A stretch of 64,000 bases of DNA from the NCBI GenBank assembly GCA_041288095.1, contig JBGGMJ010000188.1:64001-128000 (forward strand), written 5' to 3'. Below the pieces are notes generated by a model. The model worked only from the letters and a program-made list of their open reading frames with translations. It had not been told where the DNA came from and made no database searches. The stretch is from Myxococcota bacterium. Lineage in GTDB: Bacteria; Myxococcota; XYA12-FULL-58-9; JALHOP01. The position numbers and the translations under genes were made by a program. Shown piece by piece: positions 1 through 64,000 of this stretch. Positions within the stretch are counted from its first letter, which is position 1. Each line of letters begins with the position of its first letter.

Positions 1-428
1 GCCGGCCGGTCTACTCCTCTGCTCGCCGTATCGGCGGCGAGCACGCGCAACCGGTCCGCGAGTCCTTGGGGAGAAAGACCGAGGCGCTCGAGCGCGGCCG
101 CGGCGACGGCTCGCGTTCGAAGCAAGTTGTATTGGGTCTGAAAGTACTCTTCGTTGGCCCAGAACCCAGCCGAGCCTAGGTCGTACACTTCATGAACGCC
201 TTGCAGGACTTGCGGGGCGTTGCTCTCGATGAACAGCATCGCCTGTGCCTCGTAGATACGAGGCGAGCGAGCCGTCGAGATGATGGCGAACGCAAGGATG
301 AGGGCGCTCGTGGCGACGACGACCCACCGCCGACGATTGATGACTTCGAGCCAACCACGTAGGTCGACGATCGGCATTTCGTCCGCTTGGTAGGGTTCGC
401 CGGCCGTTCGGTTGCTCTCACCAGTCAA
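1..428 (-). CDS. Polysaccharide co-polymerase, Wzz/Wzc (GumC) family, N-terminal part; runs off the window edge
   Basis: Manual translation (absent from ORF track): MTGESNRTAGEPYQADEMPIVDLRGWLEVINRRRWVVVATSALILAFAIISTARSPRIYEAQAMLFIE...EEYFQTQYNLLRTRAVA. Has DL-x-W...RRRW, a TM helix, P-x-Y-x-A and TQ-x-x-LL-x-x-R motifs. TTG overlaps the upstream TGA. Confidence 0.85.
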   Translation of the reverse strand, partial: MTGESNRTAGEPYQADEMPIVDLRGWLEVINRRRWVVVATSALILAFAIISTARSPRIYEAQAMLFIESNAPQVLQGVHEVYDLGSAGFWANEEYFQTQYNLLRTRAVAAAALERLGLSPQGLADRLRVLAADTASRGVDRP

Positions 429-1585
429 AGTCGTTCACCATTCGTGCGCAGCTTCTCCTCGATTGTATCGAGAAAGCGTGCGACGGCTCCTTCGGTCTGC
501 CAGAAGCGTGCCCGCACCAGCGAGCTCTGTCCCATGATTGCCAGCTTCTCCCGGCTCGCTTCGAATGCTGCTTTGGCTGCGCGGAGGGCGTCCGCTGAAT
601 CGTCCGGTTCAAAGCTGAAGCCATTTTCACCCTGGCGCAACGCTTCTGGCAAATTACCCAAGCGTCGCGACACGAGCAGCGGTAGCCCCGCGTGCAGCGC
701 CTCAACCACGGAGAGTGGGTTCGGGTCGTACAAAGACGGCAGCACGAAAAGGTCGGCTGCGCGGTATAGCGCCGGCATGCGTTCATACGGCAAGTATCCG
801 ATAACACTCACAAATCCAGAAAGTCTGGAGGTGCTGAGCCACTCGGCGATGGATGGTCCCAGGGGGCCCTCGCCAACGATGCAAATGCGCCACTCCGCGA
901 GCGAAACGTGCTCGAGGGTCTTGAGCAGCTCCAGGATCCCTTTTTCGGGTGCCAACCGTGCTGGCAGCAGGGCGAGCTTCTTCTCGGCCGGTAGACCCAA
1001 ATCCCGCCGTATCGAATCGGCATCGTCCGCGGTTGCGTTCCGGAACAGTGTTTCATTCACGAGGTTGGGCAGGATGACTGTGGGCTGAGGAACATCCAGC
1101 AGCTCGCGGGTGAAACGCACACCGTCTTCCCCCGGCACGGCGATGAGGTCGAAGCGCGAGAGAATGAAGCGTTTCAAGACGCGCGCTGGTCCACGCACAC
1201 GGCCGGGCGTGCGGGTGTTCGGTTCGTACCAAGCGATCCGCAGGCGACCGACTGGTAGCGTCGAGGCAAGCAGGGTGCTGGGCGTATCCCAGGGCCCGCC
1301 CACCATCACGACCGTGGGCCGAGCGCGCGCCAGGGCCAATGGCAGGGTGGGATTTACGTGGAGCTGGCGCCCAAATGCTACAGGGCCGATGTCACGCGTT
1401 ACGCTCGCCGAAAACGCAAGACTCGCTGGATCGCGTTCCCAGGTCGTCGGGCGGTCGGCATGATTGCGCGCCAAGAAGTGGACGTGAAAGCTTCCTCCGC
1501 GATTGCGGATCTGAGAATCGAGGTGCGTGAAGAGATGCAGCCGATATGGCGACGGAATGTTGTGAACGACGTGGAATCGCCACAT
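425..1585 (-). CDS. GT4-family glycosyltransferase
   Basis: RLAPEKG, ADLFVLPSLYDPNPLSVVEA and GLP motifs. Confidence 0.9.
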   Translation of the reverse strand: MWRFHVVHNIPSPYRLHLFTHLDSQIRNRGGSFHVHFLARNHADRPTTWERDPASLAFSASVTRDIGPVAFGRQLHVNPTLPLALARARPTVVMVGGPWDTPSTLLASTLPVGRLRIAWYEPNTRTPGRVRGPARVLKRFILSRFDLIAVPGEDGVRFTRELLDVPQPTVILPNLVNETLFRNATADDADSIRRDLGLPAEKKLALLPARLAPEKGILELLKTLEHVSLAEWRICIVGEGPLGPSIAEWLSTSRLSGFVSVIGYLPYERMPALYRAADLFVLPSLYDPNPLSVVEALHAGLPLLVSRRLGNLPEALRQGENGFSFEPDDSADALRAAKAAFEASREKLAIMGQSSLVRARFWQTEGAVARFLDTIEEKLRTNGERL

Positions 1586-2517
1586 CAGACGTCGGTGCTA
1601 AGAAAAGGGCGTTCGCGCCGGCGGTTCGGTTCGATGAAGCACTCGATGGTGATCCCGCAGTCGATCGCGGGGATCGAGAGGTTCGCGAGCTGCGCGATGA
1701 TGTTGATGGCACCGATGCCGCCAGCGACGAGCGCGATGTCGGGCTTGTCGTCGCCAGCATGGTGAACCTGGTCGAACATCGCTCGCGAGCGAGAGATCGG
1801 CAAGAAGCTCACTTCGCGCGCGCCGGTGGCAATGAGGCCCTTGCGAATCGCCTCGTTCCGCCGGCTCTCGGCGAACGTAGCTACGAGCACGTGCCTGCCG
1901 CCGAACAGCTCGTGCCGGCGCGGCCCGTTGAGTAGGGCGTAGACGAAGTAGAAGGGGACATAGTTGCGTTCCGTCAACGCGATGCCGTGCTGCTCGAACC
2001 ACCGCAGCATCGGCTCTACGTATTCGTCGCCCCAGCGATCCTCGCGATGCATGAAATAGGCGGCCACGACGCCGTCGTTGCACAACGCGGGCAAGAGCTC
2101 CGCGAGGCGGTCCCGCGCGCGAAGAATCTCGGCGCGCGAGAAGCGTTCGCCCCACATGGTCCCGAAGCCGCGCAGACGCAGGCGCGAGGCGCCCTCGACC
2201 AATACACCCTTCGCGCGCGCGCGCAGGGAACGTCCAACGCCGCGTGGCCGGCGATAGCCCAGTAGGAGCGAGAACTCTCCGTCCGCCATCCGATAGATCG
2301 GTAGGTAGCTCTTGCCCGTAGCGGCGATGACACGCGTCGCGAATGCGTCGAACTGGGTGTCCGCTGCAGCGGTCGTGACGGAGCGAAAGGCGAATCTGCC
2401 GTATTGGGTCCAGGGCGGAAATCCGCGCAGCGAGAAATCTATGTCGTGGGGGAAGACTGCTCGACCTCGATTGCCGGCCGTGTTTCGCAATGCGCGCCGC
2501 GCGAGATCCCGAATCAT
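1585..2517 (-). CDS. Putative GT-D-fold (DUF1792-like) glycosyltransferase
   Basis: Start MIRDL at 2517 (ATGA overlap with upstream stop); RMADGE and IALVAGGIGA...PAIDCG motifs. Confidence 0.55.
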   Translation of the reverse strand: MIRDLARRALRNTAGNRGRAVFPHDIDFSLRGFPPWTQYGRFAFRSVTTAAADTQFDAFATRVIAATGKSYLPIYRMADGEFSLLLGYRRPRGVGRSLRARAKGVLVEGASRLRLRGFGTMWGERFSRAEILRARDRLAELLPALCNDGVVAAYFMHREDRWGDEYVEPMLRWFEQHGIALTERNYVPFYFVYALLNGPRRHELFGGRHVLVATFAESRRNEAIRKGLIATGAREVSFLPISRSRAMFDQVHHAGDDKPDIALVAGGIGAINIIAQLANLSIPAIDCGITIECFIEPNRRRERPFLSTDV

Positions 2518-3827
2518 GTGATCGTCACCTTGGAGCGGCTGACCGCCCAGAAAAGCCCGGAGCCCCAATAACCGAGGAGCGCGCCGTAGTCGCCCGGTGG
2601 GAAGATGATGGGAATGACGGCGATCGTGTAGACGATCCACGCCAGTACCCACGCGGCGGCGGCGGTCCCACGCTGTTGCAGGTGATCGCGCCAGGCAAGA
2701 GCGAAGGCGAAACCCAACAACAAGAAGAAGAATGGTGTGCCGATACTCCCGAGGTCCGACCAGATCCAAGCGTAGACGGTGACCCAGAGCGACGTCGAAT
2801 ACCCATCTTCATCGACGAGTCGCGAGTAGCACGAGAGCGAGTTGATGCTCGAGTCCCCTGTGAGCTTCTCCCAGGTACGAAGCAGGAACGCCGAGTGTCC
2901 GAGGCCGAATCCGACGCCGATGAAGGGCTTGTGAAGGCACGCGGCGAGCCCGTCGAAGCCATGGCTCAAGTAGAACGATCCCGACAGTAGGATGGGCTCG
3001 AGGGACGCGGGAGCACCGCTGACGAAAACGTGGTCGAAATCGAGGTTCGACGACGTGCGGATGACATATCGCGAGTAGTCGATTGTTTTCTTCGACGCTC
3101 GCTTCGCGCTGACGTAGCCGGCATAGGCAGCGAAGCCCGCGATAATCACGGCGCTCACGATCATGAAGGTGCGCAGGCGTAGTGCCGCGCGTCCCGTGAA
3201 CGCCGCGGAGAAGTTGAAGAACAGGGCTACGACGATCACCGCGTGCATACCGGCGCGCGAGCCACTCCACACCGCAATGAGCGACATGCCCAGGACGGTC
3301 GTCAGCGCGAACCACTTGGCGCGTGTGCGCACCATCTTCCAGTGTCCGAAGACGGTGGCAACCAACGGGAAGTGCGCGACGCTCAGCGCCAAGGCGACGT
3401 AGGTCAGTAACGACGTGCCGCGACGATCGATCCAATCCTGGCGCACGGTCGCCGGATCCGTGAGCGCGGTCAGTATGGAAATGCCGGACTGGTATTGCTC
3501 CGCCAAGCCGATGAGGATGCCGAGTGTGGACATAACGCTCAAGACGCGGACGCATCGATCGATGGATATGACGGACGTCGTTCGCGGTGCTGGTCGCGAC
3601 AGGCCGAGCGCATAGCCCACGACGCTGGCGACGTGCACGATGAAGATGAATCCGTAGAGAGTGGGATCGTTGCGGTACTGCCACTCGTATGGGCCGAAGC
3701 GATAGAGCGCCATGAGCCCGGCGAGGTACGCGGTCCAGAGCACGAGCGGCAACCAATACACATGGTTCCTGCGCCGTGACGCGACGCTATCATGCGTCGC
3801 CATGGTCCCCGCGGCAGCGCTCATCAC
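2514..3827 (-). CDS. wzy: Wzy-type polysaccharide polymerase
   Basis: About 10-11 hydrophobic helices, GSR motif, large periplasmic loop, FYLSHGF and WSDLG motifs; located in a GT cluster. Confidence 0.75.
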   Translation of the reverse strand: MMSAAAGTMATHDSVASRRRNHVYWLPLVLWTAYLAGLMALYRFGPYEWQYRNDPTLYGFIFIVHVASVVGYALGLSRPAPRTTSVISIDRCVRVLSVMSTLGILIGLAEQYQSGISILTALTDPATVRQDWIDRRGTSLLTYVALALSVAHFPLVATVFGHWKMVRTRAKWFALTTVLGMSLIAVWSGSRAGMHAVIVVALFFNFSAAFTGRAALRLRTFMIVSAVIIAGFAAYAGYVSAKRASKKTIDYSRYVIRTSSNLDFDHVFVSGAPASLEPILLSGSFYLSHGFDGLAACLHKPFIGVGFGLGHSAFLLRTWEKLTGDSSINSLSCYSRLVDEDGYSTSLWVTVYAWIWSDLGSIGTPFFFLLLGFAFALAWRDHLQQRGTAAAAWVLAWIVYTIAVIPIIFPPGDYGALLGYWGSGLFWAVSRSKVTIT

Positions 3828-5038
3828 CCTTTGCTCTTCGTGTGCGCCAGCGCCGCGATGAGACGGTCCGCTTGAGCGTTCCAGGAGCGCGTGGCCGCGA
3901 ACTTCGTCGCGCGCTCCCGCGAATCACTCAAGCTCGATTCATCGAGCGCTAGGCACTCGTCGATCATGCGACCGAATGCGACCGGGTCGGCGTCCGCGAC
4001 GTGGAGGACTTTTCGGTAGTCGTTCGTGAGCCCGGCCGTCCACGTGGAGACGATCGGCTTTGCGTAGGAGATGTACTCGAGCAGCTTCGACGGGAAGTTA
4101 CGTTGGTTCTCGATCAAGTCGGGGAGCCGTGGATTGACAAGCACGCTCGCGCTTTTCAATGCCTCGGCGAGCTCGGCCCCGCTGACCAAGCCATGGACGA
4201 CAATGCGCGGGTCGCGTGCCGCCAGGGCGCGAATACGTTGCGTATCGCCTTTGCCATAGATGGCGAGCTGCGCGCCGGTGCCTCGGACGTGGCCGAAAGA
4301 ATCGATCGCGAGCTCGACGCCCGCGCCGCGGGTCAATGCTCCCGCGTAGACCACGAGCCCGGTGCGGGTAGCGCCCGTGGTGCGAGGTGGCTCGATACCA
4401 CCCTCCATATGCAGGTCGTCGGCTTTCGCGAATTGCTCCGCCATCGCCGCGGACAGAAACACGCGCAAGTCCGCCCGTCCGAGCGCCAGCCACTCTGCGG
4501 CGGCCAAGGGGCTCACGCGGTTTTCGTGCAAGTCCGCGATCACGCACACCCACGGCGCTTGCACGGCGCCGCGCAGTGCGATTGCAGGCAACGTGACGTT
4601 CGGATGCGCATTGTACGTGACGATGGCCAACGGCGCACGAGCGCGTCGGCGCCGCCGCTTCAAGCCTCCCAAGACACGTTTGCCCGCGAGCGACATCACG
4701 CGCCACCCCGGTAGATTGTGGTAGCCGAGTTGCTCGACCGTGACTCCGCTCCCGTCCTCGCGCGCCCCCCGAAGTGCCAGCGTGCCTTTGGGCCACGCCG
4801 GCACGATCGTGTAGCTCACAACCTCGACGTCGATGCCCCGGCCGCGCAATGCCTCGATCAGACCGCGTTGCCATCGGTCCGCGGCGGGGCTCATGGCATC
4901 GCCATCACCATGCAAGCGCGCGTCCAGCAACGGTCCGAACCAAAGAAGGTAGTCGGCCTGCTCGCTATGAGGCTCTCTGTCCAACGCTGTTGCTCGTACT
5001 GCCGCACTAGCCAAACTGTCAAAGTTAGCGCGTTGCAT
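3824..5038 (-). CDS. GT4-family glycosyltransferase
   Basis: VYAGAL...GV and VLVNPR...FPSKLLEY motifs. Confidence 0.88.
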   Translation of the reverse strand: MQRANFDSLASAAVRATALDREPHSEQADYLLWFGPLLDARLHGDGDAMSPAADRWQRGLIEALRGRGIDVEVVSYTIVPAWPKGTLALRGAREDGSGVTVEQLGYHNLPGWRVMSLAGKRVLGGLKRRRRRARAPLAIVTYNAHPNVTLPAIALRGAVQAPWVCVIADLHENRVSPLAAAEWLALGRADLRVFLSAAMAEQFAKADDLHMEGGIEPPRTTGATRTGLVVYAGALTRGAGVELAIDSFGHVRGTGAQLAIYGKGDTQRIRALAARDPRIVVHGLVSGAELAEALKSASVLVNPRLPDLIENQRNFPSKLLEYISYAKPIVSTWTAGLTNDYRKVLHVADADPVAFGRMIDECLALDESSLSDSRERATKFAATRSWNAQADRLIAALAHTKSKG

Positions 5039-5068
5039 GCGTTGGCTCCCTCGCGTACTTCAAGCTAG

Positions 5069-6241
5069 GTGAAGCGTGTATTGCAACGCCTGACGGCTGG
5101 ACACCGATCTCTAGAGCGGGCGCGTCGGCTCCTCGGGACGGTTCGTCAGCAGCGCGAGTACACCCATTTGTTGTCTTCGATGGCGGCGGAGGTCGGCGGT
5201 CGACCTCACGCAACGCCCGACCAGCGTCTCGTCGAGCTACGTGCGCATCGCCGTCCAATCGACCGTGAACGCCTGCGCGTGCTCGCTTTCGGCGCCAACC
5301 AATGGGAGCGCCATGGCTTGTGGCAGGCATTTGCAAGCCACAGCGACTTCCATTTGTCCGAGTATGGCGACGGGCGCGCGGAATCCATTGGTGCCGATGA
5401 AGACGGCGGTGAGCGTCGCGCCTCACATCGTCGTGGTTTCCTCCAGAAGCTCGACGAGCTCGAACGCGAGCGCCCCGTCGACGTGGTCTTCATCTACGCC
5501 TCGGGTGAGCATCTCGACGACGAGCTCTTCGACGCCCTCGCTGAGCGCCGCATCTGGACAGTGATCATGGCGCTCGATGACAAGCACCAGTTCACCAGAC
5601 CGCTCGGTAAAAATGGGGTGCCTCATCAGCTGCGCGCCGCGCTTCGGTGTGATCTGTACTGGACGACGTGGCGGCTTGCGGCCGCCGTGGTCGGTGCCCG
5701 TGGCGGGGCGGCTTGGGTTGCTCCAGAGGCAGCGGATCCGAGCTTTCATCGTTTCATACAGACGCACCGCGATATCGACATCCTGTTCGTAGGTGCGGCG
5801 TATGGTCGCCGCAGAGAGCTCGTCGAATATTTGCGCGCCCGTGGATTGAGCGTGAGCGCGTTCGGTCGTGGGTGGCCCGACGGCTTCGTCGATTTCGAGA
5901 AGACCATCGAGCTCTACAATCGCGCGCGTATCGTGCTCGGTGTTGGCGACGTCGGCCACATGGCCGGCGTCAAGCATCTGAAGGGGCGCGATTTCGAAGT
6001 GCCGATGACCGGCGCCCTCTATTTGACGAGCTTCAACGCCGAGCTCACCGAGCACTTCGTCGTGGGTCAAGAAATCCTCTGCTACGGTTCATTCGAAGAG
6101 TGTGCCGAGCTAGCGATCGAAGCGTTGGCCTCACCCGGCCGCGCCGAGGAGGTGCGGCTCGCCGGAAAAGCGCGAGCATTGCGCGACCACACATGGCAGC
6201 GTCGCGTTGGTCAGCTGCTCGACCTGTTGGCGTCCGCATGA
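5069..6241 (+). CDS. CgeB-like glycosyltransferase (Glyco_trans_1_2 type)
   Basis: DILFVGAAYGRR, KGRDFEVPMTG and HTWQRRV motifs. Confidence 0.85.
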   Translation: MKRVLQRLTAGHRSLERARRLLGTVRQQREYTHLLSSMAAEVGGRPHATPDQRLVELRAHRRPIDRERLRVLAFGANQWERHGLWQAFASHSDFHLSEYGDGRAESIGADEDGGERRASHRRGFLQKLDELERERPVDVVFIYASGEHLDDELFDALAERRIWTVIMALDDKHQFTRPLGKNGVPHQLRAALRCDLYWTTWRLAAAVVGARGGAAWVAPEAADPSFHRFIQTHRDIDILFVGAAYGRRRELVEYLRARGLSVSAFGRGWPDGFVDFEKTIELYNRARIVLGVGDVGHMAGVKHLKGRDFEVPMTGALYLTSFNAELTEHFVVGQEILCYGSFEECAELAIEALASPGRAEEVRLAGKARALRDHTWQRRVGQLLDLLASA

Positions 6242-7014
6242 AAGACAGACACGACACCAAGGCCCTGGCCAAGCAAGCCCTGCGTCTGGCCGTACGCGTC
6301 GGGCGCGCGGGGCGTCGCTCTCCGTCTCCGGCCAAGTGGCTCAAGTTCGCGCGCGATGCTTTGCGCCTGCGCAAAACTAGTGACGCCAGCCTACCGCTGC
6401 TCGATCTCTTTCCGATGCTCGGCGAGGAATCCGATGCAGCTGGCGTTGCTCGCGGCCACTACTTTCATCAAGACCTTTGGGCCGCCCGCAAGGTCAAGGA
6501 ATCGCAAGTCGCGCACCATGTTGATGTCGGATCGCGCATCGATGGGTTCGTTGCGCACTGCAGCCTCTTCACGCCTATCGACTACGTCGATCTGCGACCT
6601 CTCGATGGCGTCATTCCAGGTGTCCGTTTCGTCCAGGGGTCGGTGCTCGAGCTTCCTTACGAGAGCGGCTCGGTGATGTCGCTTTCGTCTCTGCATGTCA
6701 TCGAGCACATCGGCCTGGGTCGTTACGGTGATCCCATCGATCCGCGAGGTAGCGAGCGGGCGCTGACGGAGTTGGGACGAGTATTGGCGCACGGTGCGAG
6801 CTTGTACATTGGCTGCCCGATCGGACGAGAGCGCGTTTGCTTCAATGCCCATCGCGTCCTCGCTCCGACACGCGTGCTCGAAACCCTGAGCGACCTCGCG
6901 CTCGTGTCGTTTTCCGCTGTCGATGACAGGGGCGATTTCGTGGAGAGCGCAACGCCCGAGTCGTTCGTTGAAGCGGACTATGCCTGCGGCCTCTACCACC
7001 TGCGACGCGCGTGA
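6238..7014 (+). CDS. DUF268 / class I SAM-dependent methyltransferase-like protein
   Basis: Start MKDRH at 6238 (ATGA overlap); HYFHQDLW, HVDVGSRIDGF, SLHVIEHIGLGRYGDPIDP and FNAHR motifs. Confidence 0.8.
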   Translation: MKDRHDTKALAKQALRLAVRVGRAGRRSPSPAKWLKFARDALRLRKTSDASLPLLDLFPMLGEESDAAGVARGHYFHQDLWAARKVKESQVAHHVDVGSRIDGFVAHCSLFTPIDYVDLRPLDGVIPGVRFVQGSVLELPYESGSVMSLSSLHVIEHIGLGRYGDPIDPRGSERALTELGRVLAHGASLYIGCPIGRERVCFNAHRVLAPTRVLETLSDLALVSFSAVDDRGDFVESATPESFVEADYACGLYHLRRA

Positions 7015-8522
7015 CGTCACCGGGTAGGCGCCGCGCCGTAACGTCAACGCTCGTCGCCGCGTATGCGTCCGTGCTGTTGAACGTGGTCAACGGCATCGCG
7101 CTCGTTCCTTTCTATTTTCGCTTCTTCGATCTCGAGACCTACGGTTCCTGGCTAGCCTGCCAGAACGTGGTCACCTGGCTGAGCGTGCTGGAGCTCGGCT
7201 TCAATCTCGTCTTCACCCAACGGTTGGTCCAGGAGCGGCCGTCACCCGAAAGGTTCGCCGCCACCGCTGGCACGGGCCTCGTTGTGACGTTGGCGTCCGC
7301 TTTCGCGGTTGCACTTGCTGGGGTTTGTTTGGCCTTCGCCGGCGACACGTGGATGCCGACCCTCCTGGGCGCGACCGCGAGCAATGTGGATGCGCTGCGC
7401 CTCGGATTGTGCCTCGCGTCCATCGGGGCGGCCATGACCATGAGCCAAGCCGGATTCACGGCCCTCGCATCGGCGTGGCTCGACATGGACCGTATCGGCG
7501 CGATCAACGTCGCGTCCCTCGCGTTGGGTATCGCTGGTTGTTTCGTTGGCCTCTGGGCTGATTTGGGGGTGGCATCCCTTGGGGTCGCCGCCTGCGTTCG
7601 CGGCGTTGCCGGTGTAGTGGGCGTGGCCTGGCATGTCGGGAGCGCGTACGGCTCGCGATGCTCGGCGCCACTCAGGTTCAGTGCGGCGGTGGCGCGCGAC
7701 CTGCTGCGCACCATCGCCCTGCCCGGGCTCGCGCGTGTGTTTTCGACAGTCGCCTCGAATAGCGAAGCCACGGTCGCCGCAGCCCTCATCGACCCGGCCG
7801 CGGCGGCGGCCCTGGGCTTGTCTAGTCGACTGTACGACGTGGCGCGGCTTCTTCTCGTACCGATCAGCTATTCCGTCTTCGCTCCATTCGCGGATGTCGT
7901 CCTACGAGACGGTGTGCCACGCGCACGCGCGCTCTACCGCGAGCTGTCGGCGACGACCCTCGGCTTGACGATGCTGTTGTTGCTGCCTGCTCTCGCGATC
8001 AACGCGTCTTTCGTGCGCGTCTGGCTCGGAGCCGAGGTATTCGTCGGCGAGCGCGTGAGCTTGGCCCTGGCCGCCGCGGCGTTCTTCTACACCTTTACCA
8101 ACCTGCAATCGGTGCTCATGACGGCCATGGGCCTCGTGCGAGAGAGCGCAATCATCAGCATCGTCGACACTGTCCTTCGCGTGCTCTTGCTCATGAGCTT
8201 GCCTTACGTGGTCGGCGTCGTTGGCATTCCGATTGCCGGTGTCGTCGCGGGGAGCGCGACGTTCGTGTTCTGCTCTGTGCGCTTGGCACGTGGTCTAGGC
8301 TCCCGCGTCAGCGACTTGATGCCGATATCCGAGCTCCTAGCGTTGGCAGGCGGCGCGCTTGTCGCGGCCACGATTGCTTGGTGGATCGGACCCGTTGGCT
8401 CGTGGCCCGAGTTGGTCATCGCCGGCACCGTCTGTGCCGTGGCCGCTTTGGCGTACACCGTGACGATTAGTGCATCGACACGAGGCCACGCGGCTAGCGC
8501 TGTGCGAAAACTCTGGCGATGA
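7011..8522 (+). CDS. wzx: Wzx-type oligosaccharide flippase
   Basis: 12-14 TM helices, YGSW...LELG motif, cluster context, GTGA overlap. Confidence 0.8.
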   Translation: MTSPGRRRAVTSTLVAAYASVLLNVVNGIALVPFYFRFFDLETYGSWLACQNVVTWLSVLELGFNLVFTQRLVQERPSPERFAATAGTGLVVTLASAFAVALAGVCLAFAGDTWMPTLLGATASNVDALRLGLCLASIGAAMTMSQAGFTALASAWLDMDRIGAINVASLALGIAGCFVGLWADLGVASLGVAACVRGVAGVVGVAWHVGSAYGSRCSAPLRFSAAVARDLLRTIALPGLARVFSTVASNSEATVAAALIDPAAAAALGLSSRLYDVARLLLVPISYSVFAPFADVVLRDGVPRARALYRELSATTLGLTMLLLLPALAINASFVRVWLGAEVFVGERVSLALAAAAFFYTFTNLQSVLMTAMGLVRESAIISIVDTVLRVLLLMSLPYVVGVVGIPIAGVVAGSATFVFCSVRLARGLGSRVSDLMPISELLALAGGALVAATIAWWIGPVGSWPELVIAGTVCAVAALAYTVTISASTRGHAASAVRKLWR

Positions 8523-9651
8523 AGCGCTGTGGCCAGTCCGGACGCATGCAGGGCCGCTCGATTGCCAAATAGAACAGCGTCGAGATGACGACGACGGTCG
8601 GAATCGTCATGAGCGCCATGCAAACGTACGCGGTGAAATAAGAGGCTTGCGGCAGGTCGCGGAACGCCGCGCGCCCGACCATCGAAATGAGCGGGTAGTG
8701 GAGCAGATAGATCGAGTAACACATTCCGCCGATGGCAACGAGCGGCCGCGCGGACATGACAGATCGCAGCCACGTCGCGTTCAGCGTCGCACCGACGAAG
8801 ATGATTGTCGTCGCCGCAAACACGAGCTCGTGTAACAGCGAGGTCTCTCGCTCGATGGCGATCATGCCGGCGAGAGCGAGGACGCCCAGCGCCGAAAGGA
8901 GATGCGCGGGGGTGCTACTCGAGCGACTCAAGCGCAGGTCTGCGATGAGAAAGCCGCCAATGAAGTAGTGCCCGTGCGCGAGAATCGTCGCGCGAGAAAG
9001 CGGCATCAGCCCGCTGCCGAGCGCCAACGCGAAGCATGCACCAAGCAATATCGCGCGACGCCACGACGGCCGCGAGATAGCAAAGACCAAGCTCAGCAGC
9101 GGCGCGAGTAAGTAGAATTGAACCTCGATCTCGAGCGACCAAAGGACGAAGTTCACCCAGGGCGTTTCGGGTGCAAGCAGCGCGTGCAGGTATGGAATCG
9201 ACGCGAGGAGACCGTAGGTCAGCCCTTCATGGTCGACGTTTGGGCGAATGATGAGAACGAGATAGCAGCCGATGAGCGCCACGAGGTATGGCGGCTCGAG
9301 GCGGGTGAGCCGGCGCAAGTAGAATCGCCGCAAGTCGACGGCAGGCTGGCTCTGCAAGTGCCGTGCGGCGAACGGCGACCCGAGGATGAAGCCACTGATG
9401 ACGAAGAACAGCTGTACGCCATTGTGGCCGTGCGCTATCGCGGCGTCTGCAAGGCTATCAGCAGAGAAGCCGCCGCGGTCGAGCACGTAGGAACGGATGT
9501 GAAAGAGCACCACCCAGCTGATGGCGATGAAGCGCAATCCGTCGACCGCCGGATCGAATCGACCGGACGAGGTGACGCGTTGGAGGCGGGCATAGAGCCA
9601 CGCCAGTCGTTCCTGCCCTCGGCTAACCTCGGGCCGGGGACCTGGTTCCAT
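8494..9651 (-). CDS. Acyltransferase-3 (OafA-like) O-acyltransferase
   Basis: DGLRFIAISWVVLFH, GVQLFFVISGF, FYLRRLTRL, WSLEIEVQFY and YSIYLLH motifs. Confidence 0.92.
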   Translation of the reverse strand: MEPGPRPEVSRGQERLAWLYARLQRVTSSGRFDPAVDGLRFIAISWVVLFHIRSYVLDRGGFSADSLADAAIAHGHNGVQLFFVISGFILGSPFAARHLQSQPAVDLRRFYLRRLTRLEPPYLVALIGCYLVLIIRPNVDHEGLTYGLLASIPYLHALLAPETPWVNFVLWSLEIEVQFYLLAPLLSLVFAISRPSWRRAILLGACFALALGSGLMPLSRATILAHGHYFIGGFLIADLRLSRSSSTPAHLLSALGVLALAGMIAIERETSLLHELVFAATTIIFVGATLNATWLRSVMSARPLVAIGGMCYSIYLLHYPLISMVGRAAFRDLPQASYFTAYVCMALMTIPTVVVISTLFYLAIERPCMRPDWPQRFIARVFAQR

Positions 9652-9653
9652 CC

Positions 9654-12113
9654 TCAGGGCAACGACGGCAGTTGCGTCGAGCTCCCGTCCGGTCCGACGG
9701 CAATGAGACGAATCTCTCGATCCGTCGATCCGACCGGCGGCGTGACGTAGCCCGCCGCGACCAGCAGCACGGATTGACCAGCAGCTCCGGTCAGATCCAG
9801 GCTACCTCGAGCGGGTGGCGCGAAGGCATTGCGCTCGGCGTCGGCGGCCTCAACGCCGTATGGCGCCGGCACCAGGTTGAAGGTGATGACGCTGAAGGCC
9901 CCGAAATCGACACCGAGGCCGAAGGTCGTATCGTCGACTTCGCTGGACGAGTCGGCGCCCTCGTTCTCGAAAGCGAGCGTCGCGTTGGAAACCGCATTGA
10001 ACAAGCGCAGGTCGGCGAACGACGCCGACACGCCGGTCTCTTGGCCTGCAGTCGCGGTGAGCCCGACCTCAGCGAGCGTACCTCCGTAGGCGACGATATG
10101 GTGCGGGACGCCGAGCGCGAAGTTGGGATTGGTGAGCGTCGCGAGCACTGGCGTCGCTCCTGGAAGTGCCTCGCCGAATACTGCTCCGGTCGCCGCCGGT
10201 AAAAGCGCCAGAGTTACGTTGCTGCCCCCGGGAACGCCCGCCATCGGTGTCGCCGCAGTGTAGGCCAGGTCGTTCACGGCAAGGAAGCCGTTGACATAGA
10301 CGTCGACATTGGCGCCCTCGGCAAGGCCGGCGGCGTGGACCACCTGCCCGCGCGCTGCTTGCTCGGCGAATGCGAACGAGCCACCTGTCGGAGGGATGAG
10401 CGCAAACCCGATCGCGGCGGGCTCGCTTGCATCACCCGTAGCGAACAAGAGCCAAGCGCCGCCCGCTGACAATGATGTGTAGAATCCGGCCGCGCTCGTT
10501 TGGATGGAGCCCAGTCTGTCTCCACCGCTCGTCATGTCGAGAGGCAGCTTCGTCGGTGGCAGGTCCACGTAGCCGGATGACGCGCCGTACGCGGTCGCGG
10601 AGAAGAGGGCCGTTCCAAAGCTCGATGCGGCGAAGGGCAATGACGCTGGGATACCGTTGAACAGAGCAACGCTCGCGACCGTGCTCGAGGTCGCGGTCGT
10701 GCGGGCGTCCGCGATGACATGCAATGCGAGGGCGTCATCGGCGGTGGTGGGCGCGCTGCCCAGGCCGTCCAGCACGACGACGGATGCCGTGGTGAGGGTT
10801 GCTTCGGTAGCGATGAGTGGTGTTGCCGTGGCTGGATCGTCGCCGGCCGCGAAGACTCGCATCAGAGCGTCGCCGCCTGGCGCGGCGACGAATGCCGTCG
10901 CCGCGCGGTAGTCCAACCCCTCGGCGACTAGAGCTTCACCAATGTAAGCGTCGACCGCGGCCACGTCACGCGCGTTGTGCACGAACTGCAGTCGTGTACC
11001 GCTATCGAGGACATACAGCGGTCCGCCCGTGGGCAGTGCCGCCACTACCGCCAAGGATGGCCCACCGTTGTTGGCGACGGTGTCGAAAAAGCCGGAGGTG
11101 AGCACGATGAGAGCCGTGCCCGCGGGGACGCCATTCGGTGCCGCGATCGGCGATGCGCCTGCGCTGGTCTGCAAGCTGAGCGGAGGTGTCAGTACGCTGG
11201 AGCCGACACTCAGGAGCGAGACGCCGCGAGCCAGAGCTTGGTACGGCGTTAGGGTGCCGTAGGCGATGCCGGGAATCGCCGTTCCACCGACAGTCGCGGT
11301 GACGGTGCCGACGTCGGGAGCTCCGTTGTAGACGGCGAGGTTGTATTGATTCGCCGGCAGGCCGTCGTCGGCACTGCTCCGTACGCCGGCGATGGTGTCG
11401 AGCGCGAGCGCCGGAATGCCTGGGGCAAAGTCGCTGGTGTCCACGACGCCGCCGACGATGACGGCGATACGGTCACCTGTCCCGATCGTGAACGTCGTTG
11501 TTGCGGCCGGTGTTACCGGTGTCGCGTCGGTCGAGCTCGACTCCGCGATCACGACTGTGACTTCGGTGCCCGATTCGAAAGGAATGAATGGGGAAGCGGT
11601 GCGAAACGCCGCGTTGTCCACGATGAGCTCGCCGTTGACGTAAACGTCCACGGTCGTAAGTGCCGGGTCGGGAGCGTTGTGAATGAGCTGCAAAGCACCA
11701 CCGTCGATGCACTCGTCGTCGATGAGCACTTGGCCATCGGCGCACGGCTCGAAGGCGAGGACGCACACGCGACCCTGTTGGACCGTACCGGGGCCGCAGA
11801 TGACCTCGGTCGTTGGGACACAGGCGTTTGCTGTTTCGTCGAAGCTGGTGCCCGAGCCGCAGAGCGAGCCCGACGGCACGCATTCGCGCGTGACAGGATC
11901 GAGAGCGGTGAACGGTCCGCAACCCGTACGGCTTGCGACGCAGATGTTGCCGTCCGTCAGCGTCGTGCCCGGCCCGCATTCGGCCGGAATCAACACGCAC
12001 TCGCCGTTATTTTCGACCGTGCCGGCGCCGCAGTCATCACCGCAGCTTGCGAGCTCGCTGGCCGCGATGGTCAGACCGAGGCAAGCCACGAAGTAATGCC
12101 TTTTAGAAGCCAT
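9654..12113 (-). CDS. Surface lipoprotein with Cys-rich tandem repeats and repeated DUF4397-like domains
   Basis: Lipobox-like LASC; six CGxGT...CV repeats; three IH/VH-N/A-A...VDVYVNG units. Confidence 0.8.
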   Translation of the reverse strand: MASKRHYFVACLGLTIAASELASCGDDCGAGTVENNGECVLIPAECGPGTTLTDGNICVASRTGCGPFTALDPVTRECVPSGSLCGSGTSFDETANACVPTTEVICGPGTVQQGRVCVLAFEPCADGQVLIDDECIDGGALQLIHNAPDPALTTVDVYVNGELIVDNAAFRTASPFIPFESGTEVTVVIAESSSTDATPVTPAATTTFTIGTGDRIAVIVGGVVDTSDFAPGIPALALDTIAGVRSSADDGLPANQYNLAVYNGAPDVGTVTATVGGTAIPGIAYGTLTPYQALARGVSLLSVGSSVLTPPLSLQTSAGASPIAAPNGVPAGTALIVLTSGFFDTVANNGGPSLAVVAALPTGGPLYVLDSGTRLQFVHNARDVAAVDAYIGEALVAEGLDYRAATAFVAAPGGDALMRVFAAGDDPATATPLIATEATLTTASVVVLDGLGSAPTTADDALALHVIADARTTATSSTVASVALFNGIPASLPFAASSFGTALFSATAYGASSGYVDLPPTKLPLDMTSGGDRLGSIQTSAAGFYTSLSAGGAWLLFATGDASEPAAIGFALIPPTGGSFAFAEQAARGQVVHAAGLAEGANVDVYVNGFLAVNDLAYTAATPMAGVPGGSNVTLALLPAATGAVFGEALPGATPVLATLTNPNFALGVPHHIVAYGGTLAEVGLTATAGQETGVSASFADLRLFNAVSNATLAFENEGADSSSEVDDTTFGLGVDFGAFSVITFNLVPAPYGVEAADAERNAFAPPARGSLDLTGAAGQSVLLVAAGYVTPPVGSTDREIRLIAVGPDGSSTQLPSLP

Positions 12114-12185
12114 GTCATCGCCCCCGATTTTGTGCCCTGGGAATACCCCGCTTCGGCGGCGATCTCCAGAAACCCACCCCTTGCG

Positions 12186-13544
12186 TCAAGCGCTAGGGAT
12201 GCGGACCGTGAACGAGCTGCCCTCGCCGACCGTGCTCGTTGCCTCGAGCTTTCCGTCATGGGCTTCGACAATGCGGCGAGCGAGAGCGAGCCCGAGGCCG
12301 AAGCCCCCGGTAACGCGAGAGCGACTTCGGTCGCCCCGGAAGAACGGCGTGAACAGGTGATCCATGTCTTCCTTGGGGATGCCCGCACCCCGGTCCTCGA
12401 CGACGACGACCGCCGCGTCGTTGATGCGCGCGAGCGTCATCCGCACCGGTGTGTCCGCCTCTGAATACTTCGCCGCGTTGTCGAGGAGGTTGTCGATGGC
12501 CCGACGCAAAAGGACCCGGTCGGCGGCGAGCCGAGGCGCATCGTGCCCGATGTCGAGGTCGAGCTTACGCTGCGGATGCGCGGTCGAGAACCTAGTCGCC
12601 GCCTCACGAACGACCTCGTCACTAGCCACATCCTCGATCCGCAACGGCGGCAATCCGCTATCGCGCCCATCCGCGAGCTCGAACCGCGCCGTCGTCAGCA
12701 CATCCTCCACCAGCCGCTCGAGCTCCGTGATGTCCGTCGCGACTTCGCCCATGTAGCGCTTCGCCGCCGCCGAGTCCCCCTCGGCCGCGAGCTCCAGCGC
12801 TACCCGCATTCGCGCCAGCGGCGTTCGCAGCTCGTGCGAGACGTTCGCGAGCAGCTCCTTCTCGTTGCGCAGGAGCTTCTCGATTCGATCCGCCATCTCG
12901 TCGAACGCGCGCGCCAGGTCGCCGATGTCGTCGCGGCGGGTTATGCCGGTGCGGGAGCGGAAGTCGCCGCTACCGAGGCGTTGGGCGGCCGCGATGAGGC
13001 TGTCGATGGGGTTGGCGATGCGACGGGCCAGGGGCAGCGAGACGATGGTGAGGATCGCGAGCATCACCAGGATGATGGTGAGGATGCGCCGCCAGCGGTC
13101 CTCGTCATGTGACCAGGGCGGCTTCCACACCAGGACGGCGTAGCTGCGCGATAGCGTCATGGCGCCGATGGCGTCGGGCTTTTTTGGCAGCTGGAAGCCG
13201 GCGGTCTTGTCGAGGGCCGCGTGGCGTTCGGCGCTCCAGGGGAGGGGCGGCTCGCAGTTGCTGGCGATGAGCGCGTCGTTGACGTCGTAGACGGTGGCGT
13301 CGACCGGCAGCGAATCGAGGAGAACCTTCACGCGCGAGGGGTCGCGCGGCATCTCGGCCACCAGGTGATCGAGGCGCTCGGCGAGTAGGGTGATGCTGCG
13401 GCGGTGGCGCGGGTGCGAGTCGATGGGGCGGATGACCTGGCCGACGGCGACGACCGCGACCGACGTGAGCACGAGCAAGCCGATGCCGTGCAGGTAGATG
13501 CGCCAGAACAGACGGCTGCCCGCGGGCCTGACGCTGTTCTTCAC
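12186..13544 (-). CDS. HAMP-domain sensor histidine kinase
   Basis: Two TM helices, HAMP domain, SHELRTPL H-box, NLLDNAAKY, DRGAG and GFGLGL. Confidence 0.95.
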   Translation of the reverse strand: MKNSVRPAGSRLFWRIYLHGIGLLVLTSVAVVAVGQVIRPIDSHPRHRRSITLLAERLDHLVAEMPRDPSRVKVLLDSLPVDATVYDVNDALIASNCEPPLPWSAERHAALDKTAGFQLPKKPDAIGAMTLSRSYAVLVWKPPWSHDEDRWRRILTIILVMLAILTIVSLPLARRIANPIDSLIAAAQRLGSGDFRSRTGITRRDDIGDLARAFDEMADRIEKLLRNEKELLANVSHELRTPLARMRVALELAAEGDSAAAKRYMGEVATDITELERLVEDVLTTARFELADGRDSGLPPLRIEDVASDEVVREAATRFSTAHPQRKLDLDIGHDAPRLAADRVLLRRAIDNLLDNAAKYSEADTPVRMTLARINDAAVVVVEDRGAGIPKEDMDHLFTPFFRGDRSRSRVTGGFGLGLALARRIVEAHDGKLEATSTVGEGSSFTVRIPSA

Positions 13545-14242
13545 TCGTCGCTCGCCGCCAAAACGTAGCCCGCTCCACGCACGGTCTTGATGAGCTTGTC
13601 GCCGTCAGCGACGGCGGCGAGCTTCTGGCGCAGCCGCGAGATGTGCACGTCGATGGAGCGGTCGAAGGCCTCCTCGGCGGTGCCTTTGGCTAGCTCCATC
13701 ATTTGCTCGCGCGACAGGACCCGGCCGGCGCGCTCGGCGAGCACCCGCAACAACGTGAACTCGTAAGCGGTGAGCGGCAGCTCCTGGTCGCGATAGGTGG
13801 CGATGCGTCGCGTCGGATCGACCAGCAGTCCGCCAGCGCGGACGGTCCGGGTCGGCGGCCCAGCACGGCCGCGGGTGCGCCGCAGAATCGCGTGGATGCG
13901 GGCGAGGAGCTCGCGCGGCGAGAACGGCTTCGCCAAATAATCGTCGGCGCCGAGCTCGAGACCCAGCACGCGATCGGCTTCTTCACCCCGCGCCGTCAAC
14001 ATGATGATGGGCACGTCGCTCTCGGTGCGCAGGGCGCGGCAAACATCCACGCCCGAGAGCTTGGGCAACATGAGGTCGAGCAAGATGACGTCGTACCGCA
14101 GCTTGCGAGCTTCATCGAGACCGGCCTGGCCGTCCGCCTTGTGCGTCACGCTGACGTCGTGCTGTTGCAGGTAGTCCGCCGTGAGCCGCGCCAAGCGCGC
14201 ATCGTCTTCGATGAGCAGGGCGGTGGTCGTCTGCGCCGTCAT
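13541..14242 (-). CDS. OmpR/CpxR-family response regulator
   Basis: LIEDD, DLMLP, GADDYLAKPF and winged-helix RSIDVHISRLR/TVRGAGY; start trimmed to MTAQ. Confidence 0.95.
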   Translation of the reverse strand: MTAQTTTALLIEDDARLARLTADYLQQHDVSVTHKADGQAGLDEARKLRYDVILLDLMLPKLSGVDVCRALRTESDVPIIMLTARGEEADRVLGLELGADDYLAKPFSPRELLARIHAILRRTRGRAGPPTRTVRAGGLLVDPTRRIATYRDQELPLTAYEFTLLRVLAERAGRVLSREQMMELAKGTAEEAFDRSIDVHISRLRQKLAAVADGDKLIKTVRGAGYVLAASDE

Positions 14243-14303
14243 GGGCTCCCCGAGCGACGTCACGCCGCCGCCTCCGGGGAGCCTATCGCACGTCCTGGCT
14301 CCA

Positions 14304-14771
14304 TTAGAAGCGGCCGAAGTGACCGTGATGCTCGCGCACCCGCTCGGCGAGCTCCTTGCGCTGCTCGGGGGTGAGCTGCGCATGGATGCCCCTGGCCGCG
14401 GTCACGGCTTCGTGCGCCAAAGCGGTCATGCGTTGCGCGCGCTCGTCGATCAGACGATCGATCTCGCGCGTGTCCGGATTGTTGCTCTCGATGGCCGCTG
14501 CCACTGCGTCGGCGAGCTGCTTGCGCTCGCCCTTCGCGTGTTCGGCCTGCACCTTCGCCACCAAGCCGTCGACGATGGCGAGGATCTGGGAACGCTGCGT
14601 GTCGGTCGCGTCGATGTCGTCGAGGGTTTCGTTGACTCTAAAGTCGACGAATTTCTTCATGCGCTCGGGGTTCTTGCCGTGGCGCGGGCCACGCGCGAAG
14701 GCGCTCCCGAGCCCAATGACCAACGCGCAAGGCACCAGAACGTAAAGGGCGTAACGGAGAACAGGCTTCAT
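14304..14771 (-). CDS. Spy/CpxP-family periplasmic protein
   Basis: Signal peptide; ATDTQ and LTPEQR (LTxxQ) motifs; upstream of the RR/HK pair. Confidence 0.85.
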   Translation of the reverse strand: MKPVLRYALYVLVPCALVIGLGSAFARGPRHGKNPERMKKFVDFRVNETLDDIDATDTQRSQILAIVDGLVAKVQAEHAKGERKQLADAVAAAIESNNPDTREIDRLIDERAQRMTALAHEAVTAARGIHAQLTPEQRKELAERVREHHGHFGRF

Positions 14772-14891
14772 GGGGTGATGGCTCCAACGCGCGCTCGCGG
14801 CTGTGGATCACCACGTTCGCGCCCTACCACCATGGGCAGTCGCCATTACGTCGCCATGTCCTGATCTTTAAGAAATGTGACCGGCGAGGGT

Positions 14892-15275
14892 TTAGCCTCG
14901 GTGGCCAATCACCTTGCCGCCGCTCACGACCTCACCTTTGCGGGTGATGCCGTCGATGACGACGAAGCCATCCTCGACGATGACGGGACCGTTGCCGAAG
15001 TCGACGCGCGCGTTCTCGAGGAGCTTCCCCTCCTGGACGGCGACGAAGCGCTGGCCGACCTGGAAAACGCCGTGCACGTCCTTGGGGATCGGCTTCCGGG
15101 CCACCTTGTACTGCTCGTACCAGAGGGGCGGCGCGACCGCGTCGGGCTTCGCTGCCGGGCCGGAGTGTGGCTTCGGGCGGACGACCTTCCAACCGGGGAG
15201 GGCCTTCTGGGCAATGCGCTCGGCTTCGGTGAGCTTCTCGGGGGTCGGCGCCGGCTTGCGAGTGATGCGGGTCAT
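14892..15275 (-). CDS. Hypothetical protein (127 aa)
   Basis: SD CAGGAG before ATG at 15275; coding-like composition. Confidence 0.6.
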   Translation of the reverse strand: MTRITRKPAPTPEKLTEAERIAQKALPGWKVVRPKPHSGPAAKPDAVAPPLWYEQYKVARKPIPKDVHGVFQVGQRFVAVQEGKLLENARVDFGNGPVIVEDGFVVIDGITRKGEVVSGGKVIGHRG

Positions 15276-15434
15276 GACGGTCTCCTGCAGGCGGAGGGTG
15301 TCGGCAGCCGCGGAAGCGCGATGCGAGAAACGGCGGTGCCACGGTTGTCGCGTCGACCCGCGGCAGCCAACCGCCAGCAACAACGAGGCTTTTCTCGCGA
15401 TAAGCCCCTTTGTCGCTGGAGGAAGTCGTTTCGC

Positions 15435-16595
15435 GTGTCGTTTTCCGTGTTTGGGTTGCATCCCGGTATCGTCGCCGCCGTCGAGCGGCAGGGTTACACG
15501 GTCCCCACCCCCATCCAGACGGCCGCCATTCCGCTCATCTCCTCGGGGCGTGATCTCCTGGGCTGCGCCGCGACCGGCACCGGCAAGACCGCTGCTTTCG
15601 CGCTGCCCATCATCAATCGCCTGGTCCAGGACCCGAAGCGCCGGCGCCTGCCGCGGGCCCTGGTGCTGGTGCCGACCCGTGAGCTCGCGCTGCAGATCGC
15701 CGAGAGCTTCGACGCGTACTCGAACGGCAACGTGCGCTGCGCCGTGCTCATCGGTGGCGTCGGCGCCAATCACCAGGTGGCGTCCTTGCGCAACGGCTGC
15801 GAGGTCATCGTCGCGGCACCCGGCCGCATGCTCGATCTCATGGAGCAGGGCGCCGTCGATCTGCGGGTTATCGGCGTGCTGGTGCTCGATGAGGCCGATC
15901 GCATGCTCGATATGGGGTTCATTCGGCCGCTAAAGCGGATCATCGCCGCGCTGCCCCGAGAGCGTCAGAGCCTCCTCTTCTCGGCGACCATGCCCGAGGA
16001 CATCCGCAAGCTCGCCTCCGGCCTCCTGCGCGATCCTGCGAACATCGCCGTCAACCGCGTAGCCGAGCCCGCAAAGACCGTCGACCAGCGGGTCTATCAC
16101 GTGCCGCAGCACGACAAGTCGCAGCTCTTGAAGAGCCTCTTCAGCTCCGAGAACATGACCCGCGCCATCGTCTTTACGCGTACCAAACATGGTGCCAACC
16201 GCCTGGGCCGCCGCCTCGAGCAGGCCGGCATCGCCAACGGCGTCATTCATGGCAACAAGTCCCAGAATGCGCGCGTCCAAGCACTCGATGCCTTCCGTCG
16301 TGGCTGCGTGCCCATGCTCATCGCCACCGATGTCGCGGCGCGCGGCATCGACGTCGACGGTATCTCGCACGTCGTGAACTTCGACCTTCCCAACGAGCCC
16401 GAGAGTTACGTCCACCGCATTGGCCGCACGGGTCGGGCGGGTGCGGCCGGATCCGCTATAGCGTTCTGCGATCCGAGTGAGCGCGACTTCCTGCGTCAGA
16501 TCGAGCACCTGACCCGGGCCCCGTTGAAGGTCGTGGGCGAACGCCCACCCGAGACCGTAGCTCCGGGAAGAAAACGCTCAGCGGGTCGGCGTTAG
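15435..16595 (+). CDS. rhlE: DEAD-box RNA helicase, RhlE-like
   Basis: GGAGG SD before GTG; Q motif, TGTGKT, PTRELA, DEAD, SAT and HRIGRTGR. Confidence 0.92.
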   Translation: MSFSVFGLHPGIVAAVERQGYTVPTPIQTAAIPLISSGRDLLGCAATGTGKTAAFALPIINRLVQDPKRRRLPRALVLVPTRELALQIAESFDAYSNGNVRCAVLIGGVGANHQVASLRNGCEVIVAAPGRMLDLMEQGAVDLRVIGVLVLDEADRMLDMGFIRPLKRIIAALPRERQSLLFSATMPEDIRKLASGLLRDPANIAVNRVAEPAKTVDQRVYHVPQHDKSQLLKSLFSSENMTRAIVFTRTKHGANRLGRRLEQAGIANGVIHGNKSQNARVQALDAFRRGCVPMLIATDVAARGIDVDGISHVVNFDLPNEPESYVHRIGRTGRAGAAGSAIAFCDPSERDFLRQIEHLTRAPLKVVGERPPETVAPGRKRSAGRR

Positions 16596-16839
16596 CGACC
16601 GTTTTACTTCTCAAGCCCTCCATCCCCCACGCCGACGGCCAATGTCTCGGGTGCGCGTGTATGTAGGCAGAGCGGTACCCATGAAGGCTTTTGCGCCCCC
16701 GAAGATCCTTCCGAGGCTTGAATTTCGCATGCGAGCGGAGTTTTCGCCTTGTACCATTCTGAGTGTCGGGCCCCTGGAGGCGAGCTTCGTACCCGCGAAG
16801 CGATCACCTCCCTCGACGGAAGGTTGGTTCAGGAAGGGT

Positions 16840-17574
16840 ATGCGCGTGTTGTCCGTTTTCGCGCTCGGGTTCGTGGCCGCTGCCTGCGCTTCGAACAGCT
16901 CCATCGCCCCCGATATCACCGTTTCCAAGCAGCGCGCCGACGGTCCGCTGGTCGCGTCGATGCAGCCGGTCTCGGCCGAAGTCTCCGATGCCCCAGTCAC
17001 CGAGGGTGACGCCGACGAGTCCGCCGGCGGGCTCCTCGAGCGAGCCTTCGCGCAGTTCAATCGCGACCAGTATGCTTCGTCCGCTAAAACGTTCTGGCGG
17101 TCGATCGGCACCAACAACCTCAACGAAGCCGGCCGCGCGCTCGCCTACTGGCACATCTACCTCGCCGAGAAGCGGATGAATCACGAAGACAAGAGCACCG
17201 AAGCGCTGGCGAGCTTCACCACGGTGGCGCAAGAGCTCATGGAGAGCCGCGGCTCGTCGGGTGACTTCATCGAGCGCTTCAGCCTCGACGCGCGCCTCTC
17301 GCGGGCGCGGGCCATCCTCTCGGCGACCTGGGCCAAGCGCGTTCCCGGCTACGGCCGCACCGCCGGTGAAGCGGTGCCGGTGTTCGACCAAATCGAAGCC
17401 GACTACTTCGCGGAGATCGCGCCGCCGTGCGCCAGCGCCAAGCGCCGCCAGACCGACAAGCGCACCATGGCTGGTCGCGCCGGCAACGAGCTCCAGCGGG
17501 TGACCATCTACTGCGAAGGTCAGCGAAACGGCACCGACTACTATCTGGAGATTGTGAAGAACACGGTGGAGTAG
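16840..17574 (+). CDS. Hypothetical lipoprotein
   Basis: AGGAAGG SD; MRVLSVFALGFVAAAC lipobox. Confidence 0.75.
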   Translation: MRVLSVFALGFVAAACASNSSIAPDITVSKQRADGPLVASMQPVSAEVSDAPVTEGDADESAGGLLERAFAQFNRDQYASSAKTFWRSIGTNNLNEAGRALAYWHIYLAEKRMNHEDKSTEALASFTTVAQELMESRGSSGDFIERFSLDARLSRARAILSATWAKRVPGYGRTAGEAVPVFDQIEADYFAEIAPPCASAKRRQTDKRTMAGRAGNELQRVTIYCEGQRNGTDYYLEIVKNTVE

Positions 17575-17589
17575 GCATACCTCCGCGGT

Positions 17590-19029
17590 ATGCCCGTCCC
17601 TGCTTCTCGCATTCGCGCCGTCAACGACGCGCCGGTTCGCCCGGACCGCGACTTCGTCCTCCATTGGATGACCGGCGTGCGCCGCATCGACGGCAACTTC
17701 GCGATCGACCGCGCCGTCGAGCACGCCAAGGCCTTGAACAAGCCGCTCCTCGTCTTCGAGGCCCTGCGCGCCGGTTACAAGTGGGCAAGCGACCGGCTGC
17801 ACGCCTTCGCCATCGCTGGGATGCGCGACAACGCCGCCCGCCTCGAGGGCACCGGCGTCGGTTATTACTGCTACCTCGAAGCCAAGCACGGCCACGCGCG
17901 GGGGCTCCTCGAACAGCTCGCGGGCCACGCCTGCGTGATCACCACCGATGACGTGCCGACGTTTTTCCTGCCCGCGATGGTGCAGGCCGCCGGCGCGAAG
18001 ATCGACGTCCGCCTCGAAGCCATCGACGGCAACGGGCTCTTGCCGCTGCGTGCCACCAGCAAGGTGTTCGAGCGCGCCCAGGATTTCCGCCGCTACATGC
18101 AGAAGACCGTGGTGGCCGAGCTCGAGCACACGCCGCGGGTGAATCCGCTAAAAGACACAGAGCTGCCCGCGTTCAAGCATCTACCGAAGGACATCGCCGC
18201 CAAGTGGCCGCACGGCTGTGACTTGCCGCTGGAGCGGATGGCCATCGACCACGACGTGCCCGTGGCGCGGCTCGAAGGTGGCTCGGTCCAGGGTCTCGCC
18301 ACCGCCAAGCAATTCATCGCCAAAAAGCTCGGCAACTACGGGGAAGGCCGCAATCACCCCGACGAGGGTGCCGCGAGCGGGTTGTCGCCGTATCTGCACT
18401 GGGGCTTCGTGGGGGTGCATCAGATCTTCGCCTTACTCGCCGACCGCGAAGAGTGGACCCCCGCGAAGGTCGGAAAGGCCAACGGCAAGCGCGCCGGCTT
18501 CTGGAACATGAGTGAAAATGCCGAGTCGTTCCTCGACGAGCTCATCACCTGGCGCGAGGTCGGCTACAACTCCGCAGCCCTGCGAGTCGACCCCGAGAGC
18601 TACGACTCGCTACCTGCATGGGCGAAGACGACGCTCGCCAAGCACGCCAGCGATAAACGCGAGCACAGCTACGACCTCGAAACTCTCGAGTCCGCTAAAA
18701 CGTATGATGAAGTTTGGAATGCCGCACAGAACGAGCTCCTGCGCGAAGGCCGCATGCACAATTATCTGCGCATGTTGTGGGGCAAGAAGATCCTCGAATG
18801 GTCGGAAACACCGCGGCAGGCGCTCGAGACGCTGCTGCACTTGAACAACAAGTACGCGCTCGACGGACGCAACCCCAACTCGACGAGCGGCATCTTCTGG
18901 GTGTTCGGCCGCTATGACAGACCGTGGGGCCCGGAGCGCAAGATTTTCGGCACGGTGCGCTACATGACCAGCCAGAGCACGCTGCGCAAGCTCCGCATGC
19001 GCGACTACATGGCGAAGTACGGCCGCTGA
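17590..19029 (+). CDS. phr: Deoxyribodipyrimidine photolyase (class II CPD type)
   Basis: SGLSPYLHWG, WNAAQ, MHNYLRMLWGKK, NNKYALDGRNPN and IFGTVRYM. Confidence 0.92.
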   Translation: MPVPASRIRAVNDAPVRPDRDFVLHWMTGVRRIDGNFAIDRAVEHAKALNKPLLVFEALRAGYKWASDRLHAFAIAGMRDNAARLEGTGVGYYCYLEAKHGHARGLLEQLAGHACVITTDDVPTFFLPAMVQAAGAKIDVRLEAIDGNGLLPLRATSKVFERAQDFRRYMQKTVVAELEHTPRVNPLKDTELPAFKHLPKDIAAKWPHGCDLPLERMAIDHDVPVARLEGGSVQGLATAKQFIAKKLGNYGEGRNHPDEGAASGLSPYLHWGFVGVHQIFALLADREEWTPAKVGKANGKRAGFWNMSENAESFLDELITWREVGYNSAALRVDPESYDSLPAWAKTTLAKHASDKREHSYDLETLESAKTYDEVWNAAQNELLREGRMHNYLRMLWGKKILEWSETPRQALETLLHLNNKYALDGRNPNSTSGIFWVFGRYDRPWGPERKIFGTVRYMTSQSTLRKLRMRDYMAKYGR

Positions 19030-19099
19030 CGAGCTACTCGGGACGCCCCACGTGAGGGGGCGCCCGCGAGCAGCCTCGCCGGCGGTAATACTACCGGCG

Positions 19100-19279
19100 T
19101 CACAATACGGATCGTTTACCGCCCCGCATCATGCCCGAGACCAGCGAGACGATCGCCAGCGCCAGGAAGACGAAGAACAGGATCTTGGCGATCCCCGCGG
19201 CGCCTGCCGCGATGCTACCGAAGCCGAAGAACGCCGCCACGAGCGCGACGATGAAAAAAGCGATTGCGTAACCCAACAT
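19100..19279 (-). CDS. DUF1328 / UPF0391 (YtjA-like) small membrane protein
   Basis: [39 protein letters not shown]. Confidence 0.9.
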
Positions 19280-19345
19280 CGCTATTACCCCCGTTGAAGT
19301 GGTGGCACCGGCCCGAGCTGGCACCGATTCCTTGACCCCATCCTG

Positions 19346-19362
19346 TGCAGCACATGTGCCAA
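19346..19362 (-). promoter_or_regulatory. Sigma54 (-24/-12) promoter upstream of the DUF1328 gene
   Basis: TTGGCACATGTGCTGCA = GG-N10-GC, near consensus. Confidence 0.65.
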
Positions 19363-19504
19363 AGGGTGAGAAACACCCAGGAACGGGCGAATCAGTGAGG
19401 CGGCGCCACGGCGCGTGCCCCATCCGACCCCAAAGCGCCCCACGCAGGCGACCGCCAAGGGTCGGGGTTCCACACGAAGCGGCGTCGTGCTACGCCAAAG
19501 CCCG

Positions 19505-20182
19505 ATGCAGCCCAACCCTTTGGTAGAGCCGACGTTTCTCGAGACCGTGAGTCATCACTGGAACGGCGGCGGCCCGTGGATGTACCCGATCGCCGTCGCC
19601 AGCATCTTCGCGATCGCTATCGCGTTCGAGCGTTTCGTGTACCTGTTCATGCAGGCACGGACCGACAAGGACAAGCTGGTGGGCGAGCTGCAGAAGTACG
19701 TGCTCGCCGGTGACCTGCGCGCCGCGACTTCGTTCGTCGCCGGCCAGAAAGCGACACCACTCGCTAACGTCATCAAGGCGGGCCTCGTCAAAGTGAAGAG
19801 CTCCGATGCCATCGTCCAGTCGGCCCTCGACGAAGCGACGTTGCGCGAGTTGCCGAAGCTCGAGCGGCGCACCGGCTATCTCTCCGTCATCGGCAACATC
19901 GCGACCCTGCTCGGCCTCCTCGGTACCATCGGCGGCCTCATTCAATGCTTCGCCGCGGTCTCCAAGCCCGGCGCCGATCCGACGCTCAAGTCGGCGGTGC
20001 TCGCGAACGGTATCGCCGAGGCGATGAACTGCACTGCTTTCGGTTTGATCGTCGCAATCCCGTCGCTCGTGGCCTTCGCGATCTTGAACGGCCGCACGCA
20101 GCAGATCGTCGACGAGCTCCACGAGACCGCGGTCTCGGTGATGAACCTCGTCGTCAACAACCGCGACAAGCTGCGTAACTAG
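19505..20182 (+). CDS. aglR: MotA/TolQ/ExbB proton-channel subunit, AglR-like
   Basis: HWNGGGPWMYPI, ATLLGLLGTIGGLI and GIAEAMNCTAFGL; followed by two TolR/ExbD genes. Confidence 0.75.
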   Translation: MQPNPLVEPTFLETVSHHWNGGGPWMYPIAVASIFAIAIAFERFVYLFMQARTDKDKLVGELQKYVLAGDLRAATSFVAGQKATPLANVIKAGLVKVKSSDAIVQSALDEATLRELPKLERRTGYLSVIGNIATLLGLLGTIGGLIQCFAAVSKPGADPTLKSAVLANGIAEAMNCTAFGLIVAIPSLVAFAILNGRTQQIVDELHETAVSVMNLVVNNRDKLRN

Positions 20183-20185
20183 CTC

Positions 20186-20728
20186 TTGGCGGGAATGGCA
20201 CCAGAGCAGTCGGGGGGCAGGCGCCCGGTCGATGCCGAGATCAACCTCGTGCCGTTCATCGATCTGCTCTGTTCGCTCATCGCCTTTCTCTTGCTGACCG
20301 CCGTTTGGGCGCAGATCGCTTCGCTCGAGCTCCAGCAGACGTCGACCTCTGACTCCATCGCGGACGAGCGCGAGACGCTGGGGCTGCGCGTCTTCGTCAT
20401 GGAGAAGGGCTTCAAGGTAGTCGGCAAGGACACCGAGGTGGATCTGCCGTGCTTGAAAGAGCCCTGTGTCGAACGCACGACTCCAGGCGCCACCGACTTG
20501 CGCATCGCCGGTCGTGAATCGCCGCGCGCGCAGAGCGGCATGGTGTCGAACTACGACTTCGGCCGCCTCGCCAGCCTCATCGCGGAGAAGCGTGCGCTCT
20601 TTCCCAACGACCGCGAAGTCTACATCGACGTCGCCGACGTCGTGCCGTACGACGACATGATTCGCACCATGGATACGTGCATGGCGGCGGGCCTGACCAG
20701 CATCGCGCTCGGAGGCTCCGCGCAATAA
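20186..20728 (+). CDS. aglQ: ExbD/TolR subunit, AglQ-like
   Basis: INLVPFIDLL...FLLLTAVW with the TM Asp. Confidence 0.72.
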   Translation: MAGMAPEQSGGRRPVDAEINLVPFIDLLCSLIAFLLLTAVWAQIASLELQQTSTSDSIADERETLGLRVFVMEKGFKVVGKDTEVDLPCLKEPCVERTTPGATDLRIAGRESPRAQSGMVSNYDFGRLASLIAEKRALFPNDREVYIDVADVVPYDDMIRTMDTCMAAGLTSIALGGSAQ

Positions 20729-21300
20729 TGCCGATCATCGTCCCAGGCCGTCGCATCGGCACCGCGTTCGCTTCGCACACCGTCGTCGCCAGGCGGCTCG
20801 CCAAGCGCCGGCGCAGCGTCTACGCGACGCTGCTCTTGACGTCGCTGGTCGACATGTTCGTCATCTTGGTCCTCTATTTGATTCAGCAGTTCAACGCGAC
20901 CGGTCAGATCCTGTTCATCGACCCGGACATCAAGCTGCCGAAGGCGCAGACCGCGAGCAGCCTGGTCGGCGCGCCGCCGGTCGTCACCATCGGGCAGTCG
21001 TCGATCACCGTGCAGGGAAAAGCCGTGGAAGACGCGACCATCCTCGCGAAGAACGGGGTGTGGGAAGCGCCGAAGCTCGAGCAAGCGCTGCTCGAGCTGC
21101 GCACGTCCGCGAAAGCGGTCCGTGACGTGAGCGCCGCCGCGCTTGCCGTGCCGGCGGACGAGACCCTCGTGGTGCAGGCGGACCTCGGTGTCCCCTACAT
21201 GCTGGTGAAGAAAGTCATCTTCACGGCGCAGAAGGCCGGCTTCACACGTGTCGATTTCGCGGTGCAGCAGGCGGCGCGCACTCCGCCCGTTACTCGATGA
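20728..21300 (+). CDS. aglS: ExbD/TolR subunit, AglS-like
   Basis: TAATG overlap; MPIIVPGRR N-terminus; LTSLVDMFVILVLYLIQQFNATG. Confidence 0.72.
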   Translation: MPIIVPGRRIGTAFASHTVVARRLAKRRRSVYATLLLTSLVDMFVILVLYLIQQFNATGQILFIDPDIKLPKAQTASSLVGAPPVVTIGQSSITVQGKAVEDATILAKNGVWEAPKLEQALLELRTSAKAVRDVSAAALAVPADETLVVQADLGVPYMLVKKVIFTAQKAGFTRVDFAVQQAARTPPVTR

Positions 21301-21559
21301 CGAAGCCGACGTTGTCGATGAAGCACCAGCTCCAGGTCTCACCCGGCTCGAGCGAGCTGATGATGGGGTGCTTGGTGGCCTTCCAGTGCTTGGTGGCGTG
21401 CTTGCTGGGTGAATCGTCGCAGCAGCCGACGTGACCGCAAGAGCGGCACAGGCGCAGATGCACCCACTGTCCGCCCGACGCCAGACACTCCTCGCAGCCC
21501 TTGGGGCCGCGTGGCGCATCGACGGTCATTTGCGCCAGGTGCGAGCACTCGTCGCTCAT
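21290..21559 (-). CDS. UBP-type zinc-finger protein
   Basis: CSH, GCEEC, WVHLRLCRSCGHVGCCDDSPSKHATKH and EPGETWSWC; ATGA overlap with carF. Confidence 0.9.
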   Translation of the reverse strand: MSDECSHLAQMTVDAPRGPKGCEECLASGGQWVHLRLCRSCGHVGCCDDSPSKHATKHWKATKHPIISSLEPGETWSWCFIDNVGFVIE

Positions 21560-22323
21560 ACGCTCTTTGCCGCCTTGCGCGCGAGCGCGGCCTCGATGTG
21601 CTCGTGTTGCGGGCGCACGCCGGAGATGCGCGACACCACCCACTCGATCATCGGGAAGAGCCTGAGCCACTGCATGGGCCGGTCCATCCAGCCATTGGTG
21701 ATGCAGTAGTGGCGGGCATGGGGCGCCACGTGGTGCACGTCGTGGTGCTTCGGCGACAAGAGTAGGCCGGTCCGCTGGAGCAGTCTGACCAAGCGCGGCG
21801 GCGCGTCTGCGTGCGCCCAGGCGTGGAACTGATTGGTGCCGAACACCCAGAGCGCCACGCCGAGCGCGAAGACGCTGGTGAACAACCCAGTCTCGGGCTC
21901 CATGACGTCGCTCGCGTAGCCCGCCGCGAAGAACACCGGGATGCTGACGATGCAATTGTTGCCGTTCAGCTCGACGAAGTCGTGACGCGTGATGTCCTTC
22001 GGATCGACGTGGTGGTTGCGGAACGGTTGAATGAAGCCCGGCCCGAGGATGGGCCAGCTGGGGTCGCCCCAGTTGTCGGCAGCCCAGTGCACGAGCCCCG
22101 AGAACATGTCGGCGGCGAGCAGCGCCGCGAGGATGCCTCCGCCGAGCAACCAGCCCCATTGCGCCGGGTGGTGGACGCTGGCGTTCGCGTAGATGCGGTA
22201 CGAGGTCCAAGCCGCGAGGAGCATGAAGGCGGCGATGCCGGCGATCTCGAGGCTACGCTGCAGACGGCTGTATCCGTAGCTGCGTTGCTGCTCGGGTGAT
22301 GCGCCGTGAGGTGAAGCGGACAT
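21556..22323 (-). CDS. carF: CarF/TMEM189 (Kua domain) plasmanylethanolamine desaturase
   Basis: ADMFSGLVHWAADNWG, FRNHH, TNQFHAWAH, HHDVHH and YCITNGW His boxes. Confidence 0.88.
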   Translation of the reverse strand: MSASPHGASPEQQRSYGYSRLQRSLEIAGIAAFMLLAAWTSYRIYANASVHHPAQWGWLLGGGILAALLAADMFSGLVHWAADNWGDPSWPILGPGFIQPFRNHHVDPKDITRHDFVELNGNNCIVSIPVFFAAGYASDVMEPETGLFTSVFALGVALWVFGTNQFHAWAHADAPPRLVRLLQRTGLLLSPKHHDVHHVAPHARHYCITNGWMDRPMQWLRLFPMIEWVVSRISGVRPQHEHIEAALARKAAKSV

Positions 22324-22457
22324 CGCGAGAAAGTACCTTTCGCGCCGCTTTAAAGCGTTCGGAAGACGTTAGTGTCCACCAAATTCGGCGCCTGCGCATG
22401 AGCAAATCATCAGACCTCCGCCATGGACAAGGGTCTAGCGCGACTTACCCTGCCTGA

Positions 22458-24797
22458 GTGTCGCCGCGCGCTACCTACCGCCTCCAGCTCGGCCCTCACC
22501 TCGGCTTCGCCCAGGCCGCCGAGCTTGCGCCTTACCTCGCGGATCTCGGCGTCAGCCACGTTTACCTCTCGCCCCATCTCCAGGCAGCCGCCGGCAGCAC
22601 CCACGGCTACGACGTCGTCGACCACGCCAGGGTGAGCGCTGAGCTGGGCGGCGAGGTCGCGCACGAGCGCATGCTCACCGCGTTCGCAAAGCACGGACTC
22701 TCGGTGGTCATCGACGTCGTGCCCAACCACATGTCCATCGCCAAAGCGTCGGCGAACGCGTGGTGGTGGGACGTGCTCGAGAACGGCCGCGAAAGCCGCT
22801 GGGCGGAGTTTTTCGACGTCGACTGGGATCATCCCGAGGAGCGGCTGCGCAATCGCATCCTCTTGCCGGTGTTGGGTGATCATTATGGCCGGGTGCTCGA
22901 GGCGGGGGACATCGAGCTTGTCCGCGAAGACGGACGGGCCGTCGCGCGGGTCCACGAGCACGTCTTTCCACTTAGCCCGCGCTCCGTCGCCGAGCTGCCG
23001 CAAGACCTCACGCCCATCAACGCCGACAAGGAGCGCTTGCACGCCGTGCTCGAGCAGCAGAGCTATCGGCTCGCTTACTGGCGCAGCGCGCGCTACGACC
23101 TGGACTACCGCCGCTTCTTCGACGTCAACGAGCTCGTCGGCCTGCGGATGGATCGCCCTTCCGTGTTCGACGCGACCCACGCGCTGGTGTTGCGCTGGGT
23201 CGACGAAGGGCTCGTGACCGGCCTGCGCATCGATCATCCCGATGGGCTCATCGACCCGGTCGGGTATCTCGAGCGCCTGCGCGCCAAGGCACCGCACTGC
23301 TGGATCGTGGTCGAGAAGATCCTCGCGCGTGACGAGTCATTGCCCCGCACCTGGCCGGTTCAGGGCACCACGGGCTACGACTTCGCGAACCGCGTTTGCG
23401 GCCTCTGGATCGACTCGACGTCCGCTGGAGCGTTCGATGCCTTGTACGGCGAGCTTACCGGCGCCGCGGACACGAGCTTCGCGGCGGTCGCGACGACGAG
23501 AAAACGCCGCATCATGCGGGACGTGCTGGGGGCCGACGTGCGGCGGGTGGTCGAGCTCTTCATGCGGGAGTGCGAGAAGAATTTGGCCTACCGTGACACG
23601 TCGCGCGAGGAGCTGCGGCGCGCCGTCGAGAACCTCATGGTGGCGTTGCCGGTCTACCGCACCTACGTGCGGGAGGGAGTACCCCCTACCGAGAGCGAGC
23701 GCGCGCTGATCGGCGCCATGGTCGTCAAGGCCAAGGCGCAGTGCTCCGATTGCGATGCGCGGCTTTTCGATTTTCTCGAGAGCCTGTTGGCGACCCCCGT
23801 CGAGGCGACTCTCCGGTTCCAGCAAGCATCGGGACCCGTGACCGCGAAGGGGGTCGAGGACACCGCGTTCTTCGACCACCACCGCTTCATCGCGCTCAAT
23901 GACGTCGGCAACGATCCCGACGTCTTCGGCACGAGCACCGCGGACTTCCACGCCCACAACCTCGCAAAGCTCAGGGACGCGCCGCAGTCGATGCTCACGA
24001 CCTCGACCCACGACAGCAAGCGCTCGGAGGACGTGCGGGCGCGCCTCGCGGTGCTGAGCGAGATCCCCCACGAGTGGCGTGCCTGGGTGATGCGCGTGCG
24101 CGAGCTCACTGGCCGCTACCGGGTCGACGAGGTCGACGCCGGCACCGAGTACCACCTCTATCAAACCCTCGTTGGTGCCTGGCCCATCGGGGCCGATCGT
24201 GTCGCTACGTATCTCGAAAAGGCGATGCGCGAGGCCAAGGACAAGACGTCGTGGCTCGCGGTCAACGAGCGTTACGAGCACGCGGTGCAAGGGTTTGCCA
24301 AGCGCCTGCTGGCCGACGACCAGGTGAAGGGCGAGCTCGATGGTCTACGCGAGAGGATTAGCGGCGCCGGTGAGCACAACGCCTTGGCGCAAAAGCTCCT
24401 GACGCTGACGTCGCCGGGGGTACCCGACATCTATCAGGGTAGCGAGCGCTGGTACTTCGCGCTGACCGATCCCGACAACCGGCGGACGGTCGATTACAGC
24501 GAGCCGGAGGACGCCAAGACCGCCTTGGTGCGCAAGGCGCTCGCTGTACGTCGCGAGCATCCGCATTGCTTCGACGAGCGCGGCGGTTACGAGCCGATGT
24601 TCGCGGACCAACCGCGCATCGTCGCCTATCGCCGCGGCGAGCGCGTGTTGGTCATCGCGCAGCGCCTCCGGCTGACGCCACTCGAGGTCGAGCTCGTGCT
24701 CCCCGAGGGGACGTGGACCGACGCGCTGAGCGGCGAGCGTTACAGCGGACAACTACGCTGGCGCTCGAACGGCGCCATGCTGCTCGTCAGAGTCTAA
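22458..24797 (+). CDS. treY: Malto-oligosyltrehalose synthase
   Basis: ATYRLQ, GSTHGYDV, DVVPNHM, GLRIDHPDGL, VVEKIL, AKGVEDTAF, STHDSKRSEDVRAR and PGVPDIYQG. Confidence 0.95.
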   Translation: MSPRATYRLQLGPHLGFAQAAELAPYLADLGVSHVYLSPHLQAAAGSTHGYDVVDHARVSAELGGEVAHERMLTAFAKHGLSVVIDVVPNHMSIAKASANAWWWDVLENGRESRWAEFFDVDWDHPEERLRNRILLPVLGDHYGRVLEAGDIELVREDGRAVARVHEHVFPLSPRSVAELPQDLTPINADKERLHAVLEQQSYRLAYWRSARYDLDYRRFFDVNELVGLRMDRPSVFDATHALVLRWVDEGLVTGLRIDHPDGLIDPVGYLERLRAKAPHCWIVVEKILARDESLPRTWPVQGTTGYDFANRVCGLWIDSTSAGAFDALYGELTGAADTSFAAVATTRKRRIMRDVLGADVRRVVELFMRECEKNLAYRDTSREELRRAVENLMVALPVYRTYVREGVPPTESERALIGAMVVKAKAQCSDCDARLFDFLESLLATPVEATLRFQQASGPVTAKGVEDTAFFDHHRFIALNDVGNDPDVFGTSTADFHAHNLAKLRDAPQSMLTTSTHDSKRSEDVRARLAVLSEIPHEWRAWVMRVRELTGRYRVDEVDAGTEYHLYQTLVGAWPIGADRVATYLEKAMREAKDKTSWLAVNERYEHAVQGFAKRLLADDQVKGELDGLRERISGAGEHNALAQKLLTLTSPGVPDIYQGSERWYFALTDPDNRRTVDYSEPEDAKTALVRKALAVRREHPHCFDERGGYEPMFADQPRIVAYRRGERVLVIAQRLRLTPLEVELVLPEGTWTDALSGERYSGQLRWRSNGAMLLVRV

Positions 24798-26179
24798 GAC
24801 GGGCGGCCATTGTTGGTGTGCGTCCAAGTCGTCGCCGCGGGCGTGTCCTTGACCCGGTTCTGCGCCGGGCGCCGCTCGCTTTCGCCCGACCACGGTTGGC
24901 TAATGATGCGCGAGCCGCGTGCGTTGCGCAGATAGACCCAAGCCCACTCCATGATGACCAGGAATCGGGTACGGAAGCCGACGAGGAAAAAGATGTGCAC
25001 GACCAGCCAGGCTAGCCACGCCATGAGTCCGCTCCAGCGGAGACCCTTGAACTGCATGACCGCGCGGGACCTGCCCACGGTCGCCATGATGCCCTTGTCG
25101 ACGTAGTGAAAGGGCCGGCGCGCCGGGCGCTGCCAGCTCGTGTTTTTGTCCTCGATATCGTCGTTACGGCGAGCGCGCGCTTCGCGGTCGATGAGCTTGG
25201 CGACGTGCCGGCCTTGCTGGATGGCGACCGGCGCGACTCCCGGCAACGCCTGCTGCCCGCCCTCGGGCACGAAAGCCGCGATGTCGCCGATCGCGAAGAC
25301 CTCGGGATGCTCGGGGAGGGAGCAGTCGGGTCCGACGATGAGGCGCTGCGTGTTGTCGCGTTTCGCGGCGATGCGCGTCGCGAGCGGCACGGGCGCGACA
25401 CCACTCGTCCACGCGACCGTGCCCGCCGGCACTTGCTTGCCGTCGATGATCACACCGTTGGCGTCGATGGCGCCGACCGAGCGGCCGAGCTGCAGCTCCA
25501 CGCCAATCTCCGCGAGCTGACGCTGGGCGGCCCGCGAGAGCCGTTCGTCGAAGGCGGTGAGCACGCGCGGCGATCGCTCGACGAGCACCACCCGCACCAT
25601 GTCGGGCTTGAGCGAGCGGAAGTCGCGCAGCAACACGCGCCGTGACAGCTCGCTGATGGCGCCGGCGAGCTCCACACCCGTCGGGCCACCGCCAATGATC
25701 ACCGAGGTGAGCAGCACCCGCCGCTTCTGCGCGTCCTCCGTGGTCTCGGCGAGCTCGAAATTGCGCAGGATGTGCTCGCGCAAGGCGATGGCGTCGTCCG
25801 CCGTCTTGAGGCCGAAGGAGTGGGCGGCCCAGGTATCGTGTCCGTAGTAGTTGGTGCGCGCGCCGGCAGCGAGCACCAGGTAGTCGTAGGGCAGCACCGC
25901 GCCGTTCGCGACTTTGACGTGGCGCGTTTCGAGGTCGACCCCGGTCACTTCACCGTAGAGGGTCCGGACGTTGGGCTGGCTGTCGAACACCGCGCGGATG
26001 GGGACGGCGATCTCCGGCAACGACAGGCCCGCTGTCGCCACCTGGTAGAGCAACGGTTGGAAGAGGTGATGGTTCGTCTGATCGATGAGGGTGACGTCGA
26101 CGGGCGCGCGCTTGAGGCCGCGGGCGAGGTTGAGGCCGCCGAAGCCGCCACCGACGACGATGACACGTGGACGACCCAT
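24794..26179 (-). CDS. ndh: Type II NADH:quinone oxidoreductase
   Basis: GGGFGG, FQPLLYQVAT, GGGPTGVELAG and YVDKGIMATVGR. Confidence 0.93.
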   Translation of the reverse strand: MGRPRVIVVGGGFGGLNLARGLKRAPVDVTLIDQTNHHLFQPLLYQVATAGLSLPEIAVPIRAVFDSQPNVRTLYGEVTGVDLETRHVKVANGAVLPYDYLVLAAGARTNYYGHDTWAAHSFGLKTADDAIALREHILRNFELAETTEDAQKRRVLLTSVIIGGGPTGVELAGAISELSRRVLLRDFRSLKPDMVRVVLVERSPRVLTAFDERLSRAAQRQLAEIGVELQLGRSVGAIDANGVIIDGKQVPAGTVAWTSGVAPVPLATRIAAKRDNTQRLIVGPDCSLPEHPEVFAIGDIAAFVPEGGQQALPGVAPVAIQQGRHVAKLIDREARARRNDDIEDKNTSWQRPARRPFHYVDKGIMATVGRSRAVMQFKGLRWSGLMAWLAWLVVHIFFLVGFRTRFLVIMEWAWVYLRNARGSRIISQPWSGESERRPAQNRVKDTPAATTWTHTNNGRPS

Positions 26180-26396
26180 GGCGATGCCTCCGGTAGCCGA
26201 CCGCCGCGTTAGGTTAACACTCGCGTGTCACGACGGTAGCCGACTGGGGCATGACGCCGCCACCACGAAGCCGATTCAGCGTTGGTTGGGTCAAACAACC
26301 CCACGCCGGCCCGGCTTGCCTTGGCTCTTCGGCACGCCGCCGCCGCTAGAAGAGCGGAATCGGTTCGGAGAGGCTGTCCACGGGGTGTCACGGATG

Positions 26397-26413
26397 TTGG
26401 CTCGCCGATTGCT
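26397..26413 (+). promoter_or_regulatory. Sigma54 (-24/-12) promoter upstream of the 26471 gene
   Basis: TTGGCTCGCCGATTGCT, near consensus. Confidence 0.7.
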
Positions 26414-26470
26414 AGGGGCACGATCACGGGAGCTGCACCACAGCCGCTCCTGTCCGAGAAGGCAGTCAAT

Positions 26471-27391
26471 ATGAAGCTCGATACCCTCCATCCCAAAGCC
26501 CGCATCCGTGCCCGACGTGCCTTGCGCGGACGCGTGAACCCCAACGACGTCGTGACGCCGCTGCCTTTCTCCGGCGCGCTAGACGACCGTCGCGGTGACG
26601 AAATGCTGCATCGTGGGCTCTTTCAGTTGAACCGCCGGCGCTTGAAGCCCGGCATCGTCAGCGAATCGACGCTCGAGTTCCGTGAAGCGCTGCGTGAGCT
26701 CGCCACCATCCAGTACTTCGAGACCCGCATCCTGGAGGGCGCCCGTCACGCCATTGGTCCGCACGCCAGCGAGGCACCGAAAGACGCCGCGGGTCTACTG
26801 ACCTGGCTCGATGGCCTGCGCGTCTCGGGGCCGGGCCAGCTCGACCCGATCTGGAGCTGGCTTGCCACCGAAGCCAGCGAGCACGAGCTCCATTGGTTCG
26901 TGTTGCAGGAGCTGATCGCCGAGGTCGCGACCGCCGAGCTCGTGCAGGTCGTACTGGGAAACAAGGCGACCTTGCCGGCGCTCGAGCGCTTGCGGCACAT
27001 GGCGATGCTCCTGGGCGTAACCATCCCGCACGTGGCCTCGGATTCCGATGAGGTGAGCTGGGAGTCGATGGGGCGCGCCAACCTCGTGACCGCTTTAGCG
27101 GCCAATCGCCGCTCGCAAGCCAACGCCGTCGGCGCCCTCGCGGCGATGATGATGGTGCAGCCGGCGCGCCTCGCGCTCATCGACTGTGCCCTCACGCGCT
27201 TGGGCTACGAGGTCTATCCGCCGAGCCCACCGGTGGATCGCCAAGCCGTCGCCCGTTTGCTCGACCAACAGCTCGTGCAAGACCGTGCTTCGGCCGAGCA
27301 CATTGCCGGCGGTGCTCTCATGTGGATGCGCGCCAGCGTACGCTGCCTCGACGGCTATCGCAGCCGCATGCTCCACGACAACGCCGCCTAG
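26471..27391 (+). CDS. Degenerate iron-containing redox enzyme (heme-oxygenase-like diiron) family protein
   Basis: GPGQLDP.W.WLA, WFVLQE, WES...AN...ALAANRR...GAL and IAGGAL...RCLDGYR scaffold motifs; metal ligands appear absent. Confidence 0.65.
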   Translation: MKLDTLHPKARIRARRALRGRVNPNDVVTPLPFSGALDDRRGDEMLHRGLFQLNRRRLKPGIVSESTLEFREALRELATIQYFETRILEGARHAIGPHASEAPKDAAGLLTWLDGLRVSGPGQLDPIWSWLATEASEHELHWFVLQELIAEVATAELVQVVLGNKATLPALERLRHMAMLLGVTIPHVASDSDEVSWESMGRANLVTALAANRRSQANAVGALAAMMMVQPARLALIDCALTRLGYEVYPPSPPVDRQAVARLLDQQLVQDRASAEHIAGGALMWMRASVRCLDGYRSRMLHDNAA

Positions 27392-28998
27392 AACGCGCGG
27401 CGGATGCGGACGGTGGCGCCGGTGGTGTAATCACGCGCCGTCGACACGGCGATCGAAGCGTAGAAGTCGACCTGCAGCGTGTCCATGACGAGGAAGTGCA
27501 AGCCTGGCCCGAAGGCGTTCACGACCTCGGGCTGCGGCCCGCGGCCGGCGATGACGTGCTCGCGAAACAGCGCCGCTTCGTCGAAGATGCTGATCTTGAA
27601 CATGTCGCGCGTGAGCGAGAAGCGGTACTCGATGCCGGCGGACACGACGCGGTCGAAGTAGAACAGGTCGCTGTAGACGCCGCGGACATACGTGCCGCTC
27701 ATCGGGATGGCGTCCGCGATGCTGAACGAGCCCTCGATGAGGCCGATGTTGCTCGAGAGCCAGAGCTCGTTCCAGCCGAACTCGAAGACCTTTTGGTAGT
27801 CGATGTAGAGGGTGCCAAAACCGCCGTCGCTGCCGAGGAAGTAGCGCCCTTCACCGGTGAGGCGATGGACGCGGTCGCGCCGAGCCACGATGCGATCGAA
27901 GCTGATCTGCACCGCCAAATTCACGAACGGCAGGACGTTGGTGAAGCCATCCACGGGCGTCACGCGGTCCGCGATGTAGAGCTGCGGCTCCGTGATCTCG
28001 TCGAGCGGCACGTTCTCGACGTTCGACAGATTGCGGAACTGGAAGCCGAAGCCGGCGTTGATCTCGGCGTCTTCGGGCTCGACGCTGATGCTGAGGCTGC
28101 CGTCGAGGCGGTTGAAGAAGTAGCTCTGCACACCCACGTCTTGGCGCTGCCGGCGTAGCAAGTCCTCGCGGATTTCGAAGAGCGGACGCACGCTCTGGCC
28201 GACGATCGGCGGTGTGTAATAGCGGACGCGGCCGATGGCGCGGTTGGGGCGTAGGTCTGATCCGTTTTCGCGGAGATCGTCGAACCGCTTGAGCCCGAGC
28301 TGTGCGTCGAGATCCCAACGGTCGCGCTCGCCGAGGAGCGATGCGAAGGTATAGCCGACGCCGAAGCGGTAGCCGTTGTTGTCGATGGCGACGCTGACGC
28401 GGGCGCCTTCGGCCTTCTCGGGATCGGTGGACATGTCGATGTGCAGCTCGTAGCGGTCCCCTTGAACCAGGGGCGGCTGGCCGGGGACGATCTGCGTGAT
28501 GTCCACCTGCGGCCCTACGTGTGGCTTCTCCTGCGACGGCACCAGCTCGTAGTCGAACTGACCCTCGGTGGCCGACGGGTAGAAGCTGCGCAAGACGCGC
28601 TCGAGCTGCGGCCGGTTGAATACGTCGCCGGGGAGGCTGATTTGGGCGCGATAGGAGAGAAGCGCCGCGGGCGATTTGCCGCGCAGGACGATCTTGGCGA
28701 GCCGACCCTCGTCGATGTGGACGTGGATCTTGCCCTCTTCCAACACCTCGGCTTGGACGGTGGCGAGCGCGTAGCCGGCGCCGCGCAGGAAATCGAGCAG
28801 GACGGTCTCGATGTCGCGCGCAGTCTCCTCGTCCGCCGTGCTGTCGGGCGGCACCTTGAGCACCTCGAGATAGACCTCGTCGACCATGACCACGTTACCG
28901 TCGAGGACGATGAGCCCGTGATCGGCGGCGGCGGCCGAGCGCGCCACGGCGCACGCGACAATGCAGGTCAGGACGGCGGCGCGCCGAGTCGACAACAT
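27388..28998 (-). CDS. POTRA + Omp85 (BamA/TamA-like) outer-membrane protein
   Basis: Signal peptide; GY.LA.V...IHVHIDEGRL POTRA motif; amphipathic beta-strands; VRGVY; terminal Phe. Confidence 0.7.
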   Translation of the reverse strand: MLSTRRAAVLTCIVACAVARSAAAADHGLIVLDGNVVMVDEVYLEVLKVPPDSTADEETARDIETVLLDFLRGAGYALATVQAEVLEEGKIHVHIDEGRLAKIVLRGKSPAALLSYRAQISLPGDVFNRPQLERVLRSFYPSATEGQFDYELVPSQEKPHVGPQVDITQIVPGQPPLVQGDRYELHIDMSTDPEKAEGARVSVAIDNNGYRFGVGYTFASLLGERDRWDLDAQLGLKRFDDLRENGSDLRPNRAIGRVRYYTPPIVGQSVRPLFEIREDLLRRQRQDVGVQSYFFNRLDGSLSISVEPEDAEINAGFGFQFRNLSNVENVPLDEITEPQLYIADRVTPVDGFTNVLPFVNLAVQISFDRIVARRDRVHRLTGEGRYFLGSDGGFGTLYIDYQKVFEFGWNELWLSSNIGLIEGSFSIADAIPMSGTYVRGVYSDLFYFDRVVSAGIEYRFSLTRDMFKISIFDEAALFREHVIAGRGPQPEVVNAFGPGLHFLVMDTLQVDFYASIAVSTARDYTTGATVRIRRAF

Positions 28999-29029
28999 GC
29001 GTGCCCAGCCCCCTGCTGACGTCGTGGAT

Positions 29030-29680
29030 CTACTCGGTGCTACGGGCGGCTTTGCGGATGTCGGAGACGACGCGGCGGAAAGCTTGGCTCGGGTTCACGA
29101 ACTGCACGGCGAAGCCGCGATCGGTATGGCGGACCACCTTGGCGTTCGCCTGGACCTCGCCCGCCGACGCCCCCTGGTCGGCACCCTTGGGCGCGAGCAG
29201 AGAGAGCACGATGACTTTGCCGACCTCTGGAGGCTTCTTGCCGATCAACGCGGCGCCGTCGAGCGAGAGGTCGATGAGCTTGGTCTTGTTGCGCTTGCTC
29301 TTCCACCAACGCTTCGGCGCGTCGTCCTCGGGTGATTCCCACTCGACCGCGGTGTCGATGCTGACGCGCGCGTTCTGCTGTTGCGGAACGTAGCGCGACA
29401 GGAGCTCCTTGAGCTTGAGCTCGAAGTCGACGCTGGGCTCGACGAACTCGAGGCCGACCGTGCTCTTGGTGTCCCCGGCGATGCGCGCCTTGGTGCGGAT
29501 GCGCATGCCCTCGTGAACGATCTCGACGTCGACCGTTGTCCCTATCGGCCAACGCTTCGAGGTCCCAATCGACATGCCCCCCGGTGAGAGTGTGTGGGAA
29601 AGGCACGGTTCGCTTTTTCCGTCCCAGCGGACGATGACGCCAACCGAAATGTCGAAGCGCTGCTTGGTGCGTTCACTCAT
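29030..29680 (-). CDS. Tandem PilZ-domain protein
   Basis: RTKQR...LSPGG...GLEF and DLSLDG...AKVVRH...GFAVQF; ATGA overlap. Confidence 0.85.
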   Translation of the reverse strand: MSERTKQRFDISVGVIVRWDGKSEPCLSHTLSPGGMSIGTSKRWPIGTTVDVEIVHEGMRIRTKARIAGDTKSTVGLEFVEPSVDFELKLKELLSRYVPQQQNARVSIDTAVEWESPEDDAPKRWWKSKRNKTKLIDLSLDGAALIGKKPPEVGKVIVLSLLAPKGADQGASAGEVQANAKVVRHTDRGFAVQFVNPSQAFRRVVSDIRKAARSTE

Positions 29681-30411
29681 GTTCGCGATTCTGTTTGTAG
29701 AACACCAAGGGGGGGTAGGGCCAGTTTGAGGATGGCCCGGAGCGGCAGGTGATCGCTGGCTCGCCGGGCGGTCTCGGTCGCGACCACCTGAGCCCCCACC
29801 AGCGCCTCCCGGGGATGGACGTATACGCGGTCCAGGGCGAGAAATGGGCGCCGGGCCGGAAATGAGCGCAGGGGCGGCGTCCCCGCGTACGCGCCCTGGA
29901 GCCGGAGGAGGGTCGCTGCCCGCCAACGCCACTCGTTGAAGTCGCCCAGGACCACGGTGGGGGTCTTGCCGTCCACTGCCGCGAATAGAAGCTCGATTTG
30001 GCGGTTACGCTCCCCGTAGCGCAGGCCGAGGTGGGTATTGACCACGCGTAACGGGCCAAAGGGGGTTTCGAGGTCCACGTCGAGGGCGCCACGGGGCTCG
30101 CGGCTCTTCACCGACAGGTCGATCCAGCGGCGCTCGAGCACGGGAAAGCGGCTCAGGATGCCGTTGCCGGTGCTCACGTCCTGGCGGCGCACCAGGGGGC
30201 CAGCGACGCCGTGCATCTGGGTGAGCTCGGCGAGACGCTCGAGCTGGTTGCCGCTCGGGTTGTCGACAGCGTGGCAATCGATCTCCTGGACGCCGACGAT
30301 GGCGGCGTCGACCTCACGCAAGACGGTCGCGATCCGTCCGAGGTCGCATACCCCATCGGTCCCGACCGCCCGGTGGATGTTGTAGGTGGCGACGGCGAGC
30401 TCGGCCGCCAT
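29677..30411 (-). CDS. Endonuclease/exonuclease/phosphatase family protein (YbhP-like)
   Basis: TYNIH, GVQE, NTHLGL, GDFNEW, LDRVY and ASDHLP. Confidence 0.92.
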   Translation of the reverse strand: MAAELAVATYNIHRAVGTDGVCDLGRIATVLREVDAAIVGVQEIDCHAVDNPSGNQLERLAELTQMHGVAGPLVRRQDVSTGNGILSRFPVLERRWIDLSVKSREPRGALDVDLETPFGPLRVVNTHLGLRYGERNRQIELLFAAVDGKTPTVVLGDFNEWRWRAATLLRLQGAYAGTPPLRSFPARRPFLALDRVYVHPREALVGAQVVATETARRASDHLPLRAILKLALPPLGVLQTESRT

Positions 30412-32594
30412 CAGGCACGCACGGCCGCGGCGCCACGCCGTTCCGGGTAGACATCGCGTTTTGGCGTCCGCCCCAGCCGCCGGCGTAGCCAGATGCCGAC
30501 GCCCAAGAGCGCGAGGCCCACCGCCGCCGCGGTGACGAGCCCTTTCGGGTCACGGGTGGCGATGGCTTCGAAGACGCTCGCGCCGAAGACGTTGACGCTG
30601 ATGATGCCGGGCATGATGCCGATAGCGGTGCCGAGGATGAAGCGCGAGAAGCGCACGCCGGTGGCGCCGGCGATGACGTTGACGATGCTGAAGGGCGCGA
30701 TGGGCATCAGCCGAATGCTGACGACCGCGATGACGCCGCTCTTCTTGAAGCGGCTCACGAGGTAACGCATGCGCCGGCCGCCGAGCCGCTGAATCGTGTC
30801 CTTGCCGATGAGCCGGCCGATGCCGAAGGTGAGCGTACCGGACAGCAGCGCGCCGGTGAGTGCGATGGGAATGCCGCGCAGGGCGCCGAAGACCAGGCCG
30901 GTTTGCAACACCAGCAAGGTGAGCGGGAAGCTCAATAGGCCGGCCCCGATGAAGGCGATCACCGCGGCGCCCCACATCCACGGTTCGTTGCGCAACGGCG
31001 CGGCGAGCGCGGCGAGCCGCTTGGGATCGAGGATCTCGTGCAGCGGGGTGAAGCGATAAGCCACGGCGAGCAGCAACATGCTCACCACGATGGCGATTGT
31101 CCGCCATAGAGGACCAGAGGCCGAGCGTGCCTGCTCCTCGGGCAGCAGGGTGTCGAGCACCTTGTCGACGTCGATGGCGCTTTCCGGGTCGACGAGGCGC
31201 TCGTTGGGCAAGACGTCGTTCTTGAGCATGCTCGGCTCGGGAGGCCCGATGGGGGAAAGGCTGCGGGCGTTGCTCTGGCGCAAGCTATCGACCGCGCCGA
31301 TCATGCCGAGTCGCTCCTCCGCTTGAGCGTACATGTCCGGCGTGAGACCTAGATGCTCGGCGATGAGCCGGTGGCGCAAGCCATCGATGTGCTCGCGCGC
31401 CGCGAACGTCGTGCCTTCCCAGGCGATGTCGCACTCGCTGTCTAGGCCCATCGAGCGGTTCGACAGGTTCGACGAGCCGATGCGCGCCAAGCGGTCGTCG
31501 ACGATCATGACCTTGGAGTGGACGTTGATGCAGCCACCCTGGACGCCCGGCATGGTCGGGCAAAGGACGCGCAGGCGCTTGTGGCGGTCGGCTTCCGCGA
31601 GGAGCTCGAGCAATCGGCCGCGCAGGACGCTCATGGTGTTTTGCTCGAGCCATCCGGAGGCGATGCGCGGCAGGACCATGACGATCTCCGGGCCCTTCGG
31701 CGCTGTCAGCGAGCTGGTGAGCGCCTTGGTGATGCTGCGCGAGGTCAGGTACTGGCTCTCGATGTAGATGCGCGTCTGGGCGGCCGCGATGCTGTCGGCG
31801 TAGAGGTGCTCGACCTCGCGCACTTCGGCATGCTTGCCGCGGGCGCCGAACGTCCGGCTGATTCCGACGTCGATGTTACGCAGCTCGATGCCGAAGTCGC
31901 GCGGCCACGGGAGCTCCGAGCCGTCGACGACGTTGGCCTCGCGGTTGGTGACCGGCGCGAGACGCTTGCCGGTGGCGGCTCGCCAGCGCTCCCGCGCGAG
32001 GTCGCCCAGAGCTTCCGCGGCTTCGCCGGCCACCATGACCTGGACATCGTGGAACGGCGCGTAGGGTTTGCCTTCGTGTGTCCTTCTTAGCGGATTTTTC
32101 GGGGAGTGCTCAGGGGTGTCCCAGCGGCTTTCCGCGAAATCGAGACCACCGCAGAAGGCGACGGAGTCGTCGATGACCACGACCTTCTGGTGTTGCGAAG
32201 CACCGACGGGGTGCTCGGCGTCGAGCTTGAAGTGGACGCGCCGATGGGTGCGGGCCCCAAACGAGAGACGGGGCAGCACTTCGCGCTCGAGCGCGTAAAT
32301 GAGCGAAAAGTCCCACGCGAGGATGTAGACGTTCAGGTCCGGTGTGAGGCGCACCAGCTTGTCCAGGAAGGGCCCCAGGCGGTTCGGCAGCGCGTCGTGT
32401 GGGTCCGCCGGCCGGGTGAGCTCGAGCCGGCTGTCGATGTCCCAGCCCAGGATGAGGATCTGCCGTTGCGCTTGGCGCGCCGCGTCGGCGAACGCTCGAT
32501 AGTAGGCGTCGGCGTCGACGAGGACGGAGAGACGCGACGCCCGGGCCGTGCGCCAGCAGTTCCTTCCCGCCGTGAGTATGTTAGAAGACGCCAT
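30411..32594 (-). CDS. Phospholipase D-family protein with C-terminal VTT (SNARE_assoc) membrane domain
   Basis: Two intact HxKxxxxD motifs (HQKVVVID, HSKVMIVD), GSSNLSNRS, and RLMPIAPF VTT motif. Confidence 0.92.
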   Translation of the reverse strand: MASSNILTAGRNCWRTARASRLSVLVDADAYYRAFADAARQAQRQILILGWDIDSRLELTRPADPHDALPNRLGPFLDKLVRLTPDLNVYILAWDFSLIYALEREVLPRLSFGARTHRRVHFKLDAEHPVGASQHQKVVVIDDSVAFCGGLDFAESRWDTPEHSPKNPLRRTHEGKPYAPFHDVQVMVAGEAAEALGDLARERWRAATGKRLAPVTNREANVVDGSELPWPRDFGIELRNIDVGISRTFGARGKHAEVREVEHLYADSIAAAQTRIYIESQYLTSRSITKALTSSLTAPKGPEIVMVLPRIASGWLEQNTMSVLRGRLLELLAEADRHKRLRVLCPTMPGVQGGCINVHSKVMIVDDRLARIGSSNLSNRSMGLDSECDIAWEGTTFAAREHIDGLRHRLIAEHLGLTPDMYAQAEERLGMIGAVDSLRQSNARSLSPIGPPEPSMLKNDVLPNERLVDPESAIDVDKVLDTLLPEEQARSASGPLWRTIAIVVSMLLLAVAYRFTPLHEILDPKRLAALAAPLRNEPWMWGAAVIAFIGAGLLSFPLTLLVLQTGLVFGALRGIPIALTGALLSGTLTFGIGRLIGKDTIQRLGGRRMRYLVSRFKKSGVIAVVSIRLMPIAPFSIVNVIAGATGVRFSRFILGTAIGIMPGIISVNVFGASVFEAIATRDPKGLVTAAAVGLALLGVGIWLRRRLGRTPKRDVYPERRGAAAVRA

Positions 32595-32655
32595 CAGTTG
32601 TCGGTCCTGGGATGTTAAACAGCTCGGGGCCCACCGCAAGTTTGCGAGGTCTGCG

Positions 32656-33498
32656 ATGCATGACGCCGAACCGGTAGGGCAGGCACGACGGCAAGATGCC
32701 AAGGACCTGGTCCAGCTCGATCCCGACCATCCTGGGTTCCGCGACGCCGCCTACCGCAAGCGCCGCAACGACATTGCTCGCATCGCCGCCGAGTACAAAG
32801 AGGGCGATCCTATCCCAACGGTCGAGTATACGCCCGAAGAGCACGAGGTCTGGCGTACGGTATGGCGCTCGCTTGCGCCGGTCCATCAGAAGCACGCCTG
32901 CCGCGAGTACCTGACCGCTAGCGCCAACCTGAACCTTTCGCGTGAGCGCATCCCGCAGCTCGGCGAGGTCAGCGCGCGCGTGACCAAGCTCTCCGGCTTC
33001 CAGCTGCTGCCCGTCGGCGGCTTGGTCGAAGCCCGCGACTTCATCGGCAATCTCTCGCGCAACATCTTCCTGTCGACGCAGTACATTCGTCACCACAGCG
33101 TCCCGCTGTACACGCCCGAGCCGGACATCGTGCACGAGCTCGTCGGTCACGCCGCTAGCCTCACGGTTCCCGAGTACGTCGAGCTCAATCGCGCCTTTGG
33201 CCGCGCGGCCATGCGGGTCGACGACGAGACCTTGAAGGCGGTGGTGAACGTGTACTGGTTCACCGTCGAATTCGGTTTGGCGATGGAAGACGGTGACCCG
33301 AAGGCCTATGGGGCCGGGTTGGTGTCGTCGTTCGGCGAGCTCGAGAGCTTCAAGAAGAACGCGGAGCTCAAACCGTTCGTTATCGAGGACATCGGGCGGA
33401 CCAGCTACGACCCGACGCAGTATCAGAAGGTGCTCTTCGTGGCGCCTAGCTTCGAGCGGATGGTCAAGGAGCTCATGGCTTGGTTGGACGCGCTCTGA
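32656..33498 (+). CDS. phhA: Phenylalanine 4-monooxygenase
   Basis: DHPGFRD, STQYIRH, YTPEPDIVHELVGH, YWFTVEFGL and AYGAGLVSS. Confidence 0.93.
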   Translation: MHDAEPVGQARRQDAKDLVQLDPDHPGFRDAAYRKRRNDIARIAAEYKEGDPIPTVEYTPEEHEVWRTVWRSLAPVHQKHACREYLTASANLNLSRERIPQLGEVSARVTKLSGFQLLPVGGLVEARDFIGNLSRNIFLSTQYIRHHSVPLYTPEPDIVHELVGHAASLTVPEYVELNRAFGRAAMRVDDETLKAVVNVYWFTVEFGLAMEDGDPKAYGAGLVSSFGELESFKKNAELKPFVIEDIGRTSYDPTQYQKVLFVAPSFERMVKELMAWLDAL

Positions 33499-34033
33499 AA
33501 TCCCCCGGCAAGTTGATATTCCCAATCCCAGCCACCCGCGAAACGAGATCCCCCTCGCACAACAAAGCCCGAGCCCGCCGCTCTCCGCGTGCCAGCAGCG
33601 CCTCGGCGATACGCCCAAGCGCCCGATGATAGATCGCGCAAAGCGGCTCCACCCCACGCGGTGAAACCCAAGCAACCGCCAATCGCCCTCGCCGCCGCTC
33701 CGTCGCCAAGCGCGTGAAATCCTCGGTCGCGACCCCCGCGAGGTCACAAGCAACGACGAAGACCCACGGCGCACGCGTTACAGCAAGCGCCGTCGCAATT
33801 CCACGGAGTGGACCCTCATCGGGCCGCGAGTCGGTCACGATTCGTAGCGTACGCGATAGCGGATGATCCGCCTGATCCGCTCGGCCAACCGCGAACGCAT
33901 CATCGACGAGTGGCCGAAAGGTCGCGAGCAGCGTCTCGGACGTAGTCAGCCCCGACGGCAGCACCAAGCCCGCCTTGTCGATCCCACCCAACCGCCGGCC
34001 ATGCCCACCTATGAGCAACGCCAGGCTAATCAA
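33473..34033 (-). CDS. mobA: Molybdenum cofactor guanylyltransferase
   Basis: GGHGRRLGGIDKA, GPLRGI, VACD, EPLCAIY and NIN. Confidence 0.85.
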   Translation of the reverse strand: MISLALLIGGHGRRLGGIDKAGLVLPSGLTTSETLLATFRPLVDDAFAVGRADQADHPLSRTLRIVTDSRPDEGPLRGIATALAVTRAPWVFVVACDLAGVATEDFTRLATERRRGRLAVAWVSPRGVEPLCAIYHRALGRIAEALLARGERRARALLCEGDLVSRVAGIGNINLPGDFRARPTKP

Positions 34034-36657
34034 GCGCTGACGCTGGTGCCCGCGCTGATCGAGCTCATCTCGCTACGGGCCGACACCAAGTCCTGCAGCC
34101 ACTTCTCCCAAACGCGAATCACGGGCTCCCGCATCTCAGCCGGCGCGTTGGGATCGAAGCCACCGCTGTAGCCGGTGAGGAGCTGGAGCTCGCTGAATGC
34201 GATGCGCTGCACATGTGGGCTCGGATGGCGGAGGCTCGCGACCAGCCAGCTCTCGCGCGGACGGTTGTAGCTTGCCTGCCACCACTCGGCCCAACGGGCG
34301 ACGTCACGGCCGTGGGCTTGAGCGCATATGACCGCCAAAGCGGACGCAGACGCCGAGGCCAGCTCGGGTTGCGGCGACACCACCAAGGGAATGAGCGAGG
34401 GTACGGCGCGCGGATCGCGTAGCTGCCCCAAGACCTGCACGGTCGTGACCTGAACTTCGTAGACCGGCACTTTGAGCTGCTCGCGCAGACTCTGGAGGAT
34501 GCGGGCGTAGCCAGGCTCGCGCGTGTAAGAGCGCAGGGCGTCCGCCGCCAGGAACCGATTGCGTGGCTCGGTGTCGTAGAGGCGTCGCGCCAGGCCTTCG
34601 AGCGCGGGCGGGTAGGGCGTAACGAGCAGCATGTAGATGGCGAAGAGCCGTTGCGTGCGGTCGGGGCTGTCGAGGTGGCCGAGGACGACCGGTATGGCGT
34701 CGGAGCCGCGCGCGACCAGCAACGCCATCAAGCCGGAGCATTCGGCGAGCGGCGGGAGGGTTTGGTCGGGAGCGAAGGGATCGACCAGCAGCTTGCCCGG
34801 GAAGCGCGCTCGCAAGCTGTCGTCGAGCACGGTGCCGTACGGCAGGAGAGCGCCGATGGACGCGAGGCGGGCCTCGGGGTCCAAGGCGTCGAGCCCGTCG
34901 AGCAACATCTCGCGTGGATCGACACGTTGGCCGGCGACCTCGACGTTGGCTTGGACCGCGGCTGGCGCACCGAGGGGCGCCGAGAGCGACGGGGCCTTGC
35001 GGGCCTCGGCGATGACGTCCTCCCAAGTGACCGCTGGGGGGGCGGACGATTCGCTCGACGCCGGCTCCGGAAGCGGAGCCGCCTCGGTCTGCACGGTTTC
35101 GACCAACACGTCTTCCCAGCCGGAGACGGCGTCCTCGGGACTCTCGCGGTCGATGTCGGCGAAAGCGACATAGGCGCCCGGCTCGTGCTGCCGCGTGTGC
35201 GGTACCATCTCGATGTCGTCCGAGACGATCTCGGGGATCTCCTGGTCCGGAGCGAGTGGCGGCGTGTACATCGCCGGCTGCTGATCACTGGTGGCGTCGT
35301 AGCTGCCGTAAGCGGCCTGCGAATCCCCGGCGGGCTCGAAGGTCAGTGACGTCGCGTCGTGATGATCGTAGGTCACCGGCGTGCTGTAGGAATCGGGCGC
35401 ATCGTAGCTCACCGATTCGTAGCCATCGTCTGCTCGCGCGGATGCCTCCTCCGCGGCGGGCGGGGTAGGCTCACTCATGCCGGTCTCGTAGCTGACGTCC
35501 GCGAAGCTCTGTTCGTTGCTGGCTCCGCCTTCTTCGATGTGCACCGCGATCTCTTCGTCGGCGGGCGCCACCGTTGGCGCGGGCGGCGGCGGCACCAACA
35601 TCGCCTTGCGGCGGCGGATGAGATTTTCGAAGCACAGGCCGACACGATGGGTGAGGAGCAGCACACCCGAGACGCGGCGGGCGAGGACGCCGCGCGAGCC
35701 GTTGTCGGCGTAGAGGATACCGATGAGGCGCCCGCCCACGGTGAGCGGCGCGACGAACGCCGTCCGCGGTGGCGTACGACCGAGGTCCTGCAAGAGCTTG
35801 AGGTTGGCGGGTGTCTGCGGGATCGGTCCGAGGTAATGACCGCGCGTCTGCTGCACCGTGGCGAGCACGGACGGGATGACGAGCGGCTGCGACAGGCGCG
35901 CGACCCGCTGCGTCGCGGTCGGATCGGTGCTGCGCCAGCCGTCGATGCGGTCACCGTGCACCAGGAAAATGGCGACGAACTCGAACGTGCCGAGGGCGAT
36001 CTCGAGCAAGATTTCGACAACGCTATCGCGGTCATTCGCCGAATCCAGGCGCGCCAAGAGGCCCGCGACGTCCGGGCCGCCGCGCCGGGTCTCGCCGCGT
36101 GCGCGGCCGGGGCGGATCCGTGAAGCCGGCAAGCCCCATGACAACATGTGATCGATGGGCGCCGGCTCATAGAGCGGCGTTGGCCCGGTGCCGTCCAAGC
36201 GGGTGAGCAGGGCCGCGAAGCGCGGCAGCAGGCCCACGCCGTAGACGCGATGCATGGCGTAGTGCATGCGCGCCTCGGTGGTGATCGTGGCCGAGGGATG
36301 CAGACGGAGGCGCTCGCGGATCCGCGCGAATAGATCCTCGTCGGTCGCGCCGTTCACCAAGACACCGAGGTTGCCGCCGACGAGGCGATACGGCACCAGG
36401 CGATAGGTCTCCGCGAACACCAACGGAAAGATGCGCGGGATGTGCGGCTCGATGGCGTCGATGTCGCTCTTGTCGCCGGTGGGCATGCGGTAGGCCTCAC
36501 CGAGCGCGCGCAGAATCGTCACCTCGGGCACACCGAGCTCGAGCAAGTTGGTGTCGAGGCTGCCGCCGTGGACGACCTGACGCCGCGCCGCCTCGTCGAT
36601 GTCCGCCGCGGACACGAGGTGCTCGCCGAGCAGGGCTTGAACGAGCTGTTGCGACAT
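34030..36657 (-). CDS. FrgA-like protein: degenerate MshEN N-terminus, GAF-like region, acidic linker, HEAT repeats
   Basis: RQVVHGGSLDTNLLELG; GILYADNG; acidic/Pro-rich linker; LGQLRDPRAVPSLI HEAT repeat. Confidence 0.7.
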   Translation of the reverse strand: MSQQLVQALLGEHLVSAADIDEAARRQVVHGGSLDTNLLELGVPEVTILRALGEAYRMPTGDKSDIDAIEPHIPRIFPLVFAETYRLVPYRLVGGNLGVLVNGATDEDLFARIRERLRLHPSATITTEARMHYAMHRVYGVGLLPRFAALLTRLDGTGPTPLYEPAPIDHMLSWGLPASRIRPGRARGETRRGGPDVAGLLARLDSANDRDSVVEILLEIALGTFEFVAIFLVHGDRIDGWRSTDPTATQRVARLSQPLVIPSVLATVQQTRGHYLGPIPQTPANLKLLQDLGRTPPRTAFVAPLTVGGRLIGILYADNGSRGVLARRVSGVLLLTHRVGLCFENLIRRRKAMLVPPPPAPTVAPADEEIAVHIEEGGASNEQSFADVSYETGMSEPTPPAAEEASARADDGYESVSYDAPDSYSTPVTYDHHDATSLTFEPAGDSQAAYGSYDATSDQQPAMYTPPLAPDQEIPEIVSDDIEMVPHTRQHEPGAYVAFADIDRESPEDAVSGWEDVLVETVQTEAAPLPEPASSESSAPPAVTWEDVIAEARKAPSLSAPLGAPAAVQANVEVAGQRVDPREMLLDGLDALDPEARLASIGALLPYGTVLDDSLRARFPGKLLVDPFAPDQTLPPLAECSGLMALLVARGSDAIPVVLGHLDSPDRTQRLFAIYMLLVTPYPPALEGLARRLYDTEPRNRFLAADALRSYTREPGYARILQSLREQLKVPVYEVQVTTVQVLGQLRDPRAVPSLIPLVVSPQPELASASASALAVICAQAHGRDVARWAEWWQASYNRPRESWLVASLRHPSPHVQRIAFSELQLLTGYSGGFDPNAPAEMREPVIRVWEKWLQDLVSARSEMSSISAGTSVSA

Positions 36658-36680
36658 GAGCGGTCTCGACCCTCGTCCCG

Positions 36681-38705
36681 CTAGAATGCCGACTGCAATA
36701 CGTAGGGGAACACCACGGTAACCGGCTGACCCGTGAACTTCGGAAACTTCCAGGTCTTCACGCGACGCACCGTGCACTGCCCCATGGTGGAGCTCTTGAA
36801 CTGCGCGGTGTTGATGTCGGCGCCGGTGACGTCGCCTGACGGGTCGATGGTGAGCTGAACTTCCATCTTGCCGGCGAGCTTCTCGCCCTTACGCGCGGCC
36901 TCCGCGTAGCAGAGCTTCATCGAGGTGTTGTTGTCGTTGACCACCTTGTAGATGGCGTCCTGCGTGAGACCCTCGGGCAGGTTCGGCGTCTGAATGGAAT
37001 CCGGAGCCGCGAGCTTGACGTTGGCTTCCTGCTTGTCCTTGTCGTTGAAGAGCTGCTCCGCCATGGCGCGCTCTTCGCCCTGTGCCGGCGTCTCGGTTGT
37101 GCCCTCGGGGGGCTTTGCCTCGCCTGAATCCTTGGCCTCGCCGGCGCTCTTCGTGTCGTGCTTCGGGGCCTTGTCGTTCTTGCCGCCGGTTTCGCCCTGA
37201 TTGCTGCGATCGAGCAGCTTGCGGCGGAGGCTTTCGAGCTGCGCGCGCTTCTTCGGGTCGAGATCCTCGGCGGCGAGCTTGTTCTCGGTCCGCTCGAGCG
37301 CACGGTCGACGTTGGGGTCTTCCACCCCGGCGACGTCGTACACCGCGCCCATGCCCGGCAGCACGATGAGCCCGCGCATGTCCATGACGATGAAGCCGCA
37401 AATGAGCAACAGCACGACAGTGGTGATCACCGCGGCGATGCGGTTGTTGCGGCGCTTCTTGTAGATGCCGGCGGTCGCCATGTAGACGCGCGTCGAGTCG
37501 CCCGGCGGCTTGTCGAGGTAGTTCGGATCATCGACCAGGTGATCCATGCCCGAACCTTCTTCGGGCAGAGGCTGCTGGCCGCTCACGTCGTCGAAGGAGC
37601 CGAGGCCGAGATCGCCGGTCGGCTCGTGTTGGCCGATGGTGGCGCTCGCGAAGTCGTCGGTGGGACGCTTCGGTGCGTCGTCGATGATCTCGATGCCCTC
37701 CTGGAGTTGAACCGTGTCGGCGCGGCGCGATTCCCCGGCAGGTGGGGTGCTCATGACCGACGCGGCGAGAGCGGCGACGCGCGCATCGGAGACCACCATG
37801 GTCTCGGCCTTGTAGAAGCCGTGCGGCTCCTCGTCCGCGATCGTGATCTCGTCGGCGCTGGCCGCGAGCGCGTTGGGCGCGGCCGGCTCGCCGTTCATGA
37901 TCGACGTGGTCTCTTCGAAGATACCGCTCGAGACCTCCTCGAGGTCGGTGATGGCGATGTCGTCGGTGGGACGCCGTGCGGGGTCGTTGGCGGCGGCGCT
38001 TTGCGCGGCGGCTCGCTCCATCGCGTACTCGGTGACCGACGGATCGACCTTGGCTGACCCGCCCACCAGGGTTTCGGCGGCGACGACCGGAGCCGTCGCG
38101 GCGGCGAAGCGCTCGACGCTGCCCAAGCGCTCCCAATTGCCCATGCCGCTCTTCCACAAGAAGGTGCGGCGATCGATCTCGTTCCGCGACAACATCGTGT
38201 CGACGTTCGCCGCGGTCATGGGACCGCGCTGCTTGCCGGCGATGAGCACGAACCACTCGGGAGTCTCGCCCGACGGTCCAGGCTGGATGGGACGAGCTTC
38301 TTCGGACTCCGGTTGGACCTGGTCACCTTCGGCCGCGGCGGCGCGCAGCAAGTTGATCTGCTCGACCGAGACGATGCGAGTCGCTTCGCCACCGTCGTCG
38401 CCGAACGACACGTCGGGGCGTTGCGCGGCCTGCATGCCGACCTTCGTCGGTTGCGTCGACTGATCGCGCAGCTTGTTGATCTCGGCGACCGAGGCGATGC
38501 GTGTCGTCTCGACTGGCTCGAAGCTTCGCGCGGCCAGGGCATTGGCGGCGCCTTCGAGGATTTGCGCTTGATCGCCCCCATCTTTGCGACGCAAGCGAAC
38601 CACGTTGCCGCAGGTCTTGCAGGGAAACTTCAAGACCTTTCCCGGCGGCACCTTGTCGTCGGAGATGGAATAGCGCGTGTTGCACTTGGGACAGGCGAAT
38701 TTCAC
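36681..38705 (-). CDS. GltJ/AgmX-like protein (zinc ribbon, GYF_2, TM helix, TonB_C-like domain)
   Basis: CPKC...CKTC; WFVLIAGKQRGP...WKSGMGNW; TM helix; CY...GKM...C...W.FPKF...FPY. Confidence 0.85.
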   Translation of the reverse strand: MKFACPKCNTRYSISDDKVPPGKVLKFPCKTCGNVVRLRRKDGGDQAQILEGAANALAARSFEPVETTRIASVAEINKLRDQSTQPTKVGMQAAQRPDVSFGDDGGEATRIVSVEQINLLRAAAAEGDQVQPESEEARPIQPGPSGETPEWFVLIAGKQRGPMTAANVDTMLSRNEIDRRTFLWKSGMGNWERLGSVERFAAATAPVVAAETLVGGSAKVDPSVTEYAMERAAAQSAAANDPARRPTDDIAITDLEEVSSGIFEETTSIMNGEPAAPNALAASADEITIADEEPHGFYKAETMVVSDARVAALAASVMSTPPAGESRRADTVQLQEGIEIIDDAPKRPTDDFASATIGQHEPTGDLGLGSFDDVSGQQPLPEEGSGMDHLVDDPNYLDKPPGDSTRVYMATAGIYKKRRNNRIAAVITTVVLLLICGFIVMDMRGLIVLPGMGAVYDVAGVEDPNVDRALERTENKLAAEDLDPKKRAQLESLRRKLLDRSNQGETGGKNDKAPKHDTKSAGEAKDSGEAKPPEGTTETPAQGEERAMAEQLFNDKDKQEANVKLAAPDSIQTPNLPEGLTQDAIYKVVNDNNTSMKLCYAEAARKGEKLAGKMEVQLTIDPSGDVTGADINTAQFKSSTMGQCTVRRVKTWKFPKFTGQPVTVVFPYVLQSAF

Positions 38706-40084
38706 AGGATGCTCACCAGGTACTGTTTGATCTGCTCACGCACTTGAGGGTTCGGTGCTGCCGCAAGCGAGCGCTCCCACATTTCTACAGCCTTATTGCG
38801 AAAGCCACGCGCTTGATAGAGCAACGCCAAATTCTTGGTTGCTGCGAACAACTTCGGGTCGAGCTCGACGGCCCGTTCGTAGTGATACACGGCCTGGAAG
38901 ACCTTCTGGTCCTGCTCGAGGGTCCGGCCAAGCATGAACTGAATTTTGGCCGAGAATGGCTCGGCGGCTTCGGCCAAGCGCAGCTCGTCGAGAGCGGCGC
39001 GGTAGTCTTTGCCTTGGTAGGCCTCGACGCCGGCGGCGTAGTGGGCAAGGGCCTCGGCACCCAGATCATCGCCCGCCGTGGCGGCTGATTTGCCCGTGGC
39101 CAACAGCTCCTCGGCGACGCGTCGGAGCTCGCTGATGCGGAAGGGCTTCTCGAGGAATGCGTCGGCCTTGTAGGTCGCCTTGATGTCCTCGGCGATGCGC
39201 CAGCCGCGATAGATGGCGGAGATCATCAGCACCGGGGTGCCGCCGAAGCGCTTGCTCTCCTTGATCTTGCGACAGATCTCGAAGCCGTGGACCTCGGGCA
39301 ACATGGCGTCGAGCACGACGAGGTCGGGTTTCACGGTCTTGATGAGCTGGAGTGCCTCGATGCCGCGGGCCGAGGCGGTGACGTCACCTCCGAGCGCGCG
39401 CAAGGTGTCGACCAGGAGTCGCTGAATGTCCGGATCGTCCTCGACGACGAGAATGCGCTTACCGGAGGCGACCTTGCCGGGGGCGCCAGGCAGAGGTGCC
39501 GGGGCGGACGCCTCGGTTTCGACGATGTCGCCGGCCTCGGCTTCGAGCACGTCGTCGACCTCGACGATGGCCAGTGGCTCGGCGGCCAGGGGAGTGACGA
39601 CGGGGAGCGGCTCATTCGGGTTGCGCGCCAGCGGCCCTTTGTAGGCGACCGCCGGGTTGCGGTAGGCCGCCGTCACGACTTCCTTGATGCGCATCTGGAG
39701 CGCCACGTACGCGATAACGGACAAGCCGGTGACGAATGTCACCTCGTCGCGCACCCGTTGATCGTTGGGCGCCGTCATCGCCACCACGAGACTCGGGCCT
39801 TCGACGCGGATCGGCACGATGCCCTCGCGCTGGGCGACCGAGAGTGGAATGCGTTGCAGCACTCCGGGTTGGATGGTGACGCGCGTGAGGTCGATACCAG
39901 GGACGCCGAGGTGGGTCGCCAAAGCGGACAGTGCCGTCTGTTCGTCGATGAGCGCGCCGCGCACCGCGGCCGACAAGAAGTTCAGGCCGGTACCGGCGCG
40001 AGACGACTCAATGACGTCGGCCGTCGCCGCATCAATGAGGCCGTGGGCGACCATGAGATCACCTATCCGCGGACGGTCCGGCAT
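38702..40084 (-). CDS. MshEN-REC-TPR response regulator
   Basis: RIGDLMVAHGLI; ILVVEDD...DAMLP...KPF; three TPR-like repeats. Confidence 0.85.
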   Translation of the reverse strand: MPDRPRIGDLMVAHGLIDAATADVIESSRAGTGLNFLSAAVRGALIDEQTALSALATHLGVPGIDLTRVTIQPGVLQRIPLSVAQREGIVPIRVEGPSLVVAMTAPNDQRVRDEVTFVTGLSVIAYVALQMRIKEVVTAAYRNPAVAYKGPLARNPNEPLPVVTPLAAEPLAIVEVDDVLEAEAGDIVETEASAPAPLPGAPGKVASGKRILVVEDDPDIQRLLVDTLRALGGDVTASARGIEALQLIKTVKPDLVVLDAMLPEVHGFEICRKIKESKRFGGTPVLMISAIYRGWRIAEDIKATYKADAFLEKPFRISELRRVAEELLATGKSAATAGDDLGAEALAHYAAGVEAYQGKDYRAALDELRLAEAAEPFSAKIQFMLGRTLEQDQKVFQAVYHYERAVELDPKLFAATKNLALLYQARGFRNKAVEMWERSLAAAPNPQVREQIKQYLVSIL

Positions 40085-40189
40085 GACGATGGCACGATAG
40101 TAGCCCTGCCATATCGCTCGAGCAAGAAACGCAGCCGTGCGGGGCGCGCGAACAAGATGTAGAGGCGGGGCGACTGAAAGGACCCGGCG

Positions 40190-40810
40190 TCAGAAGGGAA
40201 TGTCGCGTGGATCCGGGAGCTTGAAGGGCTCCCCCGGCGTTCCGGGGTCGTCCGGGACCGCGAAGGGGCCCTGCACGGTGGGGGCCGCGACGCGCGGCTG
40301 GAAGCTCGTGTACATGCCGTTGAGCTCGCCGGCGTATTGCTGAGCCTGTGGCTCGAAGCACTCGAAATAGAGCGAGTAGGCTTCGGTGCCGATGATCACG
40401 AAGATCTGCTCGATGAGACGCGGGTACTGCAGGTTGCCTTGGAACGCGTAGGTGGCGATCACCGAGGCGGCGGGTTGGCCGGCGAGAGCGACGTCGCGCT
40501 TCTGCATCACCTGGAAGCGTGGCAGTCGCGACAGGCGCTGGTCGATGGCGTTGAGCACCAGCTGGCGCGGGCGCGCTTCGGCCGGTACCACGAACTTGCG
40601 CACGATGAGGGTCGCGTCGCCGCCGCGCAGGTTGTTCTTGAACTGGATGGCGTTCGGGTCCTTGTCGACCGTGTAGGGCGTCCAGCCGTAGGGGATGTTG
40701 ATCTGGAAAAGCTGACCAGGGGCGACGAACGGCGTGGTCGACGGGGCACCGATGCCGTCGAGCTCACCCGGGGTCGAAATGAGGATGGCAAAAAGGGCTG
40801 CTGCAATCAT
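40190..40810 (-). CDS. Exported PsbP/DcrB-like fold protein
   Basis: Signal peptide; FQINIPYGW and LAGQPA; C-terminal helix. Confidence 0.55.
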   Translation of the reverse strand: MIAAALFAILISTPGELDGIGAPSTTPFVAPGQLFQINIPYGWTPYTVDKDPNAIQFKNNLRGGDATLIVRKFVVPAEARPRQLVLNAIDQRLSRLPRFQVMQKRDVALAGQPAASVIATYAFQGNLQYPRLIEQIFVIIGTEAYSLYFECFEPQAQQYAGELNGMYTSFQPRVAAPTVQGPFAVPDDPGTPGEPFKLPDPRDIPF

Positions 40811-41571
40811 CGCCGTACTCGTTCGACCTCGCCGGCACGCACTTCCGTGATGCCCCTGTTAGTTTCAACGCACAGCTCGCCTCGGGCATTCACACCCCGG
40901 GCCTTGCCTTCCAGCTGCGTTCCATCTGTCGCCGCCACCCGAACGTCACTGTCCTTCAAAGCATCGAGGTCTGCATAGATATCGGTAAGCTTCGAGAAAC
41001 CATGAGCTTTCCACCGATCGTACCACGTGGCCAGCTCGTTCATCAGCACCTTGGAAGTGTACACCACCGGGAGCTCGCCCGGCTCGGTGGCGCCTTCCCA
41101 CGGCGGTTTTGCGACGTGATCGAGCAGGCCGGCGTAGATGCCGGCGATCTCGGGGTGCAAGGACCGCTCGGCGGCGCGGGTTAGGTTCAGGCCGATGCCC
41201 ACGAAGACCGTGGCGCCGTCGCTCTCGAGCAGGATGCCGGCCAATTTCCTATCGCCGATCAACACGTCGTTGGGCCATTTGAGCCGCGCCGCGGCCGCGC
41301 CCATCGCCTGTACGCTCTTGCAGACGGCGATGCCGGCGACGAGGGACAGCTCCGCGAAGGTGGCGATGCGCTCGGCCGGCGGGCGCAGAATCATGGTCAT
41401 CCACACGCCGGTATCGGGCTCCGCGACCCAGGTGCGTCCGTGCCTGCCGCGGCCGCTGGTCTGCGCTCGGGCGAGGATGGTGGTGCCTTCGGGAGCACCG
41501 GCGTGGGCCTTCGCCTTCGCTTCGAGCATGGTGGTGGGCAGGGTCGTGTGGACGATGAGGCTCGGTTTCAT
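40807..41571 (-). CDS. birA: Biotin-[acetyl-CoA-carboxylase] ligase (no HTH)
   Basis: QTSGRGRHGRTW, KWPND, KLAGIL and GIGLN. Confidence 0.95.
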   Translation of the reverse strand: MKPSLIVHTTLPTTMLEAKAKAHAGAPEGTTILARAQTSGRGRHGRTWVAEPDTGVWMTMILRPPAERIATFAELSLVAGIAVCKSVQAMGAAAARLKWPNDVLIGDRKLAGILLESDGATVFVGIGLNLTRAAERSLHPEIAGIYAGLLDHVAKPPWEGATEPGELPVVYTSKVLMNELATWYDRWKAHGFSKLTDIYADLDALKDSDVRVAATDGTQLEGKARGVNARGELCVETNRGITEVRAGEVERVRR

Positions 41572-42419
41572 GGCATGTCGAGCCCGAGGTCGGCGGGAGT
41601 GACGGTGTGCGTGAGGGCCCCCATCGAGATGCGTTGTACACCCGTCGCCGCGAGCTCGGGGATGCGCTCGTAGGTGACGCCGCCCGATACCTCGAGCTCG
41701 GCTTTGCCGCCTACCCTGGCGACCGCGGTTTGGATGTCCGCGAGCGAAAAGTTGTCGAGCAGGATGATGTCCGCTTTAGCGACTAAGGCTTCGTCGAGCT
41801 GAGCAAGGCTGTCGACCTCCACTTCGACGGGGAGCTTGCGCCAGGCGCGCGCCGCCGCGACGGCCTTGGTGATCGAGCCGGCCGCCGCGATGTGGTTGTC
41901 CTTGATGAGGACGGCGTCGAAGAGACCGATGCGGTGATTGCTGCCGCCGCCGATGCGAACGGCGAGCTTGTCGAGCTGGCGCCATGCCGGGAGCGTCTTG
42001 CGGGTGTCGTAGATGCGCGCCGTGCTGCCTGGCGGCACGAGGCTCGTGGCGCGATGGGCGTTGGCGGCGACGCCGCACAGCCGCATCAAGAAATTGAGCA
42101 GGGTGCGCTCGGCGGTGAGCAGCGCCCGCACGTCGCAGTCGATGGTGAAGATCGTGGAACCGGCGGGCACGGCCGTGCCTTCGTCGGCCAGCGCCGTCAC
42201 TTCGGCATGCGGATCGAAGCGCCGCAGAATCGAGAGCGCCAGCGGGCCTCCGCACACCACGGTGGACGTGCGCGCCACGACCTTGGCTTGCACGCGTTGC
42301 GGTGCGCGAAAGATCGCCTGCGTGGTGACGTCACCGGCTCCGATGTCTTCCCGTAGCGCCAGGTCGACGAGCATCTGCACGTCGGCGTGATCGAGCGCGT
42401 CTTTCCACTCGGTGGTCAC
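41568..42419 (-). CDS. nadC: Quinolinate phosphoribosyltransferase
   Basis: EDIGAGDVT, ERTLLN, DTRKT, HR.GL.DAVLIKDNH and ILLDN. Confidence 0.96.
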   Translation of the reverse strand: MTTEWKDALDHADVQMLVDLALREDIGAGDVTTQAIFRAPQRVQAKVVARTSTVVCGGPLALSILRRFDPHAEVTALADEGTAVPAGSTIFTIDCDVRALLTAERTLLNFLMRLCGVAANAHRATSLVPPGSTARIYDTRKTLPAWRQLDKLAVRIGGGSNHRIGLFDAVLIKDNHIAAAGSITKAVAAARAWRKLPVEVEVDSLAQLDEALVAKADIILLDNFSLADIQTAVARVGGKAELEVSGGVTYERIPELAATGVQRISMGALTHTVTPADLGLDMP

Positions 42420-44347
42420 TGCGGTTTGTCGATGAGCGAAACTTCGACCGAGTGAACTTGTTGCGTGCGCGGGTGTTGCATGGTCACTGACATGATGCCG
42501 TCCGCGTTCACTTTCAAGGTAACTGTCACCTTCGTCTTGGTGATGACGAGGCTCTGATCGGCGGTCATGCGCAGGGTGCCCAGGAAGGTGTTGCCGGCGG
42601 CGCTGTCGCTATCGCCACGGAAGAGCAAGGCCTTGTAGTCTGCTTTGGCGGACTGATCTGGCAGGATGTCGAACTTCGCCTCGGCGGGGAGCTTGGTACC
42701 GCGAGAAAGCAACACCTTGGTGCCGTCCGCGCCGTCGCCGATGCGAATGGCCGCCGCGAGGATGTCCTTCAGCTCGAGCGGTGACTTGGCGTACATGGCG
42801 TTGGCCACCAGGGCCGCGCCGAGCGCCACGGCTTCGTCGGGGTGGACGTTCTTGGCGGGCGGCTTGCCGAAACGTTCCTGGATGCGCCGGCGAACATGCG
42901 GGCTGCGCGACTGACCGCCGACCAAAATGACGTCGTCGAGCTGGCTCGCGGGGAGCTTCGCCTGATCGAGCACTGCTTGGACGATGCCCATGGTGCGGTC
43001 GACGAGATCTTCGGTGAGCGTCTCGAGGATGCTCCGCGATAGCGTCATTTTGAGATCGACCGCGCCCTTGTCCGTCTTCTTGATGAACGGCAAGTCGATG
43101 CTCGCGGTCTCGACTTCGGAGAGCTGGCGCTTGGCGAGCTCGACGGCGAAGCGGATGCGCTGCACCGCCACTGGGCTGTCGCGAAGCACCACTCCCTTCT
43201 CGCGCTCGTACGACATGAGCACGTATTCGGTGAGGCGGTCGTCGAAATCCGAGCCACCGAGGAACGGGTCGCCGTGGGTCGCCAGCACCTCGAGCGTATC
43301 GCCGTCGATCTTGAGCAGGGTGGCGTCGAAGGTACCGCCGCCGAGATCGTAAACGAGCGCGGTCCGCTTCATACCGCGCCCGTTACCGTATGAGACCGCG
43401 GCCGCCGTGGGCTCGTTCAAGATGCGCTCGACGTGCAGGCCGGCGAGGCGTCCGGCTTCGCGGACAGCGCCGCGCTGGGTCTCGTCGAAGTACGCAGGGC
43501 AAGTGATGATGGCGCGCCGCACGGGGGTGTTGAGCTCTTGCTCGGCCATGTCGCGGAGGGTTTTCAAGATGTGAGCGGCGACGATCTCGAGGCGCACAAC
43601 GACGTCACCCATGCGCGCCGCGGCGCGGCCATCCGGCCCTTCGGCGATCTCGTAGTTGAAGAAGTGGCCGAGCGACTGCACTTCCTTCGATTGGAAAGGG
43701 CGCCCGAGGAAGCGCTTCGAGCCGTAAACCGCGCGATGGGGCTCGAGGATCATGCGCTCGACCGCGGGATGTCCGACCAGGATGTTGCGATCGGTTCCAA
43801 CGTACACCACCGAAGGAATGGTCTCGTAGCCGCGCTTGCTCTTGATGACGCGCGGCCGTCCGTCCTGAACGATGGCGACGCAGCTGTTCACCGTGCCGAG
43901 GTCGATACCGACGACGATGCCGTCCATGCGCGCGGGTGTCTTGTCGGGCGCCAAGGTGTCGATGCGGCTCACGGGCGCGCCGGGCGCCGTGGGCGGTGTT
44001 GCCGAGGGCGGCTGCTTTTGCTTGAGCAGCTGCGTGAGCTGGGTCGCCGTGGCGTCGAGCTCGATGAACTGCAAACCCATGCCGGCATTGCGTTCGCCTG
44101 GCGTGGTCGCGGGACGTGAGTGGACGACGCGGGCGCTGATGCGCGCGAGCGGGGCGCCCCCGGGAAGCACGAACTCGACCAGCACGACCTGGCCGATGGC
44201 CGGAGGCGCGTCCTCGCGGATGAACATGCCGCCCTGACTCAGGTTCGAGGCAAAACGTTCGATGATTTCGTTTTTGCCCTGAACGGCGATACGCACGTGC
44301 GAGCCGAACTGCTGCCGCGCGGCCCGGGGCGGAGTTCCGGTGCTCAC
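42416..44347 (-). CDS. Hsp70-family protein with N-terminal TIGR02266/PilZ-like domain
   Basis: NLSQGGMFI...[31 protein letters not shown] and LVGGQSR; start at GTG 44347 or 44353. Confidence 0.9.
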
Positions 44348-44420
44348 CGGCACACGTTACCATCGGTCGATGCCGCGCGCTTGGTTTGTGTGCTAACTTC
44401 AGGGCTCTAGGGGCGGCGCC

Positions 44421-45017
44421 ACGTTACTTGTCGACATAGGTCTTTCGGCGTTCATCGGGAGCAGCATCGCCTGGCTCGCGCGTCGTAATTTGGCGCAGAG
44501 CACCTTGGTGCGCGCCTCGTCGTTCTGGGCGCTGGTCATCTACGCCATCTTCGTTTCGGTGCCGGTCGCGACCCTGCTTTCGTACCGTTTTCCGATGTGG
44601 CGTGTGTGGAATCTCTTCGAGGCGCAGCCGCGCACCGCCATGATGCTCGGCGTCCTCGGTCCCATCGCCTTGTTCGCGGGCTATCTCGCCGCGCGCCGCG
44701 CCTTGCTCGCCGGTCGGGGAAAGACCGCCTGGTGGATCATCCTCGGGAGCGCGGTGCTCATCGCCACGAATGTGGTGCTGTTCCTCTTCGTCGACCGCTC
44801 CGGCCCAGTGCCACGTGAATCGGGACGTTCGCTCGGCCATCTGGCGATTGGCGGCCTTGCGGTTTGTGTCGCCGGCTACGTCCTCATGATCTGGCGGGTC
44901 CTGCTGCTGGCGTCGAGCGAGCGTCCGGCGGCCAGCGTCACCCAGCTCCCGCCACCGGCCCGCGATGGGCGGACCAAGCCTATCGAGGCGGCACGCAAGA
45001 GCGGCGGCAAGCGTTGA
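44421..45017 (+). CDS. Hypothetical multi-pass membrane protein (start ACG 44421 or TTG 44490)
   Basis: 4-5 TM helices; frame is open upstream of 44490 and encodes one more TM helix. Confidence 0.6.
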   Translation, partial: TLLVDIGLSAFIGSSIAWLARRNLAQSTLVRASSFWALVIYAIFVSVPVATLLSYRFPMWRVWNLFEAQPRTAMMLGVLGPIALFAGYLAARRALLAGRGKTAWWIILGSAVLIATNVVLFLFVDRSGPVPRESGRSLGHLAIGGLAVCVAGYVLMIWRVLLLASSERPAASVTQLPPPARDGRTKPIEAARKSGGKR

Positions 45018-45050
45018 TTGGTGGCCTGGGCCCGTGCTACCGCGAGCGGC

Positions 45051-45482
45051 ATGCACGTGCGTTTCCCGACGTCGCTTCTCCTGCTTCTCTTGGGCGCCGC
45101 GTGCAGCCCAATCAACGCCACCCGCGAGATTAGCGCCGCTCAGAGCGCGCTGACGGCGGCCAAGGACGCCGGCGCGAATCGCCTTGCGGTCTACGAGTAC
45201 ACCTCGGCGACCGAGTACCTGCACAAGGCCCGCGAAGAGGCCAACTACTCCGACTACGACGCCGCCCGTATCTACGCGGCGCATGCCCGTGAGCTCGCGC
45301 AAGAAGCTCGCGCTCGCGCCGACCGTGAGCGTGGCGCCGTCCCCGCCGAAAACGCGCACGAGATGGACCCGGTGCCCCCGCCTCCGGACAGCCAAACGCC
45401 GCCCGAGAGCTCGACGTCCGCTTCAGTGGACGATGCATCGGCGAGCGACCAGCAGAAGAAGGCGCGCGGGAGAGCCAAGTGA
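45051..45482 (+). CDS. DUF4398 lipoprotein
   Basis: LGAAC lipobox; YEYTSATEYLHKAREEANYSDY. Confidence 0.82.
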   Translation: MHVRFPTSLLLLLLGAACSPINATREISAAQSALTAAKDAGANRLAVYEYTSATEYLHKAREEANYSDYDAARIYAAHARELAQEARARADRERGAVPAENAHEMDPVPPPPDSQTPPESSTSASVDDASASDQQKKARGRAK

Positions 45483-46288
45483 AGCGCCTACTGCTGGTGC
45501 TCGCGCTCGCCGGGTGTGGCAACGCCGACACGTTGACCAAGGACAGCGTCGCCGTCGACGGCACCCTGAAAGATGCGCGGGCGCATGGCGCTTACGACTG
45601 CGCCCCGCAGGAGCTGGCTCGCGGCGAAGCCAACATCGAGTTCGCCCGCTACGAGCTCGAGCGCGGTGACCTGCAACGCGCGCAGAAACACATCGCGGTG
45701 GCACGCGCCGAAGCCGACCGCGCCGCGCAACTCTCGGACAGTGAGCAATGCAACCGCGTCATCATCCCCGACGACCGCGACGGTGATCGCCTGGCCGATG
45801 GCAAGGACAACTGTCCCGACGAGGCCGAGGACCGCGACGGCTTCCAGGACGACGACGGCTGTCCCGAGCGTGACAACGACGGTGACGCCATCGAAGACAC
45901 GAAGGACAAGTGCCCGATGGAGGCCGGCGACGCGAACCACGGTGGCTGTCCCGCCGACGACCGCGACAACGACGGCATCAGCGACGCCGTCGATCAGTGC
46001 CCGGACATTCCCGAGGACAAGGACTACGTGTCCGATCATGACGGCTGCCCCGAGCAAGAGCGCGGCGACCGCGACACCGACGGCATCACGGACACACTCG
46101 ACCGCTGCCCCGGCGAGCCCGAGGATCGCGACGGCTTCCAGGACACCGATGGTTGCCCCGACCCCGACAACGACGGCGATACCGTGCTCGATATAGCGGA
46201 CAAGTGCCCAATGGACGCCGGCCCACCCGCGAATGACGGCTGCCCAGCCGGCTCGAAACCGCGCCCGAAGAAGAAAGGCACGCGATGA
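45479..46288 (+). CDS. Lipoprotein with DUF4398 and thrombospondin type-3 Ca-binding repeats; no OmpA domain
   Basis: LAGC lipobox; GAYDCAPQELA; repeated DxDxDG..D..D.CP...ED.DGFQD.DGCP. Confidence 0.85.
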   Translation: MKRLLLVLALAGCGNADTLTKDSVAVDGTLKDARAHGAYDCAPQELARGEANIEFARYELERGDLQRAQKHIAVARAEADRAAQLSDSEQCNRVIIPDDRDGDRLADGKDNCPDEAEDRDGFQDDDGCPERDNDGDAIEDTKDKCPMEAGDANHGGCPADDRDNDGISDAVDQCPDIPEDKDYVSDHDGCPEQERGDRDTDGITDTLDRCPGEPEDRDGFQDTDGCPDPDNDGDTVLDIADKCPMDAGPPANDGCPAGSKPRPKKKGTR

Positions 46289-46929
46289 ACAAGCTCACCA
46301 ACTCGGCGCTCCAGGAGCGCCTGCTCGACGTATTTCTCTACCTGGGCTCCGAGTGGATTCTCTGGCTGCTCATGATGCTGTCGGTCATCTCGATCGCCAT
46401 CGCCATCGAGCGGCTTGCTCACTTCTTGCGCTCGACGGAAGACGTCGATCGCCTGCGTGCCCAGCTCGGTGACAAGCTCGCGACCGGCGGCATCGCCGAT
46501 GTGCGCGCGCTCTTGGGTGGCAAGCGCTCGCACGTCGCCGCGGTGCTCAACGCCGGCCTCGACGCGCTCGATCGCGGGCCCGAAGCGGCCGAGCAGGTGT
46601 TCGCGAGCGCGACGCTCACGCAGCGGGTGAAGATGGAGCGCGGCCTCGCGTTCCTGGGCACGCTCGGCAACAACGCCCCTTACATCGGCTTGTTCGGCAC
46701 GGTGCTCGGCATCATCCGCGCGTTCCGCGATCTAGCGACCAACACCATCGAGGGCTCGCAAGCGGTCATGGCGGGCATCGCCGAATCGCTGGTCGCTACC
46801 GCGGTGGGGCTGCTCGTCGCGCTACCGGCGGTCGCGGTGTTCAACGCGTTCCAGCGCAAGATCCGCACGCAGCTCGCAGGGTCCGAGGCTTTGAGCCGCA
46901 TCCTCCTGTCGCGCGCCAAGCAGGGTTAG
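46285..46929 (+). CDS. exbB: ExbB/TolQ proton-channel protein
   Basis: LGTLGNNAPYIGLFGTVLGII and GIAESLVATAVGL. Confidence 0.88.
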   Translation: MNKLTNSALQERLLDVFLYLGSEWILWLLMMLSVISIAIAIERLAHFLRSTEDVDRLRAQLGDKLATGGIADVRALLGGKRSHVAAVLNAGLDALDRGPEAAEQVFASATLTQRVKMERGLAFLGTLGNNAPYIGLFGTVLGIIRAFRDLATNTIEGSQAVMAGIAESLVATAVGLLVALPAVAVFNAFQRKIRTQLAGSEALSRILLSRAKQG

Positions 46930-46931
46930 AC

Positions 46932-47363
46932 GTGGCCAAGAGCTTTTCCGGCGGCGACGACGAGATGATCACCGAGCTGAACGTGGTTCCGCTCGTCGAC
47001 ATCGTGCTGGTCGTCCTCATCATCTTCATGCTGACGGCGAACCTCATCGCGCGGCCGTCGATCAAGGTGAAGCTGCCCGAGGCATCGACGGGAGAGGCCG
47101 CCGAGCCGACCACGGTTGCTTTGACGCTCACCAAGGAAGGCGCGCTGTATCTGAACGGCGCGCCCACGGACGAAGCGGGGCTGCGTGCCTACATCCCCGG
47201 TGTCGTCAAAGAGGACCCGGACGCCCAAGCCATCATCGCGGCCGACAAAGAAGTGCCGCACGGCGCGGTCATTCGTATCATCGACTTGATCCGGCAGCTC
47301 GGGCTCTTCAAGTTCGCTTTGAACATCGATCCCGCAGTCGCCGCCTCCGTCACCGTGCCATGA
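46932..47363 (+). CDS. exbD: ExbD/TolR protein
   Basis: LNVVPLVDIVLVVLIIFM and IAADKEVPHG. Confidence 0.88.
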   Translation: MAKSFSGGDDEMITELNVVPLVDIVLVVLIIFMLTANLIARPSIKVKLPEASTGEAAEPTTVALTLTKEGALYLNGAPTDEAGLRAYIPGVVKEDPDAQAIIAADKEVPHGAVIRIIDLIRQLGLFKFALNIDPAVAASVTVP

Positions 47364-48082
47364 AGATTTATGTGGTCACGATTGTGGTCTCGGTGCTCGC
47401 GCACTGGGCGCTCGTCGGTGGTCTGTCGAAGGCCGCCCGCGAGGCGCCCAAACCCGCGCGGGTGATCGAGATGGCGGTCGTGACTCCGCCGCCACCGGCA
47501 CCAGAGGTCGTCCCCGAGCCGCCGAAGCCGGTGGAAGAAAAGGCGAAACGACCGCCGAAGCCGGTGGACGTGCCGGTCGCGGCGAAGCCCGAGGAGCCGC
47601 CGCCGGCGAACGAGCAGAAGCCCGCCGAAGAGCCGCCGCAGCCGGTTTTCGGGATCAGCATGAGCTCGACTGTGAGCGGAAACAGCGGGTTTTCGGTGCG
47701 TGTCGGTAACACGACGATGAAGGAGCCGGAAAAGGACCGCACCGATCCGAGGGACGTAAAGCCCTATGCCGGTGGCGCGCCAAACATCGTGCCGGTGCAT
47801 TCGCTCTCGCAGCCGCCGATGCCAAAAGGAGCCTGTCCACGCGAGTTTCCCCCTGCCGCCCGAGCCGCCGGGGTGAATGGCTCGATCAAGCTCGAGCTGC
47901 TCATTCTCGAAGACGGCACGGTGGGTGAAGCGCGCCCACTCAACGATCTCGGCTACGGCACCGCGGAAGCCGCCGTGCGCGCCATGAAGAAATGCGCCTT
48001 CACTCCGGGCAGCGACGGCAGCAAGCCGGTACGCACGTTGATCATCTACAAGTACACCTTCAACTACGAAGGCGATGACTGA
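47360..48082 (+). CDS. tonB: Energy transducer TonB
   Basis: SVLAH TM motif, Pro-rich linker, C-terminal FPPAARAAGVNG...FTP. Confidence 0.88.
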   Translation: MKIYVVTIVVSVLAHWALVGGLSKAAREAPKPARVIEMAVVTPPPPAPEVVPEPPKPVEEKAKRPPKPVDVPVAAKPEEPPPANEQKPAEEPPQPVFGISMSSTVSGNSGFSVRVGNTTMKEPEKDRTDPRDVKPYAGGAPNIVPVHSLSQPPMPKGACPREFPPAARAAGVNGSIKLELLILEDGTVGEARPLNDLGYGTAEAAVRAMKKCAFTPGSDGSKPVRTLIIYKYTFNYEGDD

Positions 48083-48168
48083 GCGGGCTCGCGGCGCGAA
48101 GAAAAAAGTACGCGCGACCTTGATCTTCTTGGTTGAAACCGCGATCGCGCCTGCGTTACCTTCAATGC

Positions 48169-48375
48169 ATGGCGCTGCAAACCCACGTCGATGCCGGGAA
48201 GCTCGCGGAGCTCGTCCAGAAGGTTCGCGACATCGAGACGTCGACGGACTGCACAGGCCCTTGCCCGGACGCTAAAGCGGAGGCGCACGAACAAGCACGT
48301 GCCCTCGGCATCATCCTGGTCGAGGCCGAGAACGAGAGTCTCGCGCGCCCGCCGCGTCTCCATCCGATGGCGTGA
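48169..48375 (+). CDS. Small hypothetical protein (68 aa)
   Basis: GTGA overlap with the downstream regulator; TTGAAA-N18-TACCTT 6 nt upstream. Confidence 0.5.
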   Translation: MALQTHVDAGKLAELVQKVRDIETSTDCTGPCPDAKAEAHEQARALGIILVEAENESLARPPRLHPMA

Positions 48376-49769
48376 GCCAAACGCGCGCCCGCCGCCTGCT
48401 CATCGTCGATGACGAAGAGGGCATGCGTCACATGCTGTCGCTCACGCTCGAGCGGCAAGGTTTCACGGTAAGCTCCGTCGCCGACGGCGCCGCCGCGCTC
48501 GAGCGCCTGGCGCAGGGCGACATCGACATCGTTCTCTCCGACGTGCGCATGCCGGGCATGGACGGGCTGACGCTCCTCGACAAGCTGCGCGAGGCAAAGA
48601 GCCCCGTCATCGTCATCATGATGAGCGCGTTCGTCGATCTCGACACCGCCATCGAAGCCTTGAAGCGCGGCGCGGCCGACTACGTCTCGAAGCCCTTCAA
48701 GCCCGACGAGGTGCTGCTCAAGATTCGCATGGCCGACGAGCGCCAGCGGCTCGCCGAAGATCGCGAGCGTCTCGAGGCGGAGAACGCGCGCCTACGTGGC
48801 GAGCCGTCGCTGTCGTCGCTCGGACCCGGCATCGTCGGCAAGAGCAAGCGGCTGGCGGCGATCTTCCAGACCGTGCGCAAGATCGCGGACTACAAGACGA
48901 CCGTGTTGCTGCTCGGCGAGTCCGGGACCGGCAAGGAGCTCGTGGCGCGCGCCATCCACGACCAATCCGTGCGCTCGAAAGGCCCCTTCGTCGCCGTGAA
49001 CTGCGGCGCTATCCCCGAGACGCTCCTCGAGAGCGAGCTCTTCGGCCATGCCAAAGGCGCCTTCACCGACGCGAGCCGCAACAAGCGCGGCATCATCGAG
49101 GAAGCAAACGGCGGCACGCTTTTCCTCGACGAGATCGGCGAGCTCCCATTGCAGCTGCAGGTGAAGCTGCTGCGCTTCCTACAAGAAGACGAGATCCGCA
49201 GGGTCGGCGAGAACAAGGGCATGACCGTCGACGTGCGCGTCGTCGCCGCCACGGCCCGCGATCTGCAGCAGATGGTGGCCGAGGGCGAGTTTCGCGAGGA
49301 CCTGTTCTATCGCTTGAACGTCTTGCTGCTGACGATTCCGCCGCTGCGCGAACGCAAAGACGACGTTCCGCTGCTCGTCGAACACTTTCTCGCCCGCTAT
49401 GGCGAACGTTTGGATCGCGCCGGCATGAGTGTGTCACGCGAGGCCTTGAAGGTCCTCATGGACTACAACTGGCCCGGCAACGTCCGTGAGCTCGAGAACA
49501 CCATCGAGCGTGCCATGGTGTTGAACGAAGGCGACCGCATCGAGGTCGACGGCCTACCGGAGCGCTTGCGCAAGGAGCCCGAGGCGACACCCGAAGCGCT
49601 GGCCTTCGGTGACGACCTGTCGATCAAGCGCGCCGTCCGCGCCATCGAGCGTGAGCTCATCAAGCGCGCCCTCGAAAAGACAGGCGGCAACCGCACGCGC
49701 GCGGCGGACCTGCTCGAGCTCTCGCACCGGGCGTTGCTGTACAAGCTCAAGGAATACGATCTGTCTTGA
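48372..49769 (+). CDS. NtrC-family sigma54-dependent response regulator (Nla19/PxrR-like)
   Basis: REC domain, GESGTGKE, GAFTDA, LFLDEIGE, WPGNVREL and Fis HTH ending SHRALLYKLKEY. Confidence 0.93.
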   Translation: MSQTRARRLLIVDDEEGMRHMLSLTLERQGFTVSSVADGAAALERLAQGDIDIVLSDVRMPGMDGLTLLDKLREAKSPVIVIMMSAFVDLDTAIEALKRGAADYVSKPFKPDEVLLKIRMADERQRLAEDRERLEAENARLRGEPSLSSLGPGIVGKSKRLAAIFQTVRKIADYKTTVLLLGESGTGKELVARAIHDQSVRSKGPFVAVNCGAIPETLLESELFGHAKGAFTDASRNKRGIIEEANGGTLFLDEIGELPLQLQVKLLRFLQEDEIRRVGENKGMTVDVRVVAATARDLQQMVAEGEFREDLFYRLNVLLLTIPPLRERKDDVPLLVEHFLARYGERLDRAGMSVSREALKVLMDYNWPGNVRELENTIERAMVLNEGDRIEVDGLPERLRKEPEATPEALAFGDDLSIKRAVRAIERELIKRALEKTGGNRTRAADLLELSHRALLYKLKEYDLS

Positions 49770-49839
49770 GCGGCCACTCGTACGCTCGCCCGACGTCGCC
49801 TGCACTTCGTACACTCGAATTTTTTTTGTGACACACTGC

Positions 49840-49881
49840 GGCGTCGACGAAACCCTCCCCGGAGGTTTCGTCGTCGACGCC
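49840..49881 (+). ncRNA. Candidate structured sRNA hairpin (Pxr-like)
   Basis: GGCGTCGACGAAACCCTCCCCGGAGGTTTCGTCGTCGACGCC: bulged stem with C-rich apex, 70 bp after the bEBP. Confidence 0.35.
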
Positions 49882-50160
49882 AACTTTGCGCAATGAGCTA
49901 CCGCGCCCAGGTGGGATGATTTGCTTCACTGGCGAGCCGCTATCGCGTTGCTTGTAGGAGCCTTGGTGGTTTGGCACCGAGGGAGTTTGCTTGACCCACC
50001 GCTGCGCTTCGAAAATGCACCGGTGCATTTCGGGCGTACTTTTTTTGGGATGAAATCGACGTCCTGAAGACGAATGTTGTTGACGCGTCTCCGCGTTGAC
50101 ACCGCCTTAGCGGACCGGCGGCCTTGCGAGAATGCCTTCTCTGCGCGCCCGCTCGCGCTC

Positions 50161-50240
50161 TGCTAAATGGGGACACTAACCATTTTCCGTATCAAACCCG
50201 TGCGTGCGTCGGAAAAATGGTTGGTGTCCCCAATTTAGCA
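50161..50240. repeat. ~30-bp imperfect inverted repeat (REP-like)
   Basis: TGCTAAATGGGGACACTAACCATTTTCCG-N20-CGGAAAAATGGTTGGTGTCCCCAATTTAGCA. Confidence 0.75.
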
Positions 50241-50272
50241 AAAAAATTTTCGAGGGAACGAAGTGAAAAGGC

Positions 50273-50836
50273 TCACTTACCGCAGATGAGATGCCCGATC
50301 GCCACGTCCACGTTCAGCGCCACCGTCGCCTTGATGGTCGTGGTGTTCTGCGGCGAGTTGCCGTCGACCTCGGTGCCCAGCGAGAAGCTGCCCGCTTTGG
50401 CGTAGTCCTTGAGGTTCACGTCGGTGACGTCGAGGCCGACCGTGCGCAGGCCCGCCTGGAACGGACCGCCTTCGGCGATGAGCTCGCGGCGGCCGTTTTC
50501 GCCGACTGCGTAGAAGGCAATGCTGTCGATGAACTCGAAGTCCTGCCCGGAGGCGGGCGAGATGATCTCGAGGGTCAGCGAGTCCACTTTGACGGAGTCG
50601 ACGTCGTCGATGTCGAAGCCGCGGTTCTTGAACTCTTGCTCGTTGCTGACGTCGATGCTGCCGAACTCGACGAAGCCGAGCTCGTCCAGGATGCTGAGGG
50701 GCGAGCCGCCTTGAATCGTCGTGTTGGCGCTCTTGGTGATGATGATGTTGTCGAGGTTGCTGCACGCAAGGAAGGCGAAGACGACGCAAATGCGGCCAAC
50801 GAGGAGCTTGCGGCGGAGATTCGGGCGATTGGTCAT
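50273..50836 (-). CDS. Hypothetical lipoprotein
   Basis: FAFLAC lipobox; beta-rich mature part; start ATG 50836 or 50845. Confidence 0.8.
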   Translation of the reverse strand: MTNRPNLRRKLLVGRICVVFAFLACSNLDNIIITKSANTTIQGGSPLSILDELGFVEFGSIDVSNEQEFKNRGFDIDDVDSVKVDSLTLEIISPASGQDFEFIDSIAFYAVGENGRRELIAEGGPFQAGLRTVGLDVTDVNLKDYAKAGSFSLGTEVDGNSPQNTTTIKATVALNVDVAIGHLICGK

Positions 50837-50904
50837 CGTGGGCATCTTACGAGGACGCGCCCGTGACGGGAAATATTCTGACGAAGAGGGTTATCGGGGG
50901 TGGA

Positions 50905-50980
50905 TGGTGGAGCCGAACGGGATCGAACCGTCGACCTCCTGAATGCCATTCAGGCGCTCTCCCAGCTGAGCTACGGCCCC
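50905..50980 (-). tRNA. tRNA-Ala(GGC)
   Basis: GGGGCCGTAGCTCAGCTGGGAGAGCGCCTGAATGGCATTCAGGAGGTCGACGGTTCGATCCCGTTCGGCTCCACCA: 76 nt, G3:U70 pair, encoded CCA. Confidence 0.98.
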
Positions 50981-51020
50981 ATGTCCACCCACAGCGCTCT
51001 GGGAGCGCTGCGAACCTGTC

Positions 51021-51440
51021 TCAATTCGTCGACTTGCTTACGCTCGTGCGCGCTTTTTTGCTAGTGCGCGCTTTCTTTGCCGCCGGACGCTTCTTGGCCG
51101 GGGCTGTGTGTCCGTTGAGCTCGCCTTCGGCGTGAGCATTCACGCGAACGCCGGCCCGCTTGCTGGCCGCTTGCGGTGCAAGGCTGGTCACGACCTCGTT
51201 GAGGCGCTCGACCGTGCGTTGCACGAACGAGGGAAGCGGAACTTTGCCCTGATTGGCGAGCTTGTAGGTCTGCTCGCCGAGCAGCACCATCAAGCGATCG
51301 CGCTCCTGCATGAGGCGACGGATATCGGCCTCGATGCGGTCGCCGCGGCGGCGGACGACTTGACGCACGTCGTCGAGTTGATCGACTGCCTGTCGGAACA
51401 ACGCGCCTACCTGTGCTTTCAACGCAGCCCGCTTTGCCAT
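51021..51440 (-). CDS. Hypothetical coiled-coil protein with basic PAKK-rich tail
   Basis: Helical N-terminal part; APAKKRPAAKKARTSKK tail. Confidence 0.7.
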   Translation of the reverse strand: MAKRAALKAQVGALFRQAVDQLDDVRQVVRRRGDRIEADIRRLMQERDRLMVLLGEQTYKLANQGKVPLPSFVQRTVERLNEVVTSLAPQAASKRAGVRVNAHAEGELNGHTAPAKKRPAAKKARTSKKARTSVSKSTN

Positions 51441-51618
51441 GGGAAAGGTCTCCGGATCCGCGGCGCGTGTAGCAAACGGCATCTTGGGCTGTCAATTCAA
51501 AGAAGTGTGGGTGGTCCGGCTACCACCCAAAAAGATTTTTTCCGTCCCCGTCGTCTGCCGTGTCTAATCGGCAAACATCGCTCACGACCTTTGGGCCGTG
51601 CATCGCGAAGGAGACATT

Positions 51619-52590
51619 ATGCGTTGGTCTAAATACCTCATTCCCGCCGGCTTCCTCTTCGCGGTGGCCTGCGGCAAAGAAGAAGCCACTTTCCAGGAGG
51701 CCTTGCCCAGCAAGGACGCTCTCACCGTCAACGCGCCTGACAGCTCCAACGCGCTCGCGGTCGGTCAGCTCTCGGGCTTCTACGTCATCACGCGCTTGGC
51801 GACCGTCGGCGTGAACGTCACCGTGGCTGGCATCTTCAACCTGCTCGAGGACATCGTTCGCCAGCCGCCGACCACGATCGAGGGCGAGACCGCGATCTGG
51901 GGTCCGGGCGCGGGCGACGCGCTCGACCCGAACGTCTATCGCCTGGTCGTGACCGGCGCGAACGGCAAGTTCACCTACAGCCTGGAGTACCGCCGCAAGA
52001 ATTCGGAGGGCGACTTCATCGTGCTGGCCTCGGGCCACTCGGACAAGTCGAGCGGCGAGGCCGACGGCGTTGGTGACCTCAGCATCTTCGTGACCGCCTG
52101 GGGCGAGGCGAGCCTGAACCCCTGCGATCGCGGCACCGCGGTGATCAACTACGACACCACGACCCAGCCGCAGAAGCTCAGCATCGACTTCTCGGACTTC
52201 CGCAGCTGCGAAGAGGCCGAGGACGGTGTCTACTCGGCAAGCTACTACTACGACCGTTTCGCCGACGGCAGTGGCAACTTCCAGTTCACCGCGAACGGCG
52301 ACATCCAGGAAGGCGCCCGCGCCGTCGACGTCCTCGAGGACCTGGTCATCCGCTCGCGCTGGAACGCCACCGGCGCCGGCCGCTCGGACGCCAAGATCTC
52401 GGGCGGTGACTTGAGCCTCGAAGGTGTCACGGAAGTGACCACCAGCGAGTGCTGGGACGCGAACTTCGGCATCACCTTCGCGGTGACCACGCCGCAGGTC
52501 GTCGACCTCGACCATACCGCCGGCGCGGAGAGCGCTTGCCCGGCAGGCATGCAATCGGCCAGCTACTCGGTGGATGCCTCGATCCTCTAA
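51619..52590 (+). CDS. Hypothetical lipoprotein A (paralog of 55611-56582)
   Basis: AGGAG SD; FAVAC lipobox; WGP, ISGGDL, ECWD and ACP motifs. Confidence 0.85.
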   Translation: MRWSKYLIPAGFLFAVACGKEEATFQEALPSKDALTVNAPDSSNALAVGQLSGFYVITRLATVGVNVTVAGIFNLLEDIVRQPPTTIEGETAIWGPGAGDALDPNVYRLVVTGANGKFTYSLEYRRKNSEGDFIVLASGHSDKSSGEADGVGDLSIFVTAWGEASLNPCDRGTAVINYDTTTQPQKLSIDFSDFRSCEEAEDGVYSASYYYDRFADGSGNFQFTANGDIQEGARAVDVLEDLVIRSRWNATGAGRSDAKISGGDLSLEGVTEVTTSECWDANFGITFAVTTPQVVDLDHTAGAESACPAGMQSASYSVDASIL

Positions 52591-52608
52591 CTAGGAACGA
52601 CGTGTGCA

Positions 52609-52646
52609 AAGCCCCCGCAGGTCACTCCGAGTGCCTGCGGGGGCTT
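52609..52646 (+). terminator. Strong hairpin between lipoprotein A and the ECF sigma gene
   Basis: AAGCCCCCGCAGG(T)CACT-CCG-AGTGCCTGCGGGGGCTT; only a short U tail. Confidence 0.55.
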
Positions 52647-52668
52647 CACGCGTCATTCGATCGTCTTC

Positions 52669-53205
52669 ATGGACAACAGCGACGACCGCCCAGACCTTCG
52701 CGCTCTCTACGAGCGCTATGGTCATTCCGTCTTCCGGCGCTGTCGCTACTTCCTACGCACCGACGACGACGCGCGCGACGCCATGCACGAGGTCTTCCTC
52801 AAGGTGGTCTCCTCGTATGGCGACTTTCGCGGACAGGCTTCGCCGCTCACTTGGCTCACCCGCATTGCCACGCACCACTGCTTGAACGTCCTACGCGGTC
52901 GCAAAGCCGGCTGGCACGAGCGGTACGCGCAGGTGGTCGAAGTGGGCGCTCAGTGGAACGAACCTGGACAGGCCTCGTTCGAGCGCGCCGAGCTCGTGCG
53001 CCGGTTGCTGGCGCGCCTCGGTCGCGAGGAGCAGGAAGCCGCGATCTATTACTTCGTCGACGAGATGAACCAGGACGAGGCCGCCCGGGCCTGCGATTGC
53101 TCCCTGCCCACCCTGCGGAAACGCTTGCGGCGGTTCATCGAGGTGGCCCGCAAGGAGCTCAAGCGCGAGGACGCGACGTTGGTCTTCGGGGAAGCCCCGA
53201 TCTGA
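52669..53205 (+). CDS. ECF-type RNA polymerase sigma factor
   Basis: LYERY...DARDAMHEVFLK, FRGQASPLTWLTRIATHHCLN (sigma2); EMNQDEAA...SLPTLRKRL (sigma4). Confidence 0.92.
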   Translation: MDNSDDRPDLRALYERYGHSVFRRCRYFLRTDDDARDAMHEVFLKVVSSYGDFRGQASPLTWLTRIATHHCLNVLRGRKAGWHERYAQVVEVGAQWNEPGQASFERAELVRRLLARLGREEQEAAIYYFVDEMNQDEAARACDCSLPTLRKRLRRFIEVARKELKREDATLVFGEAPI

Positions 53206-53280
53206 CGCCGGCGCCCGTGGTGTGATGGGCGACACGTTTTTCTTTTTCTCTTTCGCAAGCCCACGGGGTCTGTTGATTCG

Positions 53281-53988
53281 ATGAGCACGCACGACGCCAT
53301 CTCTTCCTTCATGCTCGAGCGCTACGCTGTCGGCGAGCTCGACGGTGCCGACCTCGCGGCGGTCGAAGCGGCCCTCGCGGCCGACCCGGCGCTTGCGGCC
53401 CGCGTCGAGAGCATGCGTAGCGCGCGTCAGCAGTTCCTCGCCGACGAGCCCTACGCCACCTTTCGCATCGAGCATGAGCGCCGCCGGGCGCCGGTGAAGA
53501 AGCGCTTTTCCTTGTGGCTGCCCACGGGCTTTGCCGCGGCGGCGGCGACGGCGCTCTTGCTGCTGTTTATCGTGCCCGAGGTGGACAGCGAGCGCGTCAA
53601 GGGCTCGGGAGTCGGTCTCACGGTGGCCTTGGTCGGGAGCGGCGCGCCCAAAGCGTTGGCCAGCGGCGCCGTGGTGCACCCGGGGGATCGTCTACAGCTC
53701 GCCTACGATGCCGGCGACTATCGCTACCTCGCGTTGATTGGAATCGATGGCGGCGGCGTCATGAACGTCTACTATCCCGAGGGTGGCGAGGTGATGGCTC
53801 GCCGGCCCGCGGAGTCGCGCGGAGCCTTTCCTTTCAGCCTGACGCTGGATGCGACCTTGGGCACCGAGACCATGGTGGCGGTTTTCGCGGAGCAGCCGTT
53901 GCCGCTCAAGCGGATCGAAGAAGCAGTCCGCAAGAATGAGGTTTTGCCGGGGGTAAGCACGGTTCGTGTGACGCTCGACAAGGAGTAG
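53281..53988 (+). CDS. Membrane anti-sigma factor with periplasmic DUF4384-like domain
   Basis: N-terminal LERYAVGEL...VEAAL (zinc-free ASD-like), one TM helix, RVKG, VHPGDRLQL...GIDGGG...YYP...SLTLD...E..VAVF. Confidence 0.78.
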   Translation: MSTHDAISSFMLERYAVGELDGADLAAVEAALAADPALAARVESMRSARQQFLADEPYATFRIEHERRRAPVKKRFSLWLPTGFAAAAATALLLLFIVPEVDSERVKGSGVGLTVALVGSGAPKALASGAVVHPGDRLQLAYDAGDYRYLALIGIDGGGVMNVYYPEGGEVMARRPAESRGAFPFSLTLDATLGTETMVAVFAEQPLPLKRIEEAVRKNEVLPGVSTVRVTLDKE

Positions 53989-54000
53989 AAGAACGCAATC

Positions 54001-55614
54001 ATGACTGGTTGGCTGCTCAGCATCGCGCTCTTGACGAGCGCTCTGAACGTCAACGAGCCCGTCGAACGCCGGGTCGCTCTACTCGTGTCTCATCCGTTCG
54101 GCGGCGACGATCTCACGCCGCTCCGCTACACCGACAACGACGTTGCCCGCATGCGCGATGTCTTGCGCATGACCGGCGGCTTCGCCGAGCGCGACATCGT
54201 CGTGGTCTCCGCCGAGGATGCCAACAAGGTACGCGCCGCCTTCGCGGCGTTGCGCGAGCGCCTGCAAGCCGACAAGCGGCCGTCGCTCCTGCTCTTCTAC
54301 TATTCGGGACACGCGAAGGACGGCGAGCTGCGGCTCGGCAAGTCGACGCTGGCACTGACCGAGGTGAAGCGTCTGCTCGAGCAGACACAGGCGTCGTTCC
54401 GCATCGCGCTCCTCGACGCTTGCCGCGTCGGCAGCATCACCCGCTTGAAGGGCGCCACCAAGGGCGAGCCGGTGAGCATCGACATCGACGACACGACGAT
54501 GCAGAGCGGGCAGGTGCTGATCACCGCCTCGTCCGACGATGAGGACGCGCAGGAGAGCGACGAGATCCAGGGCTCGTTCTTCACGCACTACCTGACGAGC
54601 GGTCTGCGTGGCGCCGCCGATCTCGATCGCGACGGCCGCGTGACACTCTCGGAAGCCTACGGGTTCGCCTACGAGAACACCGTGTCGCGCACCGTGGCGA
54701 CGCGCGGCGGCACGCAGCACCCGACCTTCCGCTTCGACATGCGCGGCGCCGGCGACGTCACTTTGGCGCGCGCCGACGCGCCGACCTCGGGCATCAGCTT
54801 CCCCAAGGCGCTCGCGGGCGAGTTCGTCGTCTTCGACAGCAAGCGCCGCGTCGTCGTCGCCGAGTTCGACAAGGACACGAGCGAGAGCCTGCGTGTCGCG
54901 GTCGCGCCCGGCGACTACGTCGTCAAGAAGCGCGAGACCGACCACGTGCGCTTGAGCCGCCTCAAGGTGCGCGACGACAACTTCGTGACCGTCGACGTGA
55001 ACGCCATGGAGAAGGTCGCTTTCGCGGACGACTACGCCAAGGGTCAGACGATCTCCGCGCAAGAGGTCATTCACGGCAAGCTCGGCGTCTTGCTCTCGGC
55101 GCAGCTCGGCGTGCAGTCGTTCTTGTCGGCGCCGATCCGTGACGCCTACGTGCCGACCCTCGGGCTCTTCAAGCTGACGCTCGATCTCCGCAACGCCATT
55201 CGCCGCAACGTCGGCGTGCGCTTCGACGCGGGCGTCGGCTCGAGCGGCGAGCAGGGTCTCGCGGTGACCGACCCCTTGCTGGGTGACCTCGGCTACCGCG
55301 CGCGCGTCTCGCTGTTCACCGCTGGCGTCGGTCTCACCGGCGACGTGCCGTTCACGTCGTGGCTCCGCTTGAGCGGTGTCGGCCGACTCGGCTTCATCCG
55401 GGTGGCGCGCGAGTTCACCGGCGCCGAAGCCATCCCGACGCAGGCGTTCTCGACGCTCACGCCCGGGATCGAAGCGCGATTGATCGCTCGTTGCACCAAC
55501 TGGCTCGAGGCAGGCCTCGGGGCCGGCGTGCACTATGTGTTTTTCAACGGGGACGAGTCGCAGTCGCTCGCTTACGTCGACGGCGGTCTCATTCTCACGG
55601 CGGTGCTGCGATGA
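54001..55614 (+). CDS. Exported caspase-family (peptidase C14) protease with predicted C-terminal beta-barrel
   Basis: Signal peptide; YYSGH (His104) and LDAC (Cys141); AQES...GSFFTH; EF-hand-like DLDRDGRVTLSE; eight amphipathic strands. Confidence 0.88.
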   Translation: MTGWLLSIALLTSALNVNEPVERRVALLVSHPFGGDDLTPLRYTDNDVARMRDVLRMTGGFAERDIVVVSAEDANKVRAAFAALRERLQADKRPSLLLFYYSGHAKDGELRLGKSTLALTEVKRLLEQTQASFRIALLDACRVGSITRLKGATKGEPVSIDIDDTTMQSGQVLITASSDDEDAQESDEIQGSFFTHYLTSGLRGAADLDRDGRVTLSEAYGFAYENTVSRTVATRGGTQHPTFRFDMRGAGDVTLARADAPTSGISFPKALAGEFVVFDSKRRVVVAEFDKDTSESLRVAVAPGDYVVKKRETDHVRLSRLKVRDDNFVTVDVNAMEKVAFADDYAKGQTISAQEVIHGKLGVLLSAQLGVQSFLSAPIRDAYVPTLGLFKLTLDLRNAIRRNVGVRFDAGVGSSGEQGLAVTDPLLGDLGYRARVSLFTAGVGLTGDVPFTSWLRLSGVGRLGFIRVAREFTGAEAIPTQAFSTLTPGIEARLIARCTNWLEAGLGAGVHYVFFNGDESQSLAYVDGGLILTAVLR

Positions 55615-56582
55615 AGCGCATCTCGATGGCACTCGTGGCGCTCTTGGGCGCGTGTGGAGAGCTCTCGAACGACGATCTCGTCTTCCTGCGCGGTGTACCG
55701 CAGAAGGAGGAGCTCAGCCTCGATGTCGAGGAGGCTGTGGAGAACGGCCTCGTGGGCGCGCCGGCCGAGTTCTACGCCTTCCTGATCGCGGCCTCGGAGG
55801 AGACCAACAACGACGTCGCGAACCTGCTCGACTTCGTCGACAGCATCGGCAAGGGCTACCCGCCGACCACGCGCGAGCACAACCTGCGGGTCTGGGGCCC
55901 GGTGCGCAACGTCGACGGCAGCGGCACTACCGTTCGTTTCGAGGTCCGTCGTGAAGGCGACACGTTCCGCTATTGCCTCCATACGGCGCGGGACAGCGAA
56001 GTCACGGGCGAGCCGACCTGCGACGACATCCCCGGGGGCTTCGGCATGGTGGCGATTCTCTACGGCGAGTACCGCCCGCGCACCGTTGGCGGTGGCGCCC
56101 GCGAAAGCGACGGCGTCGCGACGCTCGATATGGAGAGCGCGTTCCAGCGTGGCCTCGGCTTCTCGCGCGGCAAGCTAGTCGTCACCCACGCATACGCCGA
56201 GGACGGCGACACCAAGCAGCTCACGATCACCGCGGACGCGCCGCAGATCGGCCTGCAGCCGGCGGTCCACGCCGCCTACTCGTACGACCGTGACGTCGAC
56301 GGCCGTGTGCAATTCTCGCTCGAGGCGCCCGGCGACTTCATCGAGACGACGCGCATCCCGGAGGATATGCAGATCGACGCCTGCTGGCGTGAAGGCAGCC
56401 CCGGCCGCGCCAACGTCGTCATCAGTGGTGGCGATCTGCTGGGCTTCAGCCCCGCGACCGCGGTCGAGTGCTGGGACGGCGGTATCGCTCGTACGTACGC
56501 GAGCTTCGAGCTCCCCGACTTCCCCATCTACAACTCGAACGAAGGCAACATCGCCGCCTGCCCGCCGCCGAACTGCGAGTGA
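55611..56582 (+). CDS. Hypothetical lipoprotein B (paralog of 51619-52590)
   Basis: ATGA overlap; LLGAC lipobox; WGP, ISGGDL, ECWD and ACP motifs. Confidence 0.85.
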   Translation: MKRISMALVALLGACGELSNDDLVFLRGVPQKEELSLDVEEAVENGLVGAPAEFYAFLIAASEETNNDVANLLDFVDSIGKGYPPTTREHNLRVWGPVRNVDGSGTTVRFEVRREGDTFRYCLHTARDSEVTGEPTCDDIPGGFGMVAILYGEYRPRTVGGGARESDGVATLDMESAFQRGLGFSRGKLVVTHAYAEDGDTKQLTITADAPQIGLQPAVHAAYSYDRDVDGRVQFSLEAPGDFIETTRIPEDMQIDACWREGSPGRANVVISGGDLLGFSPATAVECWDGGIARTYASFELPDFPIYNSNEGNIAACPPPNCE

Positions 56583-56620
56583 CTGGTTGCCAACGCGGGG
56601 CCTTCTGGTAGGGAGGCCCC

Positions 56621-59026
56621 GTGAAAGCCCACCCGCTCATCGTGTTGATCGTCCTGACGGCCTGCGGTGGAGGCGGCAAGGACGGTCCCAAGAACAACAT
56701 CACCATCACCGCTTTGGCGGACAGTATGACGCTGCGCCAGGGCTCCCAGGCCTATCTCGGGCTCACGGTCGAGCGGCCCGCCGACTTGGGCGACATCACC
56801 ATCGTGCTCTCCGAGCCGGAAGGCATCTACGCTAACGATATCGTGCTCGTTGCCGGCGAGACCAAGGTCGTGCTCGAGCTCGCGACGAGCGTCGCGTCGG
56901 ACCTCGGCGCGTCGAGCTTGCTCATCTCCGCCACCGCGGACGGTGGTGACGGCAGCACGCGCGTGCCCGCCGACATAGCTGCGCCGTCGCCGTCGAGCGT
57001 CGACCTCATCAACCAGGCGCTCGAAGGCAGCGCCATCGACTATCCCACGTCCGTGCTCTACCGCGCCTACGCGCTCGTCGATGATCCGCGCTTGCCGGAG
57101 GCGTATCGCGGCGTCGCCGGCGAAGAGGATCTGGGTTTCTTCGTCGATGCCGCGGACCCTAGCCTGCCCGCCGAGACGCGCACGGCGCTCGCGCCTTTCC
57201 TCGTACGGCCCGCGGATCCGGCGAGCATCTGGCAAACGCTGGCGCCGACGAACCCGGGTGGCCTTACCGCCGCGGTCGTTCCCTGCAACGTTACGGACCC
57301 GGGCCAGGACGTGCAGGGCGGCTTCAAGACCGCGCGCGTCCAGGCGCCGATTCGTGTCTGGGTGCAGTGCACCGGAAACGATGCGGAAGACGACATCGTG
57401 CTCGCTTCCGGGCTCTCGTACGCGAGCGCCATGTACGGGCCCATGAGCACGCACATGGGACCGCCGGTGTTCGACGATGTCGCGGAGAACCAACCCGGCA
57501 ATCTCGATAGCGCAATCGACGTCTTCGTCGTCCACGATGGCGGCGCGTCCCTGCGCAGCGGGGTTACCCAGATCGGCAACGGTATCGCGGTGGCGACCGC
57601 GCCGTTCGCGGGCGACACCTCGAGCGGCTACATCCTCATCGGTCGCTCACGCGCCGAGAGCGCTGGTTTTCGCTCGACGATGATTCACGAGTTCTTCCAC
57701 GTGCTGCAGAAAGCGCACAATCGCAAGGTGATGTGGGAGCCGTCGGCGCTGGGCCCGAGCACCGAGTTCTGGTGGGTCGAAGCATCGGCCACCTGGGCGT
57801 CGTCGCACTTCGCGCGGAGCCTCGCGCCGGCGAACGTCTATTACCGCTTCGCGGACTTTCAACAGTCGCCGTCGTCGCTGCACCGATCGTACGCGGCCGG
57901 TAACCCGAAGATGTACGCGGCATTCATCTGGGGCTTCTGGGAGGAGCACGAGAGCGGCTCGCCGGAGACCATCGCGACCTCGTGGGTCGATCTGGAAGGC
58001 GTGAGTGGCTTCACGGCGGCGAACGAAGCGCTCGACGGCGTCTTCGATTTCGAAGCCAGGTTCCACGAGTTCGCGATAGCGAACATCAACGAGGACTACC
58101 CGCGGGCGCTCGGTCTCGACAAGCGCCACCGCGGACTCGATTCACGCTTTCCGGAGCCGCGCCCGCGTCCGAGCTACGCCGACGACCAGACCGTCAACGA
58201 GACGCGCGAATTCAGGCCCGGAGTCGACATCCCACCCTTGAAGGCCGCCTATTATCGGTACACGCCGCGCGGCGACGTGAGGAAAGTCGTCGTCCACTTC
58301 GACGAGATCACCACCCGCGAAGGGCTCGACATCGACGGCGTCATCAAGTCCGACGGTAACTGGGGTGTCGAAAGCTATAGCGGACTCGCCAAGAAGACCT
58401 TCTGCCTCGATCGCGACAAGGTCGAAGACATCATCCTCGTGCTCTCGAACCACGATCTGCCGATCACGCAGTTCGTGCTCGGCAACTTGCGCGTCGAGGT
58501 CACCGAGGCCCCGTGCAAGGCAACCTGGTCGGGCACCTTGCGCTACGAGATCTCGAGCGACGCTCCAGCCGGCAATCAGCACTCGATCGTCACCGCCAAC
58601 GTCGTGCTCGAGCAGGACGAAACTCGGGAAAGCAGCCCCTTCCTGCACTTCCTGCCGACCGGCACCTTCACGCTCACCAAGAGCGGCACCGTCGGCGGTT
58701 GCGTGCTGCAGGTGGGTGACTACCACGGCACGTTGTCGCCGGTGCCGGAGCAAGGCGAGCTGACGCTCGACCCCGCGACCGATCCCGTTCGCTACCAAGC
58801 GACCTTGCAAACGCCGATGTTCGCGCTGCATCAGCATGCGGATTGCGAGCCGCCGCAGGAGGACTACGACGTGGACACGCCGCAGATCTACTCGCTCATG
58901 CTCGTGCCGTTCGCGGACGGCAAGACGGCGTCGGAAGACGGCATCCACATCGACGGGACGAAGATGCTCGGGAGCGACTTCCATAGCGAAGTCTTCGAGT
59001 GGCACCTGACCCGCGACGTCCCCTAG
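56621..59026 (+). CDS. Lipoprotein zinc metallopeptidase (HExxH, gluzincin-like), copy 1
   Basis: LTAC lipobox; HEFFHVLQ...WWVEASATW. Confidence 0.82.
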   Translation: MKAHPLIVLIVLTACGGGGKDGPKNNITITALADSMTLRQGSQAYLGLTVERPADLGDITIVLSEPEGIYANDIVLVAGETKVVLELATSVASDLGASSLLISATADGGDGSTRVPADIAAPSPSSVDLINQALEGSAIDYPTSVLYRAYALVDDPRLPEAYRGVAGEEDLGFFVDAADPSLPAETRTALAPFLVRPADPASIWQTLAPTNPGGLTAAVVPCNVTDPGQDVQGGFKTARVQAPIRVWVQCTGNDAEDDIVLASGLSYASAMYGPMSTHMGPPVFDDVAENQPGNLDSAIDVFVVHDGGASLRSGVTQIGNGIAVATAPFAGDTSSGYILIGRSRAESAGFRSTMIHEFFHVLQKAHNRKVMWEPSALGPSTEFWWVEASATWASSHFARSLAPANVYYRFADFQQSPSSLHRSYAAGNPKMYAAFIWGFWEEHESGSPETIATSWVDLEGVSGFTAANEALDGVFDFEARFHEFAIANINEDYPRALGLDKRHRGLDSRFPEPRPRPSYADDQTVNETREFRPGVDIPPLKAAYYRYTPRGDVRKVVVHFDEITTREGLDIDGVIKSDGNWGVESYSGLAKKTFCLDRDKVEDIILVLSNHDLPITQFVLGNLRVEVTEAPCKATWSGTLRYEISSDAPAGNQHSIVTANVVLEQDETRESSPFLHFLPTGTFTLTKSGTVGGCVLQVGDYHGTLSPVPEQGELTLDPATDPVRYQATLQTPMFALHQHADCEPPQEDYDVDTPQIYSLMLVPFADGKTASEDGIHIDGTKMLGSDFHSEVFEWHLTRDVP

Positions 59027-59838
59027 CGGCGGCGCTTGCTCGACGTAGGCGCGGGCGCGGCTTTCGGGGCTTGCGGTTTGTGCGCGCGGAAATGCTCCCA
59101 CAAGAGGATCGAGGTCGCCTGCGCGAGGTTCAGGCTCTCGGTGCTGCCGGCGCCGGGAATGGTGAGGTGGAGCGCCGCCCGTTTCACGAGCTGCTCGGAG
59201 ACGCCCGCGTTTTCGCCGCCCATGCAGAAGAGAACGCGCGGCGGCAGCGTGACCTCGCCAAGGAGCGCCTTGCCGTGCGAGCTGGTGGTGACCACCGCGA
59301 TGTCGTGATCCGTGATGGCGGACAGGTCGCGGCCGAGATCGCGCAGCGGTACGTGCTCGACCGCTTCGGTGGCGCCTTGCGCGACGCGCACGGCTGCCTG
59401 CGAAAAACCCGGTGATTCGCCGGCCGTGAGCAGGTGATGCGCGCCGAAGTAAGCGCACGCGCGCGCCACGGCGCCGATGTTGTTGGGATTCTTGACCCCG
59501 TCGAGGAGCACCATGGCGATGGGACCGCGATGGCGGACGAGACGGCTCGCGAGGTTCGCCGCCATCAACGGTTGCTTCTTGCGCGCCACCAGGCAAACGC
59601 CGTCGTGGCGCATGGTCTCGGTGAATGCCGCCAGCTCCTCGATGGTGACTTCATACCAAGGCACGTCGTTACGCTCGCACCACTCGAGGATATCGGCGGC
59701 CTCGTCCCGCACGCGGTCGATGACGTAGACACGCGTGATGTCGCGCGGACGGCTCGCGAACAAGGCTTTCGCGGACTCGAGGCCGGCGACCTTGATCTCG
59801 TGTTTGAGCGAGGGCGGAATTTCGCGGAAACGAGGCAC
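59023..59838 (-). CDS. TrmH/SpoU-family RNA 2'-O-methyltransferase
   Basis: HDGV, LDGVKNPNNIGAVAR, MGGENAGVS and ESLNLA; start uncertain (59838 or 59865). Confidence 0.9.
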   Translation of the reverse strand: MPRFREIPPSLKHEIKVAGLESAKALFASRPRDITRVYVIDRVRDEAADILEWCERNDVPWYEVTIEELAAFTETMRHDGVCLVARKKQPLMAANLASRLVRHRGPIAMVLLDGVKNPNNIGAVARACAYFGAHHLLTAGESPGFSQAAVRVAQGATEAVEHVPLRDLGRDLSAITDHDIAVVTTSSHGKALLGEVTLPPRVLFCMGGENAGVSEQLVKRAALHLTIPGAGSTESLNLAQATSILLWEHFRAHKPQAPKAAPAPTSSKRRR

Positions 59839-59899
59839 TGCACAACCGCGTAACTCGCCTCGCAAGCACTAAGCAAGTCGCGGATACTCCGAGCGACGC

Positions 59900-60685
59900 A
59901 TGTTGCCGCTCGCGCTCCTGGTGCTCATGACCGCGACGCCCGCGTCGGTGCGGTGCGACGACGCACGTCGCGTCGTTCCCAGTGACGTCAAGAAGGGCAC
60001 GGCGGAGCTGCGCCGGGAGCTTACGAAGCGTCGCTTGCGCATCACCGACCTGCCGAGCGATGGCGTGGCCGCGCACCGGTTGCTGCTGGCACAGATTCGC
60101 ACCCGCGCCTGGTGCGGTGCCGACGAACAGCTGCGCGTCGTTCGCGCCAGCGTCGAGCGCATGCCGATGCGGAAGGCGCCGGCGGGCAGCGCCAGGCCCG
60201 GAGTGACCGCCTTCGCGGCCGGCGAAGAGCTACCCGAAAAGGAGGTTGCCGCGGGTTGCCCGGGCCTCGAGAAGAGCCGGACGGTCGGCGCCGTCCTCGA
60301 CGACTTGGCTACGAAGCTCGACACGACCCAAGTGCGGGCCATCGAGATCCGCCGCGGCACGAGTCTCCTCGAACAGCTCGAGCAAGCGGTGCGCCTGCAC
60401 GATCACCCCAAGGCGGTGAGGACCGCCTGCGTGCTCCGCTACCGTGCCGACCAGGTCACCGACGGGCTGGACCGAGCCATGGCGCGCTTCCAGAGAGTCA
60501 ACGTGCTGCGTGACACGAGGGGCGGTGTCGCCGAGGCGGAGAAGCCGCGATTCGAGTCCCTGGTGAACGAGGCGTCGCGGCAAATCGCCGCGCGCGATTA
60601 CAGCGGGGCGCGGGCGACCCTGGAAACCTTGCTCGTGTTTCTCGGCGATGCCGAGCGTCCCAGCGGCAATCTTCCGCGGCCGTAG
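59900..60685 (+). CDS. Hypothetical exported helical protein
   Basis: MLPLALLVLMTATPA signal peptide; four Cys. Confidence 0.6.
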   Translation: MLPLALLVLMTATPASVRCDDARRVVPSDVKKGTAELRRELTKRRLRITDLPSDGVAAHRLLLAQIRTRAWCGADEQLRVVRASVERMPMRKAPAGSARPGVTAFAAGEELPEKEVAAGCPGLEKSRTVGAVLDDLATKLDTTQVRAIEIRRGTSLLEQLEQAVRLHDHPKAVRTACVLRYRADQVTDGLDRAMARFQRVNVLRDTRGGVAEAEKPRFESLVNEASRQIAARDYSGARATLETLLVFLGDAERPSGNLPRP

Positions 60686-60724
60686 AAGATTGCCAACGGC
60701 ACTCCGTCTGATAGGGAGCCCGCC

Positions 60725-63154
60725 GTGAAAAGCCCATTCGCCATATCCTCGATCTTCCTCGCTCTCGTCGCTTGCGGTGGCGGTGACGACAAAGACGGTC
60801 CCAGGAACAACATCCACCTGACCCTGGGCGCCGAAGCACTCGAGACCAGCGTCGGCACGGCGGTGTACTTGCCGGTCACCGTCGAGCGCGCGGCGGGCTT
60901 GGGCGACGTCGTCTTGCTGGTCGAGGGTCCGGAGGGCGTGGGCGCCGCGGAGGTGATACTACCCGTCGGCCAAGACAGCGTCGTGCTCGAGGTGGGCGTC
61001 GCCGAGGACACCGAGGTCGCCAGCGCGGTCGTCACCGTGACCGCTACAGCGGATGGGGGAGACGGCTCGGCGACCCTGCCCATCGATGTGCGGCCCTACG
61101 CGCCCTCGAGCCTCGAGCTCATCGGCGCGGCGCTCGACGGCGGAGCCATCGACTACGAGACCTCGCTGCTCTATCGCGGCTACGCCATGGTGGGTGACGA
61201 GCGGCTCCCTGTTGCCTACCGGGGCACCAGCATGGGCGAGGACCTGGCGTTCTTCCGCGAGGCGCGAAGCAGCGAGCTTTCACCCGCGACGCAGACGGCG
61301 TTGGCCCCGTTTCTGGTACGGCCGATCGATCCCGCGAGCATCTACAACACCCTCGAAGCGACGAACCCCAGCGGCCTCACCGCTCAGACCTCCAACTGCA
61401 CGGAGTCCGACCCGGGCCAGATCGTCGTCAACGGCTACAAGACCAAACGCGCCGCCGTGCCCATGCGGGTCTGGGTCAAGTGTTCGGGCGACGAAGCCGT
61501 CGACGACGTCATCCTCGACTCGGCGGTGAGTCACGCCAACGACTTCTACACCAAGATGACCACCGACTTCGGCGTGCCGGTCTTCGACGGCGACGACGTC
61601 GGCACCACGGGGAACCTCGATGACTGCATCGACCTCTACATCGTGCCCGACGGCACCGCGAGCCTGCGCGGCACTCAAACGCACAGCGCCCGCGGCATCA
61701 CCGTCGACACCAAGCCGTACGCCGGCAACACCTCGAGCGGCTACATCCTCATCGGCCGCGGCCGCGCGCTCTCGAGCGGCTTGAAGTCGACCTATGCGCA
61801 CGAGTTCTTCCACGTGCTGCAGAACGCCTACAACATGACGTTCATGTTCGAGCGCGCCGGCGCTGGACGGCCGTGGATCGAGTTCTGGTGGGTCGAAGCC
61901 TCGGCGACCTGGGCTTCGACGCAATACGTTCCGTCGCTCGCCTTCGACGTCTACAACGAGCGCTTCCCCGGCTTTCAGCGCTCCAGGAAGTCGATGCACC
62001 AGTCGTACTCGACGAGCAGCGCCGATTCGCACTTGATGTACGCCTCGTTCATCTGGGGCCACTTCATGCAGCACCAGACGGGCGGCGTCGGCGTCATCAA
62101 ACAATCGTGGGATGCGCTCAAGCCGATCAGCGGCCACGAGGCCGCGACCAACGCGCTCGACGGCGTCTTCAAGTACAAGGACAACTTTCCCGACTTCGCG
62201 GTCGCGAACGTGAACGAAAATCTGCCCGACGCGCTGCCGCTCGCGAAGCGCCACAAGGGTCTGCGCCAGGACCGCTTCCCCGAGCCGCGGCCCAAGCCCA
62301 ACTACAGCGCCGACGAGAGGCTCGACGCCGTGGTCAACAAGCTCGTCACCGTCGAGGTCGCTCCCCTGCGCGCCCAGTACTTCCGCTACGCGATCGCCGA
62401 CAACATCAAGAAGGTGGTCATCCACTTCGACACGATCACGCAGGACGACGGGCTCGAGATCCGGACACTCGAGGACATGAAAGACGCGCCGTGGAAGCTC
62501 GAGAACCACACCGGCAAAGACAAGCAGACCTACTGCATCGATCGGCCCGGCGAAGAGCTCGAGGAGCTCATCGTGGTGCTCTCGAACGTGACCGTGCTGC
62601 CGTTCGAGAAGTTCGTGCTCGGCGCCATGCGTATCGAGACCTTCGAGCTGCCTTGCGCGGCGCGCTGGACTGGTACGCTATCGCGTACGACCACGACCAC
62701 AGTGCCGGGGCTCACCAGCACCGAGATCCGCACCGCCACCGTCTCCCTCGAGCAAGACACCGAGTCGCTGCTCACGCTCTTCCGGCCGACGGGGAGCTTC
62801 ACCTACAGCCGCGAGGGGACGCTCGTCGACTGCGAGCTTCGTGTCGACACGTACAATGGCACCTTCAACAAGGACCCCTTTCAAGGCGTCCTCATCCTCC
62901 ACCCGGACACCGACCCCATTCAGTTCGAGTCGACCGTGGTCACGGGGCCATTCCAGGTCGTGCAGCACGTGATTTGCCCGAACCCCGACAGCAGCTTCGA
63001 CACCACGCTGCCGCTCGACGAGGACATTTTCGTCATCTTCCGCCAGGATGGTTACACGGTCTCTGAAGACGGCAAGACGCTGTCCGGCACCAAGGTCGAG
63101 ACCTTCCCGAACGGCAGCGATACCCATACGTGGGAGCTGACTCGCGAGGATTGA
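60725..63154 (+). CDS. Lipoprotein zinc metallopeptidase (HExxH, gluzincin-like), copy 2
   Basis: LVAC lipobox; HEFFHVLQ...WWVEASATW; colinear with 56621-59026. Confidence 0.82.
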   Translation: MKSPFAISSIFLALVACGGGDDKDGPRNNIHLTLGAEALETSVGTAVYLPVTVERAAGLGDVVLLVEGPEGVGAAEVILPVGQDSVVLEVGVAEDTEVASAVVTVTATADGGDGSATLPIDVRPYAPSSLELIGAALDGGAIDYETSLLYRGYAMVGDERLPVAYRGTSMGEDLAFFREARSSELSPATQTALAPFLVRPIDPASIYNTLEATNPSGLTAQTSNCTESDPGQIVVNGYKTKRAAVPMRVWVKCSGDEAVDDVILDSAVSHANDFYTKMTTDFGVPVFDGDDVGTTGNLDDCIDLYIVPDGTASLRGTQTHSARGITVDTKPYAGNTSSGYILIGRGRALSSGLKSTYAHEFFHVLQNAYNMTFMFERAGAGRPWIEFWWVEASATWASTQYVPSLAFDVYNERFPGFQRSRKSMHQSYSTSSADSHLMYASFIWGHFMQHQTGGVGVIKQSWDALKPISGHEAATNALDGVFKYKDNFPDFAVANVNENLPDALPLAKRHKGLRQDRFPEPRPKPNYSADERLDAVVNKLVTVEVAPLRAQYFRYAIADNIKKVVIHFDTITQDDGLEIRTLEDMKDAPWKLENHTGKDKQTYCIDRPGEELEELIVVLSNVTVLPFEKFVLGAMRIETFELPCAARWTGTLSRTTTTTVPGLTSTEIRTATVSLEQDTESLLTLFRPTGSFTYSREGTLVDCELRVDTYNGTFNKDPFQGVLILHPDTDPIQFESTVVTGPFQVVQHVICPNPDSSFDTTLPLDEDIFVIFRQDGYTVSEDGKTLSGTKVETFPNGSDTHTWELTRED

Positions 63155-63215
63155 GCGCGGGGCGAGGCAACGAAAAGCGCCAACCCGCCGATAAAGTCTC
63201 AGGAAGGATCCTGGG

Positions 63216-63926
63216 ATGCGTGTACCTGCGAAGGTTGCTGGTGCCTGTCACCCGCTCGATGCGCCGCCGCCGAGGCAGGATTCCAGCGATCTGACCACGC
63301 TCTTCGCGCAGGCGAGCGCCGTCAAAGACGAGCTGCGGGCCATATCGGCGGTCATTGCCGCGGCTGGCGGGGGCAGGGTCGTCGACGAATGCGCCCTCAA
63401 GGAGAAGGAGAGTGCAGAGCGAAAGGTTGCCCGCAAGTACGGTGGCGAGACCAACCGTATCTGCGACCTCGTGCGCAATCGCATCGTCTTCCAGACCGAG
63501 GCTGCCTTGTATGCCGGTGCCGCGGCCGCCATCGAGCGTTACCCGGGCCTTTTCGTGCAGATTCACAATCGTCTCGTCGAGCCCAAGCCGAACGGCTACG
63601 TCGACTTCAGCATGTCGCCGCGCTTGTCGAACCGACACATTGGCGAGCAGCAGCTCCATCTCGAACAGATGCTCGAGGCCGCCGATGTCGAGCACGAGCT
63701 CTACAAAGACGCGCGCCTGTTACAGGCGGGCGTGCTCGGCAATCAACCGGGATTGGTCGCGATGTACGAAGCGCGGTCGGCGGCTATCTACAAGGTCGCG
63801 GCCGTGGCGGTGCGCGAGAAGCGGCCGCTCAACGAAGACGACCACTTGCGCATGCGCGCTTTCGTCAACGCCGCGTACCCGAACGCGGAGCCCGGTGTTT
63901 TGCTGCATGCGCGGATGATGCGCTGA
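63216..63926 (+). CDS. Stand-alone RelA/SpoT synthetase-like (nucleotidyltransferase) domain protein
   Basis: LKEKESAERK, DLVRNRIV, NR....P.PNGYVD, GEQQLH and HELYK. Confidence 0.7.
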   Translation: MRVPAKVAGACHPLDAPPPRQDSSDLTTLFAQASAVKDELRAISAVIAAAGGGRVVDECALKEKESAERKVARKYGGETNRICDLVRNRIVFQTEAALYAGAAAAIERYPGLFVQIHNRLVEPKPNGYVDFSMSPRLSNRHIGEQQLHLEQMLEAADVEHELYKDARLLQAGVLGNQPGLVAMYEARSAAIYKVAAVAVREKRPLNEDDHLRMRAFVNAAYPNAEPGVLLHARMMR

Positions 63927-64000
63927 CCTGAACGAGTGCCACCGCGGCACGCCTCCTCCGGGCCGCGCAGGCACGCCAAATGGGCCGGGGTCGATAATCC

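Follow-up and report, generated by a model that had tools for sequence, protein, structure and literature searches.

A Myxococcota operon linking an ECF sigma factor, a DUF4384-like anti-sigma factor and a predicted outer-membrane orthocaspase: a candidate envelope signalling system

The five-gene cassette at 51619-56582 of the window (the whole 64,000-nucleotide stretch of DNA analysed here) is best read as a representative of an envelope signalling operon that is spread through the phylum and regulates itself, and in which the caspase would act as site-1 protease of the anti-sigma factor, a reading to which we assign a probability of roughly 45%. The grouping of its genes is far beyond chance, and their order and orientation are kept throughout the Myxococcota.

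Organization and conservation of the cassette

An ORF check returned the five co-oriented ORFs of the initial annotation, all on the + strand and with unchanged coordinates, and the domain architecture assigned to them proved real. The first gene (51619-52590, +) encodes lipoprotein A (323 aa), whose hydrophobic leader is followed by Cys17 and which gave no Pfam or NCBIfam match. It is followed by genes for an ECF sigma factor (52669-53205, +; 178 aa), a single-pass anti-sigma factor (53281-53988, +; 235 aa) and an exported orthocaspase (54001-55614, +; 537 aa). The last gene (55611-56582, +) encodes lipoprotein B (323 aa), likewise of no named family. As initially claimed, lipoprotein B is both coupled to the caspase and paralogous to lipoprotein A: the end of the caspase gene and the start of the lipoprotein B gene share nucleotides (ATGA), indicating translational coupling, and the two lipoproteins are 27% identical (BLASTP E 8e-21). 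A branch with SH-aLRT 99 separated the 18 sampled upstream lipoprotein copies from the rest. In the lipoprotein B family, the lipid Cys, a WGP motif and two further Cys were all invariant, and its Atlas matches were confined to unnamed Myxococcota clusters. A TonB_C protein is encoded 3.5 kb upstream of the cassette (47360-48082), outside the conserved gene set.

That these genes co-occur was borne out by a neighbourhood survey of 60 loci, each taken from a different Myxococcota genome. In 54 of them, the core was complete and ran ECF > anti-sigma > caspase > lipoprotein; among the other six, one was ambiguous and five were interrupted by contig ends. The ECF sigma gene was found in 56/60 loci, all four absences lying at contig ends, while a lipoprotein gene occurred downstream of the caspase in 59/60 and an upstream copy in 33/60. 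Median gaps along the core order were -4, 8 and 8 nt. Association between anti-sigma factor and caspase was also observed at the level of whole genomes: five complete genomes contained 29 C14 genes, 22 of which had an anti-sigma gene of the cassette type directly 5', as did all four C14 loci in the source genome. Paralogous cassettes reached up to 8 or 9 sets per genome, and their caspases differed in their C-terminal parts.

This distribution bears on a first alternative, according to which the caspase would be a cell-death or defence effector that breaks down envelope proteins when cells lyse in development or are attacked by phage, the sigma factor only licensing its expression. Such a role would recall the DdvS/DdvA pair, which controls a defence island, and Asplund-Samuelsson et al. 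(PMC3501461) raised a connection between the metacaspases of M. xanthus and its developmental autolysis. Yet neither ORFs nor Pfam matches revealed defence genes beside the cassette within the window, and a stable single-locus feature of 54/60 genomes, in which paralogous sets can number as many as 8 or 9, resembles signalling diversity more than a mobile defence island. We regard this alternative as very improbable.

Sigma factor, promoter-like motif and anti-sigma factor

The sigma factor consists of regions 2 and 4 only, both above curated cut-offs, as in ECF (sigma-70 group 4) proteins: Sigma70_r2 was matched with E 6.6e-13 (48.7 bits, cut-off 24), r4_2 with E 6.5e-6 (26.1 bits, cut-off 25.7) and NCBIfam model TIGR02937 with 67.8 bits (cut-off 42.9). 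A putative ECF-type promoter, TTTC-N17-GTGTC (51539-51564, +; TTTC at 51539-51542, GTGTC at 51560-51564), lies 55 nt 5' of the lipoprotein A start codon. A loose version of this pattern preceded the first cassette gene at 39/54 loci, against 69 of 6650 control windows of 250 nt (1%). The site ranked second among PWM matches genome-wide (28.2 bits), and the next-best sites in the source genome were located upstream of other lipoprotein ORFs. The induction of lipoprotein A by the sigma factor, suggested in the initial annotation, fits this conserved motif. A second, weaker site (TTTC-N17-GGGTC, 53245-53270, +) was noticed in the sigma/anti-sigma gap. Similar gap motifs occurred in the window, in three same-genus loci and in L043, where it reads TTTC-N17-GTGTC, i.e. 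in 5/12 gaps of at least 50 nt (control: 58 of 20882 80-nt windows). Its function as a promoter is doubtful since it is just 11 nt from the anti-sigma ATG.

The anti-sigma factor displays the class I features, namely an N-terminal helical domain, one membrane helix and a gene directly following that of the sigma factor. Its AF2 model (mean pLDDT 87) comprised a cytoplasmic helical domain (9-69), a membrane helix (about 78-98), a linker disordered over 92-106 and a periplasmic beta-sandwich (111-234). Matches to anti-sigma models were weak and below cut-offs (NF010501, E 6.1e-6; NF052375, E 2.5e-5). The wording 'DUF4384-like', used from the outset for the periplasmic domain, is apt since DUF4384 (PF14326) was matched with E 1.2e-4 and 22.6 bits, under the Pfam gathering cut-off of 27. 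Among the 53 anti-sigma relatives, 31 showed a DUF4384 match (E <= 0.01) and 26 a zf-HC2 match. The window copy has no His or Cys at the alignment columns of the HxxxCxxC zinc motif and is thus a non-zinc member of a ZAS-containing family. In the parts considered here, the Casas-Pastor ECF classification names DUF4384 for ECF25 anti-sigma factors only, and caspases do not appear in its main text.

The zf-HC2 domain retained in 26/53 relatives counts against a site-1 role of the caspase, for ZAS domains can act, e.g. by sensing cytoplasmic redox, without any periplasmic cut. It also agrees with a second alternative in which the caspase is an output of the pathway: sigma and anti-sigma factors would answer some other cue (envelope proteases, or zinc and redox at the ZAS domain) and drive an envelope-remodelling set made of an outer-membrane-anchored protease and two lipoproteins, in one autoregulated operon. 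ECF operons commonly contain their own targets, and both the position of the promoter-like motif at the head of the whole operon and the next-best sites ahead of other lipoprotein ORFs agree with this view. We nonetheless judge it unlikely, as it leaves unexplained why anti-sigma and C14 genes stay paired at paralogous loci whose caspases differ in their C-termini, and why a K-G motif in the anti-sigma factor tracks caspase presence (see below).

The orthocaspase and the R-x-K-G motifs

The caspase gave a Peptidase_C14 match well above cut-off (E 4.7e-13; 49.8 bits against 21.4), and its predicted model comprised a signal-peptide-like helix (3-14), the C14 domain (23-244), an Ig-like beta-sandwich (254-339), a linker and a barrel (362-535). 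The catalytic dyad is formed by His104 (54310-54312, +) and Cys141 (54421-54423, +), in SGH and DxC motifs, respectively. These residues, together with D47 and D139, were invariant in 55/55 aligned relatives, and the exported caspase with intact His and Cys of the initial annotation therefore stands. Its p20 part matched metacaspases (7qp0, E 1.9e-6). In the profile alignment, D47 corresponds to the Asp of the metacaspase C-x-N-D motif and D139 to that of D-S-C, which we take to form the basic-specificity pocket of metacaspases. Metacaspases and orthocaspases cleave after Arg or Lys (PMC3501461, PMC6426788), and the aligned Asp pair would be compatible with the same specificity in the cassette caspase. 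Foldseek searches with the caspase model retrieved caspase, MALT1 and legumain folds, the best matches being MALT1 caspase-Ig3 chains (E 2.9e-8) at about 11-12% sequence identity. In the MALT1 paracaspase, which cuts after Arg, an Ig-like domain likewise comes next to the caspase domain on its C-terminal side. MALT1 is eukaryotic and cytosolic; the likeness is one of fold only and carries no functional implication.

The C-terminal beta-barrel, initially proposed for this protein, was supported by the model, in which eight antiparallel strands (362-535) follow the signal peptide as in small barrels of the OmpA/OmpX/Ail/NspA type, and by structure matches (OmpX 1qj9, TMt 0.75; OmpA 9fzc, TMt 0.74). 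Residues 352-536 of the Atlas model matched OMP_b-brl and OmpA_membrane clusters with TM 0.78-0.79, and a profile match was obtained to NspA (1p4t, E 9.7e-4). No Pfam barrel family matched the window caspase sequence; among its 55 relatives, six matched Opacity and four OMP_b-brl. The barrel is thus a predicted small OmpA/OmpX/Ail-type anchor that should leave the protease and Ig-like domains in the periplasm, and the idea that the caspase serves as receptor found no support in this topology.

A clear conservation pattern was observed in the juxtamembrane linker of the anti-sigma factor. Its sole invariant motif is K107-G108 (K 53/53, G 52/53) preceded by R105 (48/53). This R-V-K-G segment (53593-53604, +) lies nine residues past the membrane helix, at the end of the stretch with pLDDT below 50 (92-106) and three residues ahead of the first strand; conservation and disorder make it a candidate cleavage site. 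The caspase displays the same R-x-K-G motif, T147-R148-L-K150-G151 (54439-54453, +; T 52, R 52, K 55 and G 55 of 55), in the loop following Cys141 and within a segment of pLDDT below 50 (144-167), where it may serve for autoprocessing. A second invariant K-G, K347-G348 (55039-55044, +; both 55/55), occupies the linker between Ig-like domain and barrel (strand 337-339 and first barrel strand 362-374); speculatively, it could free the caspase from the barrel. Profile-profile comparison of the two R-x-K-G segments was not significant (probability 1.2%, E 0.042).

Among paralogues, a K-G situated 8-25 residues past the membrane helix was found in 18/19 caspase-linked anti-sigma factors against 1/7 without caspase (Fisher p 2e-4, with kin that are not independent), compared with 5.8% of random 45-aa stretches. 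The caspase-less ECF/anti-sigma paralogue L104/L130 carries TRSKG, and three further caspase-less paralogues have R-G there, so R-x-K-G could be partly structural. Taken together, an R-x-K-G in an exposed linker, the TRxKG of the caspase and its conserved Asp pair make a site-1 protease role plausible.

The same motifs may also reflect binding without cutting. The DUF4384-like domain would then contact the outer-membrane-tethered caspase, with lipoprotein B, in the manner of FecA-FecR or RcsF-IgaA. The anti-sigma factor would sense the state or position of caspase or barrel, R-x-K-G would be a pseudosubstrate keeping the protease inactive, and the substrates of the caspase would be other envelope proteins. 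Tight pairing of anti-sigma and caspase genes fits binding and cutting equally well, and the resemblance of R-x-K-G and the next strand to the caspase's own loop is what a pseudosubstrate should show. DUF4384 is often fused to protease domains (bioRxiv 10.1101/2022.08.17.504292), which suggests a protease-partner domain, and TonB-dependent transducers are reported to bind the anti-sigma factors with which they work and to protect them (PMC11637429). This explanation seems rather unlikely: the structural neighbours of the DUF4384-like domain are generic Ig-like folds only, without known binding mode, and a stable contact across the periplasm meets the same geometric problem as a cut.

This problem also counts against the site-1 reading. 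Given the width of the periplasm, an enzyme fixed in the outer membrane is poorly placed for a site nine residues from the inner membrane; to reach the linker, it would have to be released or not yet inserted, or the envelope would have to be deformed. The more specific proposal of a trans-envelope switch with a defined physiological substrate, in which the candidate site-1 orthocaspase reaches R-x-K|G only if it has freed itself at K347|G or is not inserted, is put forward as tentative.

Proposed mechanism and comparison with known systems

Gene content, synteny, folds, conserved motifs and the promoter-like site are observations, while for the site-1 reading we infer the signal, every proteolytic step and the lipoprotein roles given below. 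At rest, the single-pass anti-sigma factor would hold the ECF sigma factor at the inner membrane, while the barrel would anchor the caspase on the periplasmic side of the outer membrane, with protease and Ig-like domains in the periplasm; lipoprotein B, made in step with the caspase, probably sits with it. An envelope signal would activate the caspase, maybe by self-cutting in the TRxK150|G loop, and a possible additional self-cut at K347|G would free it from the barrel. Active caspase would cut the anti-sigma factor after K107 (R-x-K|G), and an RseP-type site-2 protease would then remove the stub; four Peptidase_M50 matches in the genome (best E 1.3e-68) are candidates for this step. Freed sigma factor would transcribe the whole operon, and maybe some additional lipoprotein genes, from TTTC-N17-GTGTC.

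Literature searches agree with the initial statement that no characterised example exists. Operons of sigma factor and metacaspase are nevertheless already in print, without mechanism in the parts of that report considered here, in a 2012 table (Asplund-Samuelsson et al., PMC3501461). Rows 282-285 of its supplementary file 2 list four M. xanthus DK1622 operons with an ECF sigma factor, a hypothetical membrane protein and a metacaspase, a lipoprotein coming next in two of the four, and the same structure is given for Anaeromyxobacter, Haliangium, Sorangium, Ralstonia and Fibrobacter. The gene set is that of the cassette; as far as these parts go, the report holds an operon table and one paragraph, without anti-sigma assignment, DUF4384, barrel, motif, promoter, mechanism or experiment.

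The proposed trans-envelope signalling with a co-encoded outer-membrane protein, inner-membrane anti-sigma factor and ECF sigma factor resembles that of FecA/FecR/FecI, from which the cassette differs by an outer-membrane partner that is a predicted eight-stranded anchor bearing a protease. Pfam searches of the window and its relatives found no TonB-dependent receptor, FecR or signalling domain in any cassette protein, and the cassette does not belong to TonB-type cell-surface signalling by these features. The type III-E CRISPR craspase (Csx29 TPR-CHAT, Csx30, Csx31, RpoE) also combines a caspase-fold protease, a sigma-holding protein and DUF4384: its target for cleavage, Csx30, binds an ECF sigma factor and in one group ends in a DUF4384 domain (bioRxiv 10.1101/2022.08.17.504292). 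Craspase, however, is cytoplasmic, RNA-guided and CRISPR-linked, whereas the cassette belongs to the envelope and no CRISPR genes were found near it.

DdvS/DdvA of Myxococcus xanthus (PMC6061681, PMC11506125) likewise unites an ECF sigma factor with an anti-sigma factor of the zinc type that crosses the membrane once. On its periplasmic side, DdvA bears a CHAT domain of caspase fold with a His-Cys module; removal of this domain leads to RseP-dependent loss of DdvA, and a juxtamembrane site-1-like cut followed by RseP was proposed (PMC11506125). There, the TPR-CHAT protease is fused in cis and works in a dimer, the caspase-type cut being proposed only; in the cassette, a separate C14 orthocaspase with a predicted outer-membrane anchor accompanies an anti-sigma factor with a small DUF4384-like sandwich. 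RseA/DegS/RseP offers a single-pass anti-sigma factor, a membrane-proximal periplasmic first cut and a site-2 metalloprotease, for which M50 genes are present here. Its first protease is a PDZ serine protease of the inner membrane, as opposed to the candidate outer-membrane-tethered, caspase-fold cysteine protease of the cassette. If the tentative trans-envelope switch described above is real, the operon would report the state of the outer membrane or of barrel assembly, as a counterpart of DegS/RseA with a different mechanism, and the many cassettes of each myxobacterial genome would constitute a family of such sensors.

Gene content and conservation of the cassette

The gene grouping proposed in the initial annotation for 51619-56582 was borne out, with five tightly packed, co-oriented ORFs on the + strand and families assigned by Pfam and NCBIfam. 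Within a longer ORF, lipoprotein A (51619-52590) was taken to start at the earliest ATG, which comes after a plausible ribosome site. It is followed by the ECF sigma factor (52669-53205; Pfam Sigma70_r2 E 6.6e-13 and r4_2 E 6.5e-6, NCBIfam TIGR02937 67.8 bits), the anti-sigma factor (53281-53988), the caspase-family protein (54001-55614; Pfam Peptidase_C14 E 4.7e-13, residues 23-244) and lipoprotein B (55611-56582), whose ATG overlaps the caspase stop codon. The N-terminal part of the anti-sigma factor displayed weak NCBIfam anti-sigma matches, and residues 132-206 a sub-threshold match to Pfam DUF4384 (22.6 bits vs a 27-bit cut-off). Lipoproteins A and B are paralogues (27% identity, E 8e-21) with no family in Pfam or NCBIfam; in the Atlas they met only Myxococcota clusters without a name and weak resemblances to open-sheet folds. 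The assembly (G000, the window being C188:64001-128000) amounts to 5.85 Mb in 212 contigs and is 90% complete; the closest public loci, five returned by contig search, belong to MAGs titled Myxococcota or Bdellovibrionales. Sequencing runs listed for 51400-56700 comprised five DNA runs from three studies and no RNA run.

Of 401 Myxococcota genomes searched, 317 held a match to the caspase protein (E <= 1e-20), a tally that takes in G000 and one unpublished genome (G195). For the neighbourhood survey suggested by the initial annotation (ECF, DUF4384 and C14), the best match of each of 60 genomes was picked by hand among about 150 matches listed, from a total with 603 more. Sampling was close to one match per genus, with three from the window's own genus added and contigs with flanks preferred, and about 7 kb were fetched on each side of every caspase match. 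Four-round jackhmmer searches with the window proteins against the 8712 stop-to-stop ORFs of these loci recovered the caspase in 60/60, the anti-sigma factor in 59/60, the ECF sigma factor in 56/60 and the lipoprotein family in 59/60. All four genes (ECF, anti-sigma, caspase, lipoprotein) stood co-oriented in this order in 54 of the 60 loci; among the others, L084 was ambiguous owing to an over-long hit envelope and L042, L049, L058, L060 and L088 were ended by the contig. Median gaps were -4 nt (sigma/anti-sigma), 8 nt (anti-sigma/caspase) and 8 nt (caspase/lipoprotein). The gene set is a real, ancient and phylum-wide module.

An upstream lipoprotein copy was found in 33/60 loci and two downstream copies in 4/60. 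A quick maximum-likelihood tree, built on 71 lipoproteins, put the 18 upstream copies sampled on one side of a branch (SH-aLRT 99), suggesting one old duplication.

Flanking genes were also inspected. An 801-aa lipoprotein with an HEFFH motif (56621-59026, +) starts 38 nt past lipoprotein B and weakly matches the MXAN_6640 putative metalloprotease family (38 bits vs a cut-off of 140). It was rejected as a cassette member: it occurred in only 1/60 loci, there as two tandem copies, and is therefore a local addition. A SpoU-family RNA methyltransferase with substrate-binding domain (59023-59865, -) is convergent with it. Upstream lie a TonB_C protein (47360-48082), an NtrC-type sigma-54 activator with receiver domain (48372-49769), a 190-aa lipoprotein-like ORF (50273-50845, -), tRNA-Ala(GGC) (50905-50980, -) and a 153-aa coiled-coil-like ORF (51021-51482, -); none of these 47360-51482 neighbours was conserved beside the cassette.

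The pairing of C14 and anti-sigma-type genes extended beyond this subfamily. All four C14 loci of G000 (C188, C90, C32 and C126) displayed an anti-sigma-profile membrane protein just upstream, of the anti-sigma/DUF4384-like type in the three further ones (C90 31936-35377, C32 11213-15592 and C126 32476-35159). The C90 locus also carries its own ECF gene; its caspase, a 756-aa ORF, fits the family profile over the first 356 of 530 positions only, and its C-terminal part is therefore unlike the barrel form of the window. In five complete genomes, counted by hand from tables, 22 of 29 Pfam C14 matches had an anti-sigma-type gene directly upstream on the same strand, and one more had such a gene within 1.4 kb in a different order.

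The gene association is already in print. Four Myxococcus xanthus DK1622 operons with an ECF sigma factor, a hypothetical membrane protein and a metacaspase were tabulated, MXAN_6681-6684 and MXAN_4949-4952 among them; two of the four include a lipoprotein (PMC3501461, supplementary file 2). Ralstonia, Fibrobacter and further Deltaproteobacteria are stated to share this arrangement (Asplund-Samuelsson et al. 2012, PMC3501461); the accessible passages of that paper give no mechanism for these operons. Elsewhere in the searched literature, the locus tags of the M. xanthus operons appeared in one gene-cluster table only. Caspases are absent from the main text of Casas-Pastor et al. 2021. CHAT proteins were noted in an ECF54 context in a 2022 review. 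Our literature search, with subscription papers on M. xanthus ECF factors outside its reach, found no experiment on the cassette operons and no described substrate or physiological role for sigma-linked caspases. As far as the searches reach, the mechanism, candidate site, promoter motif and topology discussed below are not in print.

Architecture of the caspase and anti-sigma proteins

The AF2 model of the caspase (55-sequence alignment, mean pLDDT 85, pTM 0.78) displayed a signal-peptide-like helix (3-14), a caspase alpha/beta domain with a disordered loop (144-167) directly after catalytic Cys141, an Ig-like beta-sandwich (254-339), a short linker and eight long antiparallel strands (362-535). 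Best Foldseek matches were MALT1 caspase-Ig3 chains (E 2.9e-8), with caspases 6 and 7 and legumain next; the C-terminal strands matched OmpA (9fzc, TMt 0.74), OmpX (1qj9, TMt 0.75) and Ail. Likewise, residues 352-536 of the ESM Atlas's own model aligned to OMP_b-brl and OmpA_membrane clusters (TM 0.78-0.79), the family profile matched NspA (1p4t, E 9.7e-4), Pfam Opacity and OMP_b-brl were encountered in 6/55 and 4/55 relatives, and a simple amphipathicity scan gave four hairpin-length segments. Signal peptides of the relatives are ordinary and cleavable. Since both ends of 8-stranded barrels point into the periplasm, the modelled protease and Ig-like domains should be periplasmic, suspended from the outer membrane on its inner side. 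The initial annotation had cast the orthocaspase as both receptor and site-1 protease, releasing the sigma factor to induce lipoprotein A. This interpretation was supported in part; nothing spoke for the receptor role, the barrel being no more than a minimal anchor. A DUF4384-like nature of the caspase's middle domain gained no support, as profile-profile comparison between anti-sigma factor and caspase revealed no significant similarity.

The anti-sigma model (mean pLDDT 87) comprised four cytoplasmic helices (9-69) and a beta-sandwich (111-234) for which Foldseek returned generic Ig-like neighbours only, e.g. RhoGDI (TM about 0.3-0.5). The membrane and linker stretch was poorly modelled, with pLDDT<50 at 92-106. 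An HxxxCxxC zinc motif is kept in 26/53 relatives and lost in the window's protein and close relatives, so that any zinc/redox input would be absent from that clade.

A candidate cleavage site

In the 55-sequence caspase alignment, H104 (S-G-H), C141 (D-x-C), D47 and D139 were invariant. The caspase profile matched the p20 part of metacaspases (Yca1, 7qp0, E 1.9e-6; AtMC9; AtMC4), with D47 aligned on the Asp of their C-x-N-D motif. In metacaspase structures, this Asp and the one located two residues before the Cys line a pocket selecting Arg/Lys. Basic residues are the cut position described for metacaspases and orthocaspases (PMC3501461; PMC6426788).

The anti-sigma family is far less uniform, with a mean identity of 26% over 53 sequences and two invariant columns, one of which is K107. 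This residue belongs to an R105-x-K107-G108 motif (R 48/53, K 53/53, G 52/53) situated nine residues past the membrane helix (about 78-98) and three before the first strand, at the end of the disordered stretch of the AF2 model. A similar motif, T147-R148-x-K150-G151, occupies the disordered post-Cys loop of the caspase (52, 52, 55 and 55 of 55), a loop that is the usual processing site of caspases. A second invariant caspase K-G, K347-G348, lies in the linker before the barrel. No R-x-K-G-type motif was found in the lipoprotein family.

Whether the K-G follows the fold or the caspase was examined in 26 further anti-sigma-type paralogues from five complete genomes (L129 was uninformative, the wrong ORF having been picked). 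Of the 19 paralogues next to a caspase gene, 18 had K-G at 8-25 residues past the membrane helix and one had R-G; where no C14 match was adjacent, K-G was present in 1/7, R-G in 3/7 and neither in 3/7. The association gave a Fisher p of 2e-4 for paralogues that are kin and hence non-independent. Background frequencies in random 45-residue stretches of long ORFs were 5.8% for K-G and 39% for [KR]-G. The one caspase-less case of K-G (L104/L130) carries TRSKG and is encoded as an ECF/anti-sigma pair; next to the pair come a 194-aa ORF without family assignment and dnaN (L130, G156:C1:6624800-6633000, genes 5832-6353(-), 5029-5835(-) and 4442-5026(-)). Either a caspase encoded elsewhere serves this pair or the motif has another role.

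The most economical reading, to which we give a probability of roughly 0.45, is that the orthocaspase would act as site-1 protease of the neighbouring anti-sigma factor, cutting it after K107, and that an M50 protease would complete the destruction; four M50 matches were found in G000. The main objection is geometry: nine residues from the inner membrane, the site should be out of reach for a protease that hangs from the outer one. The invariant K347-G348 before the barrel suggests, speculatively, a release of the caspase by self-cleavage; alternatively, and just as speculatively, only uninserted caspase would act on the anti-sigma factor. Binding of the two proteins without any cut would be another way of coupling them and is, in our estimate, rather unlikely. 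A death or defence role for the caspase appears very improbable to us.

Promoter-like motif and relation to known systems

A pair-of-words count on upstream regions yielded the motif TTTC-N17/18-GTGTC. Searched for in the 250 nt that precede the first cassette gene, its loose form TTT[CT]-N13-20-GTGTC turned up in 39/54 loci, against 69 of 6650 control windows of 250 nt from the same loci. In the window it lies upstream of lipoprotein A (TTTC 51539-51542, GTGTC 51560-51564), and it ranked second genome-wide (28.2 bits) when scored with a two-block weight matrix derived from 36 sites. Five other sites exceeded 19.5 bits, three of them just upstream of ORFs with lipoprotein signals (C7:2953(-), 455 aa; C69:23064(+), 333 aa; C194:7313(+), 393 aa), which may be regulon members and bear no resemblance to the cassette proteins. 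ORFs downstream of the other four strong matches displayed no similarity to cassette proteins. Simple sigma-70 promoter and terminator scans did no better on the real sequence than on shuffles. The motif fits an autoregulated operon that would start at lipoprotein A. That the caspase and lipoproteins are a mere output of the sigma factor is a reading that we consider distinctly unlikely.

The 75-nt sigma/anti-sigma gap (53206-53280) is a clade peculiarity, most relatives overlapping by 4 nt. It contains a GC hairpin with a T-rich run behind it (53212-53231 plus tail) and a second promoter-like site, TTTC-N17-GGGTC (53245-53270). The same arrangement was observed in the three same-genus loci; L043 displays an exact TTTC-N17-GTGTC. 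The gap could act in attenuation, as an internal promoter driving anti-sigma factor, caspase and lipoprotein B, or both.

The cassette, tentatively placed among systems in which an anti-sigma factor undergoes regulated proteolysis by a caspase-fold protease, comes with good experimental handles: a candidate substrate defined to the residue (K107|G108), a simple transcriptional read-out from a putative promoter with a recognisable motif, and four such operons in a genetically tractable relative, M. xanthus. Should the cut not be real, the strict anti-sigma-type/C14 pairing would still want an explanation.

The closest studied case is DdvA, an M. xanthus anti-sigma factor with a CHAT domain in cis. 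According to PMC11506125, the His-Cys site of one protomer faces the juxtamembrane linker of the other; self-cleavage is a proposal, and RseP-dependent loss of the truncated form was shown. In type III-E CRISPR (craspase), caspase-like Csx29 cuts Csx30, a binder of an ECF sigma factor, and in one group of Csx30 proteins the C-terminal domain is DUF4384 (bioRxiv 10.1101/2022.08.17.504292). If the cut after K107 is real, an outer-membrane caspase-fold cysteine protease supplied in trans would join the short list of anti-sigma site-1 proteases, and DdvA and craspase/Csx30 would be united with it under a common theme, that of caspase-fold proteases releasing ECF sigma factors.

Follow-up and report, generated by a model that had tools for sequence, protein, structure and literature searches.

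In the E. coli sigmaE-RseA-DegS-RseP system, a single-pass anti-sigma factor is cut on its periplasmic side at site 1 and then by an M50 site-2 protease, the site-1 enzyme being a PDZ serine protease switched on by OMP C-termini. For the myxobacterial anti-sigma factor DdvA, autoproteolysis followed by the action of RseP has been proposed (PMC11506125), and Csx29 is described as cleaving the RpoE-binding protein Csx30, some C-terminal domains of which are DUF4384 (bioRxiv 10.1101/2022.08.17.504292). In the survey of Asplund-Samuelsson et al. in 2012, 4 of the 5 M. xanthus metacaspases share an operon with a sigma factor, and the sigma-70/metacaspase neighbourhood is also reported for Anaeromyxobacter, Haliangium, Sorangium, Ralstonia, and Fibrobacter (PMC3501461). 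This is the gene neighbourhood of the locus described here, but the accessible text of that survey contains no anti-sigma assignment, mechanism, or motif. Operons of this type were already in print in 2012; the motif considered below was not found in a search of openly accessible papers and bioRxiv main texts, which returned no paper linking a DUF4384 anti-sigma factor to cleavage by a C14 caspase.

The window, meaning the whole 64,000-nucleotide stretch of a Myxococcota bacterium contig that was analysed, carries on its forward strand an ECF sigma factor gene (52669..53205), the gene of a putative single-pass anti-sigma factor (53281..53988, a 235-aa ORF recognised from its structural model and weak profile matches), the gene of a putatively exported caspase-like protease (54001..55614, a 537-aa ORF recognised by Pfam Peptidase_C14, AlphaFold, and Foldseek), and a fourth gene (55611..56582), the ATG of which overlaps the caspase stop codon (ATGA). 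The 178-aa sigma factor matches PF04542 Sigma70_r2 at 48.7 bits (cut-off 24), PF08281 Sigma70_r4_2 at 26.1 bits (cut-off 25.7), and TIGR02937 sigma70-ECF at 67.8 bits (cut-off 42.9); it is small, has regions 2 and 4 only, and is an ECF (group 4) sigma-70 factor. The 323-aa product of the fourth gene is lipoprotein-like, and searches with Pfam and NCBIfam profiles gave no match to it.

This arrangement recurs in related genomes. A sigma factor homologue is upstream in 24 of 30 related loci (phmmer, with the window's sigma factor as the query), an anti-sigma homologue immediately precedes the caspase in 28 of 30 loci in one set and in 103 of 110 in a larger one, and homologues of the fourth gene are 3' of the caspase in most of the related loci. 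Four of the seven loci without the upstream anti-sigma gene end at a contig edge. The related loci were collected with the caspase alignment; the alignment of the anti-sigma factors has no conserved stretch of 7-10 columns. A neighbouring HExxH protein is present in only 3 of the 110 loci (L001, L002, and L031, being the window's own copy and same-genus relatives), and synteny rules it out as a conserved third-party protease, with the reservation that flanks of 1.5-2.5 kb may miss some copies. The host genome has four matches over the cut-off to M50 (RseP-type) proteases.

The 235-aa protein is predicted to be a single-pass anti-sigma factor, its sigma binding being putative. The AlphaFold model (mean pLDDT 85.7; helices 3-69, strands 112-234) gives a helical sigma-binding part at residues 1-69, a hydrophobic segment at about 79-98, a linker at 99-111, and a DUF4384 Ig-like sandwich at 112-235. 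Profile matches are weak: residues 11-98 match NCBIfam NF010501 at 26 bits and NF052375 at 24.4 bits, both far below their cut-offs of 225 and 100, and residues 132-206 match DUF4384 (PF14326) at 22.6 bits, under the cut-off of 27. PF14326 is precomputed for close relatives (P0125, P0126, P0128, P0130), and a same-genus copy, in G003, exceeds the cut-off. The ZAS zinc motif H-x3-C-x2-C is absent from the alignment position where the window's protein reads ALAADPALAARV, and it is therefore a non-zinc variant, while the orthologues L005, L008-L012, and L014 keep H..C..C. A fold search with the model returned generic Ig-like sandwiches only (RhoGDI, CARDB, and the sulfite oxidase C-domain), with no functional lead. 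There is no fused CHAT domain in this 235-aa protein, which has a DUF4384-like ectodomain only, the protease being encoded by the separate C14 gene. The model drops below pLDDT 50 at residues 98-107, ahead of a first strand that begins at 112. Among 93 anti-sigma factors, 79 place the K-G 5-6 residues from strand 1, and the distance from the end of the transmembrane segment to the motif ranges from 2 to 29 residues; the fixed spacing to strand 1 could equally mean that the motif caps the DUF4384 domain. In the window's protein only about 9 residues separate K107 from the membrane, a tight approach for a globular protease with an outer-membrane tether.

The 537-aa protein belongs to peptidase family C14 and has a caspase fold, with a PF00656 Peptidase_C14 match of 49.8 bits (cut-off 21.4), a His-Cys dyad, and an AlphaFold model of mean pLDDT 90.9 and pTM 0.86. 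An N-terminal signal-like helix is followed by the C14 domain (23-244), an Ig-like domain (about 242-339), and an 8-stranded beta-barrel (362-535). Foldseek matches are to MALT1 caspase-Ig3, caspases 1/3/6/7/8, metacaspase 9, legumain, and OmpA, with E values of about 1e-8 to 1e-7 for MALT1, the caspases, and metacaspase 9. The catalytic dyad is His104 (nt 54310-54312) and Cys141 (nt 54421-54423), spanning 54310..54423 together with Asp139 of the D-x-C, and H104, D139, and C141 are invariant across 79 caspase homologues. The Asp of this D-A-C presumably lines the S1 pocket, as in metacaspase structures, which would give the enzyme the Arg/Lys specificity of C14B metacaspases and orthocaspases. 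The C-terminal domain has eight long strands, with pLDDT mostly above 89 and OmpA matches (9a2m, 9fzd), and fits an 8-stranded OmpA-like outer-membrane barrel; its insertion in the membrane is predicted, and we infer an export topology for the caspase/anti-sigma system.

The first-pass annotation had placed a shared R-[VL]-K-G motif in these two proteins and read it as a cleavage code. Its positions are exact: R105-V-K-G108 of the anti-sigma factor is encoded by CGC GTC AAG GGC (53593..53604), and R148-L-K-G151 of the caspase by CGC TTG AAG GGC (nt 54442-54453), with R148 seven residues past the catalytic Cys141 of D139-A-C141. A152-T-K-G155 and Y345-A-K-G348 are also present in the caspase, as had been noted, the former within the disordered loop that follows the catalytic Cys and the latter in the hinge. 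As a single occurrence, however, the match is not significant. In shuffled sequences R[VL]KG is found in 0.9% of the anti-sigma factors, 2.8% of the caspases, and 0.015% of both together, yet the number of tetrapeptides of the type 'a.bc' common to the two proteins is 47, against 39.6 ± 5.2 in shuffles, and 10% of shuffles place one such tetrapeptide inside the two stretches of interest (P about 0.10), so that the match in a single genome is not significant alone. It is from conservation among relatives, as the alignments indicate, that the motif gains its reality, and not from the match in the window.

In the 39-sequence anti-sigma alignment, where the mean column identity is 33%, only 4 columns are invariant, and K107 and G108 account for two of them; R105 is conserved at 90%, and the residues flanking the K107-G108 pair at 15-59%. 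On this alignment K107-G108 is a conserved island in a variable linker. More widely, K-G is found in 147 and R-x-K-G in 137 of 150 diverse anti-sigma representatives (50% clustering), drawn from a family of 4270 clusters at E<=1e-30. The corresponding stretch of the caspase, T147-R-L-K-G151 (54439..54453), is a conserved candidate for autoprocessing, with the bond K150|G151 at Cys+9/+10: K150 and G151 are invariant in the 79 caspases, T147 is conserved at 95%, and R148 at 92%. It leads into the disordered loop L4 (residues 150-163, 54448..54489, which includes K154-G155), the sole segment with pLDDT<50 in the 537-aa model, between strands 133-141 and 169-175. By position, this loop is predicted to correspond to the caspase intersubunit linker. 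The hinge motif D344-Y-A-K347-G348 (55030..55044), at the junction of the Ig-like domain and the barrel, is by its conservation a third candidate K|G site: D344, K347, and G348 are invariant among the 79 homologues, the 341-350 block has a mean pLDDT of 82, and the clade of L055, L057, L067, and L070 has R-G at the hinge instead of K-G. Insertions and duplicated copies of K-G occur right at the motif in both proteins, and extra K-G copies are present in the post-Cys loop of caspase homologues. The adjacent ATKG, a possible second site, fares less well, as it varies within the genus (ATKS, ATKA, AVKS).

Loss of the motif from homologous pairs had been named in advance as a result that would refute the idea, and the opposite was seen, R-x-K-G being co-conserved in nearly every pair examined and retained in well over 100 related gene pairs. 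In 94 distinct sigma/anti-sigma/caspase operons, the Lys is kept in 94/94 caspases and 93/94 anti-sigma factors and the Gly in 93/94 and 89/94, respectively. Written as caspase/anti-sigma, P1 is K/K in 93 pairs and K/M in 1, and P1' is G/G in 89, G/A in 4, and A/S in 1, this last being L076, where the lone K-A caspase has a K-S anti-sigma partner. The Arg at -2 (P3) is common to both partners in 76 of the 94 pairs, missing from both in 4, and missing from one only in 14, a weak co-variation. Three of the four joint losses (L055, L057, and L067) have TGTKG as their common caspase variant, with similar record titles, and these loci may be close kin. The middle residue, given earlier as Val or Leu, does not belong to the motif: P2 is variable and does not co-vary within pairs, being identical in 13/94 against 10.9 ± 2.9 expected.

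In the paralogous clade B, 29/29 caspases have R-G at the same Cys+9/+10, and in 27 neighbouring anti-sigma-like proteins the first position is Arg in 23 and Lys in 4, the second Gly in 18, Ser in 5, Ala in 2, and Lys in 2. The four Lys-bearing anti-sigma factors of this clade face caspases with Arg, and because clade B mixes the two residues in this way, matching between partners follows no strict code and extends only to a basic residue with a small one after it. The Lys-to-Arg difference between clades A and B amounts to essentially one evolutionary event. In a third clade, anti-sigma factor and caspase alike have K-G (3/3). Caspases without an upstream anti-sigma gene still have the K-G (TSIKG in L047, TRLKG in L017), and C14 proteins of other contexts (L144, L148) have a basic residue and Gly soon past the Cys, so the caspase motif may serve the enzyme itself. 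Five DUF4384 domains that do not belong to anti-sigma factors, a small sample judged by eye, include only one (L144) with a basic-Gly ahead of strand 1, an R-G about 6 residues away from it; the other 4 lack the dipeptide, and it is not obviously the case that the DUF4384 fold requires K-G. The Candida glabrata metacaspase K253-G254 was considered as an analogue and set aside, since the alignment is insignificant (0.5 bits) and K253 is not a mapped cleavage site; the sites reported as mapped in CgMCA-I are R307, K263, and R54, with K253-G254 ordered (PMC9622860).

Conservation therefore marks R-x-K-G, with its Lys-Gly core, as a real short linear motif, one that belongs to a very large family of ECF sigma/anti-sigma/exported-caspase operons, and K|G is most likely the bond favoured by the Arg/Lys-type C14 protease. 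The co-conservation, the predicted flexible segments, and the basic residues of clade B together fit one scissile bond, on the C-terminal side of Lys or Arg, common to the two proteins, and that a shared K|G bond serves both caspase autoprocessing and site-1 shedding of the anti-sigma factor has, in our estimation, an even chance of being correct. The cleavage events, and the order given to them here, would run as follows. The caspase would cut its own post-Cys loop at K150|G151, in the position where animal caspases have their intersubunit processing site, and might also cut the hinge at K347|G348, its tie to the outer-membrane barrel. It would then cut the anti-sigma factor within the flexible linker, at K107|G108, a bond 4-5 residues short of the DUF4384 Ig-like ectodomain, as the site-1 step of regulated intramembrane proteolysis. 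Shedding of the ectodomain would leave a short periplasmic stub for an RseP-type site-2 protease, freeing the sigma factor, with the DUF4384 domain, at its short constant spacing from the motif, as a docking or sensing element. A fuller version, put forward tentatively, is an envelope switch with one K|G code throughout, in which the zymogen matures in the loop, leaves the barrel via K347|G348, and acts as the site-1 protease, with DUF4384 as the exosite that presents the bond. Frequent self-processing in the loop after the catalytic Cys had been attributed earlier to meta/orthocaspases; this holds for caspases and type II metacaspases, but not for clan CD generally, according to the available text of PMC4357240.

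Much of this would look the same if the motif were bound and never cut. The anti-sigma R-x-K-G, as a docking site or pseudosubstrate, could fill the substrate cleft of the caspase or mimic its post-Cys loop, with the ectodomain holding the protease inactive or sensing its state and the signal passing through binding and release. The co-conservation and disorder fit this as they fit cleavage, the fixed motif-to-DUF4384 spacing would suit a bipartite binding element, and the same motif in the active-site loop of the enzyme would suit competition for one pocket. We nevertheless regard it as unlikely, as a basic residue and Gly in a flexible loop is the cut expected of an Arg/Lys-type C14 enzyme, the known caspase-like/sigma systems (Csx29-Csx30, PCaspase) are described as acting through cleavage, and the fold search with this generic Ig-like ectodomain gave no inhibitor-like fold.

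It is also conceivable, but rather unlikely, that the two proteins have independent roles and that their likeness is largely coincidental. T-R-x-K-G would then be intrinsic to the enzyme, as an active-site loop anchor, autoprocessing site, or turn, K-G in the anti-sigma factor would cap DUF4384 at its N-terminal end or be a juxtamembrane feature, and the caspase would be a mere product of the sigma regulon; ECF operons often include their own target genes. K-G is only a dipeptide, its match in the window is not significant, orphan caspases and C14 proteins of other contexts retain a basic-Gly, the anti-sigma motif tracks the domain and not the membrane, and P2 lacks co-variation. Coincidence accounts less readily for an invariant island within a low-confidence linker in both proteins, for the -2 Arg shared by most pairs and the Lys-to-Arg change in both partners of clade B, and for DUF4384 domains outside anti-sigma factors that mostly do without the dipeptide. 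Least probable, in our view, is a third envelope protease, trypsin-like or other, that recognises R-x-K-G in both proteins, activating the caspase zymogen and shedding the ectodomain in parallel. One upstream protease with two substrates would yield the same conservation pattern, and the activation of PCaspase by SAVED-CHAT is a precedent (bioRxiv 10.1101/2023.06.23.546230), but the operon has no second conserved protease, the HExxH protein being confined to three loci, and the caspase itself bears the D-x-C signature kept in Arg/Lys-type relatives.

Bacterial caspase homologues are abundant and almost none has a defined physiological substrate, and many ECF sigma/anti-sigma pairs likewise lack a known site-1 protease. 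The dipeptide conserved in these two neighbours allows a prediction precise to the residue, K107|G108, K150|G151, and K347|G348, and the same operon is present in cultured myxobacteria, the loci L079, L080, L085, L089, L093, L100, and L103 being those of Corallococcus and Myxococcus strains. Were the shared scissile bond to be correct, the DUF4384 domain and operons numbering in the thousands would gain a function, and bacteria would be shown to process the loop in the manner of caspases, with Lys/Arg specificity. Should the sigma factor also drive its own operon, the result would be a self-amplifying, trans-envelope proteolytic cascade, in an anti-sigma family of >4000 clusters at 50% identity.

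Of the described systems, DdvS/DdvA of Myxococcus xanthus similarly has an ECF sigma factor and an anti-sigma factor that spans the membrane once, and inactivation of the latter is proposed to begin with a periplasmic caspase-fold protease and to continue with RseP (PMC6061681, PMC11506125). In DdvA, however, a TPR-CHAT with an incomplete active site is fused to the anti-sigma factor (PMC6061681), whereas the window has a separate C14 protease with an Ig-like domain and a barrel, and a DUF4384 anti-sigma factor; no shared motif is described in the accessible text of either paper on DdvA. In the type III-E craspase, the caspase-like Csx29 (TPR-CHAT) cuts the linker of the RpoE/CASP-sigma-bound inhibitor Csx30. 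That system is cytoplasmic and RNA-triggered, is of CHAT and not C14 type, and is without a membrane span or barrel, and the portions of its literature covered here report no Lys/Arg-Gly cleavage. The Haliangium PCaspase/PCc-sigma system also has a myxobacterial C14 enzyme that, once activated by cleavage, goes on to cut a protein related to sigma factors (bioRxiv 10.1101/2023.06.23.546230), and in CalpL-CalpT-CalpS, as cited there, CalpL cuts the anti-sigma-like CalpT. Both are described as cytoplasmic defence systems triggered by cyclic oligoadenylate, without a transmembrane anti-sigma factor, DUF4384, or a barrel. For the loop itself, the processing site of animal caspases is placed about 14 residues after beta4, and only effector caspases are known to need the intersubunit cut (PMC4357240). 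The window's caspase likewise has a conserved P1 on a flexible loop past the Cys strand, at Cys+9, although P1 is Asp in the animal enzymes, Lys here, and Arg in clade B, and processing here is putative. Compared with the RseA system of E. coli, M50 genes are present in the genome alike, but at this locus the operon itself supplies the site-1 candidate, a C14 cysteine protease.

The ECF sigma factor gene (52669-53205, + strand; Sigma70_r2 and r4_2 over cut-off), the gene for a single-pass anti-sigma-like protein of 235 aa (53281-53988, +), the Peptidase_C14 gene of 537 aa (54001-55614, +; 49.8 bits against a cut-off of 21.4) and a lipoprotein-like gene (55611-56582, +) form a compact set, all on one strand of the window. 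A gap of 12 nt separates the caspase start from the anti-sigma stop, and the ATG of the lipoprotein-like gene overlaps the caspase stop codon. A paralogue of this lipoprotein-like gene (51598-52590; 27% identity, E 9e-21) flanks the operon on the other side; both proteins have a conserved ...ECWD... segment at the end, and no Pfam or NCBIfam family was found for either. An inverted repeat, perfect and GC-rich (CCCCCGCAGG ... CCTGCGGGGG, 52613-52645), immediately follows the upstream lipoprotein gene, ahead of the sigma gene, and looks like a terminator stem without the T-run. The 75 nt between sigma and anti-sigma genes contain a terminator-like hairpin (53212-53231, +) and then a T-rich run, a possible attenuator or partial terminator by which the genes downstream would be uncoupled from sigma. 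The 801-aa protein encoded 3' of the operon (56621-59026) matches the MXAN_6640-type HExxH putative metalloprotease domain at 38 bits, below the cut-off of 140.

The anti-sigma carries R105-V-K-G108 (53593-53604) and the caspase R148-L-K-G151 (54442-54453), seven residues past Cys141, with A-T-K154-G155 and Y-A-K347-G348 further on; in all of these the residues and coordinates of the first-pass annotation are exact. Tetrapeptides of the a.bc type common to the two proteins number 47, against 39.6 +/- 5.2 in shuffled sequences, and 10% of shuffles place a common tetrapeptide inside both regions of interest. The match in a single window is weak evidence.

The evidence comes from homologous pairs. 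The analysis covered 110 loci: 30 came from relatives and 80 from public genomes, most of these Myxococcota, cultured Corallococcus and Myxococcus among them. An anti-sigma homologue is immediately upstream of the caspase in 103. Four of the other seven end at a contig edge, while three (L047, L017 and L050) have upstream DNA and no such gene; L017 and L050 appear to be copies of one locus. Deduplication left 102 loci, with 94 pairs in which both motif regions are present. Taking Lys as P1, Gly as P1' and Arg as P3, P1 in caspase and anti-sigma is K/K in 93/94 pairs and K/M in one. P1' is G/G in 89, G/A in four and A/S in one (L076, the sole paired caspase without Gly). P3 is R/R in 76 pairs, R/other in nine, other/R in five and other/other in four. 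The observation of a shared motif, and the expectation that it would be conserved in homologous pairs, are therefore confirmed. The [VL] that had been made part of the motif falls outside it, because P2 is variable and is identical within 13/94 pairs, no more than the 10.9 +/- 2.9 expected by chance.

A search with the caspase scored 8000 candidates and gave 2501 relatives at E<=1e-5; in an alignment of the 120 listed, T-R-x-K-G follows D-[AS]-C-x-x-G, near exceptionless, down to 36% identity. Across a curated alignment of 79 caspases K150 and G151 are invariant, as are H104, D139 and C141, with T147 and R148 at least 90% conserved; the hinge that precedes the barrel has invariant D344, K347 and G348 as well, and one clade (L055/L057/L067/L070) has R-G at the hinge position. 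The alignment of 39 anti-sigmas (mean column identity 33%) has four invariant columns, two of which are K107 and G108; R105 is 90% conserved and the flanking columns 15-59%. Searching 1.84 billion cluster representatives with the anti-sigma profile gave 4270 matches at E<=1e-30, the best 150 of which have K-G at the aligned position in 147 and R-x-K-G in 137. The top match, P0139, is 758 aa long and is matched in five stretches, which may be DUF4384-type modules in tandem; it has TAVG at the R-x-K-G position.

The AlphaFold model of the anti-sigma (mean pLDDT 85.7) has helices at 3-69, a hydrophobic segment at about 79-98, a linker at 98-107 with pLDDT below 50, and a confident beta-sandwich whose strand 1 starts at 112 and which runs to the C-terminus. 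DUF4384 matches this sandwich at 22.6 bits, slightly below the Pfam cut-off of 27, with close relatives over it; a fold search found nothing beyond generic Ig-like sandwiches. Many orthologues have an H-x3-C-x2-C zinc motif in the N-terminal domain; at that alignment position this copy (53281-53487) has none, which makes it a non-zinc member of an otherwise ZAS-like family. The caspase model (mean pLDDT 90.9, pTM 0.86) begins with a signal-like helix at the N-terminus, continues with the caspase domain and an all-beta middle domain, and ends in eight long strands. Its Foldseek matches (MALT1 caspase-Ig3, caspases, metacaspase 9, legumain and OmpA) and the clearly signal-peptide-like N-termini of its orthologues, taken with these four parts, point to a likely topology in which a periplasmic caspase, tethered to an outer-membrane barrel, faces the anti-sigma ectodomain in the periplasm.

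Both models have the motif in a segment that the predictor does not place. Caspase residues 150-163 are the sole stretch with pLDDT below 50 in the entire protein, between the strand ending at Cys141 and the next core strand (169-175). McLuskey and Mottram name this loop L4; it is there that animal caspases have the conserved Asp at which they are processed, some 14 residues past beta4 (PMC4357240). Homologues of both proteins tolerate insertions directly at the motif; some caspases (e.g. P0085, P0094, P0097, P0100 and L106) have duplicated K-G units there, and the post-Cys loop has two basic-Gly dipeptides in 8/99. A K-G of the Candida glabrata metacaspase was considered as a parallel and rejected, the alignment being weak and the K-G absent from the mapped cleavage sites. 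In the anti-sigmas the distance from membrane segment to Lys, crudely estimated, is 2 to 29 residues. Strand 1 begins 5-6 residues from the Lys in 79/93, so the motif moves with the DUF4384 domain, not the membrane.

There are four anti-sigma (DUF4384-like)/caspase modules in this genome. The others, on contigs C90 (L113), C32 (L112) and C126 (L111), differ in the caspase C-terminus, which is a long repeat domain in C90 and a hydrophobic anchor, with no barrel, in C32 and C126. In clade B, to which the C126 type belongs (29 loci; L125, from an unpublished genome, is excluded), Arg-Gly is at Cys+9/+10 in 29/29 caspases, the spacing of K150-G151. Past the membrane segment, the 27 neighbouring anti-sigma-like proteins have Arg in 23 and Lys in four, the next residue being Gly in 18, Ser in five, Ala in two and Lys in two; all four with Lys adjoin Arg-bearing caspases. 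A third clade (L147, L152, L173) has K-G at Cys+13/+14 in the caspase and K-G in the anti-sigma. Thus a basic residue is universal in both partners, and its identity shifts between clades in the same direction for both. The clade difference between Lys and Arg is essentially one evolutionary switch, and 'a basic residue, then a small residue' fits the sequences better than a code with strict matching. Part of clade B (L116, L117, L120, L122, L124, L126, L127, L129, L132, L142, L143) has the anti-sigma-like gene on the other strand, downstream of and convergent with the caspase, so the pairing outlasts rearrangement.

The best-supported reading, to which we give about an even chance, is that this protease, presumably of the Arg/Lys type, has the Lys-Gly bond as its scissile bond. 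The caspase would cut its own L4 loop, possibly also its own hinge, and would shed the anti-sigma ectodomain between K107 and G108, leaving a short stub for an RseP-type protease; the genome has four M50 matches. The conservation in homologous pairs that its author had named as the test is present; the cleavage steps are inferred. A docking or pseudosubstrate motif that is not cleaved is a rather unlikely explanation for the same residues. It is also unlikely that the motifs have independent structural roles, the caspase being merely a product of the regulon. K-G is retained in caspases without an upstream anti-sigma, and basic-Gly is found shortly after Cys in two unrelated C14 proteins; the motif in the caspase may therefore have its main role in the enzyme itself. 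On the anti-sigma side, nearly all DUF4384 matches in 41 related genomes are anti-sigma-like genes adjoining caspases, and in a small sample of DUF4384 domains from other contexts, inspected by eye, four of five have no basic-Gly ahead of strand 1 and one has R-G. That a third protease cuts both proteins is improbable. A homologue of the neighbouring HExxH protein turned up in just 3/110 loci (the window, L002 and L031), which belong to one genus, and the protein is not syntenic outside it; flanks of 1.5-2.5 kb may miss it in some loci.

A literature search found no paper on the R-x-K-G motif or on an enzyme-substrate pairing of C14 caspase and DUF4384 anti-sigma. Sigma-factor/metacaspase operons were listed in 2012 for M. 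xanthus and other bacteria, with no mechanism attached (PMC3501461). Among the closest mechanistic relatives is DdvA, an anti-sigma to which a periplasmic TPR-CHAT domain is fused (PMC6061681) and for which autoproteolysis and then RseP have been proposed (PMC11506125). In the craspase, RpoE-binding Csx30 is cut by Csx29, and some Csx30 C-terminal domains are DUF4384 (bioRxiv 10.1101/2022.08.17.504292); in Haliangium a sigma factor is cut by PCaspase (bioRxiv 10.1101/2023.06.23.546230). The present system would be a new form of regulated anti-sigma proteolysis, open to a precise and cheap experimental test. It differs from DdvA, the craspase and the Haliangium PCaspase in its separate, presumably exported C14 enzyme, its barrel anchor, its DUF4384 ectodomain, and a motif common to the enzyme and its presumed substrate.
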